DNA from: Candidatus Omnitrophota bacterium
GTDB taxonomy: Bacteria; Omnitrophota; Gorgyraeia; Gygaellales; Profunditerraquicolaceae
NCBI GenBank assembly: GCA_041308845.1
Contig: JBFZAT010000002.1
Span: 566 to 64,565, forward strand
Direction of reading: 5' to 3'
Length of the DNA stretch: 64,000 nucleotides
Positions 1 through 64,000 of the stretch are shown here, one piece after another (the stretch's first letter is position 1; the number at the start of each line of letters is the position of its first letter). The notes under the pieces were generated by a model. It saw only the letters and a list, made by a program, of their open reading frames with translations. It was not told where the DNA came from and made no database searches. A program made the translations under genes and the position numbers.

Positions 1-106
1 CAAGACTCTGTAGGCTGGTGGTAGACTACCACCTTAATAGGCGTAGAGTGTAAGATCCGTAAGGATTTCAGCTAATACGTACTAATCAGCCAATCGGCTT
101 GTCCTT
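1..106 (+). rRNA. rrl: 23S rRNA, 3' terminal fragment (partial; gene starts upstream of window)
   Basis: Positions ~60-106 (gctaatacgtactaatcagccaatcggcttgtcc) match the conserved 3'-terminal helix region of bacterial 23S (cf. E. coli GCTAACCGGTACTAATGAACCGTGAGGCTTAACC); a 5S gene follows ~245 nt downstream, as in rrn operons. Confidence 0.7.
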
Positions 107-351
107 AATTTTGTTTTCATTTGGTTTATTTTGGATAAGTAGTTTTTAGCTCACTAAAATCTGTGTGTAGTTGTTGATGTTTTTAAAAAAGTACAAGAGG
201 CTCTTAAGGCGCGCAAGCGCCGGAGCCAAAGGTATTTGTAAAACAAATGTACCGCGCTAGGCGTGGAATGATACGCTTAGGATTATATTCGAATGTTGTA
301 ACGCGCGGTACCAAAATTTTTTGATTAGTTTTTTCTGCCATTCAAAAAATT

Positions 352-467
352 TTGGAGTGCCTTTATCGAGGGGGAAACACCCGTTCCCATTCCGAATACG
401 GCCGTTAAGCCCCTCAGAGCCGATGGTAGTGTGTTCGTAAGGACATGTGAGAGTAGGTCGGTGCTCC
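352..467 (+). rRNA. rrf: 5S rRNA
   Basis: Contains the conserved 5S blocks ccgttcccattccgaa, gccgatggtagtgtg and gagagtaggtcg. The 5' ggagtgcc pairs with the 3' ggtgctcc (helix I). Length ~116 nt. Confidence 0.85.
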
Positions 468-482
468 TTTAAATCAAATAAA

Positions 483-517
483 AAAGCCAGTGATTAATTT
501 CGCTGGCTTTTTTATTT
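483..517 (+). terminator. Rho-independent terminator of the rRNA operon
   Basis: aaagccag-(12 nt loop)-ctggcttt stem followed by a T-run (ttttttatttg). Confidence 0.7.
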
Positions 518-770
518 GTCCTCGGCGTTACCATAAATTTTTTATACAAGGCTTAGCCGGGGATCGCCCCATTTTAAGATCCTGCGCTGCGCGCAGGATT
601 TCGCTATATTTTATTGGGTACTCAAACTTTGCCGGATAGAATCCTTTTTGTACCTAGTCTTTTTATATAGGTGCTCACTCCGACCTACTCTCACAAAGTG
701 GTGCAAGGGTAAAAATTATTCCGATTATCTACTGATAGATTAGCGAGGTTTTTATTATTCCGTATTTTTG

Positions 771-798
771 TTGACAATCACATTGGCAGGGGTAGAAT
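771..798 (+). promoter_or_regulatory. sigma70-like promoter (TTGACA-16-TAGAAT) upstream of DUF2905 gene
   Basis: ttgaca at 771-776 and tagaat at 793-798 with 16-nt spacer; ~57 nt upstream of the 856 start codon. Confidence 0.4.
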
Positions 799-855
799 AA
801 AACCGGCCACAGGATTGCAACTTTGTACTAAATTAATCAAAACTAAAGGTGTGTC

Positions 856-1086
856 ATGGCTGATTGGCTGGATATTGGTAGAGTACTGGTTTTTTTCGGG
901 ATTATCATTATTTTGGGTGGAATACTAATTTTACTCACCGGCAAGATTCCTCTTCTAGGAAGATTGCCCGGGGATATTACGATACACACAAAGAAATTTC
1001 ACTTTTACTTTCCGGTTGCGACTTCTATAATTATCAGTATTTTTCTTACGTTTATTATTAATGTCATCTTCAGGCATAAAAAATAA
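856..1086 (+). CDS. DUF2905-family small membrane protein
   Basis: 76 aa with two TM helices and the GRLPGDI...FHFYFP motif typical of DUF2905. Confidence 0.7.
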   Translation: MADWLDIGRVLVFFGIIIILGGILILLTGKIPLLGRLPGDITIHTKKFHFYFPVATSIIISIFLTFIINVIFRHKK

Positions 1087-1104
1087 GATGAAGTTGGAGG
1101 TTAT

Positions 1105-1542
1105 ATGCGTACACCGTGTTTAATAATTATTTTATTCCCGTTTTTAATTTTAACATTAGGTGCGCATAGTTATTTTCTTTATGCTCAGGCTATTGAAATT
1201 CCCCAAGTAGAAGTTGGTAACCTGGAGTTTCACCTGATTACCGAAGATAGTGTTGATATTAAGGTTTTTATTGATGGTAAGCTGGCGATTAATGAAGAAT
1301 TTATTCAAAAGCAAAAAAATCCTGATTTAGGTATTGTGCCGCATAAAATATTTCAGTTTAAACTTAAGCCGGGTAAACATTTGGTAACCGCTCAAGCCCA
1401 TCAAGGTCAACAGACTTTTACTGGTGAATTTAAATTAATTGATAAAAGATGGGTGGTTCTTTATTATGTTGATCCTCAGCGCCTAAAGCAGAAAGAACCG
1501 TTTTCTATGGAGGTTTATAAATTCCAAGTTATGTATCAATAG
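1105..1542 (+). CDS. secreted hypothetical protein (N-terminal signal peptide)
   Basis: 145 aa; hydrophobic N-terminus LIIILFPFLILTLGAHS followed by a hydrophilic domain. No family recognised. Confidence 0.55.
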   Translation: MRTPCLIIILFPFLILTLGAHSYFLYAQAIEIPQVEVGNLEFHLITEDSVDIKVFIDGKLAINEEFIQKQKNPDLGIVPHKIFQFKLKPGKHLVTAQAHQGQQTFTGEFKLIDKRWVVLYYVDPQRLKQKEPFSMEVYKFQVMYQ

Positions 1543-1665
1543 GCAGGTTGCGATGACGATGGTTATTGTAATGTTCTGGCCAGCTTCATTATAGTATATT
1601 TTATGTCAGGATCTTGAAAAACTCAGGTTTGTAGTATATACTTTAAACAAGTTAAGTTAGTTTTA

Positions 1666-1712
1666 CCACGGCCACGGTGGAAAATATTTTGTTTTACGGC
1701 CGTGGTTTTTTA
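1666..1712 (+). terminator. putative Rho-independent terminator
   Basis: ccacggcc ... ggccgtgg stem with a ~24-nt loop, followed by tttttt. Confidence 0.4.
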
Positions 1713-1727
1713 TTTAAAAGGAGATAA

Positions 1728-2153
1728 ATGTATAAACGCAGCTGGGGCAATGATCGTAGAAGATTTATGCGTCTTAATCTTAATTTGGTTGTTTGGTATA
1801 GAGTCTTGCGACCGCCTCCGGGTGCAAATATGCTTGGCAGGGCAGAGCGTGAAGCGGTTACTTTAGATATCAGCCCTTTTGGGATGGGGTTTATGAGCAG
1901 TTTTAATATACCTGTATATACTGATCTGGGCCTTAAATTGATTATTTTTACTGCCCAAGATGGTACTTATACTACCTTGACTGAACCGATTGAGATTAAT
2001 GCTAGGGTGCGTTCTTGCGCGCCTTGTGAAAATAATGAATTCAGGGTGGGCGTATCGTTCACTAATATTGAGCTTGAAAAACAGCAAAAATTAGCTAAGT
2101 TTATGCGGGAAAGCCAGAGAGTTTTTGTGAGCAGCTATAAGCATTTTATCTAG
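1728..2153 (+). CDS. PilZ domain protein (c-di-GMP binding)
   Basis: N-terminal RRRFMR (RxxxR) and the downstream DISPFG (D/NxSxxG) motifs, the two c-di-GMP-binding signatures of PilZ domains. Good RBS (aaaggag) 6 nt upstream. Confidence 0.55.
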   Translation: MYKRSWGNDRRRFMRLNLNLVVWYRVLRPPPGANMLGRAEREAVTLDISPFGMGFMSSFNIPVYTDLGLKLIIFTAQDGTYTTLTEPIEINARVRSCAPCENNEFRVGVSFTNIELEKQQKLAKFMRESQRVFVSSYKHFI

Positions 2154-2242
2154 CCGAGTAAATAGCGGCGTTAGTAGATTGAATTTCCCAGGCCTGAAAG
2201 GGCTTGGGATTTTTAGTTTCTAGGGGTATAATTATCTATAAG

Positions 2243-2914
2243 ATGAAAGAACCAAAACGTTTATTGACCGCTGCGCAGGCTAAGGCTTTAGACCAAAAAG
2301 CCTTAACTCAATTTGGCATCTCTACTTTGGTTCTCATGGAGAATGCCGGGCGGGCAGTAGCAGAAGAAACCCTAAAAGTTTTAAAATCACGAAGAGATCA
2401 GCTTGCGCTGTTCTGTGGTATGGGTAATAATGGAGGAGATGGTCTTTGTGCAGCCAGGCATTTATTAGTCGCGGGTTTACAGCCACAGGTATATTTGGTT
2501 GGTAAGATTAAAGATGTTAAGAGCGAAGCCAAAGTTAATTTAGATATGTTACTAGAATTAAAACAAAAAATAACGGAAATCAACTCCGATAATATTAATT
2601 ACATAAGAAATAAGATCGTTGCCCTTCGATTAATTATCGATGCGCTTTTAGGAGTGGGGGTTAAAGGGGAACTCCGGCCGCTTTATCAACAACTGATCGA
2701 TATGATTAATATCTCTACTGTGCCTGTCCTTTCTGTTGATATTCCTTCGGGGCTGGATGCTACTACCGGTAGAATATTAGGCTGTTGCATAAAAGCAGAT
2801 CGAACAGTAACTTTTGTGGCTAAAAAACGCGGAATGGTTTATGGGGAAGGCAAACAATACTGCGGTAAGGTTTTAGTCAGAGCAATCGGGCTGCCCAGTA
2901 TTTCTTTGTTCTGA
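2243..2914 (+). CDS. nnrE: NAD(P)H-hydrate epimerase (YjeF N-terminal domain)
   Basis: LALFCGMGNNGGDGL motif and overall YjeF_N architecture; start taken at the internal ATG (MKEPKR), not the upstream in-frame ATG at 2204. Confidence 0.75.
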   Translation: MKEPKRLLTAAQAKALDQKALTQFGISTLVLMENAGRAVAEETLKVLKSRRDQLALFCGMGNNGGDGLCAARHLLVAGLQPQVYLVGKIKDVKSEAKVNLDMLLELKQKITEINSDNINYIRNKIVALRLIIDALLGVGVKGELRPLYQQLIDMINISTVPVLSVDIPSGLDATTGRILGCCIKADRTVTFVAKKRGMVYGEGKQYCGKVLVRAIGLPSISLF

Positions 2915-2954
2915 AGTATGGTAATATAATAGTAACGCAAATACTTTTAATTAA

Positions 2955-5342
2955 ATGAGGGTTGACATGAAAACAAAACATCCATCAAGATTACCTAAAA
3001 ACGAAATGGAAAAACTCAACGCATACTGGAGGGCGGCTAATTATCTTTCTGTTGGCCAAATTTATCTTTTAGATAATCCTTTACTTAAAGAGCCACTGAG
3101 TCTGAAACATATTAAACCGCGGCTTTTAGGTCACTGGGGTACTACTCCGGGTCTCAATTTTATTTATGTTCACCTTAACCGTTTGATTAAAAAACATGAT
3201 TTAGATATGATTTATATTACCGGTCCTGGACACGGCGGGCCAGGGCTGGTGGCTTGTGCTTATTTGGAAGGTACTTATAGTGAATATTATCCGGACATTT
3301 CAGAAGATGCGGAAGGAATGAAAAAGCTTTTCAAGCAATTTTCTTTTCCTGGAGGGATTCCCAGTCATGTCGGTGCCGAGACTCCGGGATCAATGCATGA
3401 GGGGGGAGAGTTAGGGTATTCTTTGTCCCATGCATACGGGGCGGCGTTTGATAATCCGGATTTGATTGTCGCCTGTGTAGTGGGTGACGGAGAGGCAGAA
3501 ACCGGACCCTTGGCCTGTGCCTGGCATTCTAATAAATTTTTAAATCCGGTTTCGGATGGAGCAGTGCTACCTATTTTACATTTAAACGGATATAAAATAT
3601 CTAATCCTACTTTACTTGCGCGAATTGATAAACAGGAATTAAAACAGTTTTTTATCGGGCATGGGTATAAGCCCTATTTTGTTGAAGGCGCTGATCCTGG
3701 GAAAATGCATCAGTTGATGGCTGAAACTCTGGATAAAGTTTTAGCAGAGATTAAAGCTATCCAGAAAAAAGCCCGTCGCCGTAAAAAGACTGTTGTTCGT
3801 CCGATTTGGCCGATGATTGTTTTGAACACTCCTAAAGGCTGGACTGGGCCCAAGAGTATTGATGGTTTAAAAACAGAAGGATACTGGCGTTCACATCAAG
3901 TGCCTTTTGCTGAAATGACAGAAAAACCCGGGCATCTTATTGCTCTGGAGCAATGGATGAAAAGTTATAAGCCGCAGGAACTTTTCGATAAACAAGGGAA
4001 ATTAAGCAAGGAGTTAGCAGTTCTGGCACCCAAAAAGAAATTACGCATGAGCGATAATCCACATACTAACGGCGGTTTGCTGTTAGTCGATCTTAAACTT
4101 CCAGATTTTCGTAAATATGCGGTTAGTTTTACTCAACCTGGTATTATCGAATCGGAACCGACTAAGGTCATGGGGTATTTCTTAGCCGATGTGATGAGGG
4201 GCAATTTAGGAAGCAAAAACTTTCGGGTTTTCGGTCCTGATGAGACCACTTCTAACCGCCTGGGGGCGATACTTGATGTGACCAAGCGTACCTGGTTAGC
4301 CCGGATCTTACCGGAGGACGACCGTTTGGCTGTTAATGGCAGGGTTATGGAAATTTTGAGTGAGCATACCTGTCAGGGCTGGTTAGAAGGTTATTTACTG
4401 ACCGGCCGACATGGTTTTTTTTCTTGTTATGAGGCTTTTATTCATATTGTAGATTCCATGTTTAATCAGCATGCTAAATGGTTAAAAACTTCTCGGCGTA
4501 TCCCCTGGCGCCGTCCGATTGCTTCGTTAAATTATCTTTTGACTTCGCATGTCTGGAGGCAGGATCACAATGGTTCTTCTCATCAGGATCCGGGTTTTAT
4601 TGATCACGTGGTTAACAAGAAAGCTGAGATTATCCGAGTTTATCTGCCGCCAGATACCAATACCTTGCTTTCAGTGACTGATCATTGTTTGCGCAGCCGC
4701 CATTATGTTAATGTGATCGTGGCCGGCAAACATCCGGGTCTACAGTATTTGAATATGGATGCCGCCATTAAACATTGCACTAAAGGGATCGGCATCTGGG
4801 ATTGGGCGAGTAATGACTATGGGACAGAGCCGGATGTAGTGATGGCTTGCGCCGGAGATGTGCCCACCTTAGAAACTTTAGCTGCGGTAGATATTTTAAG
4901 GCAGAATTTTCCTGCCTTGCGGATACGGGTAATTAATGTGGTTGACTTGATGACCCTGCAACCACGCAGTGAACACCCACACGGGCTTTCGGATAAAGAT
5001 TTTGATAGTTTGTTTACTGTAGATAAACCAGTAATTTTTGCTTTTCATGGTTATCCTTGGTTGATTCATCGTCTCCTATATCGTCGAACTAATCATAAGA
5101 ATGTTCATGTGCGGGGCTATAAAGAAGAAGGGACGACTACTACTCCGTTTGATATGACCGTACTGAATGAGCTTGACCGTTTTAACCTGGCTGATGATGT
5201 AATCGACCGAATGGAGGGTTTACAAAAACAGGCCGCGCATGTTAAAGATTGGCTGCATAATAAGTTAATTGAACACAAACAGTATATTATTTCTCACGGC
5301 GAGGACATGCCGGAGATTCGTAATTGGAAGTGGCCGTATTAA
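2955..5342 (+). CDS. xfp: xylulose-5-phosphate/fructose-6-phosphate phosphoketolase
   Basis: 795 aa; conserved [28 protein letters not shown] and [13 protein letters not shown] blocks of the TPP-dependent phosphoketolase family. Confidence 0.9.
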
Positions 5343-5343
5343 A

Positions 5344-5598
5344 ATGGGTAAATTCAAACTGGATCTACATGAAATATTTAATGATAGTCGCAGAATCGAA
5401 GAATCACTGGAGAAGATTATTGCCGAGGCAGTAAAAAATAAAATTACTGAAGTTGAGATTATTCCGGGTAAAGGTAGCGGTCAATTAAAGAAAAGTGTGT
5501 TGCGTTTTCTGCAGCAGCCTAGGATCAAACAGCTCTACCATCGTTTGGAGAAAGATGATAAGAACTTCGGGCGCATTTTTGTACACTTTAGATATTAG
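5344..5598 (+). CDS. Smr domain protein
   Basis: LDLHE...IIPGKGSGQLKKSVLRFL matches the Smr (MutS2 C-terminal) fold. Start moved to the ATG at 5344, immediately after the xfp stop, because the longer ORF overlaps xfp. Confidence 0.65.
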   Translation: MGKFKLDLHEIFNDSRRIEESLEKIIAEAVKNKITEVEIIPGKGSGQLKKSVLRFLQQPRIKQLYHRLEKDDKNFGRIFVHFRY

Positions 5599-5608
5599 AT
5601 ATAGCATA

Positions 5609-5735
5609 GAAGACGTTTTACATAACTAATTGCCAAGTCGTGGATTATAAAACAAATATTTAATGGTATAATACAATAATTGTTTTATAAATATAAGATA
5701 GCCAGAGGTTTATATAGAACGTCTTATTTATTAAA
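5609..5735. repeat. copy 1 of a ~117-nt intergenic element bounded by 10-bp terminal inverted repeats (AGACGTTTTA ... aACGTCTt)
   Basis: Shares extended similarity with 14073-14200: agacgtttta[c/t]ataac, an internal taattgtttt, and aacgtcttat[t/g]tattt at the far end. Confidence 0.55.
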
Positions 5736-5813
5736 ATATACATAATATTACTGGACAAATCTTGAATATATGTTAAACTTATCAAGTAGTGAATAAAGGA
5801 TTAGAAGTTTGTA

Positions 5814-5852
5814 GGCCGCGAGGTTTAGAAAATATCCTTCGCGGTTTTTTGT
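5814..5852 (+). terminator. terminator-like hairpin plus U-tract inside the cspA upstream/leader region
   Basis: ggccgcgagg ... ccttcgcgg stem followed by tttttt; lies only ~45 nt upstream of the cspA start codon. Confidence 0.5.
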
Positions 5853-5897
5853 TTCTGCCATTATTTGCTAAAATTTTAGAGAAAGGGGGAGTAAATA

Positions 5898-6098
5898 ATG
5901 GCAAAGGGAAAAGTAAAGTGGTTTTCAGACCAAAAAGGGTTTGGGTTTATTACGCCTGAATCCGGTAGCGATGTATTTGTTCATCACAGCGCAATCCAGG
6001 GCGAAGGTTACAAGTCTCTAGCTGAAGGTCAGGATGTTGAGTTTAACATCGAGAAGGGGCCTAAAGGCGAGCAGGCTACTAATGTAGTCAAGCTGTAA
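5898..6098 (+). CDS. cspA: cold-shock protein (CspA family)
   Basis: 66 aa; [14 protein letters not shown] (RNP1) and VFVHHSAI (RNP2) motifs; strong RBS aaaggggga. Confidence 0.9.
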
Positions 6099-6102
6099 AC
6101 CA

Positions 6103-6143
6103 AATACCATAATAGCCTGGCTTCAATTAATTTGAGGTCAGGC
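6103..6143 (+). terminator. Rho-independent terminator after cspA
   Basis: atagcctg-loop-caggctat stem followed by tttttt. Confidence 0.7.
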
Positions 6144-6250
6144 TATTTTTTTCGCTACGAACTGCACACCGGTGCAATAAGCGCCGGAGTTTTTGCTAAT
6201 GTGCTAAGCGCTATGCAGCACTGGTTATGTTTGTACACAAGGGGGTAAAA

Positions 6251-6451
6251 ATGAACACAGGAAAGATTAAAAAATTAGTTCGGGACAGAGGTTTTGGTTT
6301 TATTAGTGATACTGATGGCCGGGAGTTATTTTTCCACCAGAATAGTTTGGTCGAAGTTAAGTTCGCTGCCCTAAATGAGGAGCAGTCAGTTTCCTATGAA
6401 GTTGAAAAATCTGATAAAGGCCCGCGGGCGATTAATGTACGCCTGGTTTAA
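6251..6451 (+). CDS. cold-shock domain protein (divergent second paralogue)
   Basis: RGFGFISDTDGRELFFHQ is a CSD signature. Start taken at the internal ATG (MNTGKIKK) preceded by gggggtaaaa. Confidence 0.75.
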   Translation: MNTGKIKKLVRDRGFGFISDTDGRELFFHQNSLVEVKFAALNEEQSVSYEVEKSDKGPRAINVRLV

Positions 6452-6492
6452 AATTACTTTTGATTTAATTTAAAAAGTGTATAATATAGTTT

Positions 6493-6876
6493 ATGAAAAA
6501 GAAGCAGAAGGAGAAATTCGTAATTGATTGTCTTAAGTGCCGCAATCAAGCAGATTGCTGCCGTTTCGGTGCCTGGATTGATCTAGAAGAAGCTAAGAAG
6601 ATATTAGCTTTAGGAATAAAGGGTGATTTTTTTCATTTAGAAATAGATAGGGATTTCCCTTCCGGTTATAAAGTGGGCACTAGTTACGAAGATGAACCGT
6701 GCGCTTTTCAGGATATTGATGGTTTGTGCCGCATACATAAGGTGGATTATAACCTTAAACCGTTAACTTGCAAAGAATTCCCATATGAGGGGGATAAAAT
6801 CGCCCCGATTGCCGATGTATTGTGTGTGGTGCATAAAGCCAATATTCGCAAGGCTAAAGCCGGCAGGAAAAATTGA
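6493..6876 (+). CDS. YkgJ/UPF0153-like cysteine-cluster (putative Fe-S or Zn binding) protein
   Basis: N-terminal C-x2-C-x5-CC motif (CLKCRNQADCC) typical of the putative zinc- or iron-chelating domain, with further conserved Cys downstream. Confidence 0.45.
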   Translation: MKKKQKEKFVIDCLKCRNQADCCRFGAWIDLEEAKKILALGIKGDFFHLEIDRDFPSGYKVGTSYEDEPCAFQDIDGLCRIHKVDYNLKPLTCKEFPYEGDKIAPIADVLCVVHKANIRKAKAGRKN

Positions 6877-7139
6877 GCATGGGTACCCAGAAAGATCCGC
6901 GCTGGTATTTTAAAACTTGGTCATTGGTTATTGCTTTTGTTTGCGTTGGGCCGTTTATGCTGCCCCTTGTTTGGGTCCATCCTCGTTTTAGCCTAAAATT
7001 AAAGCTGGTTATTACTTTGGTGGTATTGAGCATAACCTGTATTATAACCGGAATTTTGATAAGATCATTAAAGTCGATTATCAGTTATTATCAATATGAA
7101 GTATACTCAAGGGACTATCGGCCGGGTTTTTCTGGTTAA
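6873..7139 (+). CDS. small membrane protein (two predicted TM helices)
   Basis: TTG/ATG start overlaps the upstream stop by 4 nt. Two hydrophobic segments. Overlaps the next gene by 44 nt, so the call is uncertain. Confidence 0.3.
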   Translation: MSMGTQKDPRWYFKTWSLVIAFVCVGPFMLPLVWVHPRFSLKLKLVITLVVLSITCIITGILIRSLKSIISYYQYEVYSRDYRPGFSG

Positions 7140-7533
7140 GTTCGATAATCAAGATATTCTAATTTCGAACCTAAGTGCATTAGCCAAGAAGGAAAAGATT
7201 AAAGCTGCCACACTAATTTTTATCGGCGCCCTCAAATCAGGTAATTTAGTGACTGGTCCTAAACATCCGGTTATCCCGCCGCAGCCTAATAAAGTGGTAT
7301 TCAAGGATGGTTGGGAAGTGATGGGGCTGGGCACGCTTTTTACAAACTCTCAGGGGCCCCAGATTCATATTCATGCCAGCATGGGTAAGAAAAATAAAGT
7401 TTTGACTGGATGCCTGAGAGGCAATTCTAAAGTTTTCTTAGTCATTGAGGCAATTCTGTTGGAATTAAAAGGAGTAAAGGCGCACAAAGAAATCGATCCG
7501 GCTACCGGCCTTAACCTGCTTAAGATTTTATAA
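7096..7533 (+). CDS. PPC/DUF296-domain protein (PD1-like predicted DNA-binding fold)
   Basis: GRVFLVKF...D...I..L...A...K...A..IF.GALKSG..V.G pattern characteristic of DUF296/PCC domains. Confidence 0.5.
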   Translation: MKYTQGTIGRVFLVKFDNQDILISNLSALAKKEKIKAATLIFIGALKSGNLVTGPKHPVIPPQPNKVVFKDGWEVMGLGTLFTNSQGPQIHIHASMGKKNKVLTGCLRGNSKVFLVIEAILLELKGVKAHKEIDPATGLNLLKIL

Positions 7534-7537
7534 GTTT

Positions 7538-9409
7538 ATGCCCACCAAACTATTCGGTAAACTCAATTCTTTTATCTTTATTTTTTTAATTATAATGCTC
7601 GGAGCCTTGGTATATCATAATTGCCTAGGTGGAGATTTTATTTGGGATGATCTCGGATTAGTCAAAAATAATATTTATATCAGAGGTTGGTCAAACTTAC
7701 CCGTAATTTTTACCCAGAATATCTGGTCCGGAGTAGGCGAAGGGTCGACATTATACCGGCCGCTACAAATAGCGACCTATTTGTTGGACTATTCTCTATG
7801 GAATTTAAATCCAGCAGGATATCATTTTACTAATGTTTTACTGCATATTTTAGCAGCTTTAACTCTGTATTGGCTGCTTTGTCTGTTATTTAAAAACCAA
7901 ATCTTAGCATTATTTTCTAGCTTATTGTTTGTGGCTCACCCGGTTCAGGTTGAGGCAGTGGCTTATATTGCCGGCCGGGCGGATCCTTTAGCGGCCATAT
8001 TTATTTTTATTTCTTTTGCATTTTATTTAAGGTTCTTGCAGAGTAAAAAAATGTTGATTTTAGTTATGGCCGGCTTAAGTTTTATCTTGGCGCTTCTATC
8101 CAGAGAGAACGCTCTCGTCCTTCCGGCATTACTATTGCTTTATCATTATGTTTTTAAAAAGAAGTTAGAGCCAAAGTCGTTTCGGCCGTTTTTAGTTATC
8201 GCTAGCGTATATATTATTTTAAGATTAGCTTTTAAAGGCACAGTTTTTTATGATATTCCGGCGGCGAGCACTCTTGCCCAGCGAACCCCGGGTTTCTTGG
8301 CTGCGCTGGCTAGTTATTCTCGGATTTTATTGCAGCCTTTTAACTTACATATGGAGTATGGCAATCTGTATTTTAGTTGGTTTTGTCCTGAAGTATTATT
8401 GGGTGCGGGAATACTTTTATTACTCTTTGCTGGAATTTTGAAAAGCCGGCAGCGCCAACCGTTGGTTTGTTTTTCTTTATCCTGGTTTATAATCACACTC
8501 CTACCCTCAGCCAATCTTTACCCAATCAATGCTTATATGGCTGAGCATTGGCTTTATTTACCGTCTATTGGATTTTTTGTCATTATCGGTCAAAGTTTTG
8601 CTTTTTTATATGCCAGAGGAAGACTTAGATTATTAGCGTTAGCTGCTTTAATTTGCTTGTTGATTTTTTATACCGATTTAACCATAAAACAGAACGCTTA
8701 TTGGCAATCGGAAAAATTTTTCTATAAAAGGACCTTATTCTACGGCCCTAGTAATGCCCGGGTACATAATAATTTAGGCAACCTTTATTTACGCTCGGGC
8801 AATATAGATGCCGCCATTAAAGAATATTTAAGGGCGATTGAAATCAGTCCGGGCTTTGCGTATGCTTACCGTAATCTCGGAGACCTTTATTGTACTATCG
8901 GAAATCCGGAAGCGGGGATAAAAATGTATTTAATGGCTGTCCGGGCAGACCCTCGGTATGCGCCAGCCTATAATAATATTTGCAATACTTATATTTCTTC
9001 AGGTAGGAATGAAGAGGGGATAAAGTATTGTCAGATCGCTTTGGGATTAGATAATTCTTTGGCATCAGCTTATTACAATTTGAGCAATGCCTACTATAAC
9101 TTAGGCAATAAAAATGAGGCAATGCAAATGCTCAAAGAATCTATTAAGTATAATCCTTTTTATACAGAAGCTTATAATAATCTGGCTGCCCAGTATACGG
9201 AAAAAGGCGAGATCTCCGCGGCGATTGGTTTATGGAAGAAATGTGTAAGTATCGACCCGGATTTTATTGTTGCGCATTTCAATCTGGCGGTTTTTTATTT
9301 AAAGCTGAAAGATTATGATTTAGCCATTAGGCATGCTGATCGAGTGGTGGCTTTAGGTGGGCAAATTGATGCGCGGTTTTTAGAAGAGCTGAAGCCTTTC
9401 AGGAGGTAA
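7538..9409 (+). CDS. TMTC-like polytopic membrane protein with C-terminal TPR repeats (putative protein O-mannosyltransferase-like)
   Basis: N-terminal half has ~10 TM segments with a DD motif (FIWDDLGLV) near the first loop, as in TMTC/PMT_2-like glycosyltransferases. The C-terminal ~200 aa carry multiple 34-aa TPR units (AYxNLGNxY..). Confidence 0.65.
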   Translation: MPTKLFGKLNSFIFIFLIIMLGALVYHNCLGGDFIWDDLGLVKNNIYIRGWSNLPVIFTQNIWSGVGEGSTLYRPLQIATYLLDYSLWNLNPAGYHFTNVLLHILAALTLYWLLCLLFKNQILALFSSLLFVAHPVQVEAVAYIAGRADPLAAIFIFISFAFYLRFLQSKKMLILVMAGLSFILALLSRENALVLPALLLLYHYVFKKKLEPKSFRPFLVIASVYIILRLAFKGTVFYDIPAASTLAQRTPGFLAALASYSRILLQPFNLHMEYGNLYFSWFCPEVLLGAGILLLLFAGILKSRQRQPLVCFSLSWFIITLLPSANLYPINAYMAEHWLYLPSIGFFVIIGQSFAFLYARGRLRLLALAALICLLIFYTDLTIKQNAYWQSEKFFYKRTLFYGPSNARVHNNLGNLYLRSGNIDAAIKEYLRAIEISPGFAYAYRNLGDLYCTIGNPEAGIKMYLMAVRADPRYAPAYNNICNTYISSGRNEEGIKYCQIALGLDNSLASAYYNLSNAYYNLGNKNEAMQMLKESIKYNPFYTEAYNNLAAQYTEKGEISAAIGLWKKCVSIDPDFIVAHFNLAVFYLKLKDYDLAIRHADRVVALGGQIDARFLEELKPFRR

Positions 9410-9465
9410 AAATATTGAATGTTTCTAAAATTTAGCATGCTATAATACCAAGCCAAGGAGTAAAA

Positions 9466-9795
9466 ATGGACTTTAGCCTAATTAGAAAAGATATGAAGAT
9501 GTTTAGTTTTGAAGCTTTGCGTACGGATTGCGATAATTTCTTTGAAGGGGTGATCGTGGGCGAAGAATTAAAGAAGTTGAACGATCAATTGAAGAACTTG
9601 TTCGGGGAGCCGGTCTATCCTTCTAAAAATAAACTGGCGCATAAAGTACGCCAAACCGTAGATGGGTTCGGAGGGGTGCTGCCGGGCCAGATTTTATATT
9701 ATAAAAATTCAGGTGTAGAAAGTATCTTGGCGATGCTTTGGCCATGGAAAGATGGCCAGCGCACCACAGTTAAAATTATTCAGCAAGAATTATGA
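9466..9795 (+). CDS. hypothetical protein, translationally coupled (ATGA overlap) to DAHP synthase
   Basis: 109 aa, no recognisable family. Its stop overlaps the aroG-like start. Confidence 0.45.
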   Translation: MDFSLIRKDMKMFSFEALRTDCDNFFEGVIVGEELKKLNDQLKNLFGEPVYPSKNKLAHKVRQTVDGFGGVLPGQILYYKNSGVESILAMLWPWKDGQRTTVKIIQQEL

Positions 9796-10820
9796 GTTTT
9801 ACTTACTTACAGAAAATTCCCACACCGGAAGAGATTACTCAGCAGATGCCGATGTCAGCCAGACTGATTAAGTTAAAAGCTGACCGAGATAGGGATATTT
9901 TAAATGTTTTAAAAGGTGGTGATGACCGCTTGCTGTTAATTGTTGGTCCCTGCTCAGCGGATAATACTGATGCGCTTTGTGAATATGTCGGGCGTCTAAG
10001 CCGCCTGCAGGATAAGGTTAAAAAAAGGTTAATCCTGATCCCGCGAATTTATACCAATAAGCCGCGGACTACTGGAGAAGGCTATAAAGGAATGTTGACT
10101 CAACCCAAAGCTTCCGAAGGGCCGAATATCGCCCAGGGAATTAAGGCGATTCGCAAGATGCACGTTAAGGTCTTGAGCGAATCTGGATTAACGGCAGCCG
10201 ATGAAATGCTTTATCCGGGAAATTACCCGTATCTGGAGGATATTTTAAGTTATGTGACAATCGGGGCCCGTTCGGTAGAAAATCAGGAGCACCGTTTAAC
10301 CGTCAGCGGTTTAGATATTCCGGTTGGCATGAAAAATCCTACCAGCGGGGATTTGAATGTTTTACTGAATTCTGTTCAAGCCGCGCAGATTCAGCATACT
10401 TTTATTTATAACGGTTGGGAGGTTAAGACTCAAGGTAACCGTTTAAGCCATTGTATCCTCCGCGGGGCAATCGATCACCATGGGCAAAGTATCCCCAATT
10501 ATCATTATGAAGATTTAATACAATTCACTCAACTTTATTTGAAACGTAATCTGGCAAATCCCACGGTTATCGTGGATACTAATCATGCTAATTCTGATAA
10601 ACATTTCCAAGAGCAGCCCCGGATCGCCGAAGAGATTATGCATAGTCGTGCCAACTCTAAAGATTTAAAAAAGATGATTAAAGGATTGATGGTTGAAAGT
10701 TACCTCAAAGAAGGCCGGCAGGAGCCCGGCGGTAAGATTTTTGGCCAGTCAATTACCGACCCTTGTTTGGGCTGGGCAGATACTAAACGGTTAATTTTAG
10801 AGTTAGCGGATAATTGTTAA
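9792..10820 (+). CDS. aroG: 3-deoxy-7-phosphoheptulonate (DAHP) synthase, class I (AroG/F/H type)
   Basis: LLLIVGPCS, IPRIYTNKPRT and the downstream metal-binding HxxD/NHANSD blocks typical of type I-alpha DAHP synthases. Confidence 0.85.
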   Translation: MSFTYLQKIPTPEEITQQMPMSARLIKLKADRDRDILNVLKGGDDRLLLIVGPCSADNTDALCEYVGRLSRLQDKVKKRLILIPRIYTNKPRTTGEGYKGMLTQPKASEGPNIAQGIKAIRKMHVKVLSESGLTAADEMLYPGNYPYLEDILSYVTIGARSVENQEHRLTVSGLDIPVGMKNPTSGDLNVLLNSVQAAQIQHTFIYNGWEVKTQGNRLSHCILRGAIDHHGQSIPNYHYEDLIQFTQLYLKRNLANPTVIVDTNHANSDKHFQEQPRIAEEIMHSRANSKDLKKMIKGLMVESYLKEGRQEPGGKIFGQSITDPCLGWADTKRLILELADNC

Positions 10821-10838
10821 TTAACCAGAGGAGAAAAG

Positions 10839-12305
10839 ATGAGTTTGAAGTTTGATTTTAATAATTTATTTGATTTTAGTGTACAAGGGCATGGAGTAAG
10901 TCAATCCGAAATTGACGAAATTATACCGCAGGTGCAAAAGGCCTCTGCGCACTTAAAGAAGATCATCGCTGATGCACCAACTAGGGAGAAATTGAACCTG
11001 GAGTGGGTAAAATTACCTGAGCAAAAAGAAGCAGATATTGTTGTGGTTGAAAAGATTGCCCGCTTGATTAATAGGCAATATGCTAATGTTATTTTTTTGG
11101 GAATCGGCGGTTCATTCTTGGGGCTTAAAGCCGCTCAGGATGCGCTATGTGCGCCTTATTTCAATGAATTTAAATCATTACGTAAAAAAGTTCCGCGGAT
11201 TTATTTCGAAGGCAACAATTTAGATCCGGATACCTTGCAAGTCCTCTTAAAAAATCTTAATCCTAAACGGACCTTTGTGGTAGTTATTTCTAAATCCGGT
11301 GAAACTACTGAGACTAAAGCTGCGTTGATTTTAGTGGAGGTCTGGCTTAAGAAAACCCTGGGGGCTAAATATGGCCGGCAGATATTGGTGGTCACCGATC
11401 CGGAGAATGGTTCTTTGCGGAAAAGGGCCCAGGTCGAGCAGAATAAAGATCCTTTGAGTTTTCGTTCTTTACCGCTTTTAAAAGGGGTAGGCGGAAGGTT
11501 CTCTGAGTTTAATATGGGTCTTTTACATTTAGCGATTGTCGGAGTAGATATCCGTAAGTTGTTTCTAGGCGCTAAAGATATGCTGGTTAGGTGCAGTAAG
11601 GAGAATCTTTTAGAAAACCCGGCTTATTTATACGCAACTTTACATTATATCCTTTATTTAAAAAGGGCAAAGGCTTTAGCGATTTTGATGCCTTTTTCAC
11701 AAACTCTTAAATCTACCGCAGATTGGTATGTTCAACTTTTAGCCGAAAGCCTTGGGAAAAAATATCACCGTCAGATCCAAGTAGATATTGACGGAGTGGA
11801 GAGCTGGTTAGCCAGCAAGAATGATTTGTTTAACTTAGGCCGGACTCCGATCGCTGCCGCCGGCACGAATGATCTCCATTCGATCCAGCAGAATAATGTC
11901 GAAGGTCAGAACAATAAAGTGGTTACTTTTATTCGGGTTGAAAAATTTAAAACGGATTTAAAGATACCCGGTCAAGGTGATTTATTATCCGGTAAAAGTT
12001 TTGGTCAGCTGATGCAACTGGCTCAAGAAGCCACGGAATGGGCTTTGGTTAGCCAGAACCGGCCTAACTGCACGATTATTATGCCGGAAGTCTCGGCGTA
12101 TAATTGGGGGGCTTTGCTCTTTTTCTTTCAGCTGTCCACGGCTTTTGAAGGGGAATTATTGAATATCAATGCTTATGATCAACCCGGGGTGGAGGGATAT
12201 AAGAATTATATGTATTATAAATTAGGTAAACCCGGAATCCCGGCGGCGATTACCGAAGAGATTAAGAACAAGCCTTTAATTAAAAAACCTGAATATATAC
12301 TTTAA
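10839..12305 (+). CDS. pgi: glucose-6-phosphate isomerase
   Basis: IFLGIGGSFLG and VVISKSGETTET sugar-isomerase (SIS) motifs of the PGI family. Confidence 0.8.
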   Translation: MSLKFDFNNLFDFSVQGHGVSQSEIDEIIPQVQKASAHLKKIIADAPTREKLNLEWVKLPEQKEADIVVVEKIARLINRQYANVIFLGIGGSFLGLKAAQDALCAPYFNEFKSLRKKVPRIYFEGNNLDPDTLQVLLKNLNPKRTFVVVISKSGETTETKAALILVEVWLKKTLGAKYGRQILVVTDPENGSLRKRAQVEQNKDPLSFRSLPLLKGVGGRFSEFNMGLLHLAIVGVDIRKLFLGAKDMLVRCSKENLLENPAYLYATLHYILYLKRAKALAILMPFSQTLKSTADWYVQLLAESLGKKYHRQIQVDIDGVESWLASKNDLFNLGRTPIAAAGTNDLHSIQQNNVEGQNNKVVTFIRVEKFKTDLKIPGQGDLLSGKSFGQLMQLAQEATEWALVSQNRPNCTIIMPEVSAYNWGALLFFFQLSTAFEGELLNINAYDQPGVEGYKNYMYYKLGKPGIPAAITEEIKNKPLIKKPEYIL

Positions 12306-12306
12306 A

Positions 12307-12378
12307 TTTAGCGGGTCCTGTTTTAGGTGTTTTCTAGCGTTCAGCGCGCTGCGGAAGCACCCAAGCCACCCGCTAAAT
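12307..12378. repeat. ~70-nt imperfect palindromic intergenic repeat, copy A
   Basis: ttagcgggtcctgttttaggtgttttct...cacccaagccacccgctaa. The ends pair (agcgggt/acccgct). Near-identical to the copy at 35979-36047. Confidence 0.7.
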
Positions 12379-12386
12379 TTTTAATA

Positions 12387-13355
12387 ATGCTAAAAATTGG
12401 TAAATTAAAGTTAAAGTCTAATTTAATTCTTTCGCCGATGGCTGGAATTACAGACCTGCCATTTAGGATGCTTTGCCGTAAATTCGGTGCGGAGTTAGCT
12501 TTTGTGGAGATGATCAACTGCCGTTCGATTAGCCATAAAAGCAGGAAAACTAAACATATGTTGTCAAGCACTCCTGGTGATAAACCGCTGGGTATCCAAA
12601 TTCTGGGAGCGGAAGAGCAATATGTTCTGAAGGCTTTGGATGTCTTGAGAGGGTATAAATTTGATCTCTTGGATTTTAATGCCGCTTGCCCGGCAAAGAA
12701 AGTAGTGCGCCGGGGGGAGGGGGCGAGCTTGCTACAGGAACCGAAGAAATTGGTTAAAATATTAAAATTAGTGGTTAAAAACTCCTGGCTCCCGGTAACC
12801 GTTAAAATCCGGGCTGGTTGGGATAAGCATTCGGTTAATGCTAAAGAGGTCGCTCAACTGGCTCAGGACTGCGGAGTTCATGCTTTATTTATTCACGGCC
12901 GGACTAAAATTCAGGCTTATACTGGTCGAGTGGATTACGATATAATTAGAGCAGTGAAAAAAGTTTTAGCTATTCCTTTGATTGCCAGCGGAGATGTTTT
13001 TTCCGGACCATTAGCTGAGAAGATGTTTGATGAAACCGGATGTGACGGGTTGGCGGTAGCCCGAGGCTGCCTGGGAAATCCTTGGATCTTCCAAGAGATT
13101 AACGAATATCTTAAAAACGGTAAAATAATTGAACGTCCTGGGAAAAAAGAGCTGGCTGCGATTATGCAGGAACATCTGAATGCCAGCATTGATTTCTACG
13201 GTGAAAGAAACGGGGTAGTGATCTTCAGGAAATTTTATATCTGGTACACTAAAGGGTTATGCAAGGTCCGCCGTTTAAGAGAGAGGGCTTCAGGGGCTAA
13301 AACCCGCCTGGAGGTAGAAAAGATTATCAGAGAGGTGTTCCCTGGATCTAATTAG
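12387..13355 (+). CDS. dusB: tRNA-dihydrouridine synthase
   Basis: LILSPMAGITDLPFRML and the conserved FMN-binding TIM-barrel blocks. Start taken at the ATG (MLKIGK) after the repeat. Confidence 0.85.
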   Translation: MLKIGKLKLKSNLILSPMAGITDLPFRMLCRKFGAELAFVEMINCRSISHKSRKTKHMLSSTPGDKPLGIQILGAEEQYVLKALDVLRGYKFDLLDFNAACPAKKVVRRGEGASLLQEPKKLVKILKLVVKNSWLPVTVKIRAGWDKHSVNAKEVAQLAQDCGVHALFIHGRTKIQAYTGRVDYDIIRAVKKVLAIPLIASGDVFSGPLAEKMFDETGCDGLAVARGCLGNPWIFQEINEYLKNGKIIERPGKKELAAIMQEHLNASIDFYGERNGVVIFRKFYIWYTKGLCKVRRLRERASGAKTRLEVEKIIREVFPGSN

Positions 13356-13389
13356 TTACGGATTTCAAAATTCTAACCTTTTTAAACAC

Positions 13390-14055
13390 ATGCCGCTGTT
13401 TGACGGAATTGAATATGTCGGGCAGGATGAGGATATGGTCCGCCAATATCGAGCGGTAAGAGAGAATCAGCCCTGCATTATCTTGTCTTTAAATTTTATT
13501 CGTAATGACGAAAAGATTCTTTGGGATGCGGTAGAGGATTTTATAAAGCGTAGTACGATCAGCGCTACTGGAAGTGTGCATGGTGCATATATTTTCGATC
13601 TCCTGACTATTGATATTCACAAAGAGATTAAGACATTTAAACATACAGAGTTATCTAATTTGATTGTGAATACAGCTATTAAGTTGGCTACTGGCCAAAC
13701 CAAGATGATTAAGTATTCATCCGCTTATGCCTTGATCCAAAAAACCGTAGATTTTGAATGGGGCAAAATTAATTTTAAAACCGCGGTGAATGTATTTAAG
13801 GATAAATCGGATTACCTGGATTTGTTGATCAAACAGCTTCTAAAAGATTTTACTTTTTCGCATGATCCGGTAATCCTGCTATTAAATGACTTGAGTCAAA
13901 ATCCTATCTTTAATCTGCAGAATCAAACTCAGCAGTTGCGCTTAAAAAAAGTGATCGCTGATTTAATTCCTCAATCTGTGGAATTTATTCCAGAAATTTA
14001 TATCCAGGATAAAGATGGAGCCAGGGAGCTTCTCTCTGGCACAAAGTTAAGATAA
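13390..14055 (+). CDS. hypothetical protein
   Basis: 221 aa ORF in line with its neighbours; no recognisable motifs. Confidence 0.45.
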   Translation: MPLFDGIEYVGQDEDMVRQYRAVRENQPCIILSLNFIRNDEKILWDAVEDFIKRSTISATGSVHGAYIFDLLTIDIHKEIKTFKHTELSNLIVNTAIKLATGQTKMIKYSSAYALIQKTVDFEWGKINFKTAVNVFKDKSDYLDLLIKQLLKDFTFSHDPVILLLNDLSQNPIFNLQNQTQQLRLKKVIADLIPQSVEFIPEIYIQDKDGARELLSGTKLR

Positions 14056-14072
14056 TATAAATTTGAGAGATA

Positions 14073-14200
14073 CGAGACGTTTTATATAACCATTTGCGCA
14101 GCAAAGGATTAAGAAACAAATAAAGAAAGAGTAAGAAAAAGTAATTGTTTTGTAATCTACTGGCATATAAATGTTTACGTAAAACGTCTTATGTATTTAA
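14073..14200. repeat. copy 2 of the ~117-nt TIR-bounded intergenic element (AGACGTTTTA ... TAAAACGTCT)
   Basis: Perfect 10-bp terminal inverted repeat at 14075-14084 and 14180-14189; internal similarity to 5609-5735. Confidence 0.55.
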
Positions 14201-14407
14201 CAAAAATCCCCGGGAAAGCGCTCCGGGGCTTCTTGTAGGTGATAGGCCTAATAGCTTTCGCTATCGTTCCTAGCCTCCTTGTTTGGGCGTTGCTTGATTG
14301 TAAACAAGTATGCCATATAAATTCCAGGATTTCAAGCCCAGTAAAAATAAATTTTTTATTAATCTAAGATAGAAAGGTTAATTTTTCTATAGTATAATAT
14401 TACCAAA

Positions 14408-16495
14408 ATGTTGACGACATCGATTCAGTACCTTAAAGGTATCGGGCCTAAACGGGCAAAAAGTTTTACCTCCAGAGGAGTTAATACTATCGAGGAATTA
14501 TTATATTATTTCCCGCGTCGCTACGAAGACCGCAGCAATTTCGCCAAGATTTCAGAGCTTAAAGAAAACGGGGTTTATACCATTAAAGCCCAGGTTTTAA
14601 TCGGAGCGCAGCGTAATTCCTGGAGGCGGAATAGGTTTAGCATTACTGAAGCAGCTGTCAGTGATAATTCTGGTAAATTAAGCTGTGTCTGGTTTAATCA
14701 GCCGTATCTAGGCCAATATTTAAAACCAGGAGCACTTCTCATCCTCTATGGCAAGATCGAAGTTTATAACGGTAAACTGCAATTGACTAATCCTGAATAT
14801 GAATTTATGGATGAGGACAATGATGAGGATTCTTTAAATGTCGGCAGGATCGTTCCGGTTTATGCTTTGCCCAGCGGTTTTAGCCAGCGCAGTTTACGCC
14901 GTTTGATTAAAACTGCCCTGGATGAATTTTTACCTAAAATTAATGACCCGTTGCCTTTCGATTTACGCAGCCGGCACAATCTGCTAAATCTGGCACAAAG
15001 TCTGCTAAACATACATTTTCCCCAAGATTTATCTTTGCGTATGTCGGCGCACACGCGTTTAAGTTTCGAAGAATTTTTGTTTTTTCAGCTACCTTTGGTT
15101 TTAAGGAAGCGCAACCGTAAGAATAAGGCCGGGATCAGCCATTTGGCTGACAGAGGATTAGTTAAAGAATTTATTGCTGGTTTGAATTTTGAGCTTACCG
15201 CTGCCCAACAGAAAGCTTTAGAGGAAATCCAAGTGGATATGATCTCTTCTCAAGTCATGCAACGACTTTTGCAGGGTGATGTTGGATCCGGTAAAACCGT
15301 GGTGGCAACCGCCGCTTGTCTTCTAGCTATTCAAAGCGGATATCAGGCAGCTTTGATGGCGCCCACGGAATTACTGGCCAGGCAGCATTATGAGAAAATA
15401 TCCGAGCAATTTAGCCGGCTAACTTTTAACGGAGTTAAATTGCGCTTGGGGTTGTTGGTCGGTCAGGACAAGGGCACGAAAAAAGACAAGATATATCAGC
15501 AAATAAAGGCGGGTAAATTAGATTTAGTGATCGGAACTCACGCCTTGCTGCAGGAGGAGTTACGTTTCAAAAACTTAAGTTTTATTGTGATTGATGAGCA
15601 GCATAAATTTGGAGTCGGGCAGAGAGCGCTTTTACCCCAAAAAGGCAATAATCCCGATGTTTTAATTATGACGGCAACCCCTATTCCGCGTACTTTGGCG
15701 ATTACTTTATATGGCGACCTGGATATTTCGGTAATTAACGAATTGCCCGGCGGCCGACTCCCGATAAAAACTTTGCATTTTAGCCGTAAAGATCAACACA
15801 GAGCTTATGCTCTTCTTAAAGAAGAGCTTAAATATAACCGCCAAGGATATATAATCTATCCAGTGATTGAAGAATCTTACGCTTTGGATTTGGCCGGAGC
15901 TAAAAAAATGTTCACCGAACTAAAAAATGGCGAGTTTAAGGAATTTCGTTTAGGTTTACTTCATGGGAAGTTAAGTCCCTGGGAACAGAATGAGGTTATC
16001 TCCAAGTTCAAAAATAAACAATTAGACCTTTTGGTGGCAACAACCATTTTGGAGGTGGGCATTGACATTCCGAACGCTACTTGTATGATTATTGAGTCTG
16101 CTCAACGTTTTGGTTTGAGTCAATTGCATCAGTTACGCGGGAGAATTGGCCGGGGGAGGCTGCAATCATCTTGCATGCTTATTTCGGATAGCCAAACTCA
16201 AGATTCAGCAGCGCGCCTGGCAGCGATGGTAAGTTCCGGAGACGGATTTCATATTGCTGAAGAGGATCTTAAGATTAGAGGGCCGGGAGAATTTTTTGGA
16301 AACCGCCAGCATGGGTTAGCGGAGCTAAAAATTGCCAATCCGCTTATTCAGATGCAACTGCTTAAAACCGCCCGGGAAGCAGCGATTGGCTTGGTTAATC
16401 AGGATGCCTGTCTGCAAAAGCGCCCGCATCAATTATTAAAAGCTAAGTTACTGCAGAGATTCCCTGAATACGAAAAATTGATGTTGGTAGGATGA
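14408..16495 (+). CDS. recG: ATP-dependent DNA helicase RecG
   Basis: 695 aa; wedge domain; helicase motifs GDVGSGKT (Walker A) and DEQH (motif II); C-terminal TRG motif region. Confidence 0.9.
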   Translation: MLTTSIQYLKGIGPKRAKSFTSRGVNTIEELLYYFPRRYEDRSNFAKISELKENGVYTIKAQVLIGAQRNSWRRNRFSITEAAVSDNSGKLSCVWFNQPYLGQYLKPGALLILYGKIEVYNGKLQLTNPEYEFMDEDNDEDSLNVGRIVPVYALPSGFSQRSLRRLIKTALDEFLPKINDPLPFDLRSRHNLLNLAQSLLNIHFPQDLSLRMSAHTRLSFEEFLFFQLPLVLRKRNRKNKAGISHLADRGLVKEFIAGLNFELTAAQQKALEEIQVDMISSQVMQRLLQGDVGSGKTVVATAACLLAIQSGYQAALMAPTELLARQHYEKISEQFSRLTFNGVKLRLGLLVGQDKGTKKDKIYQQIKAGKLDLVIGTHALLQEELRFKNLSFIVIDEQHKFGVGQRALLPQKGNNPDVLIMTATPIPRTLAITLYGDLDISVINELPGGRLPIKTLHFSRKDQHRAYALLKEELKYNRQGYIIYPVIEESYALDLAGAKKMFTELKNGEFKEFRLGLLHGKLSPWEQNEVISKFKNKQLDLLVATTILEVGIDIPNATCMIIESAQRFGLSQLHQLRGRIGRGRLQSSCMLISDSQTQDSAARLAAMVSSGDGFHIAEEDLKIRGPGEFFGNRQHGLAELKIANPLIQMQLLKTAREAAIGLVNQDACLQKRPHQLLKAKLLQRFPEYEKLMLVG

Positions 16496-16536
16496 GTCAA
16501 GTATTGTTATGGGGCAGTCTTTAGACTAAAATCATC

Positions 16537-17082
16537 ATGAGAATAACTACAGGAAAATACCGTAACCGTAAATTACATATGCCCAAAGGCATACGTCCTA
16601 CTCAGGATAAGGTGCGCAAGGCTTTATTTGATATATTAGGGGATATTGCCGGGTTAACATTTTTAGAACTTTACGCCGGCTCTGGGGCGGTAGGATTAGA
16701 GGCGCTTTCCCGGGGCGCAGCTTGGTTAACCCTGGTTGAATCTAATCATCATTCGGTATTAGCAATAAAGAGGAATATAGCGCTGCTGGATATCAGTACT
16801 TATGATTTATATTATCTTGAAGCTGAAAAAGCGGTTAAGCTGATGAGCCTAGATAAGAAGAATTTTGATATTATATTTATTGATCCACCTTACTCTAGAG
16901 ATATGGCAAAAAAAATCTTGCAAACTCTAGAGGGTTATGATATATTGTCGCCCAATGGTTTGATCATCGTTCAGCATTCCAGACTAGAACAATTGCCCGG
17001 AGCGGGTTTAAATTTTAATTTGGTCAAAGAAGCTAAGTACGGTGATACTTGGCTTTCAATTTTTAGCCACGCCAAAGCGTGA
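16537..17082 (+). CDS. rsmD: 16S rRNA (guanine966-N2)-methyltransferase
   Basis: LELYAGSGAVGLEAL SAM-binding motif and the DPPY catalytic motif. Confidence 0.85.
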   Translation: MRITTGKYRNRKLHMPKGIRPTQDKVRKALFDILGDIAGLTFLELYAGSGAVGLEALSRGAAWLTLVESNHHSVLAIKRNIALLDISTYDLYYLEAEKAVKLMSLDKKNFDIIFIDPPYSRDMAKKILQTLEGYDILSPNGLIIVQHSRLEQLPGAGLNFNLVKEAKYGDTWLSIFSHAKA

Positions 17083-17582
17083 GAAAGAGTAAAGTGTGTC
17101 AGCTTGCTTTATACCCAGGAACATTTGATCCGGTAACTAACGGCCATATTGATTTGATTTGCCGCGCTCGCGAAATATTTTCGGAGGTTATCGTTGCCGT
17201 GGCGCATAATCCCCATAAGAAACCGGTTTTTAGTATTAAAGAAAGAATATCTATGCTCAAACAGGCAGTAGAGGGCATGGAGGGGGTGATGGTAACTCAT
17301 TTTGACGGCTTAGTTGTGGATTTCGCGCATAAGATGAAAGCGAAAGTATTAATCCGCGGATTACGCATGCTTTCAGATTTTGAATATGAGTTTCAAATGG
17401 CTTTGACTAATCGCAAGCTTTCCAGTGATATTGAAACAATTTTTCTTATGCCGCATGAATCTTATAGCTATCTTTCTGCTAAATTAATCAAAGAGACGGC
17501 GGTATTGGGCGCTGATCTCTCTAGTTTTGTTCCGGATTTTGTGGGCCAGGCTTTACAGAAGAAATTACTCAGAAAGCAGTGA
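17079..17582 (+). CDS. coaD: phosphopantetheine adenylyltransferase
   Basis: YPGTFDPVTNGH nucleotidyltransferase (H/T-x-G-H) motif; 167 aa. Confidence 0.9.
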   Translation: MRKSKVCQLALYPGTFDPVTNGHIDLICRAREIFSEVIVAVAHNPHKKPVFSIKERISMLKQAVEGMEGVMVTHFDGLVVDFAHKMKAKVLIRGLRMLSDFEYEFQMALTNRKLSSDIETIFLMPHESYSYLSAKLIKETAVLGADLSSFVPDFVGQALQKKLLRKQ

Positions 17583-17992
17583 AAATAATTATTAATCAGG
17601 TCCCGGCAGAGGGCCTGTATTTAAAAGAAGAGATCGATTCAGCCGGATTAGACCTGGCAACAGACCTAATCAAGTTTCGCTCTCCTTTGAAACTTTCCGC
17701 CCGGATCACCCGAATTACTAATGCTTTAACGGTGGACTTAACCATTCAGGCGGTTATTTTTGCAGATTGTGCACGTTGTTTAAATGAATTTGATTGGGTA
17801 TTCGATAAAGATATTCAGCTGCACTATCCTTTAGAGAGCAGCGATGTTTTTATCGATTTAAAGCCTGAAATCCGAGAAGAAGTAATTTTAGATTACCCAA
17901 TCAAGCCTTTATGTAGCTTAAGCTGCAAAGGTCTTTGTTTAAAATGCGGTAAAAACAAAAACGAAGGAGGATGCAACTGTGGCTCTACCTAA
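17579..17992 (+). CDS. yceD: YceD/DUF177 family protein (large-subunit ribosome accumulation protein)
   Basis: Sits immediately upstream of rpmF in the conserved arrangement; C-terminal CxxC...CxxC cluster. Confidence 0.7.
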   Translation: MKIIINQVPAEGLYLKEEIDSAGLDLATDLIKFRSPLKLSARITRITNALTVDLTIQAVIFADCARCLNEFDWVFDKDIQLHYPLESSDVFIDLKPEIREEVILDYPIKPLCSLSCKGLCLKCGKNKNEGGCNCGST

Positions 17993-18182
17993 ACGAAAAC
18001 ATTCAGCGCAGCGCGGCCGAAAACGCCGTACCCATTGGAAGATTAAAGCAACAAGCTTAACTCCCTGCCCGCAATGCAAACAATTGAAGCTTCCGCACCG
18101 GGTTTGTCTGGTCTGTGGATATTACGCCGGCCGTCAGGTCATCGAGATTAAAGTAAAGGAAAAAAAGAAAAAGTCTCGTTAA
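17979..18182 (+). CDS. rpmF: 50S ribosomal protein L32
   Basis: MALPKRKHSAQRGRKRRTHWK N-terminus and the CPQC...CLVC zinc ribbon. Confidence 0.9.
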   Translation: MALPKRKHSAQRGRKRRTHWKIKATSLTPCPQCKQLKLPHRVCLVCGYYAGRQVIEIKVKEKKKKSR

Positions 18183-18205
18183 TCTTAAAATGAGAAGAAA
18201 GGGCT

Positions 18206-19207
18206 TTGATGAAAATAGTCGTTGATGCCATGGGAGGAGACCATGCTCCCGAGGTAGTCGTAGATGGCAGTTTGGCTGCCGTAAAAGAGTATGGTGTAGA
18301 AGTGATCCTGGTTGGTGATGCGCCTCGGATCCAGTCTCTTTTAAAGAAAGCTAAATACAGCGGTGATCGGATCAGCGTTCAACACGCTACTGAGACTATT
18401 GAAATGTCTGAGTCGGCGGCCATTAGTGTTCGGCGTAAAAGAAATTCTTCGATCGTAGTGGGTTTAAGTTTAGTTAAAGAGGGTAAAGCAGATGCTTTTT
18501 TTAGCGCCGGTAATACCGGAGCGGTAGTTTGCGCAGCCACTTTAGAATTAAGGCTGCTACCGGGGATTGAGCGGCCAGGCATCGGCTTGATTACGCCGTC
18601 TTTAAAAGGGATTTCTTTGATTATTGACGTGGGGGCCAATATCGACCCTAAGCCTACCCAGCTATTGCAATACGGGATTATGGCGGATGCCTATTGTAAA
18701 AATATTTTAAACAAAGTTAATCCCAGCGTGGGCTTGTTGAATATCGGAGAGGAAGAAAAGAAAGGCACGGATTTTATCCGGGAAGCCTACGGATTATTGG
18801 AAAAAAGCAAAATAAATTTCGTCGGTAACGTGGAAGGCAAAGATCTTTTTAGCGGCAAGTGCGATATTATTGTTTGCGATGGTTTCGTGGGGAATGTGGC
18901 TTTAAAGGTTTCCGAGAGTGCGGCAGAAGCCATGCAGACATTTCTAAAACGACATCTTTTAAGCAATATTTGGGGTAAGATTGGTTTGATTTTTATGATC
19001 CCTAGCCTGAAACGTTTTAAGAAAGAAATTGATTACGCCGAGTACGGCGGGGCACTCTTATTAGGGGTAAACGGTGTAGTGATTATTGGTCATGGGCGTT
19101 CCAGTATTAAGGCGATTAAGAATGCGATTCGGGTAGCCAAAGAAGAAGTTGAGCGCCAGGTAAACAGTAAAATTCTAGAAGCCATAAATTTGAGCGGTAA
19201 ACAGTAA
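18206..19207 (+). CDS. plsX: phosphate acyltransferase PlsX
   Basis: IVVDAMGGDHAP motif, 333 aa, upstream of fabH. Confidence 0.9.
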   Translation: MMKIVVDAMGGDHAPEVVVDGSLAAVKEYGVEVILVGDAPRIQSLLKKAKYSGDRISVQHATETIEMSESAAISVRRKRNSSIVVGLSLVKEGKADAFFSAGNTGAVVCAATLELRLLPGIERPGIGLITPSLKGISLIIDVGANIDPKPTQLLQYGIMADAYCKNILNKVNPSVGLLNIGEEEKKGTDFIREAYGLLEKSKINFVGNVEGKDLFSGKCDIIVCDGFVGNVALKVSESAAEAMQTFLKRHLLSNIWGKIGLIFMIPSLKRFKKEIDYAEYGGALLLGVNGVVIIGHGRSSIKAIKNAIRVAKEEVERQVNSKILEAINLSGKQ

Positions 19208-19221
19208 AAATTAAGGTTAAG

Positions 19222-20199
19222 ATGAAGAAAGTAGGAATTATCGGGGTAGGCGAATATCTGCCGGAAAGAATTCTCACTAATGCTCAGCTTGAGAAAATGG
19301 TGGATACTTCGGATGAGTGGATTACGACGCGTACAGGCATTAAGCAGAGACATTTGGCTTCCACTCAAGAAGCCGCTTCAGACTTAGCGATTAAAGCCGC
19401 CCAACAGGCACTGGTCAACGCTAAATTCAAAGCCGAAGATATCGAATTAATCGTCGTAGCCACAATTACCGGGGATATGCCTTTTCCGTCAACCGCGGCT
19501 ATTGTTCAGGATAGGTTGGGCGCTAAACATGCGGCCTGTTTTGACATTTCGGCAGCCTGCGCAGGTTTTGTTTATGGGATATCGGTAGCTCAGCAGTTTA
19601 TTGCCTGTGGTACTTATAAAAATGCTCTAGTAATCGGGGTGGAAGTTTTGTCTTCAATTACCGATTGGCAGGACCGTAATACTTGCGTTTTATTTGGGGA
19701 CGGAGCCGGAGCAGCGGTTTTAGCAGAAGTGGCCAAAGGCGGGATTATCTCTACATATCTAGGATGCGATGGTTCCAAGGTTGACATATTAAATTTACCG
19801 GCCGGGGGATCACGTAATCCGGCTACCCAAGCTACGGTGGAGAACCGGCAGCATTTTCTGAAAATGCAGGGCAATGAATTATTTAAAATCGCGGTTAATA
19901 CGATGACTAAGGCTGCAGAGACGGTTCTCAAGCAAGCGGGCCTGACTTTTGCAGATGTAGATTTAATCATTCCACATCAAGCTAATGCGCGCATCATTAT
20001 GGCAGTAGCTAAGAAACTAGGGATTCCGGAGGAAAAAGTTTATCTTAATATTGAGCGCTGTGGTAATATGTCCAGCGCTTCTACAGTGACTGCGCTTTGC
20101 GAGGCAGTGCAAGAGGGCAAGGTTAAGCGGGGAGATATTATTCTACTGGATGCCTTCGGAGCGGGCCTAGTTTGGGGCGCCAGTATTATCGAATGGTAG
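19222..20199 (+). CDS. fabH: 3-oxoacyl-ACP synthase III
   Basis: Active-site Cys context AACAGF and the His-Asn triad region; 325 aa. Confidence 0.9.
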   Translation: MKKVGIIGVGEYLPERILTNAQLEKMVDTSDEWITTRTGIKQRHLASTQEAASDLAIKAAQQALVNAKFKAEDIELIVVATITGDMPFPSTAAIVQDRLGAKHAACFDISAACAGFVYGISVAQQFIACGTYKNALVIGVEVLSSITDWQDRNTCVLFGDGAGAAVLAEVAKGGIISTYLGCDGSKVDILNLPAGGSRNPATQATVENRQHFLKMQGNELFKIAVNTMTKAAETVLKQAGLTFADVDLIIPHQANARIIMAVAKKLGIPEEKVYLNIERCGNMSSASTVTALCEAVQEGKVKRGDIILLDAFGAGLVWGASIIEW

Positions 20200-21107
20200 G
20201 CTACCTTTTTGCCGGACAGGGCAGCCAATATGTGGGTATGGGCAAAGATTTATTTGATGCTTTTCCACAGGCCCAGGCGATTTTCAAAAAGGCAGATAAA
20301 ATTCTTGGCTTCTCAATCAGTGAACTGTGTTTTAACGGGCCACCGGAAGAGTTAACCAAGACAAATAATTGTCAGCCAGCGATTGTCACTATGTCGATTG
20401 CCTGTTGGCAGGCATATTTAAGTAAAAACCCAAAAATTGAAGGATATCTGTCGGGTTTAAGCCTCGGGGAATATTCAGCCTTAGTGGCTGCCGGAGCGTT
20501 AAACTTTGAAGATGCGGTTTATTTGGTTTATCGGCGTGGACAATTTATGGAAGAAGCAGCTTTGGCCCATCCGGGTAAGATGCTTTCGCTGATTGGTTTA
20601 GATTTAGCTGTGGTTAAAGATATTTGCGCCGCAACTAAGGCTGAGGTAGCAAATATTAATTGTCCCGGCCAGACGGTTATATCTGGATCAGCTGAGTCAA
20701 TCACTCAGGCGCAAGATTTAGCTAAAGCCAGAGGGGCTAAGTTAGCGGTGGCGCTGGAGGTTAGCGGTGCATTTCATTCTTCTTTCATGCAGGATGCTGG
20801 TACAAAATTAGCCTGGGAACTAGAAAAAATCAAGATTAGTCCTCCGAAATTACCATTTATTTGTAATGTTACTGGGAAGCCGGTTATAACTACCGAGGAA
20901 ATCAAGCAGAATTTGATCCGCCAGGTTTCTGCCAGTGTGTTGTGGGAGGATGCGATGAAATTAATCTTATCTAAAGGAGTAGTTAATTTTATAGAATTCG
21001 GTCCGGGTAAAGTATTAAAAGGATTAATGCGCCGGATTGATAGCAGCGCTCAAGTTGTAAATATAGAAAAAAAATCCGATATAGAGCAGTTATCCGTAAG
21101 CATTTAG
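20193..21107 (+). CDS. fabD: malonyl-CoA:ACP transacylase
   Basis: FAGQGSQYVGMG and active-site GLSLGEYSA (GxSxG). Start ATG overlaps the fabH stop. Confidence 0.9.
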   Translation: MVGYLFAGQGSQYVGMGKDLFDAFPQAQAIFKKADKILGFSISELCFNGPPEELTKTNNCQPAIVTMSIACWQAYLSKNPKIEGYLSGLSLGEYSALVAAGALNFEDAVYLVYRRGQFMEEAALAHPGKMLSLIGLDLAVVKDICAATKAEVANINCPGQTVISGSAESITQAQDLAKARGAKLAVALEVSGAFHSSFMQDAGTKLAWELEKIKISPPKLPFICNVTGKPVITTEEIKQNLIRQVSASVLWEDAMKLILSKGVVNFIEFGPGKVLKGLMRRIDSSAQVVNIEKKSDIEQLSVSI

Positions 21108-21172
21108 GAAGCAGGTTCCTGAATATTGCTTACTATATCCTATCTATTTAAGGCAGTGACAGGGAGGGTACT

Positions 21173-21916
21173 ATGAGATTGGAATCTAAAGTAGCATTGA
21201 TTACCGGGGGCGCCAGAGGCATTGGCCGGGCGATTGCCTTGACTTTTGCCCGTGAAGGTGCGAATATTGTGGTTGCCGATGTTAATCTTGAAATCGCCCA
21301 GAAAACCGCCTCTGAAATAGAGGGTTTAGGCCGTCAGGCCATGGCTTTAGAGATGGATGTAACTAGTTATGATTTAGTAGAATCTGGGATAAACAAAATT
21401 CTTGACAAACTGGGAAAGGTTGATATATTAGTTAACAACGCTGGAATTACTAAAGACAATCTTTTGCTTAGAATGTCTCCAGCGGACTGGGATGCTGTGT
21501 TAAATGTGAATTTAAAAGGCACATTTAACTGTATTAAAGCCGTTTCCCGGCCGATGATTAAACAAAGAAGCGGTAGGATTATTAGTATTGCTTCGATCAT
21601 CGGTCTGATGGGTAATCCCGGCCAGGCGAATTATGCTGCTTCTAAAGCTGGGATTATTGCTCTTACAAAAACAGTGGCTAAAGAGTTAGCCAGCCGTAAT
21701 ATTAATGCTAATGCGGTAGCGCCGGGGTTTATCCAAACAGAGATGACGGCTAAACTTCCTGAAGAGATAAAAAAGAAGATGTTGGAGGCAATTCCGCTAG
21801 GCATATTAGGTACTCCTGAAGATGTCGCTAATGTTTGTTTATTCTTGGCTTCCCAGGAATCAAGTTATATCACCGGCCAGGTAATTACGATTGACGGTGG
21901 TATGGTGATGGCGTAA
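21173..21916 (+). CDS. fabG: 3-oxoacyl-ACP reductase
   Basis: SDR family: [14 protein letters not shown] and YAASKAG catalytic motifs. Confidence 0.9.
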
Positions 21917-22041
21917 AGCAAAGTAAAAGAGGAATACACATCGCGCTAAGCGGATGTCGGGCCGACACTAATTGGATTTGTGTCGGCCAGCGTTAGGTAA
22001 AACATGCGCGGTGTTGTGTCCGTACACAAGGAGGATAAAGA

Positions 22042-22278
22042 ATGGCATCACAAGAGAAAGTAAAATCAATCATAGCTGAGCAGCTAGGTGTGAAACCAGA
22101 AGAGGTAACTCCTGAGGCATCTTTCGTTGATGACTTAGGTGCGGATTCTTTGGATACCGTAGAGCTGGTTATGGCCTTAGAGGAAGAGTTTGGTATCGAA
22201 ATTCCCGATGAGGACGCCGAAAAAATCGCTACTGTTGGCGATGCCATCAAGTATATTGATGAAAAAAGCACCAAATAA
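22042..22278 (+). CDS. acpP: acyl carrier protein
   Basis: 78 aa with [19 protein letters not shown] (phosphopantetheine-attachment Ser in DSLD). Confidence 0.95.
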
Positions 22279-22302
22279 AATATAATTTGTAGTAAATAAT
22301 CA

Positions 22303-22340
22303 ATTTACCCCGCATTTTGCTTTGGCGGGGTAAATTTATA
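22303..22340 (+). terminator. hairpin/partial terminator between acpP and fabF
   Basis: atttaccccgc ... gcggggtaaat stem with weak U-tract; classic readthrough attenuator position after acpP. Confidence 0.5.
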
Positions 22341-22351
22341 TTGGTCTAATT

Positions 22352-23593
22352 ATGAAAAAAAGAGTAGTGATTACTGGTTTAGGGGTCGTCAGTCCGGTTG
22401 GCAATGATGTTGCTAGTTTTTGGGACTCTTTAAAAGAAGGCCGGGGTGGAGTAGGTCCGATTACCGGTTTTGATACCACAGGTTTTGATTCCCGGATTGC
22501 CGCGGAAGTAAAGCATTTTGATCCTACCGCATTTGGGATTTCCCTTAAAGAAATTAAAAGAACTGCTAAGTTTGTGCAATATGCGGTAGCGGCGGCCAAA
22601 CAGGCAGTGGAGTCTTCTGGGCTTAATCTAGAAAAGGAAGATAGAAACCGGATCGGTGTAATTATCGGTTCTGGCATTGGTAGTTTGCAGACCATCGAGG
22701 AAGAGCATAAAATTCTTTTAAATAGAGGGCCCTCCCGGCTTTCCCCTTTCCTTATTCCGATGCTTATTGTTAATGAAGCCAGTGGTTTGGTAGCGATTGT
22801 GCATGGGTTAAAGGGGCCAAATTCATGCGTAGCTACTGCTTGTGCTTCCGGTTCCCATGCTATCGGAGAAGCCTATCGGACTATTCTTTATGGTGATGCA
22901 GATATAATGGTTTCTGGAGGCACCGAAGGATGTATTGTTGCTACTGCTGTTGGTGGTTTTTGTGCTTTAAGGGCGCTATCTACCCGGAATGAATCTCCCG
23001 ATAAAGCCTCACGTCCGTTTGACCGTGATCGGGATGGTTTTGTCATGGCCGAAGGCTGCGGTTTAGTAGTTTTAGAGACTTTAGAGCATGCCCAGAAAAG
23101 AAATGCTAATATTATTGCGGAAATAACTGGTTTTGGTATGACCTGTGACGCCTATCATATAACTGCTCCTGATCCGGGCGGAGAGGGTGCCGCTGCGGCG
23201 ATGACTATGGCGCTTAAAGATGCGCAATTGAATCCGGAGCAGATTACTTATATTAACGCGCATGGCACTTCTACTAAACTTAATGATAAGATTGAAACTT
23301 TATCAATGAAAAAGGCCTTTGGCCGGCATAGCAAACAGGTGATGGTTTCTTCGACTAAATCCGTAACCGGACATCTTCTAGGTGCTGCCGGGGGCGTTGA
23401 ATTTGTAGCATGTTGTATGGCAATTAAAGATGGAGTTGTTCCCCCTACCATTAATTATGATTATCCTGATCCGGAGTGTGATTTGGATTATGTGCCGAAT
23501 ATCGCGCGGAAGACTGAAGTTTCAGCCTGCATGTCCAATTCTCTAGGGTTTGGCGGGCACAACGCCTCTCTTATAGTAAAGAAATTCAAGTAA
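22352..23593 (+). CDS. fabF: 3-oxoacyl-ACP synthase II
   Basis: 413 aa; active-site Cys (ATACASG) and the two His (HGTST, GHLLGAAG) motifs. Confidence 0.9.
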   Translation: MKKRVVITGLGVVSPVGNDVASFWDSLKEGRGGVGPITGFDTTGFDSRIAAEVKHFDPTAFGISLKEIKRTAKFVQYAVAAAKQAVESSGLNLEKEDRNRIGVIIGSGIGSLQTIEEEHKILLNRGPSRLSPFLIPMLIVNEASGLVAIVHGLKGPNSCVATACASGSHAIGEAYRTILYGDADIMVSGGTEGCIVATAVGGFCALRALSTRNESPDKASRPFDRDRDGFVMAEGCGLVVLETLEHAQKRNANIIAEITGFGMTCDAYHITAPDPGGEGAAAAMTMALKDAQLNPEQITYINAHGTSTKLNDKIETLSMKKAFGRHSKQVMVSSTKSVTGHLLGAAGGVEFVACCMAIKDGVVPPTINYDYPDPECDLDYVPNIARKTEVSACMSNSLGFGGHNASLIVKKFK

Positions 23594-23608
23594 TTTTTTA
23601 TATTCCTC

Positions 23609-24865
23609 ATGGGTTATACAATCGCAGAAAAAATACTTTTAGCGCATTCAGGGCAAAAAAGCATTAAGCCGGGAGAATTCATTCAGGCGGATGTGGATGT
23701 AGCTTTGGCCAATGATATTACTGCGCCTTTGGCCATTGCCGAATTTAGAAAATCAGGTTTTACTCAGGTATTTAATAAAAATAAAATTGTTTTAGTCCCG
23801 GATCATTTTGCCCCGGCTAAAGATTTAAAAAGCGCCAATCAATGTAAGATCCTAGCGGATTTCGCTAAAGAGCAGAAAATAAAAAATTACTTTGAAGTTG
23901 GACAGATGGGGATCGAACATGCACTGCTTCCGGAAGCCGGGATCGTTATGCCGGGGGATTTGATTATCGGTGCTGATTCCCATACCTGTACGTACGGAGC
24001 TTTGGGTGCTTATGCGACCGGGATGGGCTCTACGGATTTAGCCCGCGCTTATATTGATGGTAAATGTTGGTTAAAAGTTCCGGGCACTTTGAAGTTTATT
24101 TATCAAGGTAAGTTGAATCAATGGGTGGGGGGCAAAGATTTAATTCTGTATACCATCGGCAAGATTGGCGTAGATGGGGCTTTATATAAAGTAATGGAGT
24201 TTACTGGTCCAGTAATTTCAAAATTGAGCATGGATGACCGTTTTGCCATGTCTAATATGGCTATTGAGGCTGGTGCGCGCGCCGGTTTAATTTCAGCCGA
24301 TGAAAAGACTAAGAAATTTGTGGCTGGGTTTAAACGTAAACCAAAATTTTATTATTCTGATCCAGACGCCACCTATGAAAAAACCTATGAATGGGATATT
24401 ACTGGTTTAGAGCCTTTGGTGGCCTGTCCGCATTTACCTAGCAACGTCAAGCCGGTTAGCAGCTTGAAAGGCATTAAAGTCGATCAGGTAGTGATTGGCT
24501 CTTGCACTAACGGCCGGATTTCGGATTTACGTATTGCTGCTGCTTTGCTCAAAGGTAAAAAAGTCGCCCGCGGCGTAAAATTGATCGTATTTCCGGCCAC
24601 CCAAAAGATTTATTTACAGGCGGTAAAAGAAGGTTTGGCTGAGATTTTTGTTAAGGCTGGAGGTGTTTTTTCTACTCCGACTTGCGGGCCTTGTCTAGGC
24701 GGACATATGGGGATTTTAGCTGAAGCTGAAGTAGCGATTGCCACGACTAATCGGAACTTTTTAGGCCGTATGGGTAGTCCGAAATCTTTTGTTTATTTGT
24801 CTAATCCGGCAGTAGCCGCGGCTAGCGCCATTACTGGTAAAATTACTCACCCGGGAAAGATCTGA
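23609..24865 (+). CDS. leuC: 3-isopropylmalate/homoaconitate-type dehydratase large subunit (archaeal-type LeuC)
   Basis: 418-aa aconitase-family catalytic domain with Fe-S ligand cysteines (GSCTNGR, CGPC). Confidence 0.85.
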   Translation: MGYTIAEKILLAHSGQKSIKPGEFIQADVDVALANDITAPLAIAEFRKSGFTQVFNKNKIVLVPDHFAPAKDLKSANQCKILADFAKEQKIKNYFEVGQMGIEHALLPEAGIVMPGDLIIGADSHTCTYGALGAYATGMGSTDLARAYIDGKCWLKVPGTLKFIYQGKLNQWVGGKDLILYTIGKIGVDGALYKVMEFTGPVISKLSMDDRFAMSNMAIEAGARAGLISADEKTKKFVAGFKRKPKFYYSDPDATYEKTYEWDITGLEPLVACPHLPSNVKPVSSLKGIKVDQVVIGSCTNGRISDLRIAAALLKGKKVARGVKLIVFPATQKIYLQAVKEGLAEIFVKAGGVFSTPTCGPCLGGHMGILAEAEVAIATTNRNFLGRMGSPKSFVYLSNPAVAAASAITGKITHPGKI

Positions 24866-25365
24866 TGATTATTAAAGGTAGGGTCCATAAATTTAGTGAT
24901 GATATCAATACTGACGATATTATTGCAGCTAAATATTTAGTTTCTACCGATGCCCAGGAGCTGGGTAAGCGTTGCATGGAAACAATTAATCCGGATTTTT
25001 CTAAAAATGTTACTCCGGGGGATATCATTGTTGCCGGAAGGAATTTTGGCTGCGGATCCAGCCGGGAGCATGCACCTTTGGCGATTAAGGGGTGCGGAAT
25101 TTCGGCAGTAATCGCCAAGAGTTTTGCTGCAATTTTTTTTAGGAATGCTATTAATATTGGGTTACCGTTTTTAGAATCAGAGGATACCGATAAAATAAAT
25201 GATGGAGATTTGATCGAAATAGATTTAGCCAGCGGCGTAATTAAGAATACGACGCAAGATAAAAATTATAAAACCCAGGCTTTTCCGGGATTTCTGCGGC
25301 AGATTGTCGAAAGCGGCGGTCTGATCAATTATATCAAAAAAGTAAAAGGGAAACTAGGCGGGTAA
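24865..25365 (+). CDS. leuD: 3-isopropylmalate dehydratase small subunit (archaeal-type LeuD)
   Basis: 166 aa aconitase swivel domain (GRNFGCGSSREHA); ATGA overlap with leuC. Confidence 0.85.
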   Translation: MIIKGRVHKFSDDINTDDIIAAKYLVSTDAQELGKRCMETINPDFSKNVTPGDIIVAGRNFGCGSSREHAPLAIKGCGISAVIAKSFAAIFFRNAINIGLPFLESEDTDKINDGDLIEIDLASGVIKNTTQDKNYKTQAFPGFLRQIVESGGLINYIKKVKGKLGG

Positions 25366-25412
25366 CTTTTAGGTAATTAATCTGGCTGGATAAAATCCTT
25401 AAGGAGCTCAAT

Positions 25413-26462
25413 ATGTATAAGATAGCGGTAATTCCCGGAGACGGCACAGGCCCGGAAGTAGTTAATGAAGGTTTAAAAGTTTTAGCTGCCGCCGGGAAGA
25501 AGTTTGGTTTTCAATATGAGGCCAAGAGCTTTGATTTTAGCGGTCGCAGGTACCTGCAGACCGGTAAGCTGGTTGAAGATCGCGATGTTGAGGAATTAAA
25601 AAGATATAATGCCATCTATCTGGGCGCGGTGGGAGATCCGGATGTAAAACCCGGGATTATCGAAACAGGAGTATTGTTGAAATTAAGGTTTGCTCTCGAT
25701 CAGTATATTAACCTCCGGCCGGTTAAGCTCTATAATTCTGCATATTGTCCTTTAAAAGATAAAAATCCTGAAGACATCGATTTTGTAGTGGTGCGTGAAA
25801 ATTCCGAAGGATTGTATAAAGGGATGGGAGAGTTTAGGGATAAAGATACTCCTCAAGAGGTAGCGATCCAGATTTCTTATAATACGCGTAAAGGTGTAGA
25901 GCGGTGTATTCGTTACGCCTTCGAGTGTGCCCGAAAGCGCAATAAAAAGAAAAAGCTTACTCTTTGCGGTAAAACCAATGTTTTGACTTATGCTTGGGAT
26001 CTTTGGCAGCGCACATTTAATGAGGTGGCGGTTGAGTATCCGGACATTACTACGGATTATGCGCACGTGGATGCAACGACCATGTGGTTTGTGAAAAATC
26101 CGGAATGGTTCGATGTAATTGTTACTGATAATTTATTCGGAGATATTATTACTGATTTAGGGGCAATGATCCAGGGAGGGATGGGAATCGCCGCCGGAGG
26201 CAATATTAATCCTCAAGGAGTTTCTATGTTTGAGCCGATCGGAGGCAGTGCTCCTAAGTATACCGGTAAGAATGTAATTAATCCTTTGGCGGCGATCTGC
26301 GCTGCCGGGATGATGCTGGAAAATTTGGGTGAACTAAAAGCTGCTCAGGCAATCGAAACAGCGGTGATCAGGCTGGTAAATAAAGATTTGAAATCCCTAG
26401 CGGCCGGTAAGATGGGTTATTCTACTATCGAAGTAGGTGACTTGGTGGTTAAAAATTTATAA
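25413..26462 (+). CDS. leuB: 3-isopropylmalate dehydrogenase (isocitrate/isopropylmalate DH family)
   Basis: [14 protein letters not shown]-terminus, NLFGDIITD and [11 protein letters not shown] motifs. Confidence 0.8.
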
Positions 26463-26480
26463 TCTATATGCATAATAATT

Positions 26481-26548
26481 TGCACCCCGCGCAGATTGGT
26501 ATTGCGCGGGTGTTTGCTAGGTGGCGAAAAAACACCAAGCCACCCGTT
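26481..26548. repeat. ~70-nt imperfect palindromic intergenic repeat, copy C
   Basis: ...attggtattgcgcgggtgtttg...aaacaccaagccacccgtt. Shares its right end with copies A/B and its attggtattgcg core with copy D. Confidence 0.6.
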
Positions 26549-26593
26549 AAATAAAAATTAAATTTTAATAGTGTGGTCAGGAGGGTAGTATTT

Positions 26594-27619
26594 ATGAAAA
26601 AGTTTAATGTTGCAGTAGTGGGGGCGGGGGTAGTTGGTATTGAAATGTTGCGGGTTTTAAAACAGCGCAATTTCCCTCTAGATACCTTAAAAGTTTTTGC
26701 GCGCTCTGCGCGGGATATTTCTGTAGACGGACAAACTTATGCTGTTGAGCCGATCACTGCCGATGGTTTTAACGGTATAGATATTGCATTATTTGCTGGT
26801 ACCGAAGGAGAAAAAGGCGCCGCGGTTAGCTTCGCTCAAGAGGCAGTAAAAAGAGGAGCGGTAGTGATTGACAATGGCGCGGATTTCCGGATGGACCCTG
26901 AGGTCCCTTTGGTTGTGCCAGAAGTTAATGCGGCAGATGTGAAAAAAAACAAAGGGATTATCGCTAATCCAAATTGTTCTACGATCCAAATGGTGGTAGC
27001 GCTTAATCCTTTACATAAAAGATTTGTCATAAAAAAGATTATCGTGACTACCCTGCAGGCCGCAAGTGGGGCTGGTAAGGGTGCGGTTGAGCAGTTGAAA
27101 GAGGAAACCAGCCTTATCGCTCAGGGAGGGTTTAACAACCTGCATGTCCAGGCAGCTAATAAATCTATGCCGCAGCAATTAGCTTATAATTGTTTCCCGC
27201 ACATCGGAAGCTTCGTAGAATCTGATTATACCAATGAAGAATGGAAGCTGGTTAAAGAAACGCATAAAATCATGCATGCTCCAAAGATTAAAATTTCCGC
27301 AACTACCGTGCGCGTTCCGGTAAGGACTGGTCATTCCGAATCTATTTATATCGAAACTAGCCGGCCAGTTACCCCGCAACAGGCCAGGAAAATATTGTCC
27401 AAGGCTCCAGGCGTTATGCTAATAGATGAAGTTAAAAATAACCTTTATCCGATGCCCAAAGATTCTGAGGGTAGAGATGAGACTTTTATCGGACGCATTC
27501 GGCAGGACGCTTTTAATAAAAAAGGTCTGTGGTTATGGGTAGTGGCAGATAATTTACGCAAAGGGGCAGCCACCAATGCTGTGCAAATAGCGGAATGCGT
27601 AATTTCAAAGTTGAAATAG
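26594..27619 (+). CDS. asd: aspartate-semialdehyde dehydrogenase
   Basis: VAVVGAGVVG Rossmann motif and active-site NPNCSTI. Start at the internal ATG (MKKFNV). Confidence 0.85.
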   Translation: MKKFNVAVVGAGVVGIEMLRVLKQRNFPLDTLKVFARSARDISVDGQTYAVEPITADGFNGIDIALFAGTEGEKGAAVSFAQEAVKRGAVVIDNGADFRMDPEVPLVVPEVNAADVKKNKGIIANPNCSTIQMVVALNPLHKRFVIKKIIVTTLQAASGAGKGAVEQLKEETSLIAQGGFNNLHVQAANKSMPQQLAYNCFPHIGSFVESDYTNEEWKLVKETHKIMHAPKIKISATTVRVPVRTGHSESIYIETSRPVTPQQARKILSKAPGVMLIDEVKNNLYPMPKDSEGRDETFIGRIRQDAFNKKGLWLWVVADNLRKGAATNAVQIAECVISKLK

Positions 27620-28356
27620 AATATGATGGTACGCATTATCATGGTTGGCAGGTGCAAAATGGCCATTTGGCTGTTCTTCAGCATACTAACCGGCGCACTA
27701 TCCAGTACGTTTTAGAAACAGTTCTCGAAAAGATCCTTCAAGAAGAGATCAGTTTAACTGTTGCTGGCCGCACAGATGCTGGGGTGCATGCTCTTTCCCA
27801 GGTTGCTAATTTCAAAAGCTCAACCCGGATGCCTTTAGAAAAGTTGCGCTGGGCAATTAATTGTCTGCTGCCGGAAGATATTAAGGTCAGTCGGATTAGA
27901 AATGTCAACCTAGATTTTAACAGCCGTTTTTCTGCAAAATCCAAGCTTTATCGCTATACGATTCTAAACCGTAAATATTCATCAGCTTTATTAGCCAACC
28001 GGGTATATTTCTGCCACTATCCGTTGGATATTAATCTTATGCGTAAAGAAGCTAAAGTTTTGTCCGGTCGCCATAATTTTACTGCTTTTCAGGCCACCGA
28101 AGCCAGGGTGCGTAATCCGCTGCGCACGATTAGGTTAATTAAAATTACCCGGAATAAAGATTTTGTGTATATTGATATTGAGGCAGATAGTTTTTTATAT
28201 AATATGGTCAGGAATATCGCCGGCACACTCTTAGAGCTTGGCAGAGGGAGGTTTCCTCCTGGGAGCATGAAAAGCATCCTTAAAAATCGTAACCGTAAAC
28301 TTGCCGGACCAACCCTTCCGGCGAAAGGGCTATGCTTAATAAAGGTGAAATATTAA
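27595..28356 (+). CDS. truA: tRNA pseudouridine(38-40) synthase
   Basis: EYDGTHYHGWQ and catalytic GRTDAGVHA motif. Confidence 0.85.
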   Translation: MRNFKVEIEYDGTHYHGWQVQNGHLAVLQHTNRRTIQYVLETVLEKILQEEISLTVAGRTDAGVHALSQVANFKSSTRMPLEKLRWAINCLLPEDIKVSRIRNVNLDFNSRFSAKSKLYRYTILNRKYSSALLANRVYFCHYPLDINLMRKEAKVLSGRHNFTAFQATEARVRNPLRTIRLIKITRNKDFVYIDIEADSFLYNMVRNIAGTLLELGRGRFPPGSMKSILKNRNRKLAGPTLPAKGLCLIKVKY

Positions 28357-28366
28357 TAAAAATAGT

Positions 28367-28394
28367 TTGACTTTATTTATTAATCTGTTATACT
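28367..28394 (+). promoter_or_regulatory. sigma70-like promoter (TTGACT-16-TATACT) for rplM-rpsI
   Basis: ttgact 28367-28372 and tatact 28389-28394 with 16-nt spacer, ~80 nt upstream of rplM. Confidence 0.4.
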
Positions 28395-28476
28395 TAACAA
28401 TTCTATGAGCTTTCGATTTGGCTCTGCGGTTATTTTGAGGGAAGTCGCAATACAATAATAAAAAGTGAGTTAAGTA

Positions 28477-28914
28477 ATGAAAAAAACATATTCAGCTAAG
28501 CCAGAAGATATCAAAAGAAAGTGGTATATTGTCGATGCTAAAGGGCAGATCCTGGGAAGATTAGCTGCTCAGGTAGCGACTATTCTCAGGGGCAAACATA
28601 AGCCTATTTATACCCCGCATTTAGATACCGGAGACGGCGTGATTGTTATTAACGCTGCTCAGATTAAGGTTACCGGGCGTAAGCTTAAACAAAAAATTTA
28701 CCGCAGGTATTCTGGTTATCCCGGAGGTTTGCGCGAGGTAACTTTGGAAGTATTGTTGGCTAGAAAGCCAGCTACCGTTATACATTTAGCGGTACAAAGA
28801 ATGCTTCCTATTGGGCCTTTAGGCAGAGATCTAATCAAAAAATTAAGAGTTTATGCTGATGCTCAACATGGATTAACCGGCATTAAACCGTTGGTTTTGG
28901 AGGTTAAGAGTTAA
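28477..28914 (+). CDS. rplM: 50S ribosomal protein L13
   Basis: 145 aa; KWYIVDAKGQILGRLA N-terminal signature. Confidence 0.95.
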   Translation: MKKTYSAKPEDIKRKWYIVDAKGQILGRLAAQVATILRGKHKPIYTPHLDTGDGVIVINAAQIKVTGRKLKQKIYRRYSGYPGGLREVTLEVLLARKPATVIHLAVQRMLPIGPLGRDLIKKLRVYADAQHGLTGIKPLVLEVKS

Positions 28915-29310
28915 ATGGGCGAATTAACTAAATATATAGCATTAGGACGACGTAAAGAATCAACAGCTAGAGTAAGTATGGTGGCCGGAATTGGACGCAT
29001 TATAATCAACGGGCGGCCTTTCGAAAAATATTTTTTACGTGAAACTGACCGTATTATTGTTTTACAGCCTTTAGCGCTTACTGAAAGCACAGGTAAATTT
29101 AATATTTCAGCTAAACTTACTGGTGGTGGCCTAACTGGCCAAGCGGGGGCTTTACGTCTGGGTATTTCGCGGGCTCTGTTGATTGCCGATGGTAATTTTA
29201 AAGAAATTTTCCGAAAAAACGGGTATTTGACCCGTGATTCACGTATGAAAGAACGGAAGAAGTATGGCTTAAAAGGAGCACGTAAGCGCTTCCAGTGGAC
29301 TAAACGTTAG
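28915..29310 (+). CDS. rpsI: 30S ribosomal protein S9
   Basis: 131 aa ending KYGLKGARKRFQWTKR. Confidence 0.95.
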   Translation: MGELTKYIALGRRKESTARVSMVAGIGRIIINGRPFEKYFLRETDRIIVLQPLALTESTGKFNISAKLTGGGLTGQAGALRLGISRALLIADGNFKEIFRKNGYLTRDSRMKERKKYGLKGARKRFQWTKR

Positions 29311-29344
29311 GTTTGATAGTTTAAAACTGCATAGTGCATTTCTA

Positions 29345-29375
29345 AAACCCCGCTGTAAGTAGCGGGGTTTTTTTG
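29345..29375 (+). terminator. Rho-independent terminator after rpsI
   Basis: aaaaccccgct-gtaagt-agcggggtttt followed by tttttt. Confidence 0.8.
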
Positions 29376-29410
29376 TGGCTAGAGCTTTTTATTTCCGACG
29401 AGAAAAAACC

Positions 29411-29439
29411 TTGACGGAAGTTTAATTTTATTCTAAGAT
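29411..29439 (+). promoter_or_regulatory. candidate promoter of the arg operon (TTGACG-17-TAAGAT)
   Basis: ttgacg ... taagat; the adjacent AT-rich gataattcaattatta resembles an ARG-box half site. Weak. Confidence 0.3.
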
Positions 29440-29475
29440 AATTCAATTATTAGCTTAAGGCACCCAGGAGGGGTT

Positions 29476-30510
29476 ATGTTAATTAACGTAGCAATAATCG
29501 GGGCGACCGGACATACCGGAGAAGTTTTACTTGAACTTTTACTCGGGCATACTAATGTTAGAATTTGTCATTTGTACAATAGCGGGAGAAATTCTGCTAA
29601 ACCTCAGCTTATTACGGATGTTTTTCCTAAATTCAAAAATCGCCTGGATTTAGTTTGTAAAAAACCGGATTGGACGGAGATTAAAAAAGACTGCGATCTA
29701 GTTTTTTTGGCTCTACCGCATACTGTTTCAATGCAATTTGCACCTAAACTTTTAAGTTTAGGCAAAAAAGTTATTGATTTAAGCGCAGATTACCGGTTAA
29801 AGAATTCAGAAGTTTACAGAAAATTTTATAAAATTTCTCACCAGGATAAAACTAATTTAAAAACAGCAGTTTACGGATTACCGGAATTATACCGGGCTAA
29901 AATTAAGACCGCCAGGCTTTTAGCCAACCCAGGGTGTTATCCTACTTGTGCCATTTTGGCCTTGGCTCCGCTTTTAGCGATGAATTTGGTGGATACAGAT
30001 TCCGTAATTATCGACGCTAAGAGTGGAGTAAGCGGAGCGGGTAAAAAGCTGGAAAAGGAATATTTATTTTCCGAAATCCAGGGTGATTTCCGGGCATATA
30101 AAGTCAACGTGCATCAGCATGCACCGGAAATTAACCAATTACTTTCTAAAATCTCCGGGAAACGAATCGAGGCAATTTTTGTACCACATCTTTTACCCAT
30201 CGAGCGGGGAATTTTGGAAACTATTTATTTAAAAAAATCCAGCAAAGCTAAGTTAAAGACTAGCAGTCTGACCAAATTATATAAAAATTTTTATAAAGGC
30301 GAACCGTTTGTGCGGATTAAGAGTGAAGGTATTTTTCCGCGCATTAAAGATGTGATTAAAACCAATTTTTGCGATATCGGCATTCAGGATTTCGGTCAGA
30401 GGGTTATTGTTATCGGGGCGATTGATAATTTATTAAAAGGTGCCTCTAGTCAGGCAGTGCAGAATATGAATATTATGTATAAGTTGCCGGAAACTACTGG
30501 ATTATTATGA
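29476..30510 (+). CDS. argC: N-acetyl-gamma-glutamyl-phosphate reductase
   Basis: VAIIGATGHTGE NAD-binding motif and active-site Cys context LLANPGCYPT. Confidence 0.9.
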   Translation: MLINVAIIGATGHTGEVLLELLLGHTNVRICHLYNSGRNSAKPQLITDVFPKFKNRLDLVCKKPDWTEIKKDCDLVFLALPHTVSMQFAPKLLSLGKKVIDLSADYRLKNSEVYRKFYKISHQDKTNLKTAVYGLPELYRAKIKTARLLANPGCYPTCAILALAPLLAMNLVDTDSVIIDAKSGVSGAGKKLEKEYLFSEIQGDFRAYKVNVHQHAPEINQLLSKISGKRIEAIFVPHLLPIERGILETIYLKKSSKAKLKTSSLTKLYKNFYKGEPFVRIKSEGIFPRIKDVIKTNFCDIGIQDFGQRVIVIGAIDNLLKGASSQAVQNMNIMYKLPETTGLL

Positions 30511-31643
30511 AAAAAATATTGAATGCTATTTTACCTAAGGGGTTTAAAGCCAATGGCGTGGCCTGTGGATTGAAGAAATCTGGTAAGCCGGATTTAGCTT
30601 TGATTTATTCGAAGGTTCCGGCCCTGGCTTGTGCAAAGTTTACTACCAATAGCATTATTGCCGCTCCTTTGGTAGTTTGTCAAGAACGCCTCAAATCCGG
30701 CAGTAAATTTCGCGCGGTTTTAGTTAATAGCGGAAATGCCAATTGTTTTACCGGTAAACTTGGCATCCGGGATGCCGAAGAATCCTCTGGCTATCTTGCT
30801 CAGGCATTAGGCATTGATAAAAATAGTGTTTTGGTTAATTCCACGGGTATTATCGGGAAGAGATTAGATTTGGGCAAAATTAAATCAGGGATTCCGGAAT
30901 TAGTCTGTGGATTATCCAGTTTCGGTATTCATAAGGCTAAAACTGCCATTATGACCACGGATACTTTTCCTAAAGAAATAAGCCTAAGAATTAAACTAGG
31001 TAATAAAATGGTGCGTATTTGTGGCATCGCCAAAGGTGCCGGAATGATTGCCCCGAATATGGCCACCATGCTCTGTTTTATTATGACAGATGCTTTGATC
31101 GCTAAGCGGGCTTTAAATAAAGTGCTCGCTGCTGCTGTAGATAAATCCTTTAACTGTATTTCTGTTGATGGATGCATGAGCACTAATGATACAGTCCTGG
31201 TTTTGGCTAACGGCGCTGCTGGCAATTCCATTATCTCTTCCGGTGATGATTTAGAAAAGTTTTCTAAAGCCCTGCAATTAATCTGTTTGGTTTTAGCTAA
31301 AATGGTAATTTTGGATGCGGAAGGGGCAACTAAGTTTATCCAGATTGATGTTTATCGGGCCAAGAATGTAACCGAAGCAAAAACAATAGCTTTGCTTATT
31401 GCTAATTCTGTCTTGTTTAAAACCGCGGTTTTCGGAGAAAATCCGAATTTTGGCCGGATCGCTGCGGCGGTAGGGGCAAGCGGATTAGGGATTAAAGAAG
31501 GTCAATTAAAAATCAAACTCGGCACACTAAAAAGCAAGAAGGTTAGGGTAGCGGTTAGCCTATCTCGGGGTAAGGCTAAATGTACAGTTTACACCAATGA
31601 CCTTACTCCGGAGTACGTAAAGATTAATGCCGCTTATAACTAA
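30507..31643 (+). CDS. argJ: bifunctional glutamate N-acetyltransferase/amino-acid acetyltransferase
   Basis: ATMLCFIMTDA autoprocessing-site region (ATML/T) and ArgJ family length. Confidence 0.9.
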   Translation: MKKILNAILPKGFKANGVACGLKKSGKPDLALIYSKVPALACAKFTTNSIIAAPLVVCQERLKSGSKFRAVLVNSGNANCFTGKLGIRDAEESSGYLAQALGIDKNSVLVNSTGIIGKRLDLGKIKSGIPELVCGLSSFGIHKAKTAIMTTDTFPKEISLRIKLGNKMVRICGIAKGAGMIAPNMATMLCFIMTDALIAKRALNKVLAAAVDKSFNCISVDGCMSTNDTVLVLANGAAGNSIISSGDDLEKFSKALQLICLVLAKMVILDAEGATKFIQIDVYRAKNVTEAKTIALLIANSVLFKTAVFGENPNFGRIAAAVGASGLGIKEGQLKIKLGTLKSKKVRVAVSLSRGKAKCTVYTNDLTPEYVKINAAYN

Positions 31644-31674
31644 ACTAATTAGAAGTGGGGGTTAGAAAAGAACA

Positions 31675-32529
31675 ATGAAAGAGGCGATCAGAAAAGCTGA
31701 TGTTTTAATTGAGGCGTTACCTTATATCAAGCGGTTTCATAAAAAGGTAATTGTAATCAAATACGGCGGTAGTATTTTGGGTGATGAAAAAATCCGCAAT
31801 AGTGTCCTAGAGGACATTGTATTTTTAAATTTTATGGGTTTACGCCCGATTTTAGTACACGGAGGCGGTCCGAATATTAGTGAGCGAATGCGTGCAATCG
31901 GTAAGAAGACAGAGTTTGTTGAAGGAATGCGGGTGACCGATGCAGAAACTTTAAAGCTGGTTGAAGAAGAGTTACTAACGTTAAATAAATTAATTATCAA
32001 AGAATTGAGTAGTTTAGGAGCCAAGGCTGTCGGCTTAAATGGTAAAAATGACGGTTTGATCCAGGTTGAAAAAAAGAAAAGCAAGTCGGATATCGGTTTA
32101 GTGGGGCAGATTCAGGGTATTAATACTGAGTTGTTGGAGAGCGAGTTAAAGAAAGATAAAGTTCTAGTGCTTGCGCCATTGGGGAGCGGTAAGGACGGCA
32201 AGACTTATAATGTTAATGCTGATGAAGCAGCTGCTTGGGTGGGTGCGCAGATGCAGGCGGAAAAACTTGTTTTATTAACTAACGTTAAAGGTATTATGCG
32301 TAATCCTGAGGATCCCCATTCGTTTATTTCAACTTTGACAGTAGAGGAGGCCGGAGGATTAATTGCTAATAATATTATTCAGCAGGGAATGATTCCTAAG
32401 GTCAGCGCCTGCGTGGAAGCTCTGCGGGGGGGAGTTAAAAAAACGCACATTATTGATGCGCGGACGCCACATGGGCTTTTGCTTGAGATTTTTACGGATC
32501 AGGGTATCGGAACTGAAATTATTCAATGA
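31675..32529 (+). CDS. argB: acetylglutamate kinase
   Basis: VIKYGGS and ILVHGGGP amino-acid-kinase motifs. Confidence 0.9.
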   Translation: MKEAIRKADVLIEALPYIKRFHKKVIVIKYGGSILGDEKIRNSVLEDIVFLNFMGLRPILVHGGGPNISERMRAIGKKTEFVEGMRVTDAETLKLVEEELLTLNKLIIKELSSLGAKAVGLNGKNDGLIQVEKKKSKSDIGLVGQIQGINTELLESELKKDKVLVLAPLGSGKDGKTYNVNADEAAAWVGAQMQAEKLVLLTNVKGIMRNPEDPHSFISTLTVEEAGGLIANNIIQQGMIPKVSACVEALRGGVKKTHIIDARTPHGLLLEIFTDQGIGTEIIQ

Positions 32530-33722
32530 AGCTAGACGAAATTTTTAAAATTTACCAAGAAAACATTATGCCTACCTATAACAAGACGCCGCTGATTTTT
32601 ACCAAGGGTAAAGGTTCCTGGCTTTGGGATCTTCAAGGCAAGGTTTATCTGGATTTCTTCCCGGGTTGGGGGGTGGGTAATTTAGGGCATTGTTATCCTG
32701 GGGTGATGCAGGGAGTAAGAGATCAAATTAGTAAATTGATATTTATTCCGAATAATTATTACCATCCTTTTCAGGCTAAATTAGCTAAAGAATTAGTGTA
32801 TCTAAGTTTCCCGGGTAAAGTATTTTTTGCTAATTCCGGAGCTGAAGCTAATGAGGCGGCCATTAAATTGGCTAGAAAATTTGGTGCAACCGCTCAGTCG
32901 GGCGGAAGTCAGGGTAGATATGAGATAATCACTTTTGAAAATGCTTTTCACGGCAGGACCTTAGCGGCTTTAGCGGCAACTGGTCAAGAAAAATACCAAA
33001 ATGGTTTTGCGCCGCTGCCGGCAGGATTTAAACAGGTTAAGTTCAATGACCTGGAGGCAGTAAAGCGGGCAATTACCGATAAAACAGTAGCAGTGATGCT
33101 GGAGCTTGTTCAAGGCGAGGGTGGAATTAACCTGGCCCAGCAGGATTTCGTGCTGGGTTTAAGAAAACTTTGTGATGAAAAGAAAATGTTGATGATTATC
33201 GATGAAGTCCAGACCGGGATTGGCCGGACCGCTAGAATGTTCGCTTATCAGCACTATGGGGTTATTCCGGATGTGATGACTTTGGCTAAAGCTTTAGGCG
33301 GCGGTTTACCTATTGGAGCGATGATTGCTAGAAAAGAACTGGGGGATATTCTAACCCCGGGTATGCACGCTTCTACTTTTGGAGGAGGGCCGGTAATCTG
33401 TCGGGCTGCGCTGGGTGTTTTAAGGGGGATACAGAAAGATAAGGTTTTAAATAATTGCCAAAAGATGGGGGAGTATCTTTTAGAAAGATTAATTGTGCTT
33501 AAAAATACTTATCCGGTGATTAAAGAGGTACGCGGGCTGGGCTTAATGCTGGGAGTGGAATTAAATATTGAAGGCAAACAGATTGTACAATCGGCTATGC
33601 AGCGGGGTTTATTGATTAATTGCACACACGATAAGGTCCTTAGATTAATGCCGGCTTTGAATGTAAGTAAAAAAGAAATCGATAAGGCTGTCGATATATT
33701 AAAGGATCTGTTTAAGGTTTAA
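32526..33722 (+). CDS. argD: acetylornithine aminotransferase
   Basis: Class III PLP aminotransferase; IIDEVQTGIGRTA and the Lys-containing TLAKALGGG motif. Confidence 0.85.
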   Translation: MKLDEIFKIYQENIMPTYNKTPLIFTKGKGSWLWDLQGKVYLDFFPGWGVGNLGHCYPGVMQGVRDQISKLIFIPNNYYHPFQAKLAKELVYLSFPGKVFFANSGAEANEAAIKLARKFGATAQSGGSQGRYEIITFENAFHGRTLAALAATGQEKYQNGFAPLPAGFKQVKFNDLEAVKRAITDKTVAVMLELVQGEGGINLAQQDFVLGLRKLCDEKKMLMIIDEVQTGIGRTARMFAYQHYGVIPDVMTLAKALGGGLPIGAMIARKELGDILTPGMHASTFGGGPVICRAALGVLRGIQKDKVLNNCQKMGEYLLERLIVLKNTYPVIKEVRGLGLMLGVELNIEGKQIVQSAMQRGLLINCTHDKVLRLMPALNVSKKEIDKAVDILKDLFKV

Positions 33723-33737
33723 TATCCGGGAGCGAGA

Positions 33738-34688
33738 ATGAAAAAAGATTTAATTTCTATTCGGGACTTAAGTGCTCAAGAAATTGAGGATTTATTTAGT
33801 TTAGCAGTTAATTTAAAAAGGAATAAATCTAAATTCAATCGGGTTCTAGCCGGTAAGACTTTGGCTTTAGTGTTTCAGAAGCCTTCTAATCGTACGCGAG
33901 TATCTTTTGAAGTCGGGATGTATCAATTGGGAGGTAATTCTGTTTATTTGTCTCCTAGTGAAATTAACTTAGGGGTTCGAGAAACAGTCAAAGATGCAGC
34001 CAAAACTATTTCGCGTTATGTCGACGGAATTGTCCTGAGAACCTTTGAACATAAGAATTGTGTAGATATGGCCCAGGCTGCTCAGGTTCCGGTGATTAAT
34101 GGTCTTTCTGATTTTTCGCACCCTTGCCAAGCTTTAGCTGACCTTTTCACTATTGGCGAAAAATTTGCGCGTCTAAACCAATTTTCGCAAAAGGGCAGGA
34201 GATTAAGAGGCTTAACCCTGGCTTATGTCGGCGACGGTAATAATGTTTGCAATTCTTTATTATTTGCTTCGGCTAAAACCGGCATGAATATCGCCGTGGC
34301 TACTCCGGCCGGGTACGCCCCTAATCCCCAGGTGGTCAAGCAAGCTAAAGAGATTGCCGAAGAAACGTTGAGCCAGATAACAATTACTGAAGATCCGTTG
34401 TGCGCAGTTAACGCTGCCAATGTGGTTTATACGGATGTTTGGGCCAGTATGGGCCAGGAAAAGGAAATCAGCCAAAGAAAAATTATCTTTAAAGATTTTC
34501 AGATTAATGCTAGACTTTTAACTAATGCTGCGCCCGGAGTTTTAGTAATGCATTGTTTACCGGCGCATCGCGGAGAAGAGATAACTGACGAAGTCCTGGA
34601 TAGCAAGAATTCCGTAGTTTTCGACCAGGCAGAAAATAGAATGCATGTGCAAAAGGCGATTTTAATTAAATTATTAGGTAGAAATTAA
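33738..34688 (+). CDS. argF: ornithine carbamoyltransferase
   Basis: STRTRVSFE carbamoyl-phosphate-binding motif and the HCLPAHRGEE ornithine-binding motif. Confidence 0.85.
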   Translation: MKKDLISIRDLSAQEIEDLFSLAVNLKRNKSKFNRVLAGKTLALVFQKPSNRTRVSFEVGMYQLGGNSVYLSPSEINLGVRETVKDAAKTISRYVDGIVLRTFEHKNCVDMAQAAQVPVINGLSDFSHPCQALADLFTIGEKFARLNQFSQKGRRLRGLTLAYVGDGNNVCNSLLFASAKTGMNIAVATPAGYAPNPQVVKQAKEIAEETLSQITITEDPLCAVNAANVVYTDVWASMGQEKEISQRKIIFKDFQINARLLTNAAPGVLVMHCLPAHRGEEITDEVLDSKNSVVFDQAENRMHVQKAILIKLLGRN

Positions 34689-34760
34689 CGGGTGATTCTA
34701 TGCACTCGGCGTTAATTGGTATTGCGACGGTGTGGCCTCGTGACCACCAGGACCCGCTAA
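34688..34760. repeat. ~70-nt imperfect palindromic intergenic repeat, copy D (inverted relative to A/B)
   Basis: Ends ...caggacccgctaa, the exact reverse complement of the A/B left end (ttagcgggtcctg). Contains attggtattgcg shared with copy C. Begins at the argF stop codon. Confidence 0.6.
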
Positions 34761-34793
34761 TTTAAGATAATTTTATTTCAATCAGGAGAGAAG

Positions 34794-35975
34794 ATGAAGA
34801 AGGTAGTATTAGCATATTCAGGCGGATTAGATACCTCTTGTATTGTGCGCTGGCTAAAAGAACGGGGCTATGAAGTAATTTGTTTCGTCGCTGACCTTGG
34901 CCAGGGTTTAGGCCAGGGTGAAAATTTCGAAGCTATTGAAAAACGGGCGCTGGCCGCCGGGGCTTCCAAAGTCTACATTCGGGACCTGCAGGAAGAATTT
35001 ATAAGTGATTTTATTATTCCGTCTTTGAAGGCCAATGCGATATATGAAGGTAAATATCTTTTGGCTACAGCATTAGGCCGGCCCTTGATTGCTAAATACC
35101 TGGTGCAGATTGCCCATAAAGAAAAGGCAGGAGCTGTGGCACACGGTTGCACGGGTAAAGGCAATGATCAGGTGAGGCTGGAAGTGGCTGTAGGCATACT
35201 TGATCCGAAATTAGAGATTATCGCTCCGGTCAGGGAATGGGAGTTTAAATCACGGGAAGAGGAGATCGAATACGCGCAGAAACATAATATTCCGATTGAT
35301 GTCACCAAGAAAAAGCCTTATAGCATTGATCGTAATATTTGGGGCATAAGTATTGAGGCGGGTGTACTCGAGAACTTAGAGCAGGAGCCACCCGAAGATG
35401 CCTACATAATTACCAAAAGCCCGACTCACTCTGCCGGTTATCCGCGCTATATCGAAATAACTTTTAGCCGGGGAGTACCGGTGAAAGTTGACGCTAAAGC
35501 GTATAAAATTAAAAATTTAATCAGTTATCTAAATGAAGTTGGGGGGCAGTTTGGAGTAGGTAGAAGCGACCTGGTGGAAAACAGATTGGTGGGGATTAAG
35601 TCCCGGGAGATATATGAGGCCCCGGCTGCTACTATTCTTTACACTGCGCATAAAGAGCTGGAGGCTTTGGTCCTCGACCGGGAGTTGGCGCATTTTAAGG
35701 AGATGATCAGCCTGAAATACGCAGAACTGGTTTATTACGGATTATGGTTTTCCGCTTTAAAAGAAGCCCTGGATGGTTTTGTAAGTAAAACTCAAAAGTT
35801 TGTCAGCGGCACTATCAGATTAAGATTATCTAAAGGTACTTGTGTTGCCGTGGGCAGAAAGTCCGCCAACTCTCTTTATAAAAAAGAGTTGAGTACTTAC
35901 GGCAAAGAAGATAAATTTGATCAAAAACTGGCTGAAGGGTTTATTAAACTTTGGGGTATGCCTTATAAAAGATAG
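34794..35975 (+). CDS. argG: argininosuccinate synthase
   Basis: AYSGGLDTS PP-loop ATP-binding motif; 393 aa. Confidence 0.9.
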   Translation: MKKVVLAYSGGLDTSCIVRWLKERGYEVICFVADLGQGLGQGENFEAIEKRALAAGASKVYIRDLQEEFISDFIIPSLKANAIYEGKYLLATALGRPLIAKYLVQIAHKEKAGAVAHGCTGKGNDQVRLEVAVGILDPKLEIIAPVREWEFKSREEEIEYAQKHNIPIDVTKKKPYSIDRNIWGISIEAGVLENLEQEPPEDAYIITKSPTHSAGYPRYIEITFSRGVPVKVDAKAYKIKNLISYLNEVGGQFGVGRSDLVENRLVGIKSREIYEAPAATILYTAHKELEALVLDRELAHFKEMISLKYAELVYYGLWFSALKEALDGFVSKTQKFVSGTIRLRLSKGTCVAVGRKSANSLYKKELSTYGKEDKFDQKLAEGFIKLWGMPYKR

Positions 35976-35978
35976 TAA

Positions 35979-36047
35979 TTAAGCGGGTCCTGTCTTAGGT
36001 ATTTTCTCGCGCTGACGTTGCTCGAAAACACCCAAGCCACCCGCTTA
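35979..36047. repeat. ~70-nt imperfect palindromic intergenic repeat, copy B
   Basis: ttaagcgggtcctgtcttaggtattttct...cgaaaacacccaagccacccgcttaa; ~85% identical to copy A. Confidence 0.7.
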
Positions 36048-36084
36048 AACAGTAATTTTATATAATTATTGATTAGGAGACAAA

Positions 36085-37458
36085 ATGGCAAAGAAATTAT
36101 GGGGCACAAGATTCAGCAAATTAACGCACGCGCTTACCGATAAGTTTACTTCTTCTATAGCTTTTGACCAGCGGTTAGCCAAGTATGATATTTCAGGCAG
36201 TATCGCTCATGCTAGGATGCTAGGTAAACAAAAGATTATTCCATCCAAAGACGCTCAAGCGATTATTAAAGGCCTAGGTTTGATACTTAAGGATATCCAG
36301 GGAGGTAAGTTTAAATTCGATTTAGACGCAGAAGATATCCATTCTAACATTCAGGAGTTGTTGGTTAAAAAAATCGGAGAGCCGGCGGCTAAATTGCATA
36401 CCGCTCGTTCACGTAATGATCAGGTGGCTTTAGATATTAGGATGTATTTAAAAAGCGAGATCGATAAATTAGCTGAGAGTATTATTCAAATGCAAAAATC
36501 AATATTGAAATTTGCTCGGTCTAGCTTACAGGTTATTATCCCCGGTTATACCCACTTGCAGATTGCTCAACCGGTATTGATGAGCCATCACCTGTTGAGT
36601 TATATTGAGGGCTTAGAAAGGGATAAAGGCCGTCTTTTAGATGCTAAGAAACGGATTGATGCGATGCCTTTGGGGGCTTGCGCATTTTCCGGAACAGGTT
36701 TACCGATTGATCGGAATTTAGTCAGAAAAGAGTTGAGGTTTGCCCAATTAACCGATAATAGTATTGATAGCGTAAGCGATCGAGATTTTGTCCTCGAGGT
36801 GCTGGCTGGTTTGACTATAATTGCCGTACATTTATCGCGCATTGCCGAAGACCTGATCCTTTGGAGCACGCATGAATTTAATTTTATCGATATTGATTTT
36901 TCTTTTTGTACCGGATCCAGTATTATGCCACATAAAAAAAATCCGGATGTTCTAGAATTAATCCGGGGTTCGGTTGGTAAAATCCACGGGGACCTTTCTA
37001 GCGTGATCACCCTGATGAAAGGGTTGCCGTCTTCTTATAACCGGGATCTACAGCTGGATAAACCTCCGCTTTTTGATGCCCTAGATATGATAAAGGATAT
37101 TTTGGAAATTTTTACTGCACTTTTTGGAAAAATTGTGATTAAAAAAGAGGCAATCGCCGGTAAAATTAAAGACGAATCTTTGTTTTCGGTAGATATCGTT
37201 GAATATTTGATTAAGAAAGGCGTAACTTACCGTAAGGCCCATGATATTGTAGGCAAAATGGTTGTCAATTGCCTGGATAAGGGTAAAAAAATATCCGCTT
37301 TATCAGACGCCGAATTGAAGAAATTTTCAGCTAAGCTGTCTTCGGATATCCGGGATATCCTGAATGCCCGGGTTTCGGTGAATCTCAAAGTATCTTACGG
37401 CAGCACAAACCCTAGATTAGTAGCTCAGCAATTAAACAGATGGAGTAAAAAACTTTAG
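36085..37458 (+). CDS. argH: argininosuccinate lyase
   Basis: Fumarate-lyase family GSSIMPHKKNPD signature; 457 aa. Confidence 0.9.
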   Translation: MAKKLWGTRFSKLTHALTDKFTSSIAFDQRLAKYDISGSIAHARMLGKQKIIPSKDAQAIIKGLGLILKDIQGGKFKFDLDAEDIHSNIQELLVKKIGEPAAKLHTARSRNDQVALDIRMYLKSEIDKLAESIIQMQKSILKFARSSLQVIIPGYTHLQIAQPVLMSHHLLSYIEGLERDKGRLLDAKKRIDAMPLGACAFSGTGLPIDRNLVRKELRFAQLTDNSIDSVSDRDFVLEVLAGLTIIAVHLSRIAEDLILWSTHEFNFIDIDFSFCTGSSIMPHKKNPDVLELIRGSVGKIHGDLSSVITLMKGLPSSYNRDLQLDKPPLFDALDMIKDILEIFTALFGKIVIKKEAIAGKIKDESLFSVDIVEYLIKKGVTYRKAHDIVGKMVVNCLDKGKKISALSDAELKKFSAKLSSDIRDILNARVSVNLKVSYGSTNPRLVAQQLNRWSKKL

Positions 37459-37506
37459 TTAGTAGCCGGGATTAATAAGAGTTTAAAAGTAATTAACAAG
37501 GAATCA

Positions 37507-38766
37507 ATGCACGATTTTACATATAAAAATAATAAACTCTACTGTGAAAATGTTAAAGTAGAAGATTTAGCTAAAAGGTTCGCTACCCCGCTTTATATCT
37601 ATAGTTATCATACTTTAACTGACCACTATTTAAAGCTTAAATCTGCTTTTTCTGGAATCAAGCCATTGATTTGTTATTCGGTTAAAGCCAACTCCAATCT
37701 GTCTATATTAAAATCATTAGTGGATTTAGGGGCCGGCTTAGATATCGTCTCTGGAGGGGAGCTCTTCCGCGCTCAAACCGTTAATTGCCCGGCGGAAAGG
37801 ATTGTTTATGCTTCGGTCGGTAAAACCGATAAAGAGATTACCGCGGCGATTACTGCTGGGATATTATTTTTTAATGTTGAATCTTTGGCTGAACTTGAGA
37901 ATATTAACCGGATTGCTAAGGGGCTAAATAAAACTACGCGTGTGGCGATCCGGATTAACCCGGATGTTGAAGCTAAAACGCATAAATATATTACTACTGG
38001 TAAACTGACCAATAAGTTCGGGATTGACTTAAAGAGCGCCGCTAAAATTTTATTACTGCGGAATAAATTCCGTAATTTGAATATTTGTGGCTTACATATT
38101 CATATCGGTTCTCAGATTACCCAGAGCGCTCCGTTTGTGGAGGCGGTGAAAAAGGTTTCTAATTTTATCCAGCGCTTAAAAGCTAAGGGTATTTTACTAG
38201 AGTATCTGAATATCGGAGGAGGATTGGGGATTATTTATGATCAGGAGATGCCTCAAACCGCTCAAATTTACGCCGGACAAATTATCCCGCTTTTAAAAAA
38301 GACTGGGCTTAAAATAATTATGGAGCCTGGGCGATTCATTGTAGGCAATGCCGGGATACTGGTAGCAAAGGTGCTTTATATTAAAAATACTCCAAAGAAG
38401 AAATTTATTATTGTAGACGCCGGGATGAATGATTTGGTTCGTCCGGCTTTATATTCGGCTTATCATAATATTTGTCCATTATCTAAAATCTCAAAAAAAG
38501 AAAAAGCTGATTTAGTGGGGCCGATCTGTGAAAGCGGCGATTTCTTAGCTAAAGAGCGTTTATTGGCTAGAGTTCAGGAAGGGGATTATCTGGCGGTGAT
38601 GAGCGCGGGGGCTTACGGTTTTAGTATGTCTAGTAACTATAATTCCCGCTTGCGCCCCGCAGAGATTATGGTTAAAGAAAATAAAGTATTAGTGATTAGG
38701 AAAAGAGATACGCATCTGGATCTGGTACGCAATGAAGTACTGGCGAGCAATCTCAATAAGCCATAA
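37507..38766 (+). CDS. lysA: diaminopimelate decarboxylase
   Basis: Fold-III PLP decarboxylase: YSVKAN (PLP Lys) and EPGR motifs and the C-terminal CESGD. Confidence 0.9.
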   Translation: MHDFTYKNNKLYCENVKVEDLAKRFATPLYIYSYHTLTDHYLKLKSAFSGIKPLICYSVKANSNLSILKSLVDLGAGLDIVSGGELFRAQTVNCPAERIVYASVGKTDKEITAAITAGILFFNVESLAELENINRIAKGLNKTTRVAIRINPDVEAKTHKYITTGKLTNKFGIDLKSAAKILLLRNKFRNLNICGLHIHIGSQITQSAPFVEAVKKVSNFIQRLKAKGILLEYLNIGGGLGIIYDQEMPQTAQIYAGQIIPLLKKTGLKIIMEPGRFIVGNAGILVAKVLYIKNTPKKKFIIVDAGMNDLVRPALYSAYHNICPLSKISKKEKADLVGPICESGDFLAKERLLARVQEGDYLAVMSAGAYGFSMSSNYNSRLRPAEIMVKENKVLVIRKRDTHLDLVRNEVLASNLNKP

Positions 38767-39552
38767 ATGAAAAAAATTAAATTCACTAAAATGGTAGGCA
38801 GTGGCAATGATTTTATAGTGATTTCCGGCAGGCCGTCTGGCAACTTGTCGAAATTAGCCAGAACTTTATGCGATCGGAAATTCGCCATCGGAGCTGACGG
38901 TTTACTTATATTGGAAAAATGCCGGAATGCGGATTTAAGAATGCGGATATTCAATGCCGATGGTTCGGAGGCAGAGATGTGCGGTAATGGAGCCCGTTGC
39001 GCGGCTTTTTTCCACGGCCGGCCTCAAACCACTTTGTTGACGGATGCCGGAGTTATTAATGCGCAAGTCGATGGTATGCGGGTAAAGATCCAGCTTACCG
39101 CTCCCCGGCAGATAAAGCTGGACCTTCCTTTAAAATTAAGCGACAGATTACTCAAAGTAAATTTTATTAATACCGGTGTGCCGCATGTGGTAGTTTTTGT
39201 CAGTGGGATCGAGAAGATTGATGTAAAGCATTTAGGCCGGTTGATCAGAAACCATGTGAGATTCGCGCCTTCTGGCACAAACGTTAATTTTGTGGAAGAA
39301 AAAGGTAAAGATTTTATCCAGATCCGCACCTATGAAAGAGGAGTTGAAGATGAAACCTTAGCTTGTGGAACCGGAAGTACCGCGGCGGCTTTGATTTTGG
39401 CTTTAAAAAATAACTCCGAAAATTTAATTAAGGTTAAAACACAAAGCGGTGAGATTCTTAAAGTATATTTTTATAAGGTGGCAGGCGATTTTAAGAAGGT
39501 TTGGCTAGAAGGCAGCGTTAGAATCGTTTACAAAGGAGAATACTATGTTTAA
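38767..39552 (+). CDS. dapF: diaminopimelate epimerase
   Basis: FTKMVGSGNDF N-terminal signature, with the catalytic Cys in MCGNGARC and the second in LACGTGS. Confidence 0.85.
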   Translation: MKKIKFTKMVGSGNDFIVISGRPSGNLSKLARTLCDRKFAIGADGLLILEKCRNADLRMRIFNADGSEAEMCGNGARCAAFFHGRPQTTLLTDAGVINAQVDGMRVKIQLTAPRQIKLDLPLKLSDRLLKVNFINTGVPHVVVFVSGIEKIDVKHLGRLIRNHVRFAPSGTNVNFVEEKGKDFIQIRTYERGVEDETLACGTGSTAAALILALKNNSENLIKVKTQSGEILKVYFYKVAGDFKKVWLEGSVRIVYKGEYYV

Positions 39553-40423
39553 GGGCTCGATTGTGGCCATCGTTACGCCTTTTAAAAATGGGAAAATTGA
39601 TGAAAAAAAATTACGGGATTTAGTCGATTTTCAGATTACTCAGGGGTCCAGCGGTATTGTCCCCTGCGGAACAACCGGAGAATCAGCGACTCTAAATTTT
39701 GAAGAACATGAAACGGTAATTCGGATTACCATTGAGCAGGTAAATAAACGGGTTTCGGTAATTGCCGGGACCGGTTCTAATTCTACTCAAGAAGCAATTA
39801 TGCTTACTCAGAAGGCCGCATCCGCCGGAGCAGATGCTTCTTTGCAAGTTTCCCCTTATTATAACCGGCCAACGCAAAAAGGTTTATACGAGCATTTTAA
39901 AGCGATTGCTCAATCAGTTAAAATTCCGATTATCTTGTATAATATTGCCGGACGTACCGGGGTGAATATCGAGCCGGAGACCATAGCTAGGTTAGCCAGG
40001 GATTGCAAGAATATCGTTGCCGTAAAAGAAGCTTCAGGAAGTTTGGACCAGATGTCCCGGATAAAACAACTTTGCCCGCAAGAATTCGGTTTGATTTCCG
40101 GAGATGACGCTTTGACCTTGCCGGTACTGAGTATCGGCGGTACTGGGATAATTTCGGTTGTAGCTAATATTGTACCTGCGGATATGGCGGATTTAGTTTC
40201 CGCTTTCGCTCAAGGTAATTTTAAGCGGGCTCAAGCATTACATTATAAATTGTTGCCTTTAATTAAAGCGGTATTCCTGGAAACTAATCCGATTCCGGTT
40301 AAAACCGCAATGGGTTTGTTGGGGATGTGCGAACCAGATTTACGTTTACCAATGTGCAGTATGGCTGATGACAATTTAGCCAAGCTTAGAACGGCTCTAA
40401 AAGATTACGGTTTACTGAAATAA
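39545..40423 (+). CDS. dapA: 4-hydroxy-tetrahydrodipicolinate synthase
   Basis: VAIVTPF, GTTGES and active-site Lys (VAVKEASG) motifs. Confidence 0.9.
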   Translation: MFKGSIVAIVTPFKNGKIDEKKLRDLVDFQITQGSSGIVPCGTTGESATLNFEEHETVIRITIEQVNKRVSVIAGTGSNSTQEAIMLTQKAASAGADASLQVSPYYNRPTQKGLYEHFKAIAQSVKIPIILYNIAGRTGVNIEPETIARLARDCKNIVAVKEASGSLDQMSRIKQLCPQEFGLISGDDALTLPVLSIGGTGIISVVANIVPADMADLVSAFAQGNFKRAQALHYKLLPLIKAVFLETNPIPVKTAMGLLGMCEPDLRLPMCSMADDNLAKLRTALKDYGLLK

Positions 40424-40449
40424 TTTTTATTAAAAGTTAGAGGAGAATA

Positions 40450-41166
40450 TTGATGATTAAAATCGGCATTACCGGTGCTTGCGGCAGAATGGGCCGGCGC
40501 ATTTATGAGCTGGCCAGTGCGGATAAGGATTTAGAAGTAGCCCTGGCTTTAGAAAAAAAAGGCACTCCTTTGATTGGTAAAGATTTAGGGAAGATCAAAG
40601 TTTCTTCCAATCTTGACGGATTATTTTTAATTGATGTATTGGTGGATTTTACTTTGCCGGAAGCGGTGGATGCGCACCTGGATTATGTGGCTAAATATAA
40701 AAAAGCCTATGTTTTAGGGACCACCGGGCTAAGTCTGGAGCAGAAAAATAAAATCGAAGAGATAGCTAAAATTGTCCCGGTAGTTTTTAGCCCGAATATG
40801 TCCATTGGGGTAAACGTTTTATTTTCAATGCTACCGGAGATGGCTAAAAGATTAGGGTCGGATTATAGCGTAGAGATCGTCGAGGCACATCATACAGCTA
40901 AGAAAGATGCCCCCAGCGGAACGGCAAAGAAATTAGCGGAAGTGATTAAACAGGTAACTAGTAAAGATATACCGACGCATTCGATCCGGTTAGGTGATAT
41001 TTTTGGTGATCACCAAATAGTTTTCTGCGGAAATTCCGAAAGGATCGAGATTAAGCATCAGGCGCATTCGCGCGATCTATTTGTAGTCGGGGCATTAAAG
41101 GCTGTTAAATGGATCATTGGCAAGCCAGCCGGTCTTTATTCAATGCAGGATGTGCTAAAGCAGTAG
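40450..41166 (+). CDS. dapB: 4-hydroxy-tetrahydrodipicolinate reductase
   Basis: IGITGACGRMGRR NAD(P)-binding motif and EAHHTAKKDAPSGTA catalytic region. Confidence 0.85.
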   Translation: MMIKIGITGACGRMGRRIYELASADKDLEVALALEKKGTPLIGKDLGKIKVSSNLDGLFLIDVLVDFTLPEAVDAHLDYVAKYKKAYVLGTTGLSLEQKNKIEEIAKIVPVVFSPNMSIGVNVLFSMLPEMAKRLGSDYSVEIVEAHHTAKKDAPSGTAKKLAEVIKQVTSKDIPTHSIRLGDIFGDHQIVFCGNSERIEIKHQAHSRDLFVVGALKAVKWIIGKPAGLYSMQDVLKQ

Positions 41167-41205
41167 GCTGAAAATAAGAAAAACGAAAAGGGGTCCAGTA
41201 AAAAT

Positions 41206-42366
41206 ATGTTTAAACTGTCTAAAAAAGTTCAAGCATTGCCACCGTACTTATTCCTGGAAATTGACCAGGCTAAACGTAAAGCCCGCGCCGCAGGCCGGGA
41301 TATTATTGATTTAGGCATTGGAGATCCGGACCAGCCTACACCCAAATTTATTATTGATGCTCTAAACCAGGCCGCCCTGGATCCGGCTAATCACCGTTAC
41401 GCTTTAGACCAGGGGATGCCGGTGTTGCGCAGCGCTGTTGCGGATTGGTATAAAAGCAGGTTTAAGGTCAGTTTAAATCCGGAGAATGAGATTTTACCTT
41501 TAATCGGTTCCAAAGAGGGGATTGCGCATTTTCCGTTAGCTTTCTTAGATCCTGGGGATATGTCTTTGGTTCCTGATCCGTGTTATCCGCCTTACAAGGG
41601 AGGGACAATCTTAGCCGGCGGCAAACCTTATCTTATGCCTTTATTAGCTAGTAATGATTTTTTGCCGGATTTAAAAAAAATTCCATTATCGGTAGCTAAA
41701 GCAGCTAAAATCATTTTTGTTAATTATCCAAATAATCCGACCAGTGCTTGTGCTAGCAATGATTTTTATACCGAATTAATTGAATTTGCGACAAAAAATA
41801 GGATTATTATTATTTCGGACCTGGCTTATTCGGAAATGGCTTACGATGGATATCGGCCGCGCAGCCTTTTGGAATTTCCCGGGGCAAGCGCAGTGGCCAT
41901 CGAATTTCATTCTTTATCCAAGACCTATAATATGACTGGTTGGAGAGTAGGTTGGGCTTGCGGTAATGCGCAATTGGTGGCGGCGTTAGCTAAAGTTAAA
42001 AGCAATATTGATTCGGGTATTTTTTCGGCAATTCAACTGGCTGCCGTGGCTGCCTTAAAGGGTAATCAGGATTACTTAAAAGAAATGTGCTCGCTTTATC
42101 AACAAAGGCGGGATGTTTTGGTAGATGGCTTGAAATGTTTAGGTTGGGAGGCGCTTAGGCCCAAGGCGACATTTTACGTCTGGATAAAAACTCCTCCTAA
42201 AACCGACGCCATCAGTTTTGCAGCGCAGCTTTTAAAAGAAGCTGATATTGTGGCTACTCCCGGAGTAGGTTTTGGCCGCTATGGCCAGGGTTATATCCGG
42301 ATGGCCTTGACTGTTTCTGATGATAGAATTAAAGAGGTTCTAAGACGTATTAAAAAATTTTCCTAA
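41206..42366 (+). CDS. dapL: class I PLP aminotransferase, probably LL-diaminopimelate aminotransferase (DapL)
   Basis: Fold-type I aminotransferase (SLSKTYNMTGWRVG with PLP Lys). Sits among dapF/A/B/lysA, and no dapD/dapC/dapE is visible, which fits the DapL route. Confidence 0.6.
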   Translation: MFKLSKKVQALPPYLFLEIDQAKRKARAAGRDIIDLGIGDPDQPTPKFIIDALNQAALDPANHRYALDQGMPVLRSAVADWYKSRFKVSLNPENEILPLIGSKEGIAHFPLAFLDPGDMSLVPDPCYPPYKGGTILAGGKPYLMPLLASNDFLPDLKKIPLSVAKAAKIIFVNYPNNPTSACASNDFYTELIEFATKNRIIIISDLAYSEMAYDGYRPRSLLEFPGASAVAIEFHSLSKTYNMTGWRVGWACGNAQLVAALAKVKSNIDSGIFSAIQLAAVAALKGNQDYLKEMCSLYQQRRDVLVDGLKCLGWEALRPKATFYVWIKTPPKTDAISFAAQLLKEADIVATPGVGFGRYGQGYIRMALTVSDDRIKEVLRRIKKFS

Positions 42367-42767
42367 TGGTTATTGTTTACCTGGGCGTGGGCTCGAATTT
42401 AGGCAATCGCAGAAAGAATATAAAATTGGCAGTCAAATCAATTGAGGCTTTAAAAGACACTAGAATTATTAAACAATCCAGATTAATCGAAACCTTGCCT
42501 TGCGGCGGACCTTCCGGTCAGCCTCTTTATTTGAATGCCGCCTTAAAAATCAGTACGAATTTTTCTCCTCTAAAATTATTGAAAAATTTAAAAAAAATCG
42601 AAAAAGACTTGGGTCGGGTTCCGGCCGCTCGCTATGGTGCGCGGGTTATTGATTTAGATATTTTACTTTATGCAACCCGGCGGATATGCAGCCGGATTCT
42701 GACTATCCCACATCCGCGGATGTTTGACCGGGATTTTGTAATCCAGCCATTAATCGAGGTTTTATGA
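42366..42767 (+). CDS. folK: 2-amino-4-hydroxy-6-hydroxymethyldihydropteridine diphosphokinase
   Basis: VYLGVGSNLGNR ... IDLDILLY ... HPRM motifs of HPPK. Confidence 0.8.
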   Translation: MVIVYLGVGSNLGNRRKNIKLAVKSIEALKDTRIIKQSRLIETLPCGGPSGQPLYLNAALKISTNFSPLKLLKNLKKIEKDLGRVPAARYGARVIDLDILLYATRRICSRILTIPHPRMFDRDFVIQPLIEVL

Positions 42768-43612
42768 GAGTTATCCGTATTCCGCAGCAGATTAGCAAAT
42801 TACTTAAAAGACAAAAAAATAAAGGTAGGCGGATTGGTTTGGTGCCTACGATGGGTGCATTGCATTTAGGACATTTAAGTTTAATTAAACAGGCCAAGCA
42901 AGATAATGATCTGGTAGTTGTAAGCATATTTGTGAATCCGGTTCAGTTCGGCCCCCGCGAAGATTTACGCCGCTATCCTCGCCCACTGGCAGATGACCTC
43001 TTACTTTGCCGTAAACACAAGGTAGATTTGGTTTTTTTGCCTGATCATAAAAACATGTATCCGGAAGGTTTTTCTACCTTTGTCAGTGTGGAAGGGTTAA
43101 GCCAATTACTTTGCGGAGCCACCCGCCCGGGACATTTTCGAGGAGTAGCTACTGTGATTGCTAAACTGCTGAATATTATCGGACCAGAATTTATTTATTT
43201 GGGCCAGAAAGATGCGCAGCAGGCAGTGATATTAGCTAGAATGATTAAAGATCTGAATTTTCCGGTTCAGGTTAAAGTTCTGCCAATTGTACGCCAGAAA
43301 GACGGGTTAGCTTTAAGTTCACGTAATCTTTATTTAACTCAAAGCCAGAGAGTACAGGCACAAGTTTTATATAAAGCTTTAGGTCTGGCCCGGTCTTTGA
43401 TTAAACATGGCCAAGCCGATGCTGTCAGGGTTATCAGTAGGATCAAAGAGTTAATTGCCAGGCACAAACAGATAAAGATCGATTATGTAGCGATTGTTGA
43501 TTTAGATAAACTTCAGCCGATTCTCAAGATAAAACAGGATTGCCTGGTTTGTTTAGCGGTTGAAATTGGTAAAACCCGGTTGATTGATAATATGGTGGTA
43601 ACCTGTGGTTAA
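42764..43612 (+). CDS. panC: pantoate--beta-alanine ligase
   Basis: VPTMGALHLGHLSL (HIGH-type) motif; 282 aa. Confidence 0.9.
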   Translation: MRVIRIPQQISKLLKRQKNKGRRIGLVPTMGALHLGHLSLIKQAKQDNDLVVVSIFVNPVQFGPREDLRRYPRPLADDLLLCRKHKVDLVFLPDHKNMYPEGFSTFVSVEGLSQLLCGATRPGHFRGVATVIAKLLNIIGPEFIYLGQKDAQQAVILARMIKDLNFPVQVKVLPIVRQKDGLALSSRNLYLTQSQRVQAQVLYKALGLARSLIKHGQADAVRVISRIKELIARHKQIKIDYVAIVDLDKLQPILKIKQDCLVCLAVEIGKTRLIDNMVVTCG

Positions 43613-44432
43613 AAACAAAAAACTAAAAATTGGGATTGTCGGATGCGGGGCGATTGGCAGTTCATTGGCTAAAGAAATTGCTTTAAATTTCAGTAACAAC
43701 TCTGTTCTTTCTGCGTTCTTTGATATTAAGCCGGCTAAAAGTCTATTACTTGCTCAGAAAATAAACAAAAGTAAAAGATTATGCGTAGATAATTTAGATG
43801 CCCTAATTAAAGCATCAGATCTGGTTATTGAAGCATCGTCTGCTCGTGCTTCCTGGGAGATTACTGCTAAAGCATTGATTTACGGCCGTAGAGTGATGGT
43901 GATGAGTGTAGGTGGGATGGTTGGCCACCTGGACCAGCTTTTTGATTTAGCTCTCAAACATAAGGCGCAGGTTTATTTCCCCAGTGGGGCCATTTGTGGT
44001 ATTGATGGTTTAAAGGCAGCTGGTATTGCTGGAGTGCGCAGAGTAGTCTTAACTACACGTAAACATCCTAAGGCTTTCAGCGGTGTGGAATATGTAACGC
44101 AAAGATTCAAATTAACCGGTTTAAAAAAAGATAAACTTCTTTTTAATGGCACAGCGGCGCAGGCGGTAAAATATTTTCCGCAGAATATTAATGTCGCTGC
44201 AGTGTTAGGATTGGCTGGTATCGGTATGCATAAAACTAAAGTGCGTATAATTGCCAGCCCCATGGTTAGTAAAAATATCCATGAAGTTTTGATTGAATCC
44301 AAAGCGGCGAAGATTTTTACCCGGACTGAAAATATTCTGCATCCGCAGAACCCCAAGACTTCGTATTTGGCGGTTCTATCGGCGGTGGCGACTTTAAGGC
44401 AAATTTTACAACCGGTAAAAATCGGCACCTAG
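43605..44432 (+). CDS. nadX: L-aspartate dehydrogenase
   Basis: IGIVGCGAIG Rossmann motif plus FPSGAI.G.DGL and NPKTS..AVLSA blocks closely resembling Thermotoga NadX. Confidence 0.75.
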   Translation: MVKNKKLKIGIVGCGAIGSSLAKEIALNFSNNSVLSAFFDIKPAKSLLLAQKINKSKRLCVDNLDALIKASDLVIEASSARASWEITAKALIYGRRVMVMSVGGMVGHLDQLFDLALKHKAQVYFPSGAICGIDGLKAAGIAGVRRVVLTTRKHPKAFSGVEYVTQRFKLTGLKKDKLLFNGTAAQAVKYFPQNINVAAVLGLAGIGMHKTKVRIIASPMVSKNIHEVLIESKAAKIFTRTENILHPQNPKTSYLAVLSAVATLRQILQPVKIGT

Positions 44433-44446
44433 ATTAATTTTCCTGC

Positions 44447-44473
44447 CGTATTCTTACATTCAGTAAGAATACG
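44447..44473. promoter_or_regulatory. perfect 11-bp inverted repeat (CGTATTCTTAC-5-GTAAGAATACG), candidate operator or processing hairpin
   Basis: Exact palindrome arms at 44447-44457 and 44463-44473 in the nadX/small-protein intergenic region, upstream of the radical-SAM operon; no U-tract follows. Confidence 0.35.
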
Positions 44474-44555
44474 ATCGGCGGGATTAATTCGGCCAACAGC
44501 TTAATAATTTTATCTTTAAGTTGTGGCCACATTCAGAAAGGGGGTGAGTACAAAG

Positions 44556-44795
44556 ATGGCAGATAAAGTGGTGAAGTTGGGAGTTAAAAGAGAAAAGGGG
44601 TACCTCTATTACATTGACAAGCAGGGCGATGTTTCTTGCGCAAAAATGGCTAGAGGTGCGAAAAAAGGGGGTAGCCCCAAAAAGGTAGCCAAGTGTGGCA
44701 TTAAAAGAAAAGTCGGATACCTTTATTTCTTGGATAAGAAGGGTGATGTTTCCTGCGCCAAGATGAAAAGAGGCGGTAAGAAGAAAAAGAAATAA
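44556..44795 (+). CDS. small highly basic protein built of two tandem ~35-aa repeats (function unknown)
   Basis: Strong RBS (aagggggtga) 8 nt before ATG 44556. Repeat units KLGVKREKGYLYYIDKQGDVSCAKMARGAKKGG and KCGIKRKVGYLYFLDKKGDVSCAKMKRGGKKKK. About 30% Lys/Arg. Confidence 0.5.
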   Translation: MADKVVKLGVKREKGYLYYIDKQGDVSCAKMARGAKKGGSPKKVAKCGIKRKVGYLYFLDKKGDVSCAKMKRGGKKKKK

Positions 44796-44883
44796 GTAAT
44801 ATATATCGACATAGCCCCGCGCTTATTTATTTTTTAAGGTGGGGCTATGTCCGTATATACTCACTTTAACCCGTATTTATCCT

Positions 44884-46344
44884 ATGATCCTCATAAATCC
44901 AAAAACCACTAAATTGGGAATATTTACTAGATACGTCCCATTAAGTGTTCCTATCGGAGTAGGCGCTTTAGCCGGCTATCTTTTACATAAGAATAGAAGC
45001 GTAGAAGTAATCGATGAGCAGATTGAACCATTATCTAAGCCGTTGTTAGAAAATTTGCTTAAGCGCTTAAGCCAGCCCTATATTTTCGGGATATCGGTTT
45101 TGACCGCATCCGCGCAAAGAAGCTATGATCTAGCGGGAATGCTTAAAGACTGGTATCCGGATTCCCGGGTGATTCTGGGTGGAATACACCCCAGTGTGTT
45201 GCCCCAGGAGGCTTTAGAGAAAGAAACGGTTGATTTTGTAATCAGAGGAGAAGGCGAACAGCCACTTCTAGAATTATACGATGCGCTTAAACAACAGAGG
45301 GATTATCGTCAAATTAAAAATTTATCTTATCGGGTTAATGGCAAGATAATCCATAACCCCCTGGCGGAATTTCCTGACTTAAAAGATTTGGGCACGTTTC
45401 CTTACCATTTATTCGAAAAGAATATCGGAAAATATAATTTCGGTTTCATTGCCAGCTCCAGAGGCTGCCCATATGATTGTATATTTTGCAGCCAGCGGAT
45501 TATTTCCGGCAGGAAATTCCGTTATTTTCCAGATGAAGTCGTGATACAAGAGCTGGATCTTTTAATTAATCAATACCGGCAAACCCATATTAATTTTGTA
45601 GACGATAATTTTACAGCGAATAAATCCCGGGTGGCCCGTTTATGTGAACAAATCATTAAAAAAGGTTTTCCGGAGAAAACGAGTTTTGATTTTCAGACCC
45701 GCGCGGATGCGGTAGACGACGCAATATTGGAGTTATTAAAAAGAGCGGGGTTCCGTCTGGTTAACTACGGCTTAGAAACTGCTTCTGAACGGTTGATGTT
45801 GTTATTAAATAAAAAAGAAACGGTCGCCGATAATATTGCGGCGGTTAAGCTGGCTCAAAAACATGGTTTTGGTGTATCGGGCACTTTTATTTTTGGCTTG
45901 CCCACGGAAACCCGGCAAGACCGTTGGCAGGCCTATGCGCTGGCTAAACGCTTGGATTTAGATTATGTGCGGTTTAATAACGCTACTCCTTATCCGGGAA
46001 CTAAGCTTTATGAGTTGGCTCAAGAAGAGGGTAGACTTTTTATCGAAGAGGGCTGGAGTAATCTTAATGCCTGCGCTTCTTTAGTCCAAGATTCACTGAC
46101 TGAATCAAAATTGCCTTATCTTCCCTTGGGGTGCGTGGAAGAAGAATTAAAAAAAGATATTATTAAAGCTAATTTATTTTTTTCGCTTCGGCCGCATAGA
46201 GTTTTTAGATTACTGGCTAAACGCATAGGGCCAGCCGGTTGGTTTTATTTGCCGGCGCGTTGGTATTTTAGCCTCAAAGAATGGCGCTGCCTTTTTAAAT
46301 TAGGATTCAGTTTGGTTAAGTCATTGATTAAGTTATATCTATGA
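44884..46344 (+). CDS. B12-binding domain radical SAM enzyme (class B), #1
   Basis: N-terminal cobalamin-binding-like domain (MILINP..., GGIHPS) followed by the radical SAM core SSRGCPYDCIFC (CxxxCxxC). The GTG at 44839 is an alternative start. Confidence 0.8.
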   Translation: MILINPKTTKLGIFTRYVPLSVPIGVGALAGYLLHKNRSVEVIDEQIEPLSKPLLENLLKRLSQPYIFGISVLTASAQRSYDLAGMLKDWYPDSRVILGGIHPSVLPQEALEKETVDFVIRGEGEQPLLELYDALKQQRDYRQIKNLSYRVNGKIIHNPLAEFPDLKDLGTFPYHLFEKNIGKYNFGFIASSRGCPYDCIFCSQRIISGRKFRYFPDEVVIQELDLLINQYRQTHINFVDDNFTANKSRVARLCEQIIKKGFPEKTSFDFQTRADAVDDAILELLKRAGFRLVNYGLETASERLMLLLNKKETVADNIAAVKLAQKHGFGVSGTFIFGLPTETRQDRWQAYALAKRLDLDYVRFNNATPYPGTKLYELAQEEGRLFIEEGWSNLNACASLVQDSLTESKLPYLPLGCVEEELKKDIIKANLFFSLRPHRVFRLLAKRIGPAGWFYLPARWYFSLKEWRCLFKLGFSLVKSLIKLYL

Positions 46345-48617
46345 AAATTAATAAGAAATTTATCGAAATCTTAAGCGTTATTGCCGTGATCTTTGCAGTA
46401 ATTGTCTTACAGCGGGACATTTGGATCACCGGAAAACGCATGTTTACCGCCGACAGTATTATCTGGTTTGGTGTTTTTGCTTATTTTTCTGATTGTTTAC
46501 AGCAATGGGTTTTGCCTCTCTGGAATCCTTATATGAACTGTGGAGAGGTGTTTTTTTTAAATATCGATGTTCTGCATTTATGGGATCCGGGCACACTGTT
46601 TTTAGTTTTTGCGGGCAAGTTTCTTAAAATTGACACCTTAACTATTTATCATTTTGATTTATTGCTACGCTATTTAATCTTTATTTTAGGCGGATATCTA
46701 TTCTTCAGGCGGCTGGCTAAATATAAAATTAGCGCACTAGTCGCTTTTATAAGTTTAGCGTTTTCGTCCCTGGCTAGTATGTACTTGAAACAACACGGTG
46801 TAATTCTTTGTTTCTACCTTTTACCCTGGATACTACTATGCATCTTTAAACTTTTTGAAACAGAGGATCCAGCTGCTTTAATCGGGTTAGCTTTTTTAGG
46901 GGGAGTTACATTTTATACCGGATATCATGCCATGTATTTAGTTTCATCGGTAGGAACACTTCTGGCGTGTATTTTTTTAACAAAATGGGCTTTATTGCCA
47001 AAACTCTGCAGAATATTAAAACACCGTGTTTGGGTAAGTTTATCGATTTTATTTTTTTTATTAATAGTGGTTAACTTGATTCCGGTTTATCTAAAATACA
47101 ATAGCAGCACAGTCCCTACGGTGCGAATGTTTGAGTGCCCCGGGCCGGCAAATTCTTATTTTTCTGATTTTTTTACTTTGTTGGCTCCGCATTCTTTTTG
47201 GCTGCACTTAATAATTCTATTTTTTGATTCAACCAACCCGATGTCAGAAGTATTTCTTTATGTTGGATTAGTGCCGATTTTCTTGGCGATTGTTGGTTTA
47301 CTTTATTCTCGGCAGAGATATAAGGTTGGTTTTACACTGGCCCTTGGTTTAACTGCGTTATTAATGCTGGGTCCTAACTTTCTTGCTGTCCCGTTATTTT
47401 CTTTACTCATTCCTTATTTTTCGATCATTAGAAACACCCATATCTTCGGCACTTTCTTTATTTTCTGTCTGACTTATTTTGTCTGCCTTGGCCTAGATTA
47501 CTTAATGGAGTTGGCAGAGAGTTCCGCCCTCAGCCGGCATCGAAACCGGTTTATTTTAATTGCGGCGTTGATTGCTTCGGCTGCTTTATTTATTGCGAAT
47601 TATATACTTAAGATTTATGCGATGGGATTACAGTTATCTTCCGATAAATACCAAAGTATATCGGCCGCGATCGGGCAGGATTTAAGCCACATGCTCAGAG
47701 GGGGTCTGTCGAAGTCCTATCACCATATTTGGTTATTTATTATTGCCATATCGGTTATTCTTTATCTGCTGGAAAAGCCTAAAATAAGCTTGAAGATAAA
47801 ATATTTTACGTTAATTGCATTTATTTTAGTCGATTTAGTCCTGTTTAATCAGGCACTATATGATGGGATAACTTCTGGTCCAAGAGTAGATATGTCCAAC
47901 TGGGCCAAAGAAAGTACTGCCTATAGTGATTATCGGGCACCGGTAATGCAGCCTAAATGGCCGTTTTTCGGTTTTGCCCCGGCGCTGCTTAGGAAGTTTA
48001 CGGCTGAAAGTACAAGGATTCCATCTGTAACTACGCATTTTTATGAAATGAAGGATTATTTTAGATTTGTTAATGATGACCAAATTGATGTTTTGGCAAA
48101 GAACGTTTTTATGGGGGTATCTCAGCCGAGGCTTAAGCTGATTAATGCCGGAGTGGTAATGCCGGCGGTACTGCAGGCAGGGGAATTTAAAAAAATAAGC
48201 CAGCCAGCTTTAAATTGTGCGATTTTTATCGAGGAAGAATTACCGGAGAAGTTTCAGAAGTTAAAAATAAGTGTCGAAGAAATTAATCAAGCACGCATTG
48301 TGCAGGGGCAGATTAATGTCCTTAGCTTTGATCCAAACAGCCTCTTATTAGAAGTTGATTCCCCAGAGGATAGTTTTCTCTATTATAGCGATGTATTCGA
48401 TAAAGACTGGAGGGTTTTTATCGACGGGAAGGAAAATAAGGTTTACCGGACTAACTTGGCTTTTAAATCTGTGCTTGTGGAAAAAGGCAGTCACCGGGTG
48501 AGCTGGGTGTACGATCCGGTATTATATAAAATTACATTATATTGTTATTTCGCCGGAATCTTTCTGGCGGTTATCGGGTTTATTTATATATTGTTAAAAC
48601 GCAGAAAAAGACGTTAA
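46341..48617 (+). CDS. large polytopic membrane protein with a YfhO-like C-terminal region (putative envelope glycosyl/lipid transferase)
   Basis: 758 aa with more than 12 TM segments and a soluble C-terminal domain ending with a YfhO-like beta-rich segment (NKVYRTNLAFKSVLVEKGSHRVSWVYDP). ATGA overlap with rSAM #1. Confidence 0.45.
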   Translation: MKINKKFIEILSVIAVIFAVIVLQRDIWITGKRMFTADSIIWFGVFAYFSDCLQQWVLPLWNPYMNCGEVFFLNIDVLHLWDPGTLFLVFAGKFLKIDTLTIYHFDLLLRYLIFILGGYLFFRRLAKYKISALVAFISLAFSSLASMYLKQHGVILCFYLLPWILLCIFKLFETEDPAALIGLAFLGGVTFYTGYHAMYLVSSVGTLLACIFLTKWALLPKLCRILKHRVWVSLSILFFLLIVVNLIPVYLKYNSSTVPTVRMFECPGPANSYFSDFFTLLAPHSFWLHLIILFFDSTNPMSEVFLYVGLVPIFLAIVGLLYSRQRYKVGFTLALGLTALLMLGPNFLAVPLFSLLIPYFSIIRNTHIFGTFFIFCLTYFVCLGLDYLMELAESSALSRHRNRFILIAALIASAALFIANYILKIYAMGLQLSSDKYQSISAAIGQDLSHMLRGGLSKSYHHIWLFIIAISVILYLLEKPKISLKIKYFTLIAFILVDLVLFNQALYDGITSGPRVDMSNWAKESTAYSDYRAPVMQPKWPFFGFAPALLRKFTAESTRIPSVTTHFYEMKDYFRFVNDDQIDVLAKNVFMGVSQPRLKLINAGVVMPAVLQAGEFKKISQPALNCAIFIEEELPEKFQKLKISVEEINQARIVQGQINVLSFDPNSLLLEVDSPEDSFLYYSDVFDKDWRVFIDGKENKVYRTNLAFKSVLVEKGSHRVSWVYDPVLYKITLYCYFAGIFLAVIGFIYILLKRRKRR

Positions 48618-48639
48618 TGATTATTTTACAAGACGTTCG

Positions 48640-50055
48640 ATGAAAATTTGTTTTGTTCAGAAACAAATCTTTCCCTATTTCGGGGTTATGGCGGTTTCCG
48701 CACAGTTAAAGCAATGCGGCCATCAAACCGATATCTTGATTGATGTTTGTGAAAAAGATATCGTCAGGTCATTGCGCCAAGTCCGTCCGGATTTAATCGG
48801 TTTTTCTGTTTTGTCTTCAGAACACGTTTGGTTAGAACGATTAACGTTTGAGTTGAAAAAGTACATGCCTGCAGTTCCTATTGTCGTAGGCGGCGTACAC
48901 GCGATTCTGTATCCGGATGATGTTTTAGCTTTATCCGGAGTAGATTACGTTTGCCGGGGTGAAGGGGAATCTGCTTTTATCCAGTTAACGGATTGTCTTA
49001 CTGCGGGCAAATCACCAAAAAATATCCTTGGTATTAGCTATAAAGATCAGGGTAGGCTCATGCAGCAAGGCATTGCACCATTAACCCAGCAACTAGATGG
49101 GTTTTTCGAAGACCGGCACTTATATTATGAGAGATACCCTAAATTAGGCAAATTAGCACTAAAGGTTTTTATGTCTTCGCGCGGGTGTCCGTATCTTTGT
49201 TCATTTTGCGCTAATAGTCAGATCATGCGGCTTTATCAGGCAAACGGAAATTATGTTCGGAGAAAGTCTCCGCAACATTTTATCGAAGAAATTAAGCGCG
49301 TAGTTGAAGCATACCCCACTAATTCGCTGTTTTTTGCCGATGATCTTTTTGCCCTGGATTTGGGTTGGCTGGAAGAATTCTGCTTTTTGTACAAGCAAAA
49401 AATTAAGCTGCCTTATATTTGTACAGCCCGGATTGATATGATTAAGGAAAAGCACGGACGTTTTCTGGCTGAATCCGGTTGCCACACTGTAAGTTTCGGA
49501 GTCGAGACTGGTAATCAGTTTTTGCGCCAAGTAATTCTCAAGAAAAATATAAGTAACGAGCAGATCTTTGAAAGTGTTGGTATTATTAAAAAAGCCGGGA
49601 TTAAGGTGCAAACTTCAAATATGTTTTGTTTGCCTGATGAAACCGTGGATGATGCGGTTGCTACGCTAAATTTGAATATTGCCATCGGGACAAGCTATAT
49701 GTTTACCACAGTATTTTTGCCTTTTCCTAAAACCGAATTAGCTCAATATTGCATTAACCGGGGTCTACTTAAAGAGAATTACTCTTTTGTGGACATGCCT
49801 AATTCTTTTATTCAGGATTCGGTCTTGCGCTTAGAGCATAAAGATGTTTTATTAAATATCCATAAGATTGCACATCTGTGCGTGCGGTTTCCGCTATTAA
49901 AGCCTTGCCTGATCATGCTGGCTAAAAAAATCAAATTTAAACAGTTGTTTCTGTTTTTTTGGCTAATTGGTACTTTTATCAGGTTTAAAGAAGAACGGCA
50001 ACTGAGCTTGAGCAAGACCATGCGTTATCTTTGGGAGTATCGATGGGGATTGTAA
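48640..50055 (+). CDS. B12-binding domain radical SAM enzyme (class B), #2
   Basis: N-terminal B12-like domain (MKICFVQ..., VGGVHA) followed by SSRGCPYLCSFC. Confidence 0.8.
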   Translation: MKICFVQKQIFPYFGVMAVSAQLKQCGHQTDILIDVCEKDIVRSLRQVRPDLIGFSVLSSEHVWLERLTFELKKYMPAVPIVVGGVHAILYPDDVLALSGVDYVCRGEGESAFIQLTDCLTAGKSPKNILGISYKDQGRLMQQGIAPLTQQLDGFFEDRHLYYERYPKLGKLALKVFMSSRGCPYLCSFCANSQIMRLYQANGNYVRRKSPQHFIEEIKRVVEAYPTNSLFFADDLFALDLGWLEEFCFLYKQKIKLPYICTARIDMIKEKHGRFLAESGCHTVSFGVETGNQFLRQVILKKNISNEQIFESVGIIKKAGIKVQTSNMFCLPDETVDDAVATLNLNIAIGTSYMFTTVFLPFPKTELAQYCINRGLLKENYSFVDMPNSFIQDSVLRLEHKDVLLNIHKIAHLCVRFPLLKPCLIMLAKKIKFKQLFLFFWLIGTFIRFKEERQLSLSKTMRYLWEYRWGL

Positions 50056-51959
50056 AGCAGGCCGCTACTCTGGCCAATAGAGATTTGGATATACTAATGC
50101 AGAAACTAGAGGGGTTTTGCCAGAAATTCGCGCAGCGTTTGCTCTGGGCTTTTATTTCTGTTTACATTCTTATTTTTAGCGGATTATCTTTTTTAAAATA
50201 CCAGTCTTTTAGTTATTATGATTGGGACCTGGCTAGCGATGCAATTGTGTTGTGGAATAGTTTACACGGCGAGTTTTTGTATTATCCTTTTTTGGAACAA
50301 TCCATTTTAGGAGCGCACCTGTATTTAATTTCCATTTTTATTTTGCCCATTTATGCTTTATTTCAAAGCCCATTGACACTTTTATTTTTACAAAGCATAT
50401 TTTTAGGCCTGGGGGCATCTCCCTTATATCTTTTAGCTAGATGTAAGTTGAATGCAACCTTTGCTTTAGCTGTGGTAGTGGTTTATTTATTATACCCTTC
50501 TTTAGGTTTTATTAATTTGTTCGAATCACACTTTGAGATTTATGAAATATTCCTGCTTTTTTTTGCTTTATATTACTTCGAAAAAGAAAAATTTAAAAAA
50601 TTTTTGATCTTTGCCTTGCTGGCTTTGTTTTGCAAAGAGAATGCCAGCCTGGCCGTGTTTGGCTTGGGCATTTATGCTGGTTTCCGTAGGCGTTCTCAAA
50701 AATGGATTTGGACTCCGTTATTAATCGCAGGGGGCTGGTTTATATTATCTTTGAAAGTGATTATTCCGTATTTTGCTAAAGACGCTGTTTTTTACCAGGG
50801 TGGTTTTATGTTCAGTTCTTATTATAAGCATCTGGGGTCTAATTTAGGGGAGATGGTTAAAACAGTCTTTTTGCATCCCCAAACTACGCTGAACTTAGCC
50901 TTTGAGCCCAGAAAATTAATTTATCTTTGCCAACTCTTTTTACCGATTGGGTTTTTAGGGTTATTCAGCCCGTTATCTTTGGTCCCGGCAGTTTTGGTTT
51001 TTGGGCAAAATCTATTATCGGCAGTGCCTACACACGCTTCCATTCGTTATCAGTACGTTGCTTTATTAATCCCCTTTATATTTCTTTCGCTTATCCAGGC
51101 TTTAAACCGGATTTTACGCTGGAAATTAGTTTTTAAGCTGAAAGGAATATTATTGCTTGCTTTGTTCGGATTTGTGACTTCAGCCGGCTTATATTTAGAA
51201 GCTCCACAATTCAACCTGGTCGGACATATTTTTGAGTATTGGCCTAAAGATGAAGCACGAGAAAAAGAAAGATTAATTGCCGCAATACCGAAAAATGCCT
51301 CCGTACTGGCGACTTTTCAGTTTTTGCCTAAATTAGCCAATCGCATCCATCTTTATTCCTTGCATCTTATTGCGGTTGGATACAGGATGTATACTAGTAT
51401 TCGCTACCAGCCTCCTGAGAATCTGGAGTATGCTTTAATCGATTTTAATGAACCGCTGTTGGTTTCCGTTTTTTTGCCCCCGCCGGCTTTAAAAAATATT
51501 CGTACTTTCCTGGAAGCAGATGATTGGAATGTTTACCAGGCTTATAATGATGTGGTTTTATTCAAAAAAGGGTATCCGGATGGACATCGGCTTTGTGAAA
51601 TTATCCAGCATCCTGTTATTAGCCATCCGTTAAACTTTAATTTAGATCAACAAATTGTTTTCTTAGGATATGATATTAATGATAGTATGCTTCAGGAGCG
51701 TTTATTGCATCTTATCTATTATTGGCAAAAAATAAGCAGCCAGCGCCGACCACTAGGATTTTTTATTCAGTTCAGGGATGTCCGCGGTAAGGTTAAGTTT
51801 CAGGCTGAGCATGTTTTCGGCTACCGAGTTTACTTAGGTGAGGAGTGGAGGCCAGGTCAAATTGTTAAGGAACATCATTATATATTAGTGCCCAAGGGTT
51901 TCAAGGCAACTGATTACCAGCTTGAGTTTGGACCGTTTATATTTGAACCTGAATTTTAA
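50043..51959 (+). CDS. polytopic integral membrane protein (GT-C-like; resembles DUF2079 family)
   Basis: About 12 TM segments followed by a ~200-aa soluble C-terminal domain; start overlaps the rSAM #2 stop. Confidence 0.35.
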   Translation: MGIVKQAATLANRDLDILMQKLEGFCQKFAQRLLWAFISVYILIFSGLSFLKYQSFSYYDWDLASDAIVLWNSLHGEFLYYPFLEQSILGAHLYLISIFILPIYALFQSPLTLLFLQSIFLGLGASPLYLLARCKLNATFALAVVVVYLLYPSLGFINLFESHFEIYEIFLLFFALYYFEKEKFKKFLIFALLALFCKENASLAVFGLGIYAGFRRRSQKWIWTPLLIAGGWFILSLKVIIPYFAKDAVFYQGGFMFSSYYKHLGSNLGEMVKTVFLHPQTTLNLAFEPRKLIYLCQLFLPIGFLGLFSPLSLVPAVLVFGQNLLSAVPTHASIRYQYVALLIPFIFLSLIQALNRILRWKLVFKLKGILLLALFGFVTSAGLYLEAPQFNLVGHIFEYWPKDEAREKERLIAAIPKNASVLATFQFLPKLANRIHLYSLHLIAVGYRMYTSIRYQPPENLEYALIDFNEPLLVSVFLPPPALKNIRTFLEADDWNVYQAYNDVVLFKKGYPDGHRLCEIIQHPVISHPLNFNLDQQIVFLGYDINDSMLQERLLHLIYYWQKISSQRRPLGFFIQFRDVRGKVKFQAEHVFGYRVYLGEEWRPGQIVKEHHYILVPKGFKATDYQLEFGPFIFEPEF

Positions 51960-51975
51960 CTTATGGAGCATATGT

Positions 51976-52935
51976 ATGCCGAATAAAATATTAATTATTA
52001 AACTAGGTTACTCGGAAACTTTGGACCAGGAGATCAGCACGACTACCAGTTTAGGGGATGTTTTGCGAACCACCGTGATATTAAATTATTTCAAGAAAGA
52101 TGAAATTACCTGGTTAGTTGATGAGAAGGCTCATCTCTTGCTGGAGGGTAATCCTTTTATAAAACGGATTGTAGTTTTTAGCCAGAAAACGATATTACAA
52201 TTACAGCGTGAACGTTTTGATATAATAATTAACCTAGAGAAGGGGCCGGGTATTTGCGAATTTTCTGATTCGGTAAAAGCTAAAAAAAGATTTGGTTTTT
52301 GGTTTGATCCTAAGAAAGGTTCGGCTCAGGCTTATGACGGAGCGGAACTAGTTTTGAGTTTATGTTTGGACCGGCAGAAGAAAAAAAGAAGCATAAGATT
52401 CTGGCAGGATGCGTTATCTTCCATGATTGCAAAAAAATGGTCGCCCCGGAAAGAATATATACTCGGTTACCGGCCGTCCTCAAAAGTTAAGTATGATATA
52501 GGTTTTAATTGGGTAGTCGGTGATAAATGGCCGAATAAGGCCTGGCCTAAAAAGAATTGGAAAAAGCTCGAAAAACTGTTAAAAAAACAATATAATATTA
52601 GTTGGCAGAGGGGGTTGGGTGATCTCGCAGAATACATGGATTGGATAAATTCCTGTCGATTGATTGTTACCAATGACAGTCTAGGTATGCATTTGGCCAT
52701 TGCTTTAAAGAAAAAGCTAATTGTTCTTTTCGGGCCCAGCTCTTCTAAAGAAGTTTATCTTTACGGCCGGGGGGTAAAACTGGTAGGGAAAGTGCCTTAT
52801 AAATGCTTGCCTTGTCTTAGTCCGGTTTGCATACAACCGGTTAGCTGTATGGAATATATTACTCCTGAGCAAGTTCAAGCGCAAATTATCAGATCTATCC
52901 CCCAGCAGAGGAAATATAATGGAAGATATTTTTAG
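51976..52935 (+). CDS. glycosyltransferase family 9 (heptosyltransferase-like)
   Basis: ILIIKLG...LGD N-terminus and LIVTNDSLGMHLAIALKKKLIVLFGPS, the GT9 C-terminal signature. Confidence 0.7.
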   Translation: MPNKILIIKLGYSETLDQEISTTTSLGDVLRTTVILNYFKKDEITWLVDEKAHLLLEGNPFIKRIVVFSQKTILQLQRERFDIIINLEKGPGICEFSDSVKAKKRFGFWFDPKKGSAQAYDGAELVLSLCLDRQKKKRSIRFWQDALSSMIAKKWSPRKEYILGYRPSSKVKYDIGFNWVVGDKWPNKAWPKKNWKKLEKLLKKQYNISWQRGLGDLAEYMDWINSCRLIVTNDSLGMHLAIALKKKLIVLFGPSSSKEVYLYGRGVKLVGKVPYKCLPCLSPVCIQPVSCMEYITPEQVQAQIIRSIPQQRKYNGRYF

Positions 52936-53983
52936 AATCGATAGTCATAAATTGATGTTTCACATAGATAGAGTTAATGCTTGGTTGCATGGTAAGCAGA
53001 TTTTCCCGTTATATTTAGAGATCGCTCCTTCTGGTAGCTGTAATCATCGGTGTATCTTTTGTGCGGTTGATTATTTAGGGTATGCCCCTTGTTTTCTGGA
53101 TTTGAATTTGCTTAAGAATACGGTAAGTCAAGCAGCAAATTTGGGGGTTAAGAGTATAATGTATGCTGGAGAAGGAGAGCCGCTGTTGCATCCGGATATT
53201 TGCCAGATTGTAAAGCATACTAAAAGCTGCGGGATAGATGTGGCGATCACGACCAATGGTACATTGCTGAATAAAGATTTAGCGCAAAAAATATTGAAAT
53301 ATTTAAGCTGGATTAGAATTAGTTTGAATGCCGGAACCAGCCGGACATATGCCCGTATCCATCGGACCGAAGAAAGAGATTTTTACCGGGCCTTAAAAAA
53401 TTTACAGCAGGCCGTCAGTCTCAAAAAGAAGCATCGGTTGACGGTCAGTATTGGAGTTCAGCTTTTACTTATCCCAGAAAACGTTAAAGAGGTAGTGGTC
53501 CTGGCTAAGAAATTAAAAAAAATAGGTCTTGATTATTTAACCGTTAAACCTTACTCCCAGCACCCTTTGAGTAATTCGCGCGTAGACCTTGGGTTTCAAT
53601 ATGATCATAATGCTATATATAATCAATTATCTCTGTTGGAAGACGATCGCTTTAAGGTCAGTTTCCGCTCTCAGACCATGGAGAGATTAGCCAGAACTAA
53701 AGACTATAAACGGTGTTTAGCTACTCCTTTTTGGTCTTATATTGATGCCCAGGGGCAGGTGTATGCCTGCAGCGCATTTTTAGGCAAGAAAGAGTTTAGC
53801 TTCGGGAATATTAATCAAAATAGCTTTAAAAAGATTATGGTTAGCAGGCGTCGCCGGTCCGTGATCAATAGGATCAGTTCGAAGATCAATGTCAATAAGT
53901 GCCGGCCGGTCTGCCGTTTAGACAAGATCAATAGCTATCTTTGGGAATTACATAATCCTCAACCGCATGTTAATTTTATCTAG
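52919..53983 (+). CDS. radical SAM enzyme with SPASM/twitch-like C-terminal Cys cluster, #3
   Basis: SGSCNHRCIFC CxxxCxxC. Downstream GNINQNSFKKIM and CRPVC resemble the SPASM GN(I/L)xxxS(I/L)xx(I/L)W-plus-Cys pattern. Paralogue of 56803-57906. Confidence 0.7.
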   Translation: MEDIFRIDSHKLMFHIDRVNAWLHGKQIFPLYLEIAPSGSCNHRCIFCAVDYLGYAPCFLDLNLLKNTVSQAANLGVKSIMYAGEGEPLLHPDICQIVKHTKSCGIDVAITTNGTLLNKDLAQKILKYLSWIRISLNAGTSRTYARIHRTEERDFYRALKNLQQAVSLKKKHRLTVSIGVQLLLIPENVKEVVVLAKKLKKIGLDYLTVKPYSQHPLSNSRVDLGFQYDHNAIYNQLSLLEDDRFKVSFRSQTMERLARTKDYKRCLATPFWSYIDAQGQVYACSAFLGKKEFSFGNINQNSFKKIMVSRRRRSVINRISSKINVNKCRPVCRLDKINSYLWELHNPQPHVNFI

Positions 53984-53988
53984 AGGTT

Positions 53989-54975
53989 TTGATGATTGAG
54001 CGCATTAGGGCTGTTGCATTAACCCAGATATATGTGATGATGTTAAGGATCCGGCTTTTTGAAGAGCGCTTAGTTTATTTATATCCGGCTCAGGAAATTA
54101 AAACTCCGGTTCATTTATCCATCGGACAAGAAGCGATTGCCGCTGGTGTTTGCCAGAACTTAACCAAATCAGACTATGTTTTTACTAATCATCGTTGTCA
54201 TGGGCATTGCTTGGCTAAAGGGATGAGTATGTCTGCGATGATGGCGGAGCTTTATGGAAAAAACACGGGATGTTGTAAAGGTAAGGGTGGTTCAATGCAC
54301 TTATCAGATCCGCAGCTAGGGATTTTGGCTACTTCGGCTATTGTCGGGGCTAACCTGCCTATAGCTGTAGGGGCGGCTTTAAGTTTAAAATTGAGAGAGC
54401 GTAAGAATATTTCAGTAGTTTTTTTTGGAGATGGAGCGGTAGATCAGGGAGTTTTTTTCGAAAGCCTTAATTTCGCCGCTTTAAAAAAATTACCGGTTTT
54501 ATTTGTCTGCGAAAATAATTTTTATGCTACTAATTCTTTGCAAAAGGCTAGACAACCCCTGGATAATATTTTTAAGCGGGCAGAAATATTTGGAATAAAG
54601 GGGTGGCGTTGTGCAGGCAATGATGCTCAAGAGGTATATGATCTTGCAAAAAGGCTAATTCAGAAACTAAGAGCTAATTCATCGGGGCCGCATCTATTGG
54701 AGTGTCGCACTTATCGCTGGAAAGCACATGTAGGGCCGGATTGTGATTTTCAGAGCGGTTGCCGTCCGAAGCCGGAGTTAGATGCCTGGATTAGTAATTG
54801 TCCGATTAAAAAGCTCGAAATTTTTCTTATAAAAACAGGTTTATTGACACAAGACAAAATTAGAAAAATCCGGCAGCGGATTAATAGGGAAATTATGCGC
54901 GCAGAATTTTTGGCTAAAAAAAGTCGCTTTCCTTCTGCCGGGGAACTCACCACAGATGTTTATTGGAAGGAATAA
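53989..54975 (+). CDS. TPP-dependent dehydrogenase E1 component alpha subunit (PDH/acetoin-DH E1alpha-like)
   Basis: GQEA...YR.HGH...G, GKGGSMH and FGDGAVDQGVFFESLNFAALKKLPVLFVCENNFYA TPP-binding motifs. Confidence 0.8.
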   Translation: MMIERIRAVALTQIYVMMLRIRLFEERLVYLYPAQEIKTPVHLSIGQEAIAAGVCQNLTKSDYVFTNHRCHGHCLAKGMSMSAMMAELYGKNTGCCKGKGGSMHLSDPQLGILATSAIVGANLPIAVGAALSLKLRERKNISVVFFGDGAVDQGVFFESLNFAALKKLPVLFVCENNFYATNSLQKARQPLDNIFKRAEIFGIKGWRCAGNDAQEVYDLAKRLIQKLRANSSGPHLLECRTYRWKAHVGPDCDFQSGCRPKPELDAWISNCPIKKLEIFLIKTGLLTQDKIRKIRQRINREIMRAEFLAKKSRFPSAGELTTDVYWKE

Positions 54976-54978
54976 TTA

Positions 54979-56031
54979 ATGCCCTGGACTAAGTTAGCGG
55001 TCGATTCCGCTAGTAAAAGGTTTTTGGATTCCAAAAAAAATCTCTGTGGCAGGGTGCTTAGTTACCGTGAGGCTTTAAGAGAAGCTCATTATCAAGCGCT
55101 TAAGCGGGATGCGCGGGTATTTATTATGGGCCAGGGGGTAGATGATCCGGCCGGAGTATTCGGTTCTACTCTGGGATTGCACCAGGAATTTTGCGCTAGG
55201 GTATTTGATACCCCGATTGCCGAGAATGGCCTGACTGGTTTTGCCGTAGGTGCAGCTTTGGCGGGAATGCGGCCGATTTTAGTCCATATGCGTATGGATT
55301 TCTTGCTTTTAACTTTTGATCAGATAATCAATCATGCCTCTAAATTATGCTATATGTCCGGGGGGAGAATACATGTGCCCTTGGTGATCCGGGCGATTAT
55401 CGGCAGGGGCTGGGGATCGGCGGCTCAGCATTCACAAGCCTTACAGGCATTATTTATGCATATTCCGGGCATCAAAGTCGTGCTGCCGGCTTCAGCATAT
55501 GATGCTAAAGGCTTGCTGCTCTCTAGTATCGCTGATGATAACCCTGTAATTTTTATTGAACATCGCTGGCTTTATGATATTCAAGATAGCGTCCCGGCAA
55601 ATGAATATCTTGTTCCAATTGGCAAAGGTTTAATTAAGCGGGGGGGTAAAGACATTACGGTAGTAGCTATTTCTTTAATGGTTAATGAGGCCTTGATTGC
55701 AGCTACGAAGCTTAAGCAAAACGGTATTGAAGCAGAAGTAATTGATCTGCGCAGTTTACGGCCTCTAGATCAAGAAATAATTGTGAACTCTGTAAAAAAA
55801 ACCGGTCGGTTAATCATCGCTGATTTGGGTTGGCGTACAGCCGGGGCAGCCCAGATAATTTTAGGAAATATCCATCATAAGATTAGGCGCTATCTGAAGG
55901 CTGGGGTTGAAATTGTAGCTCTGCCGGATACTCCGACACCTAGCTCTGCATATTTAGAGAAAATATTTTATCCAGGAGCTGCGGATATAATCCGGGCAGC
56001 TAAAAGAATCTATGTGCGCACTAAGCATTGA
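54979..56031 (+). CDS. TPP-dependent dehydrogenase E1 component beta subunit (transketolase-like pyrimidine-binding and C-terminal domains)
   Basis: FDTPIAENGLTGFAVGAALAGMRP and the C-terminal transketolase-C-like fold; 4 nt after the alpha subunit. Confidence 0.8.
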   Translation: MPWTKLAVDSASKRFLDSKKNLCGRVLSYREALREAHYQALKRDARVFIMGQGVDDPAGVFGSTLGLHQEFCARVFDTPIAENGLTGFAVGAALAGMRPILVHMRMDFLLLTFDQIINHASKLCYMSGGRIHVPLVIRAIIGRGWGSAAQHSQALQALFMHIPGIKVVLPASAYDAKGLLLSSIADDNPVIFIEHRWLYDIQDSVPANEYLVPIGKGLIKRGGKDITVVAISLMVNEALIAATKLKQNGIEAEVIDLRSLRPLDQEIIVNSVKKTGRLIIADLGWRTAGAAQIILGNIHHKIRRYLKAGVEIVALPDTPTPSSAYLEKIFYPGAADIIRAAKRIYVRTKH

Positions 56032-56779
56032 TAAATTAAGCGTGATTGTCCCCGCTCTGAATGAAGCGGGTAACATTTGTCAAGCGCTTACGCGTATTTT
56101 TAAGGCACTGGAGTATTTCAAAATCGACGGTGAAGTCATCGTCATTAATGACGGAAGTTTTGACCAGACACAAGTTTTGGTGGAAGAAAAATCCGCTGAG
56201 TACCCCGGCCGGATCAGAATAATTAAACATAGCGCGACTAAAGGCATCGGGGCTTCGTTTTGGGAGGGGGTAGATTTGGCCCAAGGCGCAGCTATCGTAT
56301 TTTTACCGGGAGATAACGAAAATGATCCTCAAGAGGCACTGCGCTATTACAAGCTTCTGGAGCATGTGGATATTATTGTTCCGTTTATTTTTAACCGTAG
56401 AGAGCGGCCGTTATTTAGAAATATGCTGTCTTTGCTCTACCGCTTTATAATTAATACTACTTTTTCGGTGAATTTTAACTATACCAATGGTACGGTGCTC
56501 TATCGTAAATCGGTTCTGCAACAGATAAACCATCGTGCTGACGGTTTTTTCTTCCAAACTGATATTCTGATCAGGTTGGTAAAGAAAGGCTATCTATTTG
56601 CTGAAGTTCCCCACAAAATTGGCACCAGAAAGAAAGGGGTTTCCAAGGCCATTAGTTTTCCTTCGTTATTCCAGGTGGTGGCCGGCTATTTTAAGCTGGT
56701 TCAAGATTATTACCATCGGCAGATGAATCAGGATTTGAATTATTCTAGCGATTCTCAAACTGCCGCCCGAAGTAAATAA
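56012..56779 (+). CDS. glycosyltransferase family 2 (Dpm1/GtrB-like polyprenyl-phosphate sugar transferase type)
   Basis: LSVIVPALNE ... GEVIVINDGSFDQT ... GDNENDPQ (DxD-type) GT-A motifs. Confidence 0.7.
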   Translation: MCALSIDKLSVIVPALNEAGNICQALTRIFKALEYFKIDGEVIVINDGSFDQTQVLVEEKSAEYPGRIRIIKHSATKGIGASFWEGVDLAQGAAIVFLPGDNENDPQEALRYYKLLEHVDIIVPFIFNRRERPLFRNMLSLLYRFIINTTFSVNFNYTNGTVLYRKSVLQQINHRADGFFFQTDILIRLVKKGYLFAEVPHKIGTRKKGVSKAISFPSLFQVVAGYFKLVQDYYHRQMNQDLNYSSDSQTAARSK

Positions 56780-56802
56780 AAATAAACTGCAGGGAGCTAG
56801 GT

Positions 56803-57906
56803 TTGGAAAATTTAATTCTAGATGGACATAAGATTAATTGGCACCCGCAGCGGCTGAAAGCTTGGCTGGCCGGAGAAAGAATTGCTCCGATTACTATTGA
56901 TTGTGCTTTAACCCGGCAGTGTACTTATCGCTGCCGATATTGTTATAGCCGGCTGCAGGTTAATGATGAAAAGAAGATGACCAGGGAAGTCATCTTTCGA
57001 TTTTTAGACGATGTTGCTGAAATCGGAGTTAAGGCAATTAGCTTGGTTAGTGACGGTGAGAGTACCTGTTCACCTTATTTTTACGATGCGATTCTGAAAG
57101 GACATCAAAACGGCTTGGATATGGCAGTAGGGACCAACGGTTATTTATTACAAGCAGAACGCTTAGAAGAGATTCTACCGGCATTAACTTATCTTAGGTT
57201 TAATGTTTCTGCGGCGGAACCTGTGCGTTATGCGCAAATTCATGGTTGTCCGCCGGGATGCTTCGATCAGGTTTGTCAGATTATTCGCCAGGCAGTTAAA
57301 ATTAAAAAAACAAAAAGACTGAAAGTTACCCTGGGATTGCAGATGGTTTTTCTTCCGGATTTTATCGATCAACTCAAGCCGCTAATAAAACTCGGCCAAG
57401 AGTTGGGAGTGGATTATACTATTATTAAACACTGCAGCGATGATGAGCAAGCCAGTCTGGGGGTGGACTATTTAAAATATCATAACTGCATCGGGGCATT
57501 GAAAGCAGCGGAGGCCGCTTCTACCCAGAAGCATCAAATTTACATTAAGTGGTCAAAAATTTTGAGTGATGGTAAAAGGTGCTACAGCCGTTGTTATGGG
57601 CCACCGTTTATTATGCAGCTATCGGGTTCAGGCCTGGTTGCACCATGTGGCATGCTGTTTAACACTAAATTTTCTAAGTTCCATATCGGCAATATCGCTG
57701 AACAATCATTTAAACAGCTTTGGCAGAGCGATCGTTATTGGGAGGTTATGGATTTAATCCGCTCGGAAAATTTTGATGCCCGCTCGATGTGTGGGACCTT
57801 ATGTCTTCAGCATAAAGTTAATGAATTTTTGTGGGAGCTTAAACAAAACAAGACTGCTTTAGTTTTGCCCCAGGGCGATCCGCCCGAGCATCTGAATTTC
57901 ATATGA
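56803..57906 (+). CDS. radical SAM enzyme with SPASM/twitch-like C-terminal Cys cluster, #4
   Basis: LTRQCTYRCRYC and GNIAEQSFKQLWQS plus Cys pairs. Shares the N-terminal W...AWL.G..I.P and the C-terminal LWEL...P.HLNFI with #3. Confidence 0.7.
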   Translation: MENLILDGHKINWHPQRLKAWLAGERIAPITIDCALTRQCTYRCRYCYSRLQVNDEKKMTREVIFRFLDDVAEIGVKAISLVSDGESTCSPYFYDAILKGHQNGLDMAVGTNGYLLQAERLEEILPALTYLRFNVSAAEPVRYAQIHGCPPGCFDQVCQIIRQAVKIKKTKRLKVTLGLQMVFLPDFIDQLKPLIKLGQELGVDYTIIKHCSDDEQASLGVDYLKYHNCIGALKAAEAASTQKHQIYIKWSKILSDGKRCYSRCYGPPFIMQLSGSGLVAPCGMLFNTKFSKFHIGNIAEQSFKQLWQSDRYWEVMDLIRSENFDARSMCGTLCLQHKVNEFLWELKQNKTALVLPQGDPPEHLNFI

Positions 57907-58382
57907 AAATATTAATTTTTCCGGTAGCGATATTCATTCTAGCCGTAGCTGTTCATTTAGTTATTTGGAAGATTAGCTTTCCTTTAAAGCACCGCATTTT
58001 AATTTTAATCAACATATTCGCTTGGGTTTTAGTTTTCGGAATTATTATCTTACCGGATTTTTCACAAAGCCTGGAATTTATTGTTTTGTATTGCTCTTTG
58101 GGTGCGGCTTATCTGCTTTCTTATCCGGCGATAGAAGCAGATAGTCCCTCTTTGGCTATCACTTATAATATTGCCCAGACTGCTTCGGCTGGATTGGTTA
58201 AGGCTGAGCTTAATAAAATGATGGATGATGACATATTAGTTGTTGCTAGAATTAATGATTTGCTTAGTGAAGGCTTAGTGTGTTTGCGCAGTGGTAAATA
58301 TTATTTAACTCCGAGCGGTCTTTTCTTAGCCGGATTATTTTCCGGATTCCGCAAGTTATTGAATTTACCTAAAGGGGGTTAA
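57903..58382 (+). CDS. small integral membrane protein (4 predicted TM)
   Basis: 159 aa, hydrophobic; ATGA overlap with the upstream gene. Confidence 0.5.
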   Translation: MKILIFPVAIFILAVAVHLVIWKISFPLKHRILILINIFAWVLVFGIIILPDFSQSLEFIVLYCSLGAAYLLSYPAIEADSPSLAITYNIAQTASAGLVKAELNKMMDDDILVVARINDLLSEGLVCLRSGKYYLTPSGLFLAGLFSGFRKLLNLPKGG

Positions 58383-58384
58383 TT

Positions 58385-58861
58385 TTGATTTATAATCAAA
58401 GCTTGAATATTTGCCTCCCGTTTATTGCTTTGGCGGTTAATATTCTTTTTCAAATATCCGTTTTCAGGTTTTTTCCTAAAACCGGTTTATTGCGTTCTGT
58501 TTTTTTTGGTTTCACAGTCGGATGCTTGGCGATAATCTTTTTGGGCTTTGGCACCAGGTTAATTTTTAACCTCCTGGTTTATGTTTTGTTGGGGTATTGT
58601 TATTTCCATTTTATAAATATGGGCCAAACTGCCCGGCGGATCCGTATTTTAACCGAACTCAAAGCTTGCCCCGGCGGGCTTTCGGTCCAAGAGATCCTGG
58701 AACGTTATAACTCTGCTGAAATCATTGAGTGCCGTATTAGCCGGCTGGTTGAACACGGGCAAGTATTATTTAAAAACGGAAAGTATTATATAAAAAGTCC
58801 ATTTTTACTGTTGGTGGCTAGAACCTTAATAATTTTAAAACAAGCGTTATTCCCGAGGTGA
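58385..58861 (+). CDS. small integral membrane protein with soluble C-terminal domain
   Basis: TTG start preceded by aaaggggg RBS; N-terminal TM helices; a C-terminal ~70-aa soluble segment. Confidence 0.45.
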   Translation: MIYNQSLNICLPFIALAVNILFQISVFRFFPKTGLLRSVFFGFTVGCLAIIFLGFGTRLIFNLLVYVLLGYCYFHFINMGQTARRIRILTELKACPGGLSVQEILERYNSAEIIECRISRLVEHGQVLFKNGKYYIKSPFLLLVARTLIILKQALFPR

Positions 58862-58865
58862 ACTG

Positions 58866-59717
58866 ATGAGAGCTATAAAATTAGCCAAAGATTGCAATTA
58901 TATTGCAGCTTTCTTAACTTTTGCCTGTAATTTAAAATGCGTTTACTGTATAAATAACTTCGAGCGTAAATTAACTAAACGGAGAATTATCTCCGGTTAC
59001 GATTTTGTTTCCGGGCTAAACCGGATTAATTCCCGGGAAGATTTACCGGTAACCCTGCAGGGTGGCGAGCCGACATTACACCCCGATTTCTATTACATTG
59101 TTAATAATCTAAAACCGGAATTGAACCTTGATTTATTAACTAATTTGCAGTTTAATGTAAGCGAATTTATTAAGCAGATTAATCCCCGGCGGATGCAAAG
59201 AAAAGCTCCTTATGCTTCGATCAGGGTTAGTTATCATCCCGGACAGATGAAACTGGGGCAGTTGATCGCTAAAACACTAAAACTACTGGATGCTAATTTC
59301 AGTGTGGGGGTCTGGGGAGTTTTGCATCCGGCTTACCGGAAGATAATGCTCACCGCTCAGGAAAAATGTCAAAAATTGAACATAGATTTCCGGTTAAAAG
59401 ATTTTTTGGGTGAACACTCCGGAAAGTTATATGGAATTTATAAGTACTCCGGAGCTTGCGATAAAAAATTTAACCGAAAAGTGAAATGCCGTTCTAGCGA
59501 GCTGCTCATTGATAGCCAGGGAGATGTATTCGGCTGCCACGCTGACCTTTATGCCCAGAGGCATAAGCTAGGCAGTATTCTCGACCCCGATTTTAAAACA
59601 GAAAATAAATTCAGAGATTGTGCGCACTTTGGGCACTGTAATCCCTGCGACATTAAAATTAAAACTAACCGGTTCCAACAGTACGGGCATACTTCGGTGG
59701 AAATTAAATCACTATAA
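58866..59717 (+). CDS. radical SAM enzyme with SPASM-like C-terminal Cys-rich domain, #5
   Basis: FACNLKCVYC plus the C-terminal GCHAD...CAHFGHCNPC cysteine cluster. Confidence 0.7.
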   Translation: MRAIKLAKDCNYIAAFLTFACNLKCVYCINNFERKLTKRRIISGYDFVSGLNRINSREDLPVTLQGGEPTLHPDFYYIVNNLKPELNLDLLTNLQFNVSEFIKQINPRRMQRKAPYASIRVSYHPGQMKLGQLIAKTLKLLDANFSVGVWGVLHPAYRKIMLTAQEKCQKLNIDFRLKDFLGEHSGKLYGIYKYSGACDKKFNRKVKCRSSELLIDSQGDVFGCHADLYAQRHKLGSILDPDFKTENKFRDCAHFGHCNPCDIKIKTNRFQQYGHTSVEIKSL

Positions 59718-59781
59718 TTAAGGCCGGCGTATTCAACGGTATTAGCAGAGCCAGGTAGAGACATAGATATCAAAAATCGAC

Positions 59782-62583
59782 ATGGAAAAGAAAAGTGAAA
59801 ATATAATTATTCGCGGAGCCAGGGAGAATAACCTGAAGAATATTAATTTGGATTTACCGCGCAATAAATTGATTGTAGTGACCGGTTTATCCGGATCCGG
59901 AAAATCTAGTTTAGTCTTCGATACTATTTATGCGGAAGGTCAGCGTAGATTTGTGGAGAGCCTTTCCAGTTATGCCCGGCAGTTTTTAGCGCAACTGCAA
60001 AAACCAGATATAGACTTTATCTCTGGGTTATCTCCGGCGATTGCTATTGAGCAGCGCTCTGCCGGAGGGAATCCCCGCTCTACGGTGGCTACGCAAACTG
60101 AAATTTATGATTATTTGAGATTACTATTTGCTAGAATCGGTAAAGTTTTTTGTTACCGGTGCGGCCGCCCCATTCAAAGCCAGACTGCGCAGGAAATTGT
60201 GCAGACGATTATCGATCTCCATTTAGATAAGGACATACAAATATTTGCACCGGTGATTCAAGGGCAAAAAGGACAGCACAAGGAAGTTTTTCTGCAGATA
60301 CAGAAATCCGGTTTTGTGCGCTGTCGGGTGGACGGCAAACTTTACGAGTTACCAGTAAACATTAAATTAGCTAAATATAAAATTCATAAGATTGAAGTAT
60401 TGGTAGACCGTTTAAGAGTTGTGCCGGATTCTTTTAAAAGGCTTACCGATTCTATCGAAACGGCTCTTAAAGTCGGTTCCGGCACAATCATAATTTGCGC
60501 CGGTTCATCGGGTGACGCTGTTTTTAGCGAACAGTATGCCTGTTTAAATTGCGGCATCAGTTATGGAGAAATCCAGCCAAGGAATTTTTCCTTTAATTCT
60601 CCCTATGGGGCATGTTCTGACTGTAATGGCTTAGGTACAAAGTTGGAATTTGATCCAGATTTAATTATCCCGGATAAGTCTAAGAGTATTAATGGCGGAG
60701 CTTTAATTCCTTGGAAGCGCGGCGGAAGGGGGTATATTCTTTATTACCGTTGGTTAATCCGAGAGCTTAGCTATCGTTTAAAGTTTGATTTAGATATGCC
60801 TTTTAGAAAACTACCTAGACCCGTACAAAAGGCAATTTTTTATGGGACTACAGAAGTTATTGGTAACAAGCCTTTTGAAGGGGTTATTCCGCATTTAGAA
60901 AGATTATTTCATCAAACCGACAGCGATTACCTGAAAGAAGAGATTAGTAAATTTATGTCCACCCTTTGTTGTCCGGTATGCAAAGGTGCCAGGTTGAAAC
61001 CAGAGAGTCTGGCGGTCAGAATTAACCAGAAAAATATCTGGCAGATTGCTGCAATGTCAATTAAAGAAGCTTTGGTTTTTTTCTCGGGCCTGTATTTAAC
61101 CGAAGAAGAAAAGTTAGTTAGCTATCAGGCGCTTAAGGAAATTATCCAAAAGTTAAAATTCTGTGTCGACGTGGGCCTGGATTATTTAGCTTTAGATCGA
61201 AAAAGCTCTACGCTTTCCGGAGGAGAAGCGCAGCGGATCCGCTTGGCGACACAAGTAGGTTCTGGTTTAGTCGGGGTGTTGTATGTTTTAGATGAACCTA
61301 GTATCGGTTTACATCAGCGGGATAATGTGCAGTTGCTGGCGACCCTAAAAGCATTGAGGGATCTGGGCAATACTTTGGTAGTGGTAGAGCATGATGCGGC
61401 TACGATACTGGCGGCAGATTATGTCGTAGATTTAGGCCCGGGTGCAGGTAGATATGGAGGAGAGGTAATTTTTTCTGGAACACAGGAAGCGCTTTTAAAA
61501 AATCAGGATTCGTTAACGGGGAAATATTTGCGCAAGGAGCTTTGTATTCCGGTACCGGTAAATCGGCGTGCTTGGCGGATGAATAAATACATTCAAATTA
61601 AGGGCGCCCGCGAACATAATCTTAAAGGTATTGATTTATCTTTTCCGCTGGGTACATTTATTTGTGTGACCGGAGTTTCTGGTTCAGGTAAATCTACTTT
61701 GATTAGCGATATTCTCTATCCGGCATTAGCGCAGAGGATTTATAAGAGTAAAATAAAACCTGGAGCTTTTGAATCGATCCACGGTAGCCAGGAAATTGAT
61801 CAAGTAATTGTAGTGGATCAATCTCCGATCGGGAGAACTCCGCGTTCTAATCCGGCTACTTATACAGGGGTCTTTGGTCAGATCAGAGAGATTTTTGCAC
61901 TCCTGCCGGAGGCCCGCTTACGCGGTTATAAGCCCGGGCGTTTTTCGTTTAACGTTAAAGGAGGACGCTGTGAGGCTTGTGGCGGGGACGGAATTAAGAA
62001 AATCGAAATGCATTTCCTCCCGGATGTATATGTAAAATGTGATTTATGCAAAGGGTTACGCTTTAATCAGGCGACTTTGGAAGTAAGATATAAAGGTAAA
62101 TCCATCGCGGATGTTTTGAACCTTTCGGTGGAGGAAGCCAGAGAGTTTTTTAGTCATTTACCAAAAATAAAGAATATTTTAGGGTATTTATATGATGTGG
62201 GTTTAGGCTACCTTAAACTCGGCCAGAGCGCCACTACCCTTTCTGGAGGAGAAGCGCAAAGAGTAAAACTTTCCACTGAACTTTGTAAGCGTTCAACCGG
62301 CAGGACGCTTTATTTACTGGATGAACCGACTACTGGTCTGCACTTTGCTGATGTTGCCCGGTTGATTTCGGTTTTACAGAAATTGGTTGACCGCAAGAAT
62401 ACGGTGGTCGTAGTTGAACATAACCTGGAAGTTATTAAATGCGCTGATTATATTATTGATTTAGGCCCGGAGGGGGGAGATCGCGGTGGGCAGTTAGTCG
62501 CTGCTGGTAGCCCGGAAGAATTAATCCAGAACGATTTGTCTTACACTGCTAAATTTCTCAGAGAGGTTTTAACCGTTAAGTGA
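59782..62583 (+). CDS. uvrA: excinuclease ABC subunit A
   Basis: 933 aa; two ABC ATPase modules (GLSGSGKSS, GVSGSGKST, LSGGEAQR x2) and zinc-finger Cys pairs. Confidence 0.95.
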   Translation: MEKKSENIIIRGARENNLKNINLDLPRNKLIVVTGLSGSGKSSLVFDTIYAEGQRRFVESLSSYARQFLAQLQKPDIDFISGLSPAIAIEQRSAGGNPRSTVATQTEIYDYLRLLFARIGKVFCYRCGRPIQSQTAQEIVQTIIDLHLDKDIQIFAPVIQGQKGQHKEVFLQIQKSGFVRCRVDGKLYELPVNIKLAKYKIHKIEVLVDRLRVVPDSFKRLTDSIETALKVGSGTIIICAGSSGDAVFSEQYACLNCGISYGEIQPRNFSFNSPYGACSDCNGLGTKLEFDPDLIIPDKSKSINGGALIPWKRGGRGYILYYRWLIRELSYRLKFDLDMPFRKLPRPVQKAIFYGTTEVIGNKPFEGVIPHLERLFHQTDSDYLKEEISKFMSTLCCPVCKGARLKPESLAVRINQKNIWQIAAMSIKEALVFFSGLYLTEEEKLVSYQALKEIIQKLKFCVDVGLDYLALDRKSSTLSGGEAQRIRLATQVGSGLVGVLYVLDEPSIGLHQRDNVQLLATLKALRDLGNTLVVVEHDAATILAADYVVDLGPGAGRYGGEVIFSGTQEALLKNQDSLTGKYLRKELCIPVPVNRRAWRMNKYIQIKGAREHNLKGIDLSFPLGTFICVTGVSGSGKSTLISDILYPALAQRIYKSKIKPGAFESIHGSQEIDQVIVVDQSPIGRTPRSNPATYTGVFGQIREIFALLPEARLRGYKPGRFSFNVKGGRCEACGGDGIKKIEMHFLPDVYVKCDLCKGLRFNQATLEVRYKGKSIADVLNLSVEEAREFFSHLPKIKNILGYLYDVGLGYLKLGQSATTLSGGEAQRVKLSTELCKRSTGRTLYLLDEPTTGLHFADVARLISVLQKLVDRKNTVVVVEHNLEVIKCADYIIDLGPEGGDRGGQLVAAGSPEELIQNDLSYTAKFLREVLTVK

Positions 62584-64000
62584 AAATAAAAATTATCCTT
62601 GCATTGATCCTGATTTTTTCGATTACCTCTCTGAGCATAGCGATTGAGAACGTGAAGGAGGAAGAGTTATTGTTTATGGCTAAGAAGGCATATGAAGATG
62701 GATTTTATGAAGTCAGTCTAGGAATGCTAGAAAGGTTCCGTAGAGATTTTCCCAATGCTCCCAAAGCTTTTCAAGCTACTCTTTTAAGCGGGCAATGTTA
62801 TTTTTATCAAGGTCGTTATCTTGAGGCATTAAATGTTTTTGAGGCGTTAGCTAATAATCCCGTTACTGGAAGTTTTCGGGATGCAATTGACTTTTGGACA
62901 GCTGAAGTGCACTTTAAAGGGAACAATTTCGCTAAGGCCATTCAGCTTTACCAGAAATTAATTTCGAATTTCCCCCAGTCTTCATTTATTCCTGCGGCCT
63001 ATTATTCTTTGGGCTGGTCGTTCTTCCAACTTGGTAAATATAACCAGGCCCGGGAGATTTTTACTGATTTGATGGAAAAGTTCCCCCGGGAACCTCAAAG
63101 CCAGGAAGCCGCTTTTAAATTAATTGAATGTTTTTACAATCTCAAAGAATACGCAGAATTAAAGGTTAAAATAAAGCCGGTTTTCAAAATTTTTAGCAAT
63201 GATGTTTTAAGGCTACCGTATTTATATTTTTATTTGGCTGAATCTGAATACTATTTAGATAATCTCGAAGAAGCAGTGAAAAGTTATTTAAAATCCGCTC
63301 AAACTTCTCAAGATCCGAAAGTTCAAGTTTTAGCCAGGTTAGGGCTGGGCTGGTCTTATCTTAAACTAAAAAAATATAAAGAAGCCGAAGAAATATTAAT
63401 GGATATTAAGCTAGAAAGTTTAGAGCCAAAAAGCATAGAAATTCTTTTACTAGGCCAGGCTGTATTGATGTCTACGACTGAGCGGTTTAATCAGGCTAAA
63501 CCATTATATGAACAGCTGGTGTTGTTAAGTGCCGATCCTTTAATTGCCTTCCAGGGGTATCTAGGGCAAGCCGATGCACATTTCTATCTAGGCGAATATC
63601 CGCAGGCTGTTCGTTTTTATCAGGCTGCTCTAAGTGTTATTGGCCAGCAAGGGGTCCAGGAAAATCTGCCTGGAGAGTTAATTGATAAATTATATTATAA
63701 TTTAGGGTTGGCTTATCTTAAGCAGGGGCAGATTGATGCTAGTGCGGATATTTTAAAACGGATTACCCGTAAAGAGGGGCAGATAGCCCAGGCCGGTATG
63801 CTTTTTCAGGTCGGCCTGGCTTATGAAGAAGCCGGTGAATTAGCAAAGGCAGAGGAGGTTTATAACAAAATTATTAACTCTTACCCGGATTTCTGTAACG
63901 CCGACTATGTATATTATCAATCTGCTCTACTGCAATTAAAGAAACAAAATTATACTGCCGCAGTATTTAATCTAAATTCCATGTTAGATAAATTTCCTCG
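62580..64000 (+). CDS. secreted TPR-repeat protein (partial; continues past window end)
   Basis: Open frame from GTG 62580 to the window edge with no stop. N-terminal signal-like KIKIILALILIFSITSLSIA followed by many TPR-like units (AxxxLGxxYxxxxxYxxA). Confidence 0.55.
   Translation, partial: MKIKIILALILIFSITSLSIAIENVKEEELLFMAKKAYEDGFYEVSLGMLERFRRDFPNAPKAFQATLLSGQCYFYQGRYLEALNVFEALANNPVTGSFRDAIDFWTAEVHFKGNNFAKAIQLYQKLISNFPQSSFIPAAYYSLGWSFFQLGKYNQAREIFTDLMEKFPREPQSQEAAFKLIECFYNLKEYAELKVKIKPVFKIFSNDVLRLPYLYFYLAESEYYLDNLEEAVKSYLKSAQTSQDPKVQVLARLGLGWSYLKLKKYKEAEEILMDIKLESLEPKSIEILLLGQAVLMSTTERFNQAKPLYEQLVLLSADPLIAFQGYLGQADAHFYLGEYPQAVRFYQAALSVIGQQGVQENLPGELIDKLYYNLGLAYLKQGQIDASADILKRITRKEGQIAQAGMLFQVGLAYEEAGELAKAEEVYNKIINSYPDFCNADYVYYQSALLQLKKQNYTAAVFNLNSMLDKFP

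Follow-up and report, generated by a model that had tools for sequence, protein, structure and literature searches.

The 64-kb window, that is, the whole stretch of Omnitrophota DNA that was analysed, carries an operon of 13 tightly packed plus-strand genes (44839-59717), which includes two adjacent genes encoding E1alpha- and E1beta-type subunits of a ThDP-dependent enzyme. The E1alpha-type subunit is encoded at 53989-54975 on the plus strand and comprises 328 amino acids when translated from the TTG at 53989, or 327 amino acids from the ATG at 53992 that directly follows it; the ATG is the likelier start, because an identical database protein (P0001) has 327 amino acids. The E1beta-type subunit of 350 amino acids, encoded at 54979-56031 on the same strand, consists of a pyrimidine-binding domain and a transketolase C-terminal domain. 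The two genes are separated by a spacer of 3 nt (54976-54978), and not of 4 nt as given in the original prediction, E1beta overlaps the downstream GT2 gene by 20 nt and the upstream radical-SAM gene rS1 ends 5 nt before position 53989. Since every junction between 44839 and 59717 is either an overlap or a gap of at most 23 nt, the predicted placement of the pair inside an operon is reasonable; a scan for promoters and terminators gave results at chance level.

Open reading frames and Pfam matches confirm that E1alpha is full-length with a GDG...NN motif and that E1beta lies next to it, as had been proposed. E1alpha matches PF00676 (E1_dh, E=8e-65, 219 bits) over profile positions 3-296 of 300, its ThDP motif consists of G147-D148-G149 followed 26 residues further on by N176-N177, and H247 takes the position of the catalytic His in alignments with human and G. 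stearothermophilus E1alpha. E1beta matches PF02779 (Transket_pyr, E=3.3e-36) and PF02780 (Transketolase_C, E=1.2e-29), and its residues E82 and H151 correspond in the alignment to E59beta and H128beta of G. stearothermophilus E1p, in which the roles of such residues have been described (PMC2663715). The pair has the domain, the motif and the catalytic Glu and His of a heterotetrameric 2-oxoacid dehydrogenase E1, and its ThDP machinery, as far as can be read from the sequence, is intact. A split-gene transketolase was rejected as an identity for the pair, because the alpha subunit reaches only 34 bits with the transketolase model NF004559 as against the score for E1_dh.

The operon begins with a B12-binding radical-SAM enzyme of 501 amino acids (44839-46344; PF02310, PF04055), a putative tailoring enzyme that is kept in the colinear cluster of an Omnitrophota relative (L001) and is 26% identical to a second B12-binding radical-SAM enzyme of 471 amino acids (48640-50055; PF02310, PF04055), whose NCBIfam matches all lie under cut-off, the best being BchE, ApyD and HpnJ. 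Between these two is encoded a large, weakly YfhO-like membrane protein of 758 amino acids (46341-48617; PF09586 YfhO, E=5.6e-8, C-terminal part only) that is kept in 5 loci, and behind them follows a DUF2079 polytopic membrane protein of 642 amino acids (50031-51959; PF09852, E=2.3e-58) kept in 6 loci; the former is a putative GT-C-type periplasmic glycosyltransferase and the latter a putative GT-C-like transferase. The next gene encodes a GT9 (heptosyltransferase-family) glycosyltransferase of 337 amino acids (51922-52935; PF01075, E=8.3e-15), which scores under the cut-offs of the NCBIfam heptosyltransferase I, II and III models, has as best PDB matches 3tov and 1psw, the latter being ADP-heptose:LPS heptosyltransferase II, and belongs to a family found in 15 related loci.

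Immediately upstream of E1alpha lies the radical-SAM enzyme rS1 of 354 amino acids (52919-53983; PF04055, PF13186), which has a CX3CX2C motif and a C-terminal domain with four Cys of an auxiliary cluster (twitch/partial SPASM), residues C41/C45/C48 and C266/C284/C328/C332 being invariant. When its profile was compared with PDB, matches to BlsE (1e-12), DesII (3e-11), MoaA, viperin and BtrN (1e-5) were obtained, and the nearest solved relatives, BlsE and DesII, act on sugar nucleosides or nucleotides. Downstream of E1beta, a GT2 glycosyltransferase of the polyprenyl-phosphate sugar synthase type (255 amino acids, 56012-56779; PF00535) has dolichol-P-mannose synthase 5mlz (5.7e-12), ArnC (2.8e-10) and GtrB (5e-9) as best PDB matches, with no transmembrane segment predicted. 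It is followed by the radical-SAM enzyme rS2 of 367 amino acids (56803-57906; PF04055, PF13186), a paralogue of rS1 (27% identity, E=1e-47) that is very highly conserved (mean column identity 78% in 11 orthologues), with invariant C40/C44/C47 and C264/C282/C330/C334 and an H-x-N-F-I C-terminus. The remaining genes encode the small membrane protein tmA (159 amino acids, 57903-58382), with hydrophobic segments 3-21, 32-50 and 59-77 and a soluble C-terminal part, its distant paralogue tmB (158 amino acids, 58385-58861; 27% identity over 66 residues) and, as the last product, a short radical-SAM protein of 283 amino acids (58866-59717; PF04055, E=2.2e-7), which are kept in 9, 7 and 14 loci, respectively. 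Neither tmA nor tmB has an NCBIfam match and their L001 orthologues have no precomputed Pfam entry; uvrA lies 64 nt beyond the last operon gene.

The original prediction had held that no E2 or E3 gene is present in the 64-kb window, and this was borne out by tblastn, in which neither the six E2 nor the five E3 references gave a match with E<=1e-4 in the whole 64 kb. As a control, E2 was detected by this search in seven distant loci (L069, L077, L079, L080, L084-L086), and the controls were also positive in the reference loci L089-L093. According to Pfam, lipoyl, 2-oxoacid_dh and Pyr_redox domains are absent from the ORFs of 1-21107, 37507-57906 and 58866-59717, so that between 37507 and 59717 every ORF except two small ones (57903-58861) was scanned. 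From 21173 to 37458, the ORFs were covered by tblastn and visual inspection only. Among the closest ~60 related loci (L001-L068), tblastn revealed no E2 or E3 within 10 kb, which is as far as the flanks of MAG contigs reach in the relatives, the own genome being seen over 64 kb. In L001 the whole 13-gene cluster is colinear, again without E2/E3, and the flanking genes differ. The pair is E2/E3-less in the 64-kb window and in its syntenic relatives.

The evolutionary position of both subunits was assessed in trees of about 90 sequences, built by neighbour joining only, into which 13 E2-linked references were included. The 78 E2-less E1alpha sequences form one clade with moderate support (bootstrap 84) that leaves out human PDHA1, two acetoin-type sequences, a Rhizobium E1-E2-E3 set, fused alpha-beta proteins and BCKDH, and inside which TxnB3, a Kibdelosporangium and an S. 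rochei homologue fall when added (81 members, bootstrap 82). In the E1beta tree, which is without a named sugar-branching member such as TxnB4, the E2-less clade has a bootstrap of 100, and in neither tree does any of the 13 E2-linked references lie inside the clade. The window E1alpha is 43% identical to TxnB3 (P0174, E=3e-91), a sugar-branching E1alpha (trioxacarcin) whose role has genetic support, AviB1, AlmDI and KbDH-alpha being outside the sequence comparison; its identity to E2-linked E1alpha is 27% for BCKDH, 33% for human PDHA1 and 43% for the Rhizobium set. The phylogenetic check suggested with the original prediction hence places both subunits in an E2-less clade outside all PDH, acetoin-type, fused and BCKDH references, and neither clustering within acetoin or branched-chain dehydrogenases nor synteny with E2/E3 was seen. 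This clade has more than 600 matching stretches in species-representative genomes, and the window pair sits in a distinct radical-SAM-linked subclade of 22 loci with weak neighbour-joining support (56-61), whose hosts are Omnitrophota, Nitrospirota, Desulfobacterota, Brocadiales and Elusimicrobiota and whose own motifs are CENNFYATNS, and GCRP where others have GYR.

Several residues distinguish the E2-less clade as a whole. In the alpha subunit the motif GDGA-x-[DE] is found, with Asn there in E2-linked sequences, and YRW[KR]xH[VC]GP takes the place of the PDH loop by which the lipoyl domain is gated; the beta subunit has [RK][GS]WG ahead of the catalytic His (R-G-W-G in the window E1beta). 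In 2-oxoacid dehydrogenase complexes an acidic surface of E1beta binds the basic peripheral-subunit-binding domain of E2, and Glu285 of G. stearothermophilus E1beta reportedly, in work of Frank et al. from 2005, contacts this domain. It is K307 of the window E1beta that aligns with Glu285, a position occupied by Asp/Glu in 11 of 13 E2-linked sequences and mostly by Lys/Arg in the E2-less clade. Judged by the two trees, the pair is not a stray E1 of PDH, acetoin or BCKDH type.

The conserved cassette has the order rS1, E1alpha, E1beta, polyprenyl-phosphate-type GT2 and rS2, with the rS1 gene directly 5' of E1alpha in 22 loci and the GT2 gene directly 3' of E1beta, the two latter overlapping in all 17 loci measured. 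Four loci (L094, L095, L096 and L097) were found via rS1 and hence independently of E1. Two of them (L095, L097) have the E1 pair; in L096 it is absent and a split transketolase (213 bits to transketolase) occupies exactly its slot, and in L094 it is also absent and an acetolactate-synthase-like ThDP enzyme is encoded elsewhere in the cassette. A second acetolactate-synthase-like enzyme is found downstream in L006. All three ThDP superfamilies, E1, transketolase and acetolactate-synthase-like, have known or proposed sugar-branching members (PMC12247030). For the proposed pyruvate-dependent C2 transfer by the pair, the support is indirect only and comes from the other ThDP enzymes that replace it in related cassettes. 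Genes for NDP-keto-sugars (nucleotidyltransferase, 4,6-dehydratase) adjoin the cassette in L006, L011, L095 and L097. Relatives with 42-48% identity, among them one on an Azospirillum plasmid in a sugar-gene context, have neighbours like CDP-glucose 4,6-dehydratase, RfbH/DegT, nucleotidyltransferase, GmhA, HldE, HddA and GmhB, and sister lineages of the E2-less clade lie in sugar clusters without radical-SAM genes.

Sugar C-branching E1 pairs have been designated "alphaKADH2" and are known from actinomycete clusters (PMC12247030, PMC5659172), E2-less pairs of this kind coming so far mainly from about 120 gene clusters (PMC12247030). They include TxnB3/TxnB4 (trioxacarcin), KstD7/D8 (kosinostatin), AviB1/B2 (avilamycin), Pau11/12 (paulomycin), the aldgamycin pair and KbDH-alpha/beta (kibdelomycin). 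TxnB3/B4 are grouped by function with AviB1/B2 and the aldgamycin pair (PMC5659172, PMC12247030), a txnB4 knockout leads to loss of a two-carbon-branched octose (PMC5659172), and KbDH-alpha/beta couples pyruvate to ketones in vitro (reviewed in PMC12247030). As in these pairs, the alpha and beta genes of the window are adjacent, E2/E3-less and located in a sugar/glycan cluster (GT9, GT2, GT-C-like), they fall in the same E2-less clade (with named members in the alpha tree) and they share GDGA-x-[DE], YRW[KR]xHVGP and [RK]GWG ahead of the beta His. To our knowledge, all characterised sugar-branching E1 pairs come from actinomycete antibiotic clusters, only a single enzyme has been tested in vitro and none has a solved structure.

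Unlike alphaKADH2 members, the window pair falls in the separate 22-locus subclade with its own motifs, its host is an uncultivated Gram-negative-type anaerobe rather than an actinomycete, its operon is without dTDP/CDP-hexose dehydratase, epimerase or ketoreductase, and the pair has a radical-SAM enzyme on either side and is coupled to a polyprenyl-phosphate-type GT2. Such an occurrence of an E2-less E1 pair together with radical-SAM enzymes has not been described before. The original reading of the pair as an orphan sugar-branching enzyme is largely borne out, in that the pair is E2/E3-less and shares a clade with TxnB3. Its setting, however, is not a deoxysugar pathway of secondary metabolism, since Pfam and NCBIfam scans of 44839-59717 revealed neither an SDR/NDP-sugar 4,6-dehydratase nor a nucleotidyltransferase and the pair lies in an envelope-glycan operon with radical SAM and GT2. 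The product is probably an envelope glycan rather than a sugar of an antibiotic.

YerE and YerE-like ThDP flavoenzymes (yersiniose, erwiniose, caryophyllose, LPS) provide a mechanistic parallel, as the proposed addition of an acyl anion from pyruvate or another 2-oxoacid to a keto-sugar is the same, and the acetolactate-synthase-like enzymes of L094 and L006 belong to their superfamily. However, YerE is a single-chain enzyme with the decarboxylase/AHAS fold, of another ThDP superfamily than the split E1 alpha/beta of the window, and apart from the ThDP fold no sequence relationship links the two (PMC12247030). The E1 alpha2beta2 enzymes of PDH, acetoin and BCKDH systems (G. stearothermophilus E1p, human PDHA1/PDHB, AcoAB) share with the pair the fold, domain order, ThDP/Mg motif and catalytic Glu and His, and differ from it in their E2/E3 partners, whose genes normally adjoin those of E1, and in their clades, outer active-site loop and acidic beta surface residue. 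With respect to sugar delivery, the combination of a soluble or peripheral, DPMS/ArnC/GtrB-like GT2 and large polytopic membrane proteins in one operon resembles ArnC/ArnT, GtrA/GtrB/GtrV and CsbB/YfhO, but in contrast to three-component lipid-carrier systems the window operon encodes no member of a recognisable flippase family, tmA and tmB being without family match, and the sugar-modifying E1 pair and radical SAM have no counterpart in these systems.

Three other explanations need to be weighed against a carboligase function. The residues for reductive acylation are all kept (alpha H247, beta H151), the closest PDB structures to both subunits are PDH E1 subunits, E1beta passes the NCBIfam PDH-E1beta subfamily model NF006667 (334.7 versus a cut-off of 321), the sole such model passed, and the genome was seen over 64 kb only, all of which would fit a conventional E1 that serves a pyruvate, acetoin or branched-chain 2-oxoacid dehydrogenase complex with E2 and E3 encoded elsewhere in the genome. 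This is nevertheless very improbable, because both subunits lie outside all E2-linked references, E1alpha stays below both PDH equivalog cut-offs (313.6 bits versus 393.85 for TIGR03182 and 181.7 versus 411.35 for TIGR03181), the lipoyl-gating alpha loop and the acidic beta surface residue are replaced clade-specifically, and translational coupling of the pair to a radical-SAM gene and GT2 is observed in 17-22 loci of several phyla, none with E2/E3 nearby. Moreover, L096 and L094 have an E2-independent ThDP enzyme and no E1 pair, in L096 in the same slot. A PFOR-like supply of reductant, in which the pair would oxidise pyruvate and pass electrons to the Fe-S clusters of neighbouring radical-SAM enzymes without forming a C-C bond, has a slim chance of being correct. 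It would explain why, in anaerobic lineages, the pair is strictly accompanied by as many as five radical-SAM genes, it has precedents in the reduction of artificial acceptors by E1-type enzymes, namely acetoin:DCPIP oxidoreductase (PMC12247030) and the DCPIP activity of E1p (PMC2663715), and extra Cys are shared by the closest 20 homologues (C239, C258 and C271 invariant, C252 in at least 90%). However, no Fe-S, flavin or ferredoxin domain was found in the pair by Pfam, these Cys are not kept across the radical-SAM-linked subclade (Ala, Val or Glu at C239/C252 in L012-L014), the sister lineages are found in sugar clusters devoid of radical-SAM genes, and a transketolase-like enzyme, which is not an oxidoreductase, can occupy the same slot.

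The substrate could also be a sugar-derived 2-oxo acid or a ketose instead of pyruvate, for example if a Kdo-like ulosonic acid were decarboxylated or an LPS-core heptose remodelled by ketol transfer in the manner of transketolase. The presence of GT9, GmhA-like and HldE-like genes adjoining several relatives (L005, L015, L019, L095, L097), of the split transketolase in the pair's place in L096 and of a NeuB-like gene downstream in L006 and L011 speaks for this explanation, which we consider unlikely on balance. We know of no decarboxylation of sugar-derived ulosonic acids by E1-type enzymes, and Pfam and NCBIfam scans revealed no Kdo/ulosonic-acid synthase in the window cluster. Characterised members of the clade use pyruvate and appear limited to C2 transfer (PMC12247030).

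The reading that we prefer, to which we assign a probability of roughly 0.58, is that the pair acts as a ThDP carboligase by which a C2 unit derived from pyruvate is attached to the carbonyl of a sugar, and that the sugar, thus modified, is passed via a lipid carrier to the envelope. The alpha2beta2 enzyme would work without E2 and E3, decarboxylating pyruvate, the presumed donor, or a comparable small 2-oxo acid and forming a hydroxyethyl carbanion on ThDP, and would transfer the C2 unit not to lipoamide but to the carbonyl carbon of a sugar intermediate, presumably a keto-sugar that may be heptose-derived, with the formation of a C-acetyl or hydroxyethyl branch or a chain extension. This carbonyl acceptor would probably be made or further processed by the flanking twitch-type rS1 and rS2, for which we infer such roles, and one may speculate that rS1 is the carbonyl generator. 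The translationally coupled GT2 would load the modified sugar on polyprenyl phosphate, and the YfhO-like and DUF2079 membrane proteins would attach it, beyond the cytoplasmic membrane, to an acceptor of the envelope, a lipid-carrier export route that we infer; GT9 and the two B12-radical-SAM enzymes would add or tailor further residues. More tentatively, and with considerable doubt, the cassette might constitute an undescribed pathway, in which radical SAM chemistry and ThDP carboligation are combined to synthesize a C-branched or chain-extended higher sugar, possibly from heptose, without the NDP-sugar dehydratase route; a radical-SAM enzyme would make the carbonyl or radical that is captured by the ThDP enzyme, with polyprenyl-phosphate delivery to the envelope of Omnitrophota, Nitrospirota, Desulfobacterota, Brocadiales and Elusimicrobiota.

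The E2-less E1 clade is widespread and is found, too, at envelope-glycan loci in numerous Gram-negative and candidate phyla; one subclade has become a constant part of a cassette, together with two radical-SAM enzymes and a glycosyltransferase of the lipid-carrier type. When such genomes are annotated and their metabolism is reconstructed, these genes should not be taken as a sign that a pyruvate dehydrogenase complex is present. Should the proposed chemistry prove right, the cassette would provide a new ThDP/radical-SAM enzyme pair for tertiary-alcohol biocatalysis, and uncultivated anaerobes such as Omnitrophota would carry an unusual C-branched or higher-carbon surface sugar.

The E1alpha gene (53989-54975, plus strand) encodes 328 amino acids when read from its TTG codon, and the Pfam E1_dh model matches the product nearly end to end (E=8e-65). 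Since an ATG directly follows this TTG and the identical database protein has 327 amino acids, translation probably starts at 53992. The E1beta gene (54979-56031, plus strand) encodes 350 amino acids with Transket_pyr and Transketolase_C domains. The ORF listing, Pfam and the ThDP motif residues of E1alpha (G147-D148-G149 ... N176-N177) confirm the presence of both subunits and of the GDG...NN motif in E1alpha, as in the original prediction, which had placed the genes 4 nt apart; the actual spacer is 3 nt. E1beta overlaps the next gene, GT2, by 20 nt. In total, 13 consecutive plus-strand genes occupy 44839-59717, where neighbours overlap or stand no more than 23 nt apart, and from this spacing we infer a 13-gene operon. 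It encodes, in order, a B12-radical-SAM protein, a YfhO-like membrane protein, a second B12-radical-SAM protein, a DUF2079 membrane protein, GT9, the radical-SAM/SPASM protein rS1, E1alpha, E1beta, GT2, the radical-SAM/SPASM protein rS2, two small membrane proteins and a short radical-SAM protein. Housekeeping genes of lysine, folate and pantothenate metabolism lie upstream and uvrA downstream. A promoter and terminator scan of 44000-60000 was uninformative, as counts equalled the shuffled expectation. By its best homologues, the organism is a Candidatus Omnitrophota MAG.

Among the 59 window ORFs of at least 120 amino acids, 56 are on the plus strand, and the three minus-strand ORFs (36600-37010, 43973-44428 and 49201-49611) each sit inside a plus-strand ORF. 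Every 2-kb bin has a positive GC skew, and this together with the strand bias indicates one replichore-aligned, co-directional gene array across the whole window. A full-length phosphoketolase with XFP N, central and C domains (2955-5342, E down to 1e-179) is a ThDP enzyme of central carbon metabolism, unrelated to the cluster. The two adjoining small membrane proteins of the operon (57903-58861; 159 and 158 amino acids) are distant paralogues. In each, three hydrophobic segments at the N-terminus precede a soluble C-terminal part of ~60 residues. NCBIfam gives no match for either, their orthologues in L001, a colinear Omnitrophota relative, lack a precomputed Pfam entry, and they are kept with the cassette in 7-9 loci; flippase or regulator are candidate roles. 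The membrane protein encoded at 7538-9409 has a TPR array at its C-terminus and is 33% identical (E=4e-94) to a family member in the relative locus L007, and a gene of this family is located directly 3' of the cluster in L001 (15714-17645), L007 and L008. A GT-C/TPR partner of the cluster may hence be encoded 35 kb away in the window genome.

E2 and E3 were looked for by tblastn throughout the window and in every fetched locus (10 kb flanks for MAGs), using as references E. coli aceF/lpd, the Klebsiella acetoin-type operon, the Rhizobium E1-E2-E3 and BCKDH operons, the Tropicibacter fused E1 with E2 and the C. difficile operon. No E2 or E3 was found in the 64-kb window at E<=1e-4, and the search was sensitive enough, since it detected E2 in seven distant loci. 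Pfam scans found no lipoyl, 2-oxoacid_dh or Pyr_redox domain in the ORFs of 1-21107, 37507-57906 and 58866-59717. On both searches the pair is indeed an orphan within the window. L001, from a second Omnitrophota MAG with an E1alpha 72% identical, has the identical 13-gene order with other genes on both sides. From this colinearity with differing flanks, the cluster is a self-contained module with no E2/E3 gene just outside it; such a gene would have been one of the two signs against the original prediction.

In a neighbour-joining E1alpha tree of 92 sequences, rooted on BCKDH and built without AviB1, AlmDI and KbDH, the 78 E1alpha sequences from pairs without E2/E3 nearby formed one clade (bootstrap 84), outside which were human PDHA1, both acetoin-type references, the Rhizobium E2-linked set and fused forms. 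The E2-less clade in the neighbour-joining E1beta tree had a bootstrap of 100. A homology search with the Kitasatospora member as query served as the bridge to experimentally supported enzymes and recovered by name TxnB3 of the trioxacarcin cluster, which shares 43% identity with the window E1alpha (E=3e-91) and groups with the E2-less sequences, in a clade that now has 81 members (bootstrap 82). The phylogeny of both subunits, with bootstraps of 82-84 for alpha and 100 for beta, thus separates the pair from PDH, acetoin-type and BCKDH references. When txnB4 is deleted, the two-carbon-branched octose is lost (PMC5659172). This enzyme group is listed as 'alphaKADH2' in a 2025 review; it puts pyruvate-derived C2 branches on keto-sugars, with about 120 clusters known and in vitro installation of the branch shown for KbDH-alpha/beta (PMC12247030). 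Acceptors tried with KbDH-alpha/beta are dihydro-2H-pyran-3(4H)-one, 2-methyl-tetrahydro-4H-pyran-4-one and cyclohexanone. The E2-linked Rhizobium E1alpha (L090) is 41.7% identical to that of the window, almost as close as E2-less relatives, and hence percent identity alone cannot separate the E2-linked and E2-less functional classes. On the Rhizobium plasmid (L090) and a C. difficile plasmid (L093), the E1-E2-E3 operons lie behind a sugar-binding transcriptional regulator and adjoin sugar transport or glycoside-hydrolase genes.

Catalytic residues are retained in both subunits (H247 in alpha, E82 and H151 in beta). Alpha subunits of the E2-less clade carry GDGA-x-[Asp/Glu], with the acidic residue in place of the Asn of E2-linked sequences, and YRW[K/R]xH[V/C]GP immediately C-terminal to the catalytic His. 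In the window E1alpha this clade-specific loop spans H247-P260, and the corresponding segment in G. stearothermophilus E1p is the outer active-site loop that gates the lipoyl domain (PMC2663715). Beta subunits of the clade have a [R/K][G/S]WG motif (W145 in the window protein) preceding the catalytic His, and the C-terminal aromatic of the TP-x-P[Y/F] motif is missing in the clade. The beta subunits also mostly have Lys or Arg (K307 in the window protein) at the site of Asp/Glu in most E2-linked sequences; Glu285 of G. stearothermophilus E1beta presumably contacts the E2 binding domain. The radical-SAM-linked subclade, with an only moderate bootstrap of 56-61, additionally shows CENNFYATNS and GCRP replacing GYR. 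In the 20 closest homologues, C239, C258 and C271 of E1alpha are invariant and C252 is at least 90% conserved. A four-cysteine metal or Fe-S site as a general E1alpha feature was rejected, because the wider radical-SAM-linked subclade does not keep C239 and C252, with Ala, Phe, Val, Ser or Glu at these sites in L011-L019, and C271 is present in E2-linked sequences too.

Scanning species-representative genomes with two family-specific peptide patterns, CENNFYAT and AE[LF]YG[KR]xTGC, gave more than 600 matching stretches, and clustering of all ORFs of the best 80 loci revealed three context types. The closest 22 among these best 80 loci all contain the radical-SAM cassette with rS1 directly 5' of E1alpha, and the GT2 start overlaps the E1beta end in 17/17 loci measured. 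Their hosts are Omnitrophota, Nitrospirota, Deltaproteobacteria (including Geobacteraceae and Desulfuromonadaceae), Brocadiaceae, Nitrospinota, Elusimicrobiota and Schekmanbacteria, and the core [GT9] - rS1 - E1alpha - E1beta - GT2 - radical SAM is kept in Brocadia, Schekmanbacteria and Gorgyraea (about 55% identity). Relatives of 42-48% identity within the best 80 loci are located in nucleotide-sugar clusters, with neighbours resembling CDP-glucose 4,6-dehydratase, RfbH/DegT, nucleotidyltransferase, GmhA, HldE, HddA and GmhB as well as methyltransferase-like and sugar dehydrogenase-like genes. E2 adjoins E1 only in the most distant of the best 80 loci (at most 42% identity). L003 ('Candidatus Brocadia' MAG) and L004 ('Candidatus Bathyarchaeota' MAG) share 97.5-97.7% DNA identity over 8.7 kb spanning the cassette, and the archaeal label of L004 is probably a binning artefact.

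The paralogous rS1 and rS2 (27% identity) each contain CX3CX2C and only four invariant C-terminal cysteines, consistent with a single auxiliary cluster of the kind found in small-molecule 'twitch' enzymes. Profile matches of rS1 include BlsE (1e-12), DesII (3e-11), MoaA, viperin and BtrN, and several of these solved relatives take sugar nucleosides or nucleotides as substrates; DesII and BtrN can convert a sugar hydroxyl into a ketone by oxidation. GT2, in which no transmembrane segment was found, is closest to dolichol-phosphate mannose synthase, ArnC and GtrB, and together with the YfhO-like and DUF2079 membrane proteins it resembles lipid-carrier glycosylation systems. Several relatives have GmhA-like, HldE-like and GSU2086-family genes upstream of the cassette, corresponding to the hldE-GSU2086-gmhA triad of Geobacter, which is annotated there as heptose/sugar-biosynthesis and listed among extracellular-structure genes (PMC5585712); these genes and GT9 suggest a heptose-containing envelope glycan. 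The HldE-like protein of L005, L015, L019, L095 and L097 has an N-terminal cytidylyltransferase-like and a C-terminal PfkB kinase domain, the reverse of E. coli HldE, and a GSU2086-family protein is encoded near the cassette in L005, L015 and L019. Of the predicted sugar two-carbon transfer of secondary-metabolite type, the enzyme family and the probable chemistry stand. The setting differs: here the pair belongs to an operon for envelope glycan and is coupled to a lipid-carrier GT2 and to radical-SAM enzymes, in place of a secondary-metabolite deoxysugar pathway. The donor and acceptor sugar, as well as the functions of rS1 and rS2, are putative.

The many radical-SAM/SPASM genes suggested a RiPP cluster, which was rejected as a conserved precursor-like ORF is not present: the 90-aa ORF at 44523-44795 has a counterpart in none of the fetched loci, and the gene 5' of the cluster in L001 encodes 534 amino acids on the opposite strand. 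Against a RiPP product are also the presence of only four auxiliary cysteines in rS1/rS2, the small-molecule substrates of their nearest solved relatives and the glycosyltransferase context. A phosphonate pathway via PEP mutase and phosphonopyruvate decarboxylase was discarded as PEP mutase is not present, and a hopanoid pathway (HpnH/I/J) because Hpn models matched only far below cut-offs. A parallel with E1 genes in the Coxiella LPS region had no backing in the literature searched and was dropped; literature searches also turned up nothing relevant on the rS1-E1-GT2-rS2 cassette or on radical SAM plus ThDP enzymes acting on nucleotide sugars.

Four loci were sampled through rS1 homologues, not E1, to avoid circularity. 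Two of them (L095, L097) have the order SDR - HldE-like - GmhA-like - rS1 - E1alpha - E1beta - GT2 - rS2 - GT-C, and L096 has, between rS1 and GT2, a split transketolase, with 213 bits for its N-terminal subunit against the transketolase model. L094 is without the E1 pair; ahead of a radical-SAM gene and GT2, its cassette holds an acetolactate-synthase-like ThDP enzyme, whose 404 bits stay under the equivalog cut-off. Three ThDP superfamilies are thus represented in cassettes that are otherwise alike, and sugar-branching members, known or proposed, exist in each of the three (PMC12247030). This points to a cassette that needs ThDP carboligation and not an E2-dependent dehydrogenase. Beyond this cassette, CDP-glucose 4,6-dehydratase-like and RfbH/DegT-like genes flank E2-less pairs in L025, L030, L031, L038, L041, L047, L088 and others, often joined by GmhA-, HddA-, GmhB- and nucleotidyltransferase-like genes. 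These pairs occur in numerous Gram-negative MAGs, with Legionellaceae and Chlamydiia among them, as well as on an Azospirillum lipoferum plasmid. Such contexts suggest that uncharacterised LPS or capsule loci commonly specify C2-branched (amino)sugars, possibly derived from heptose.
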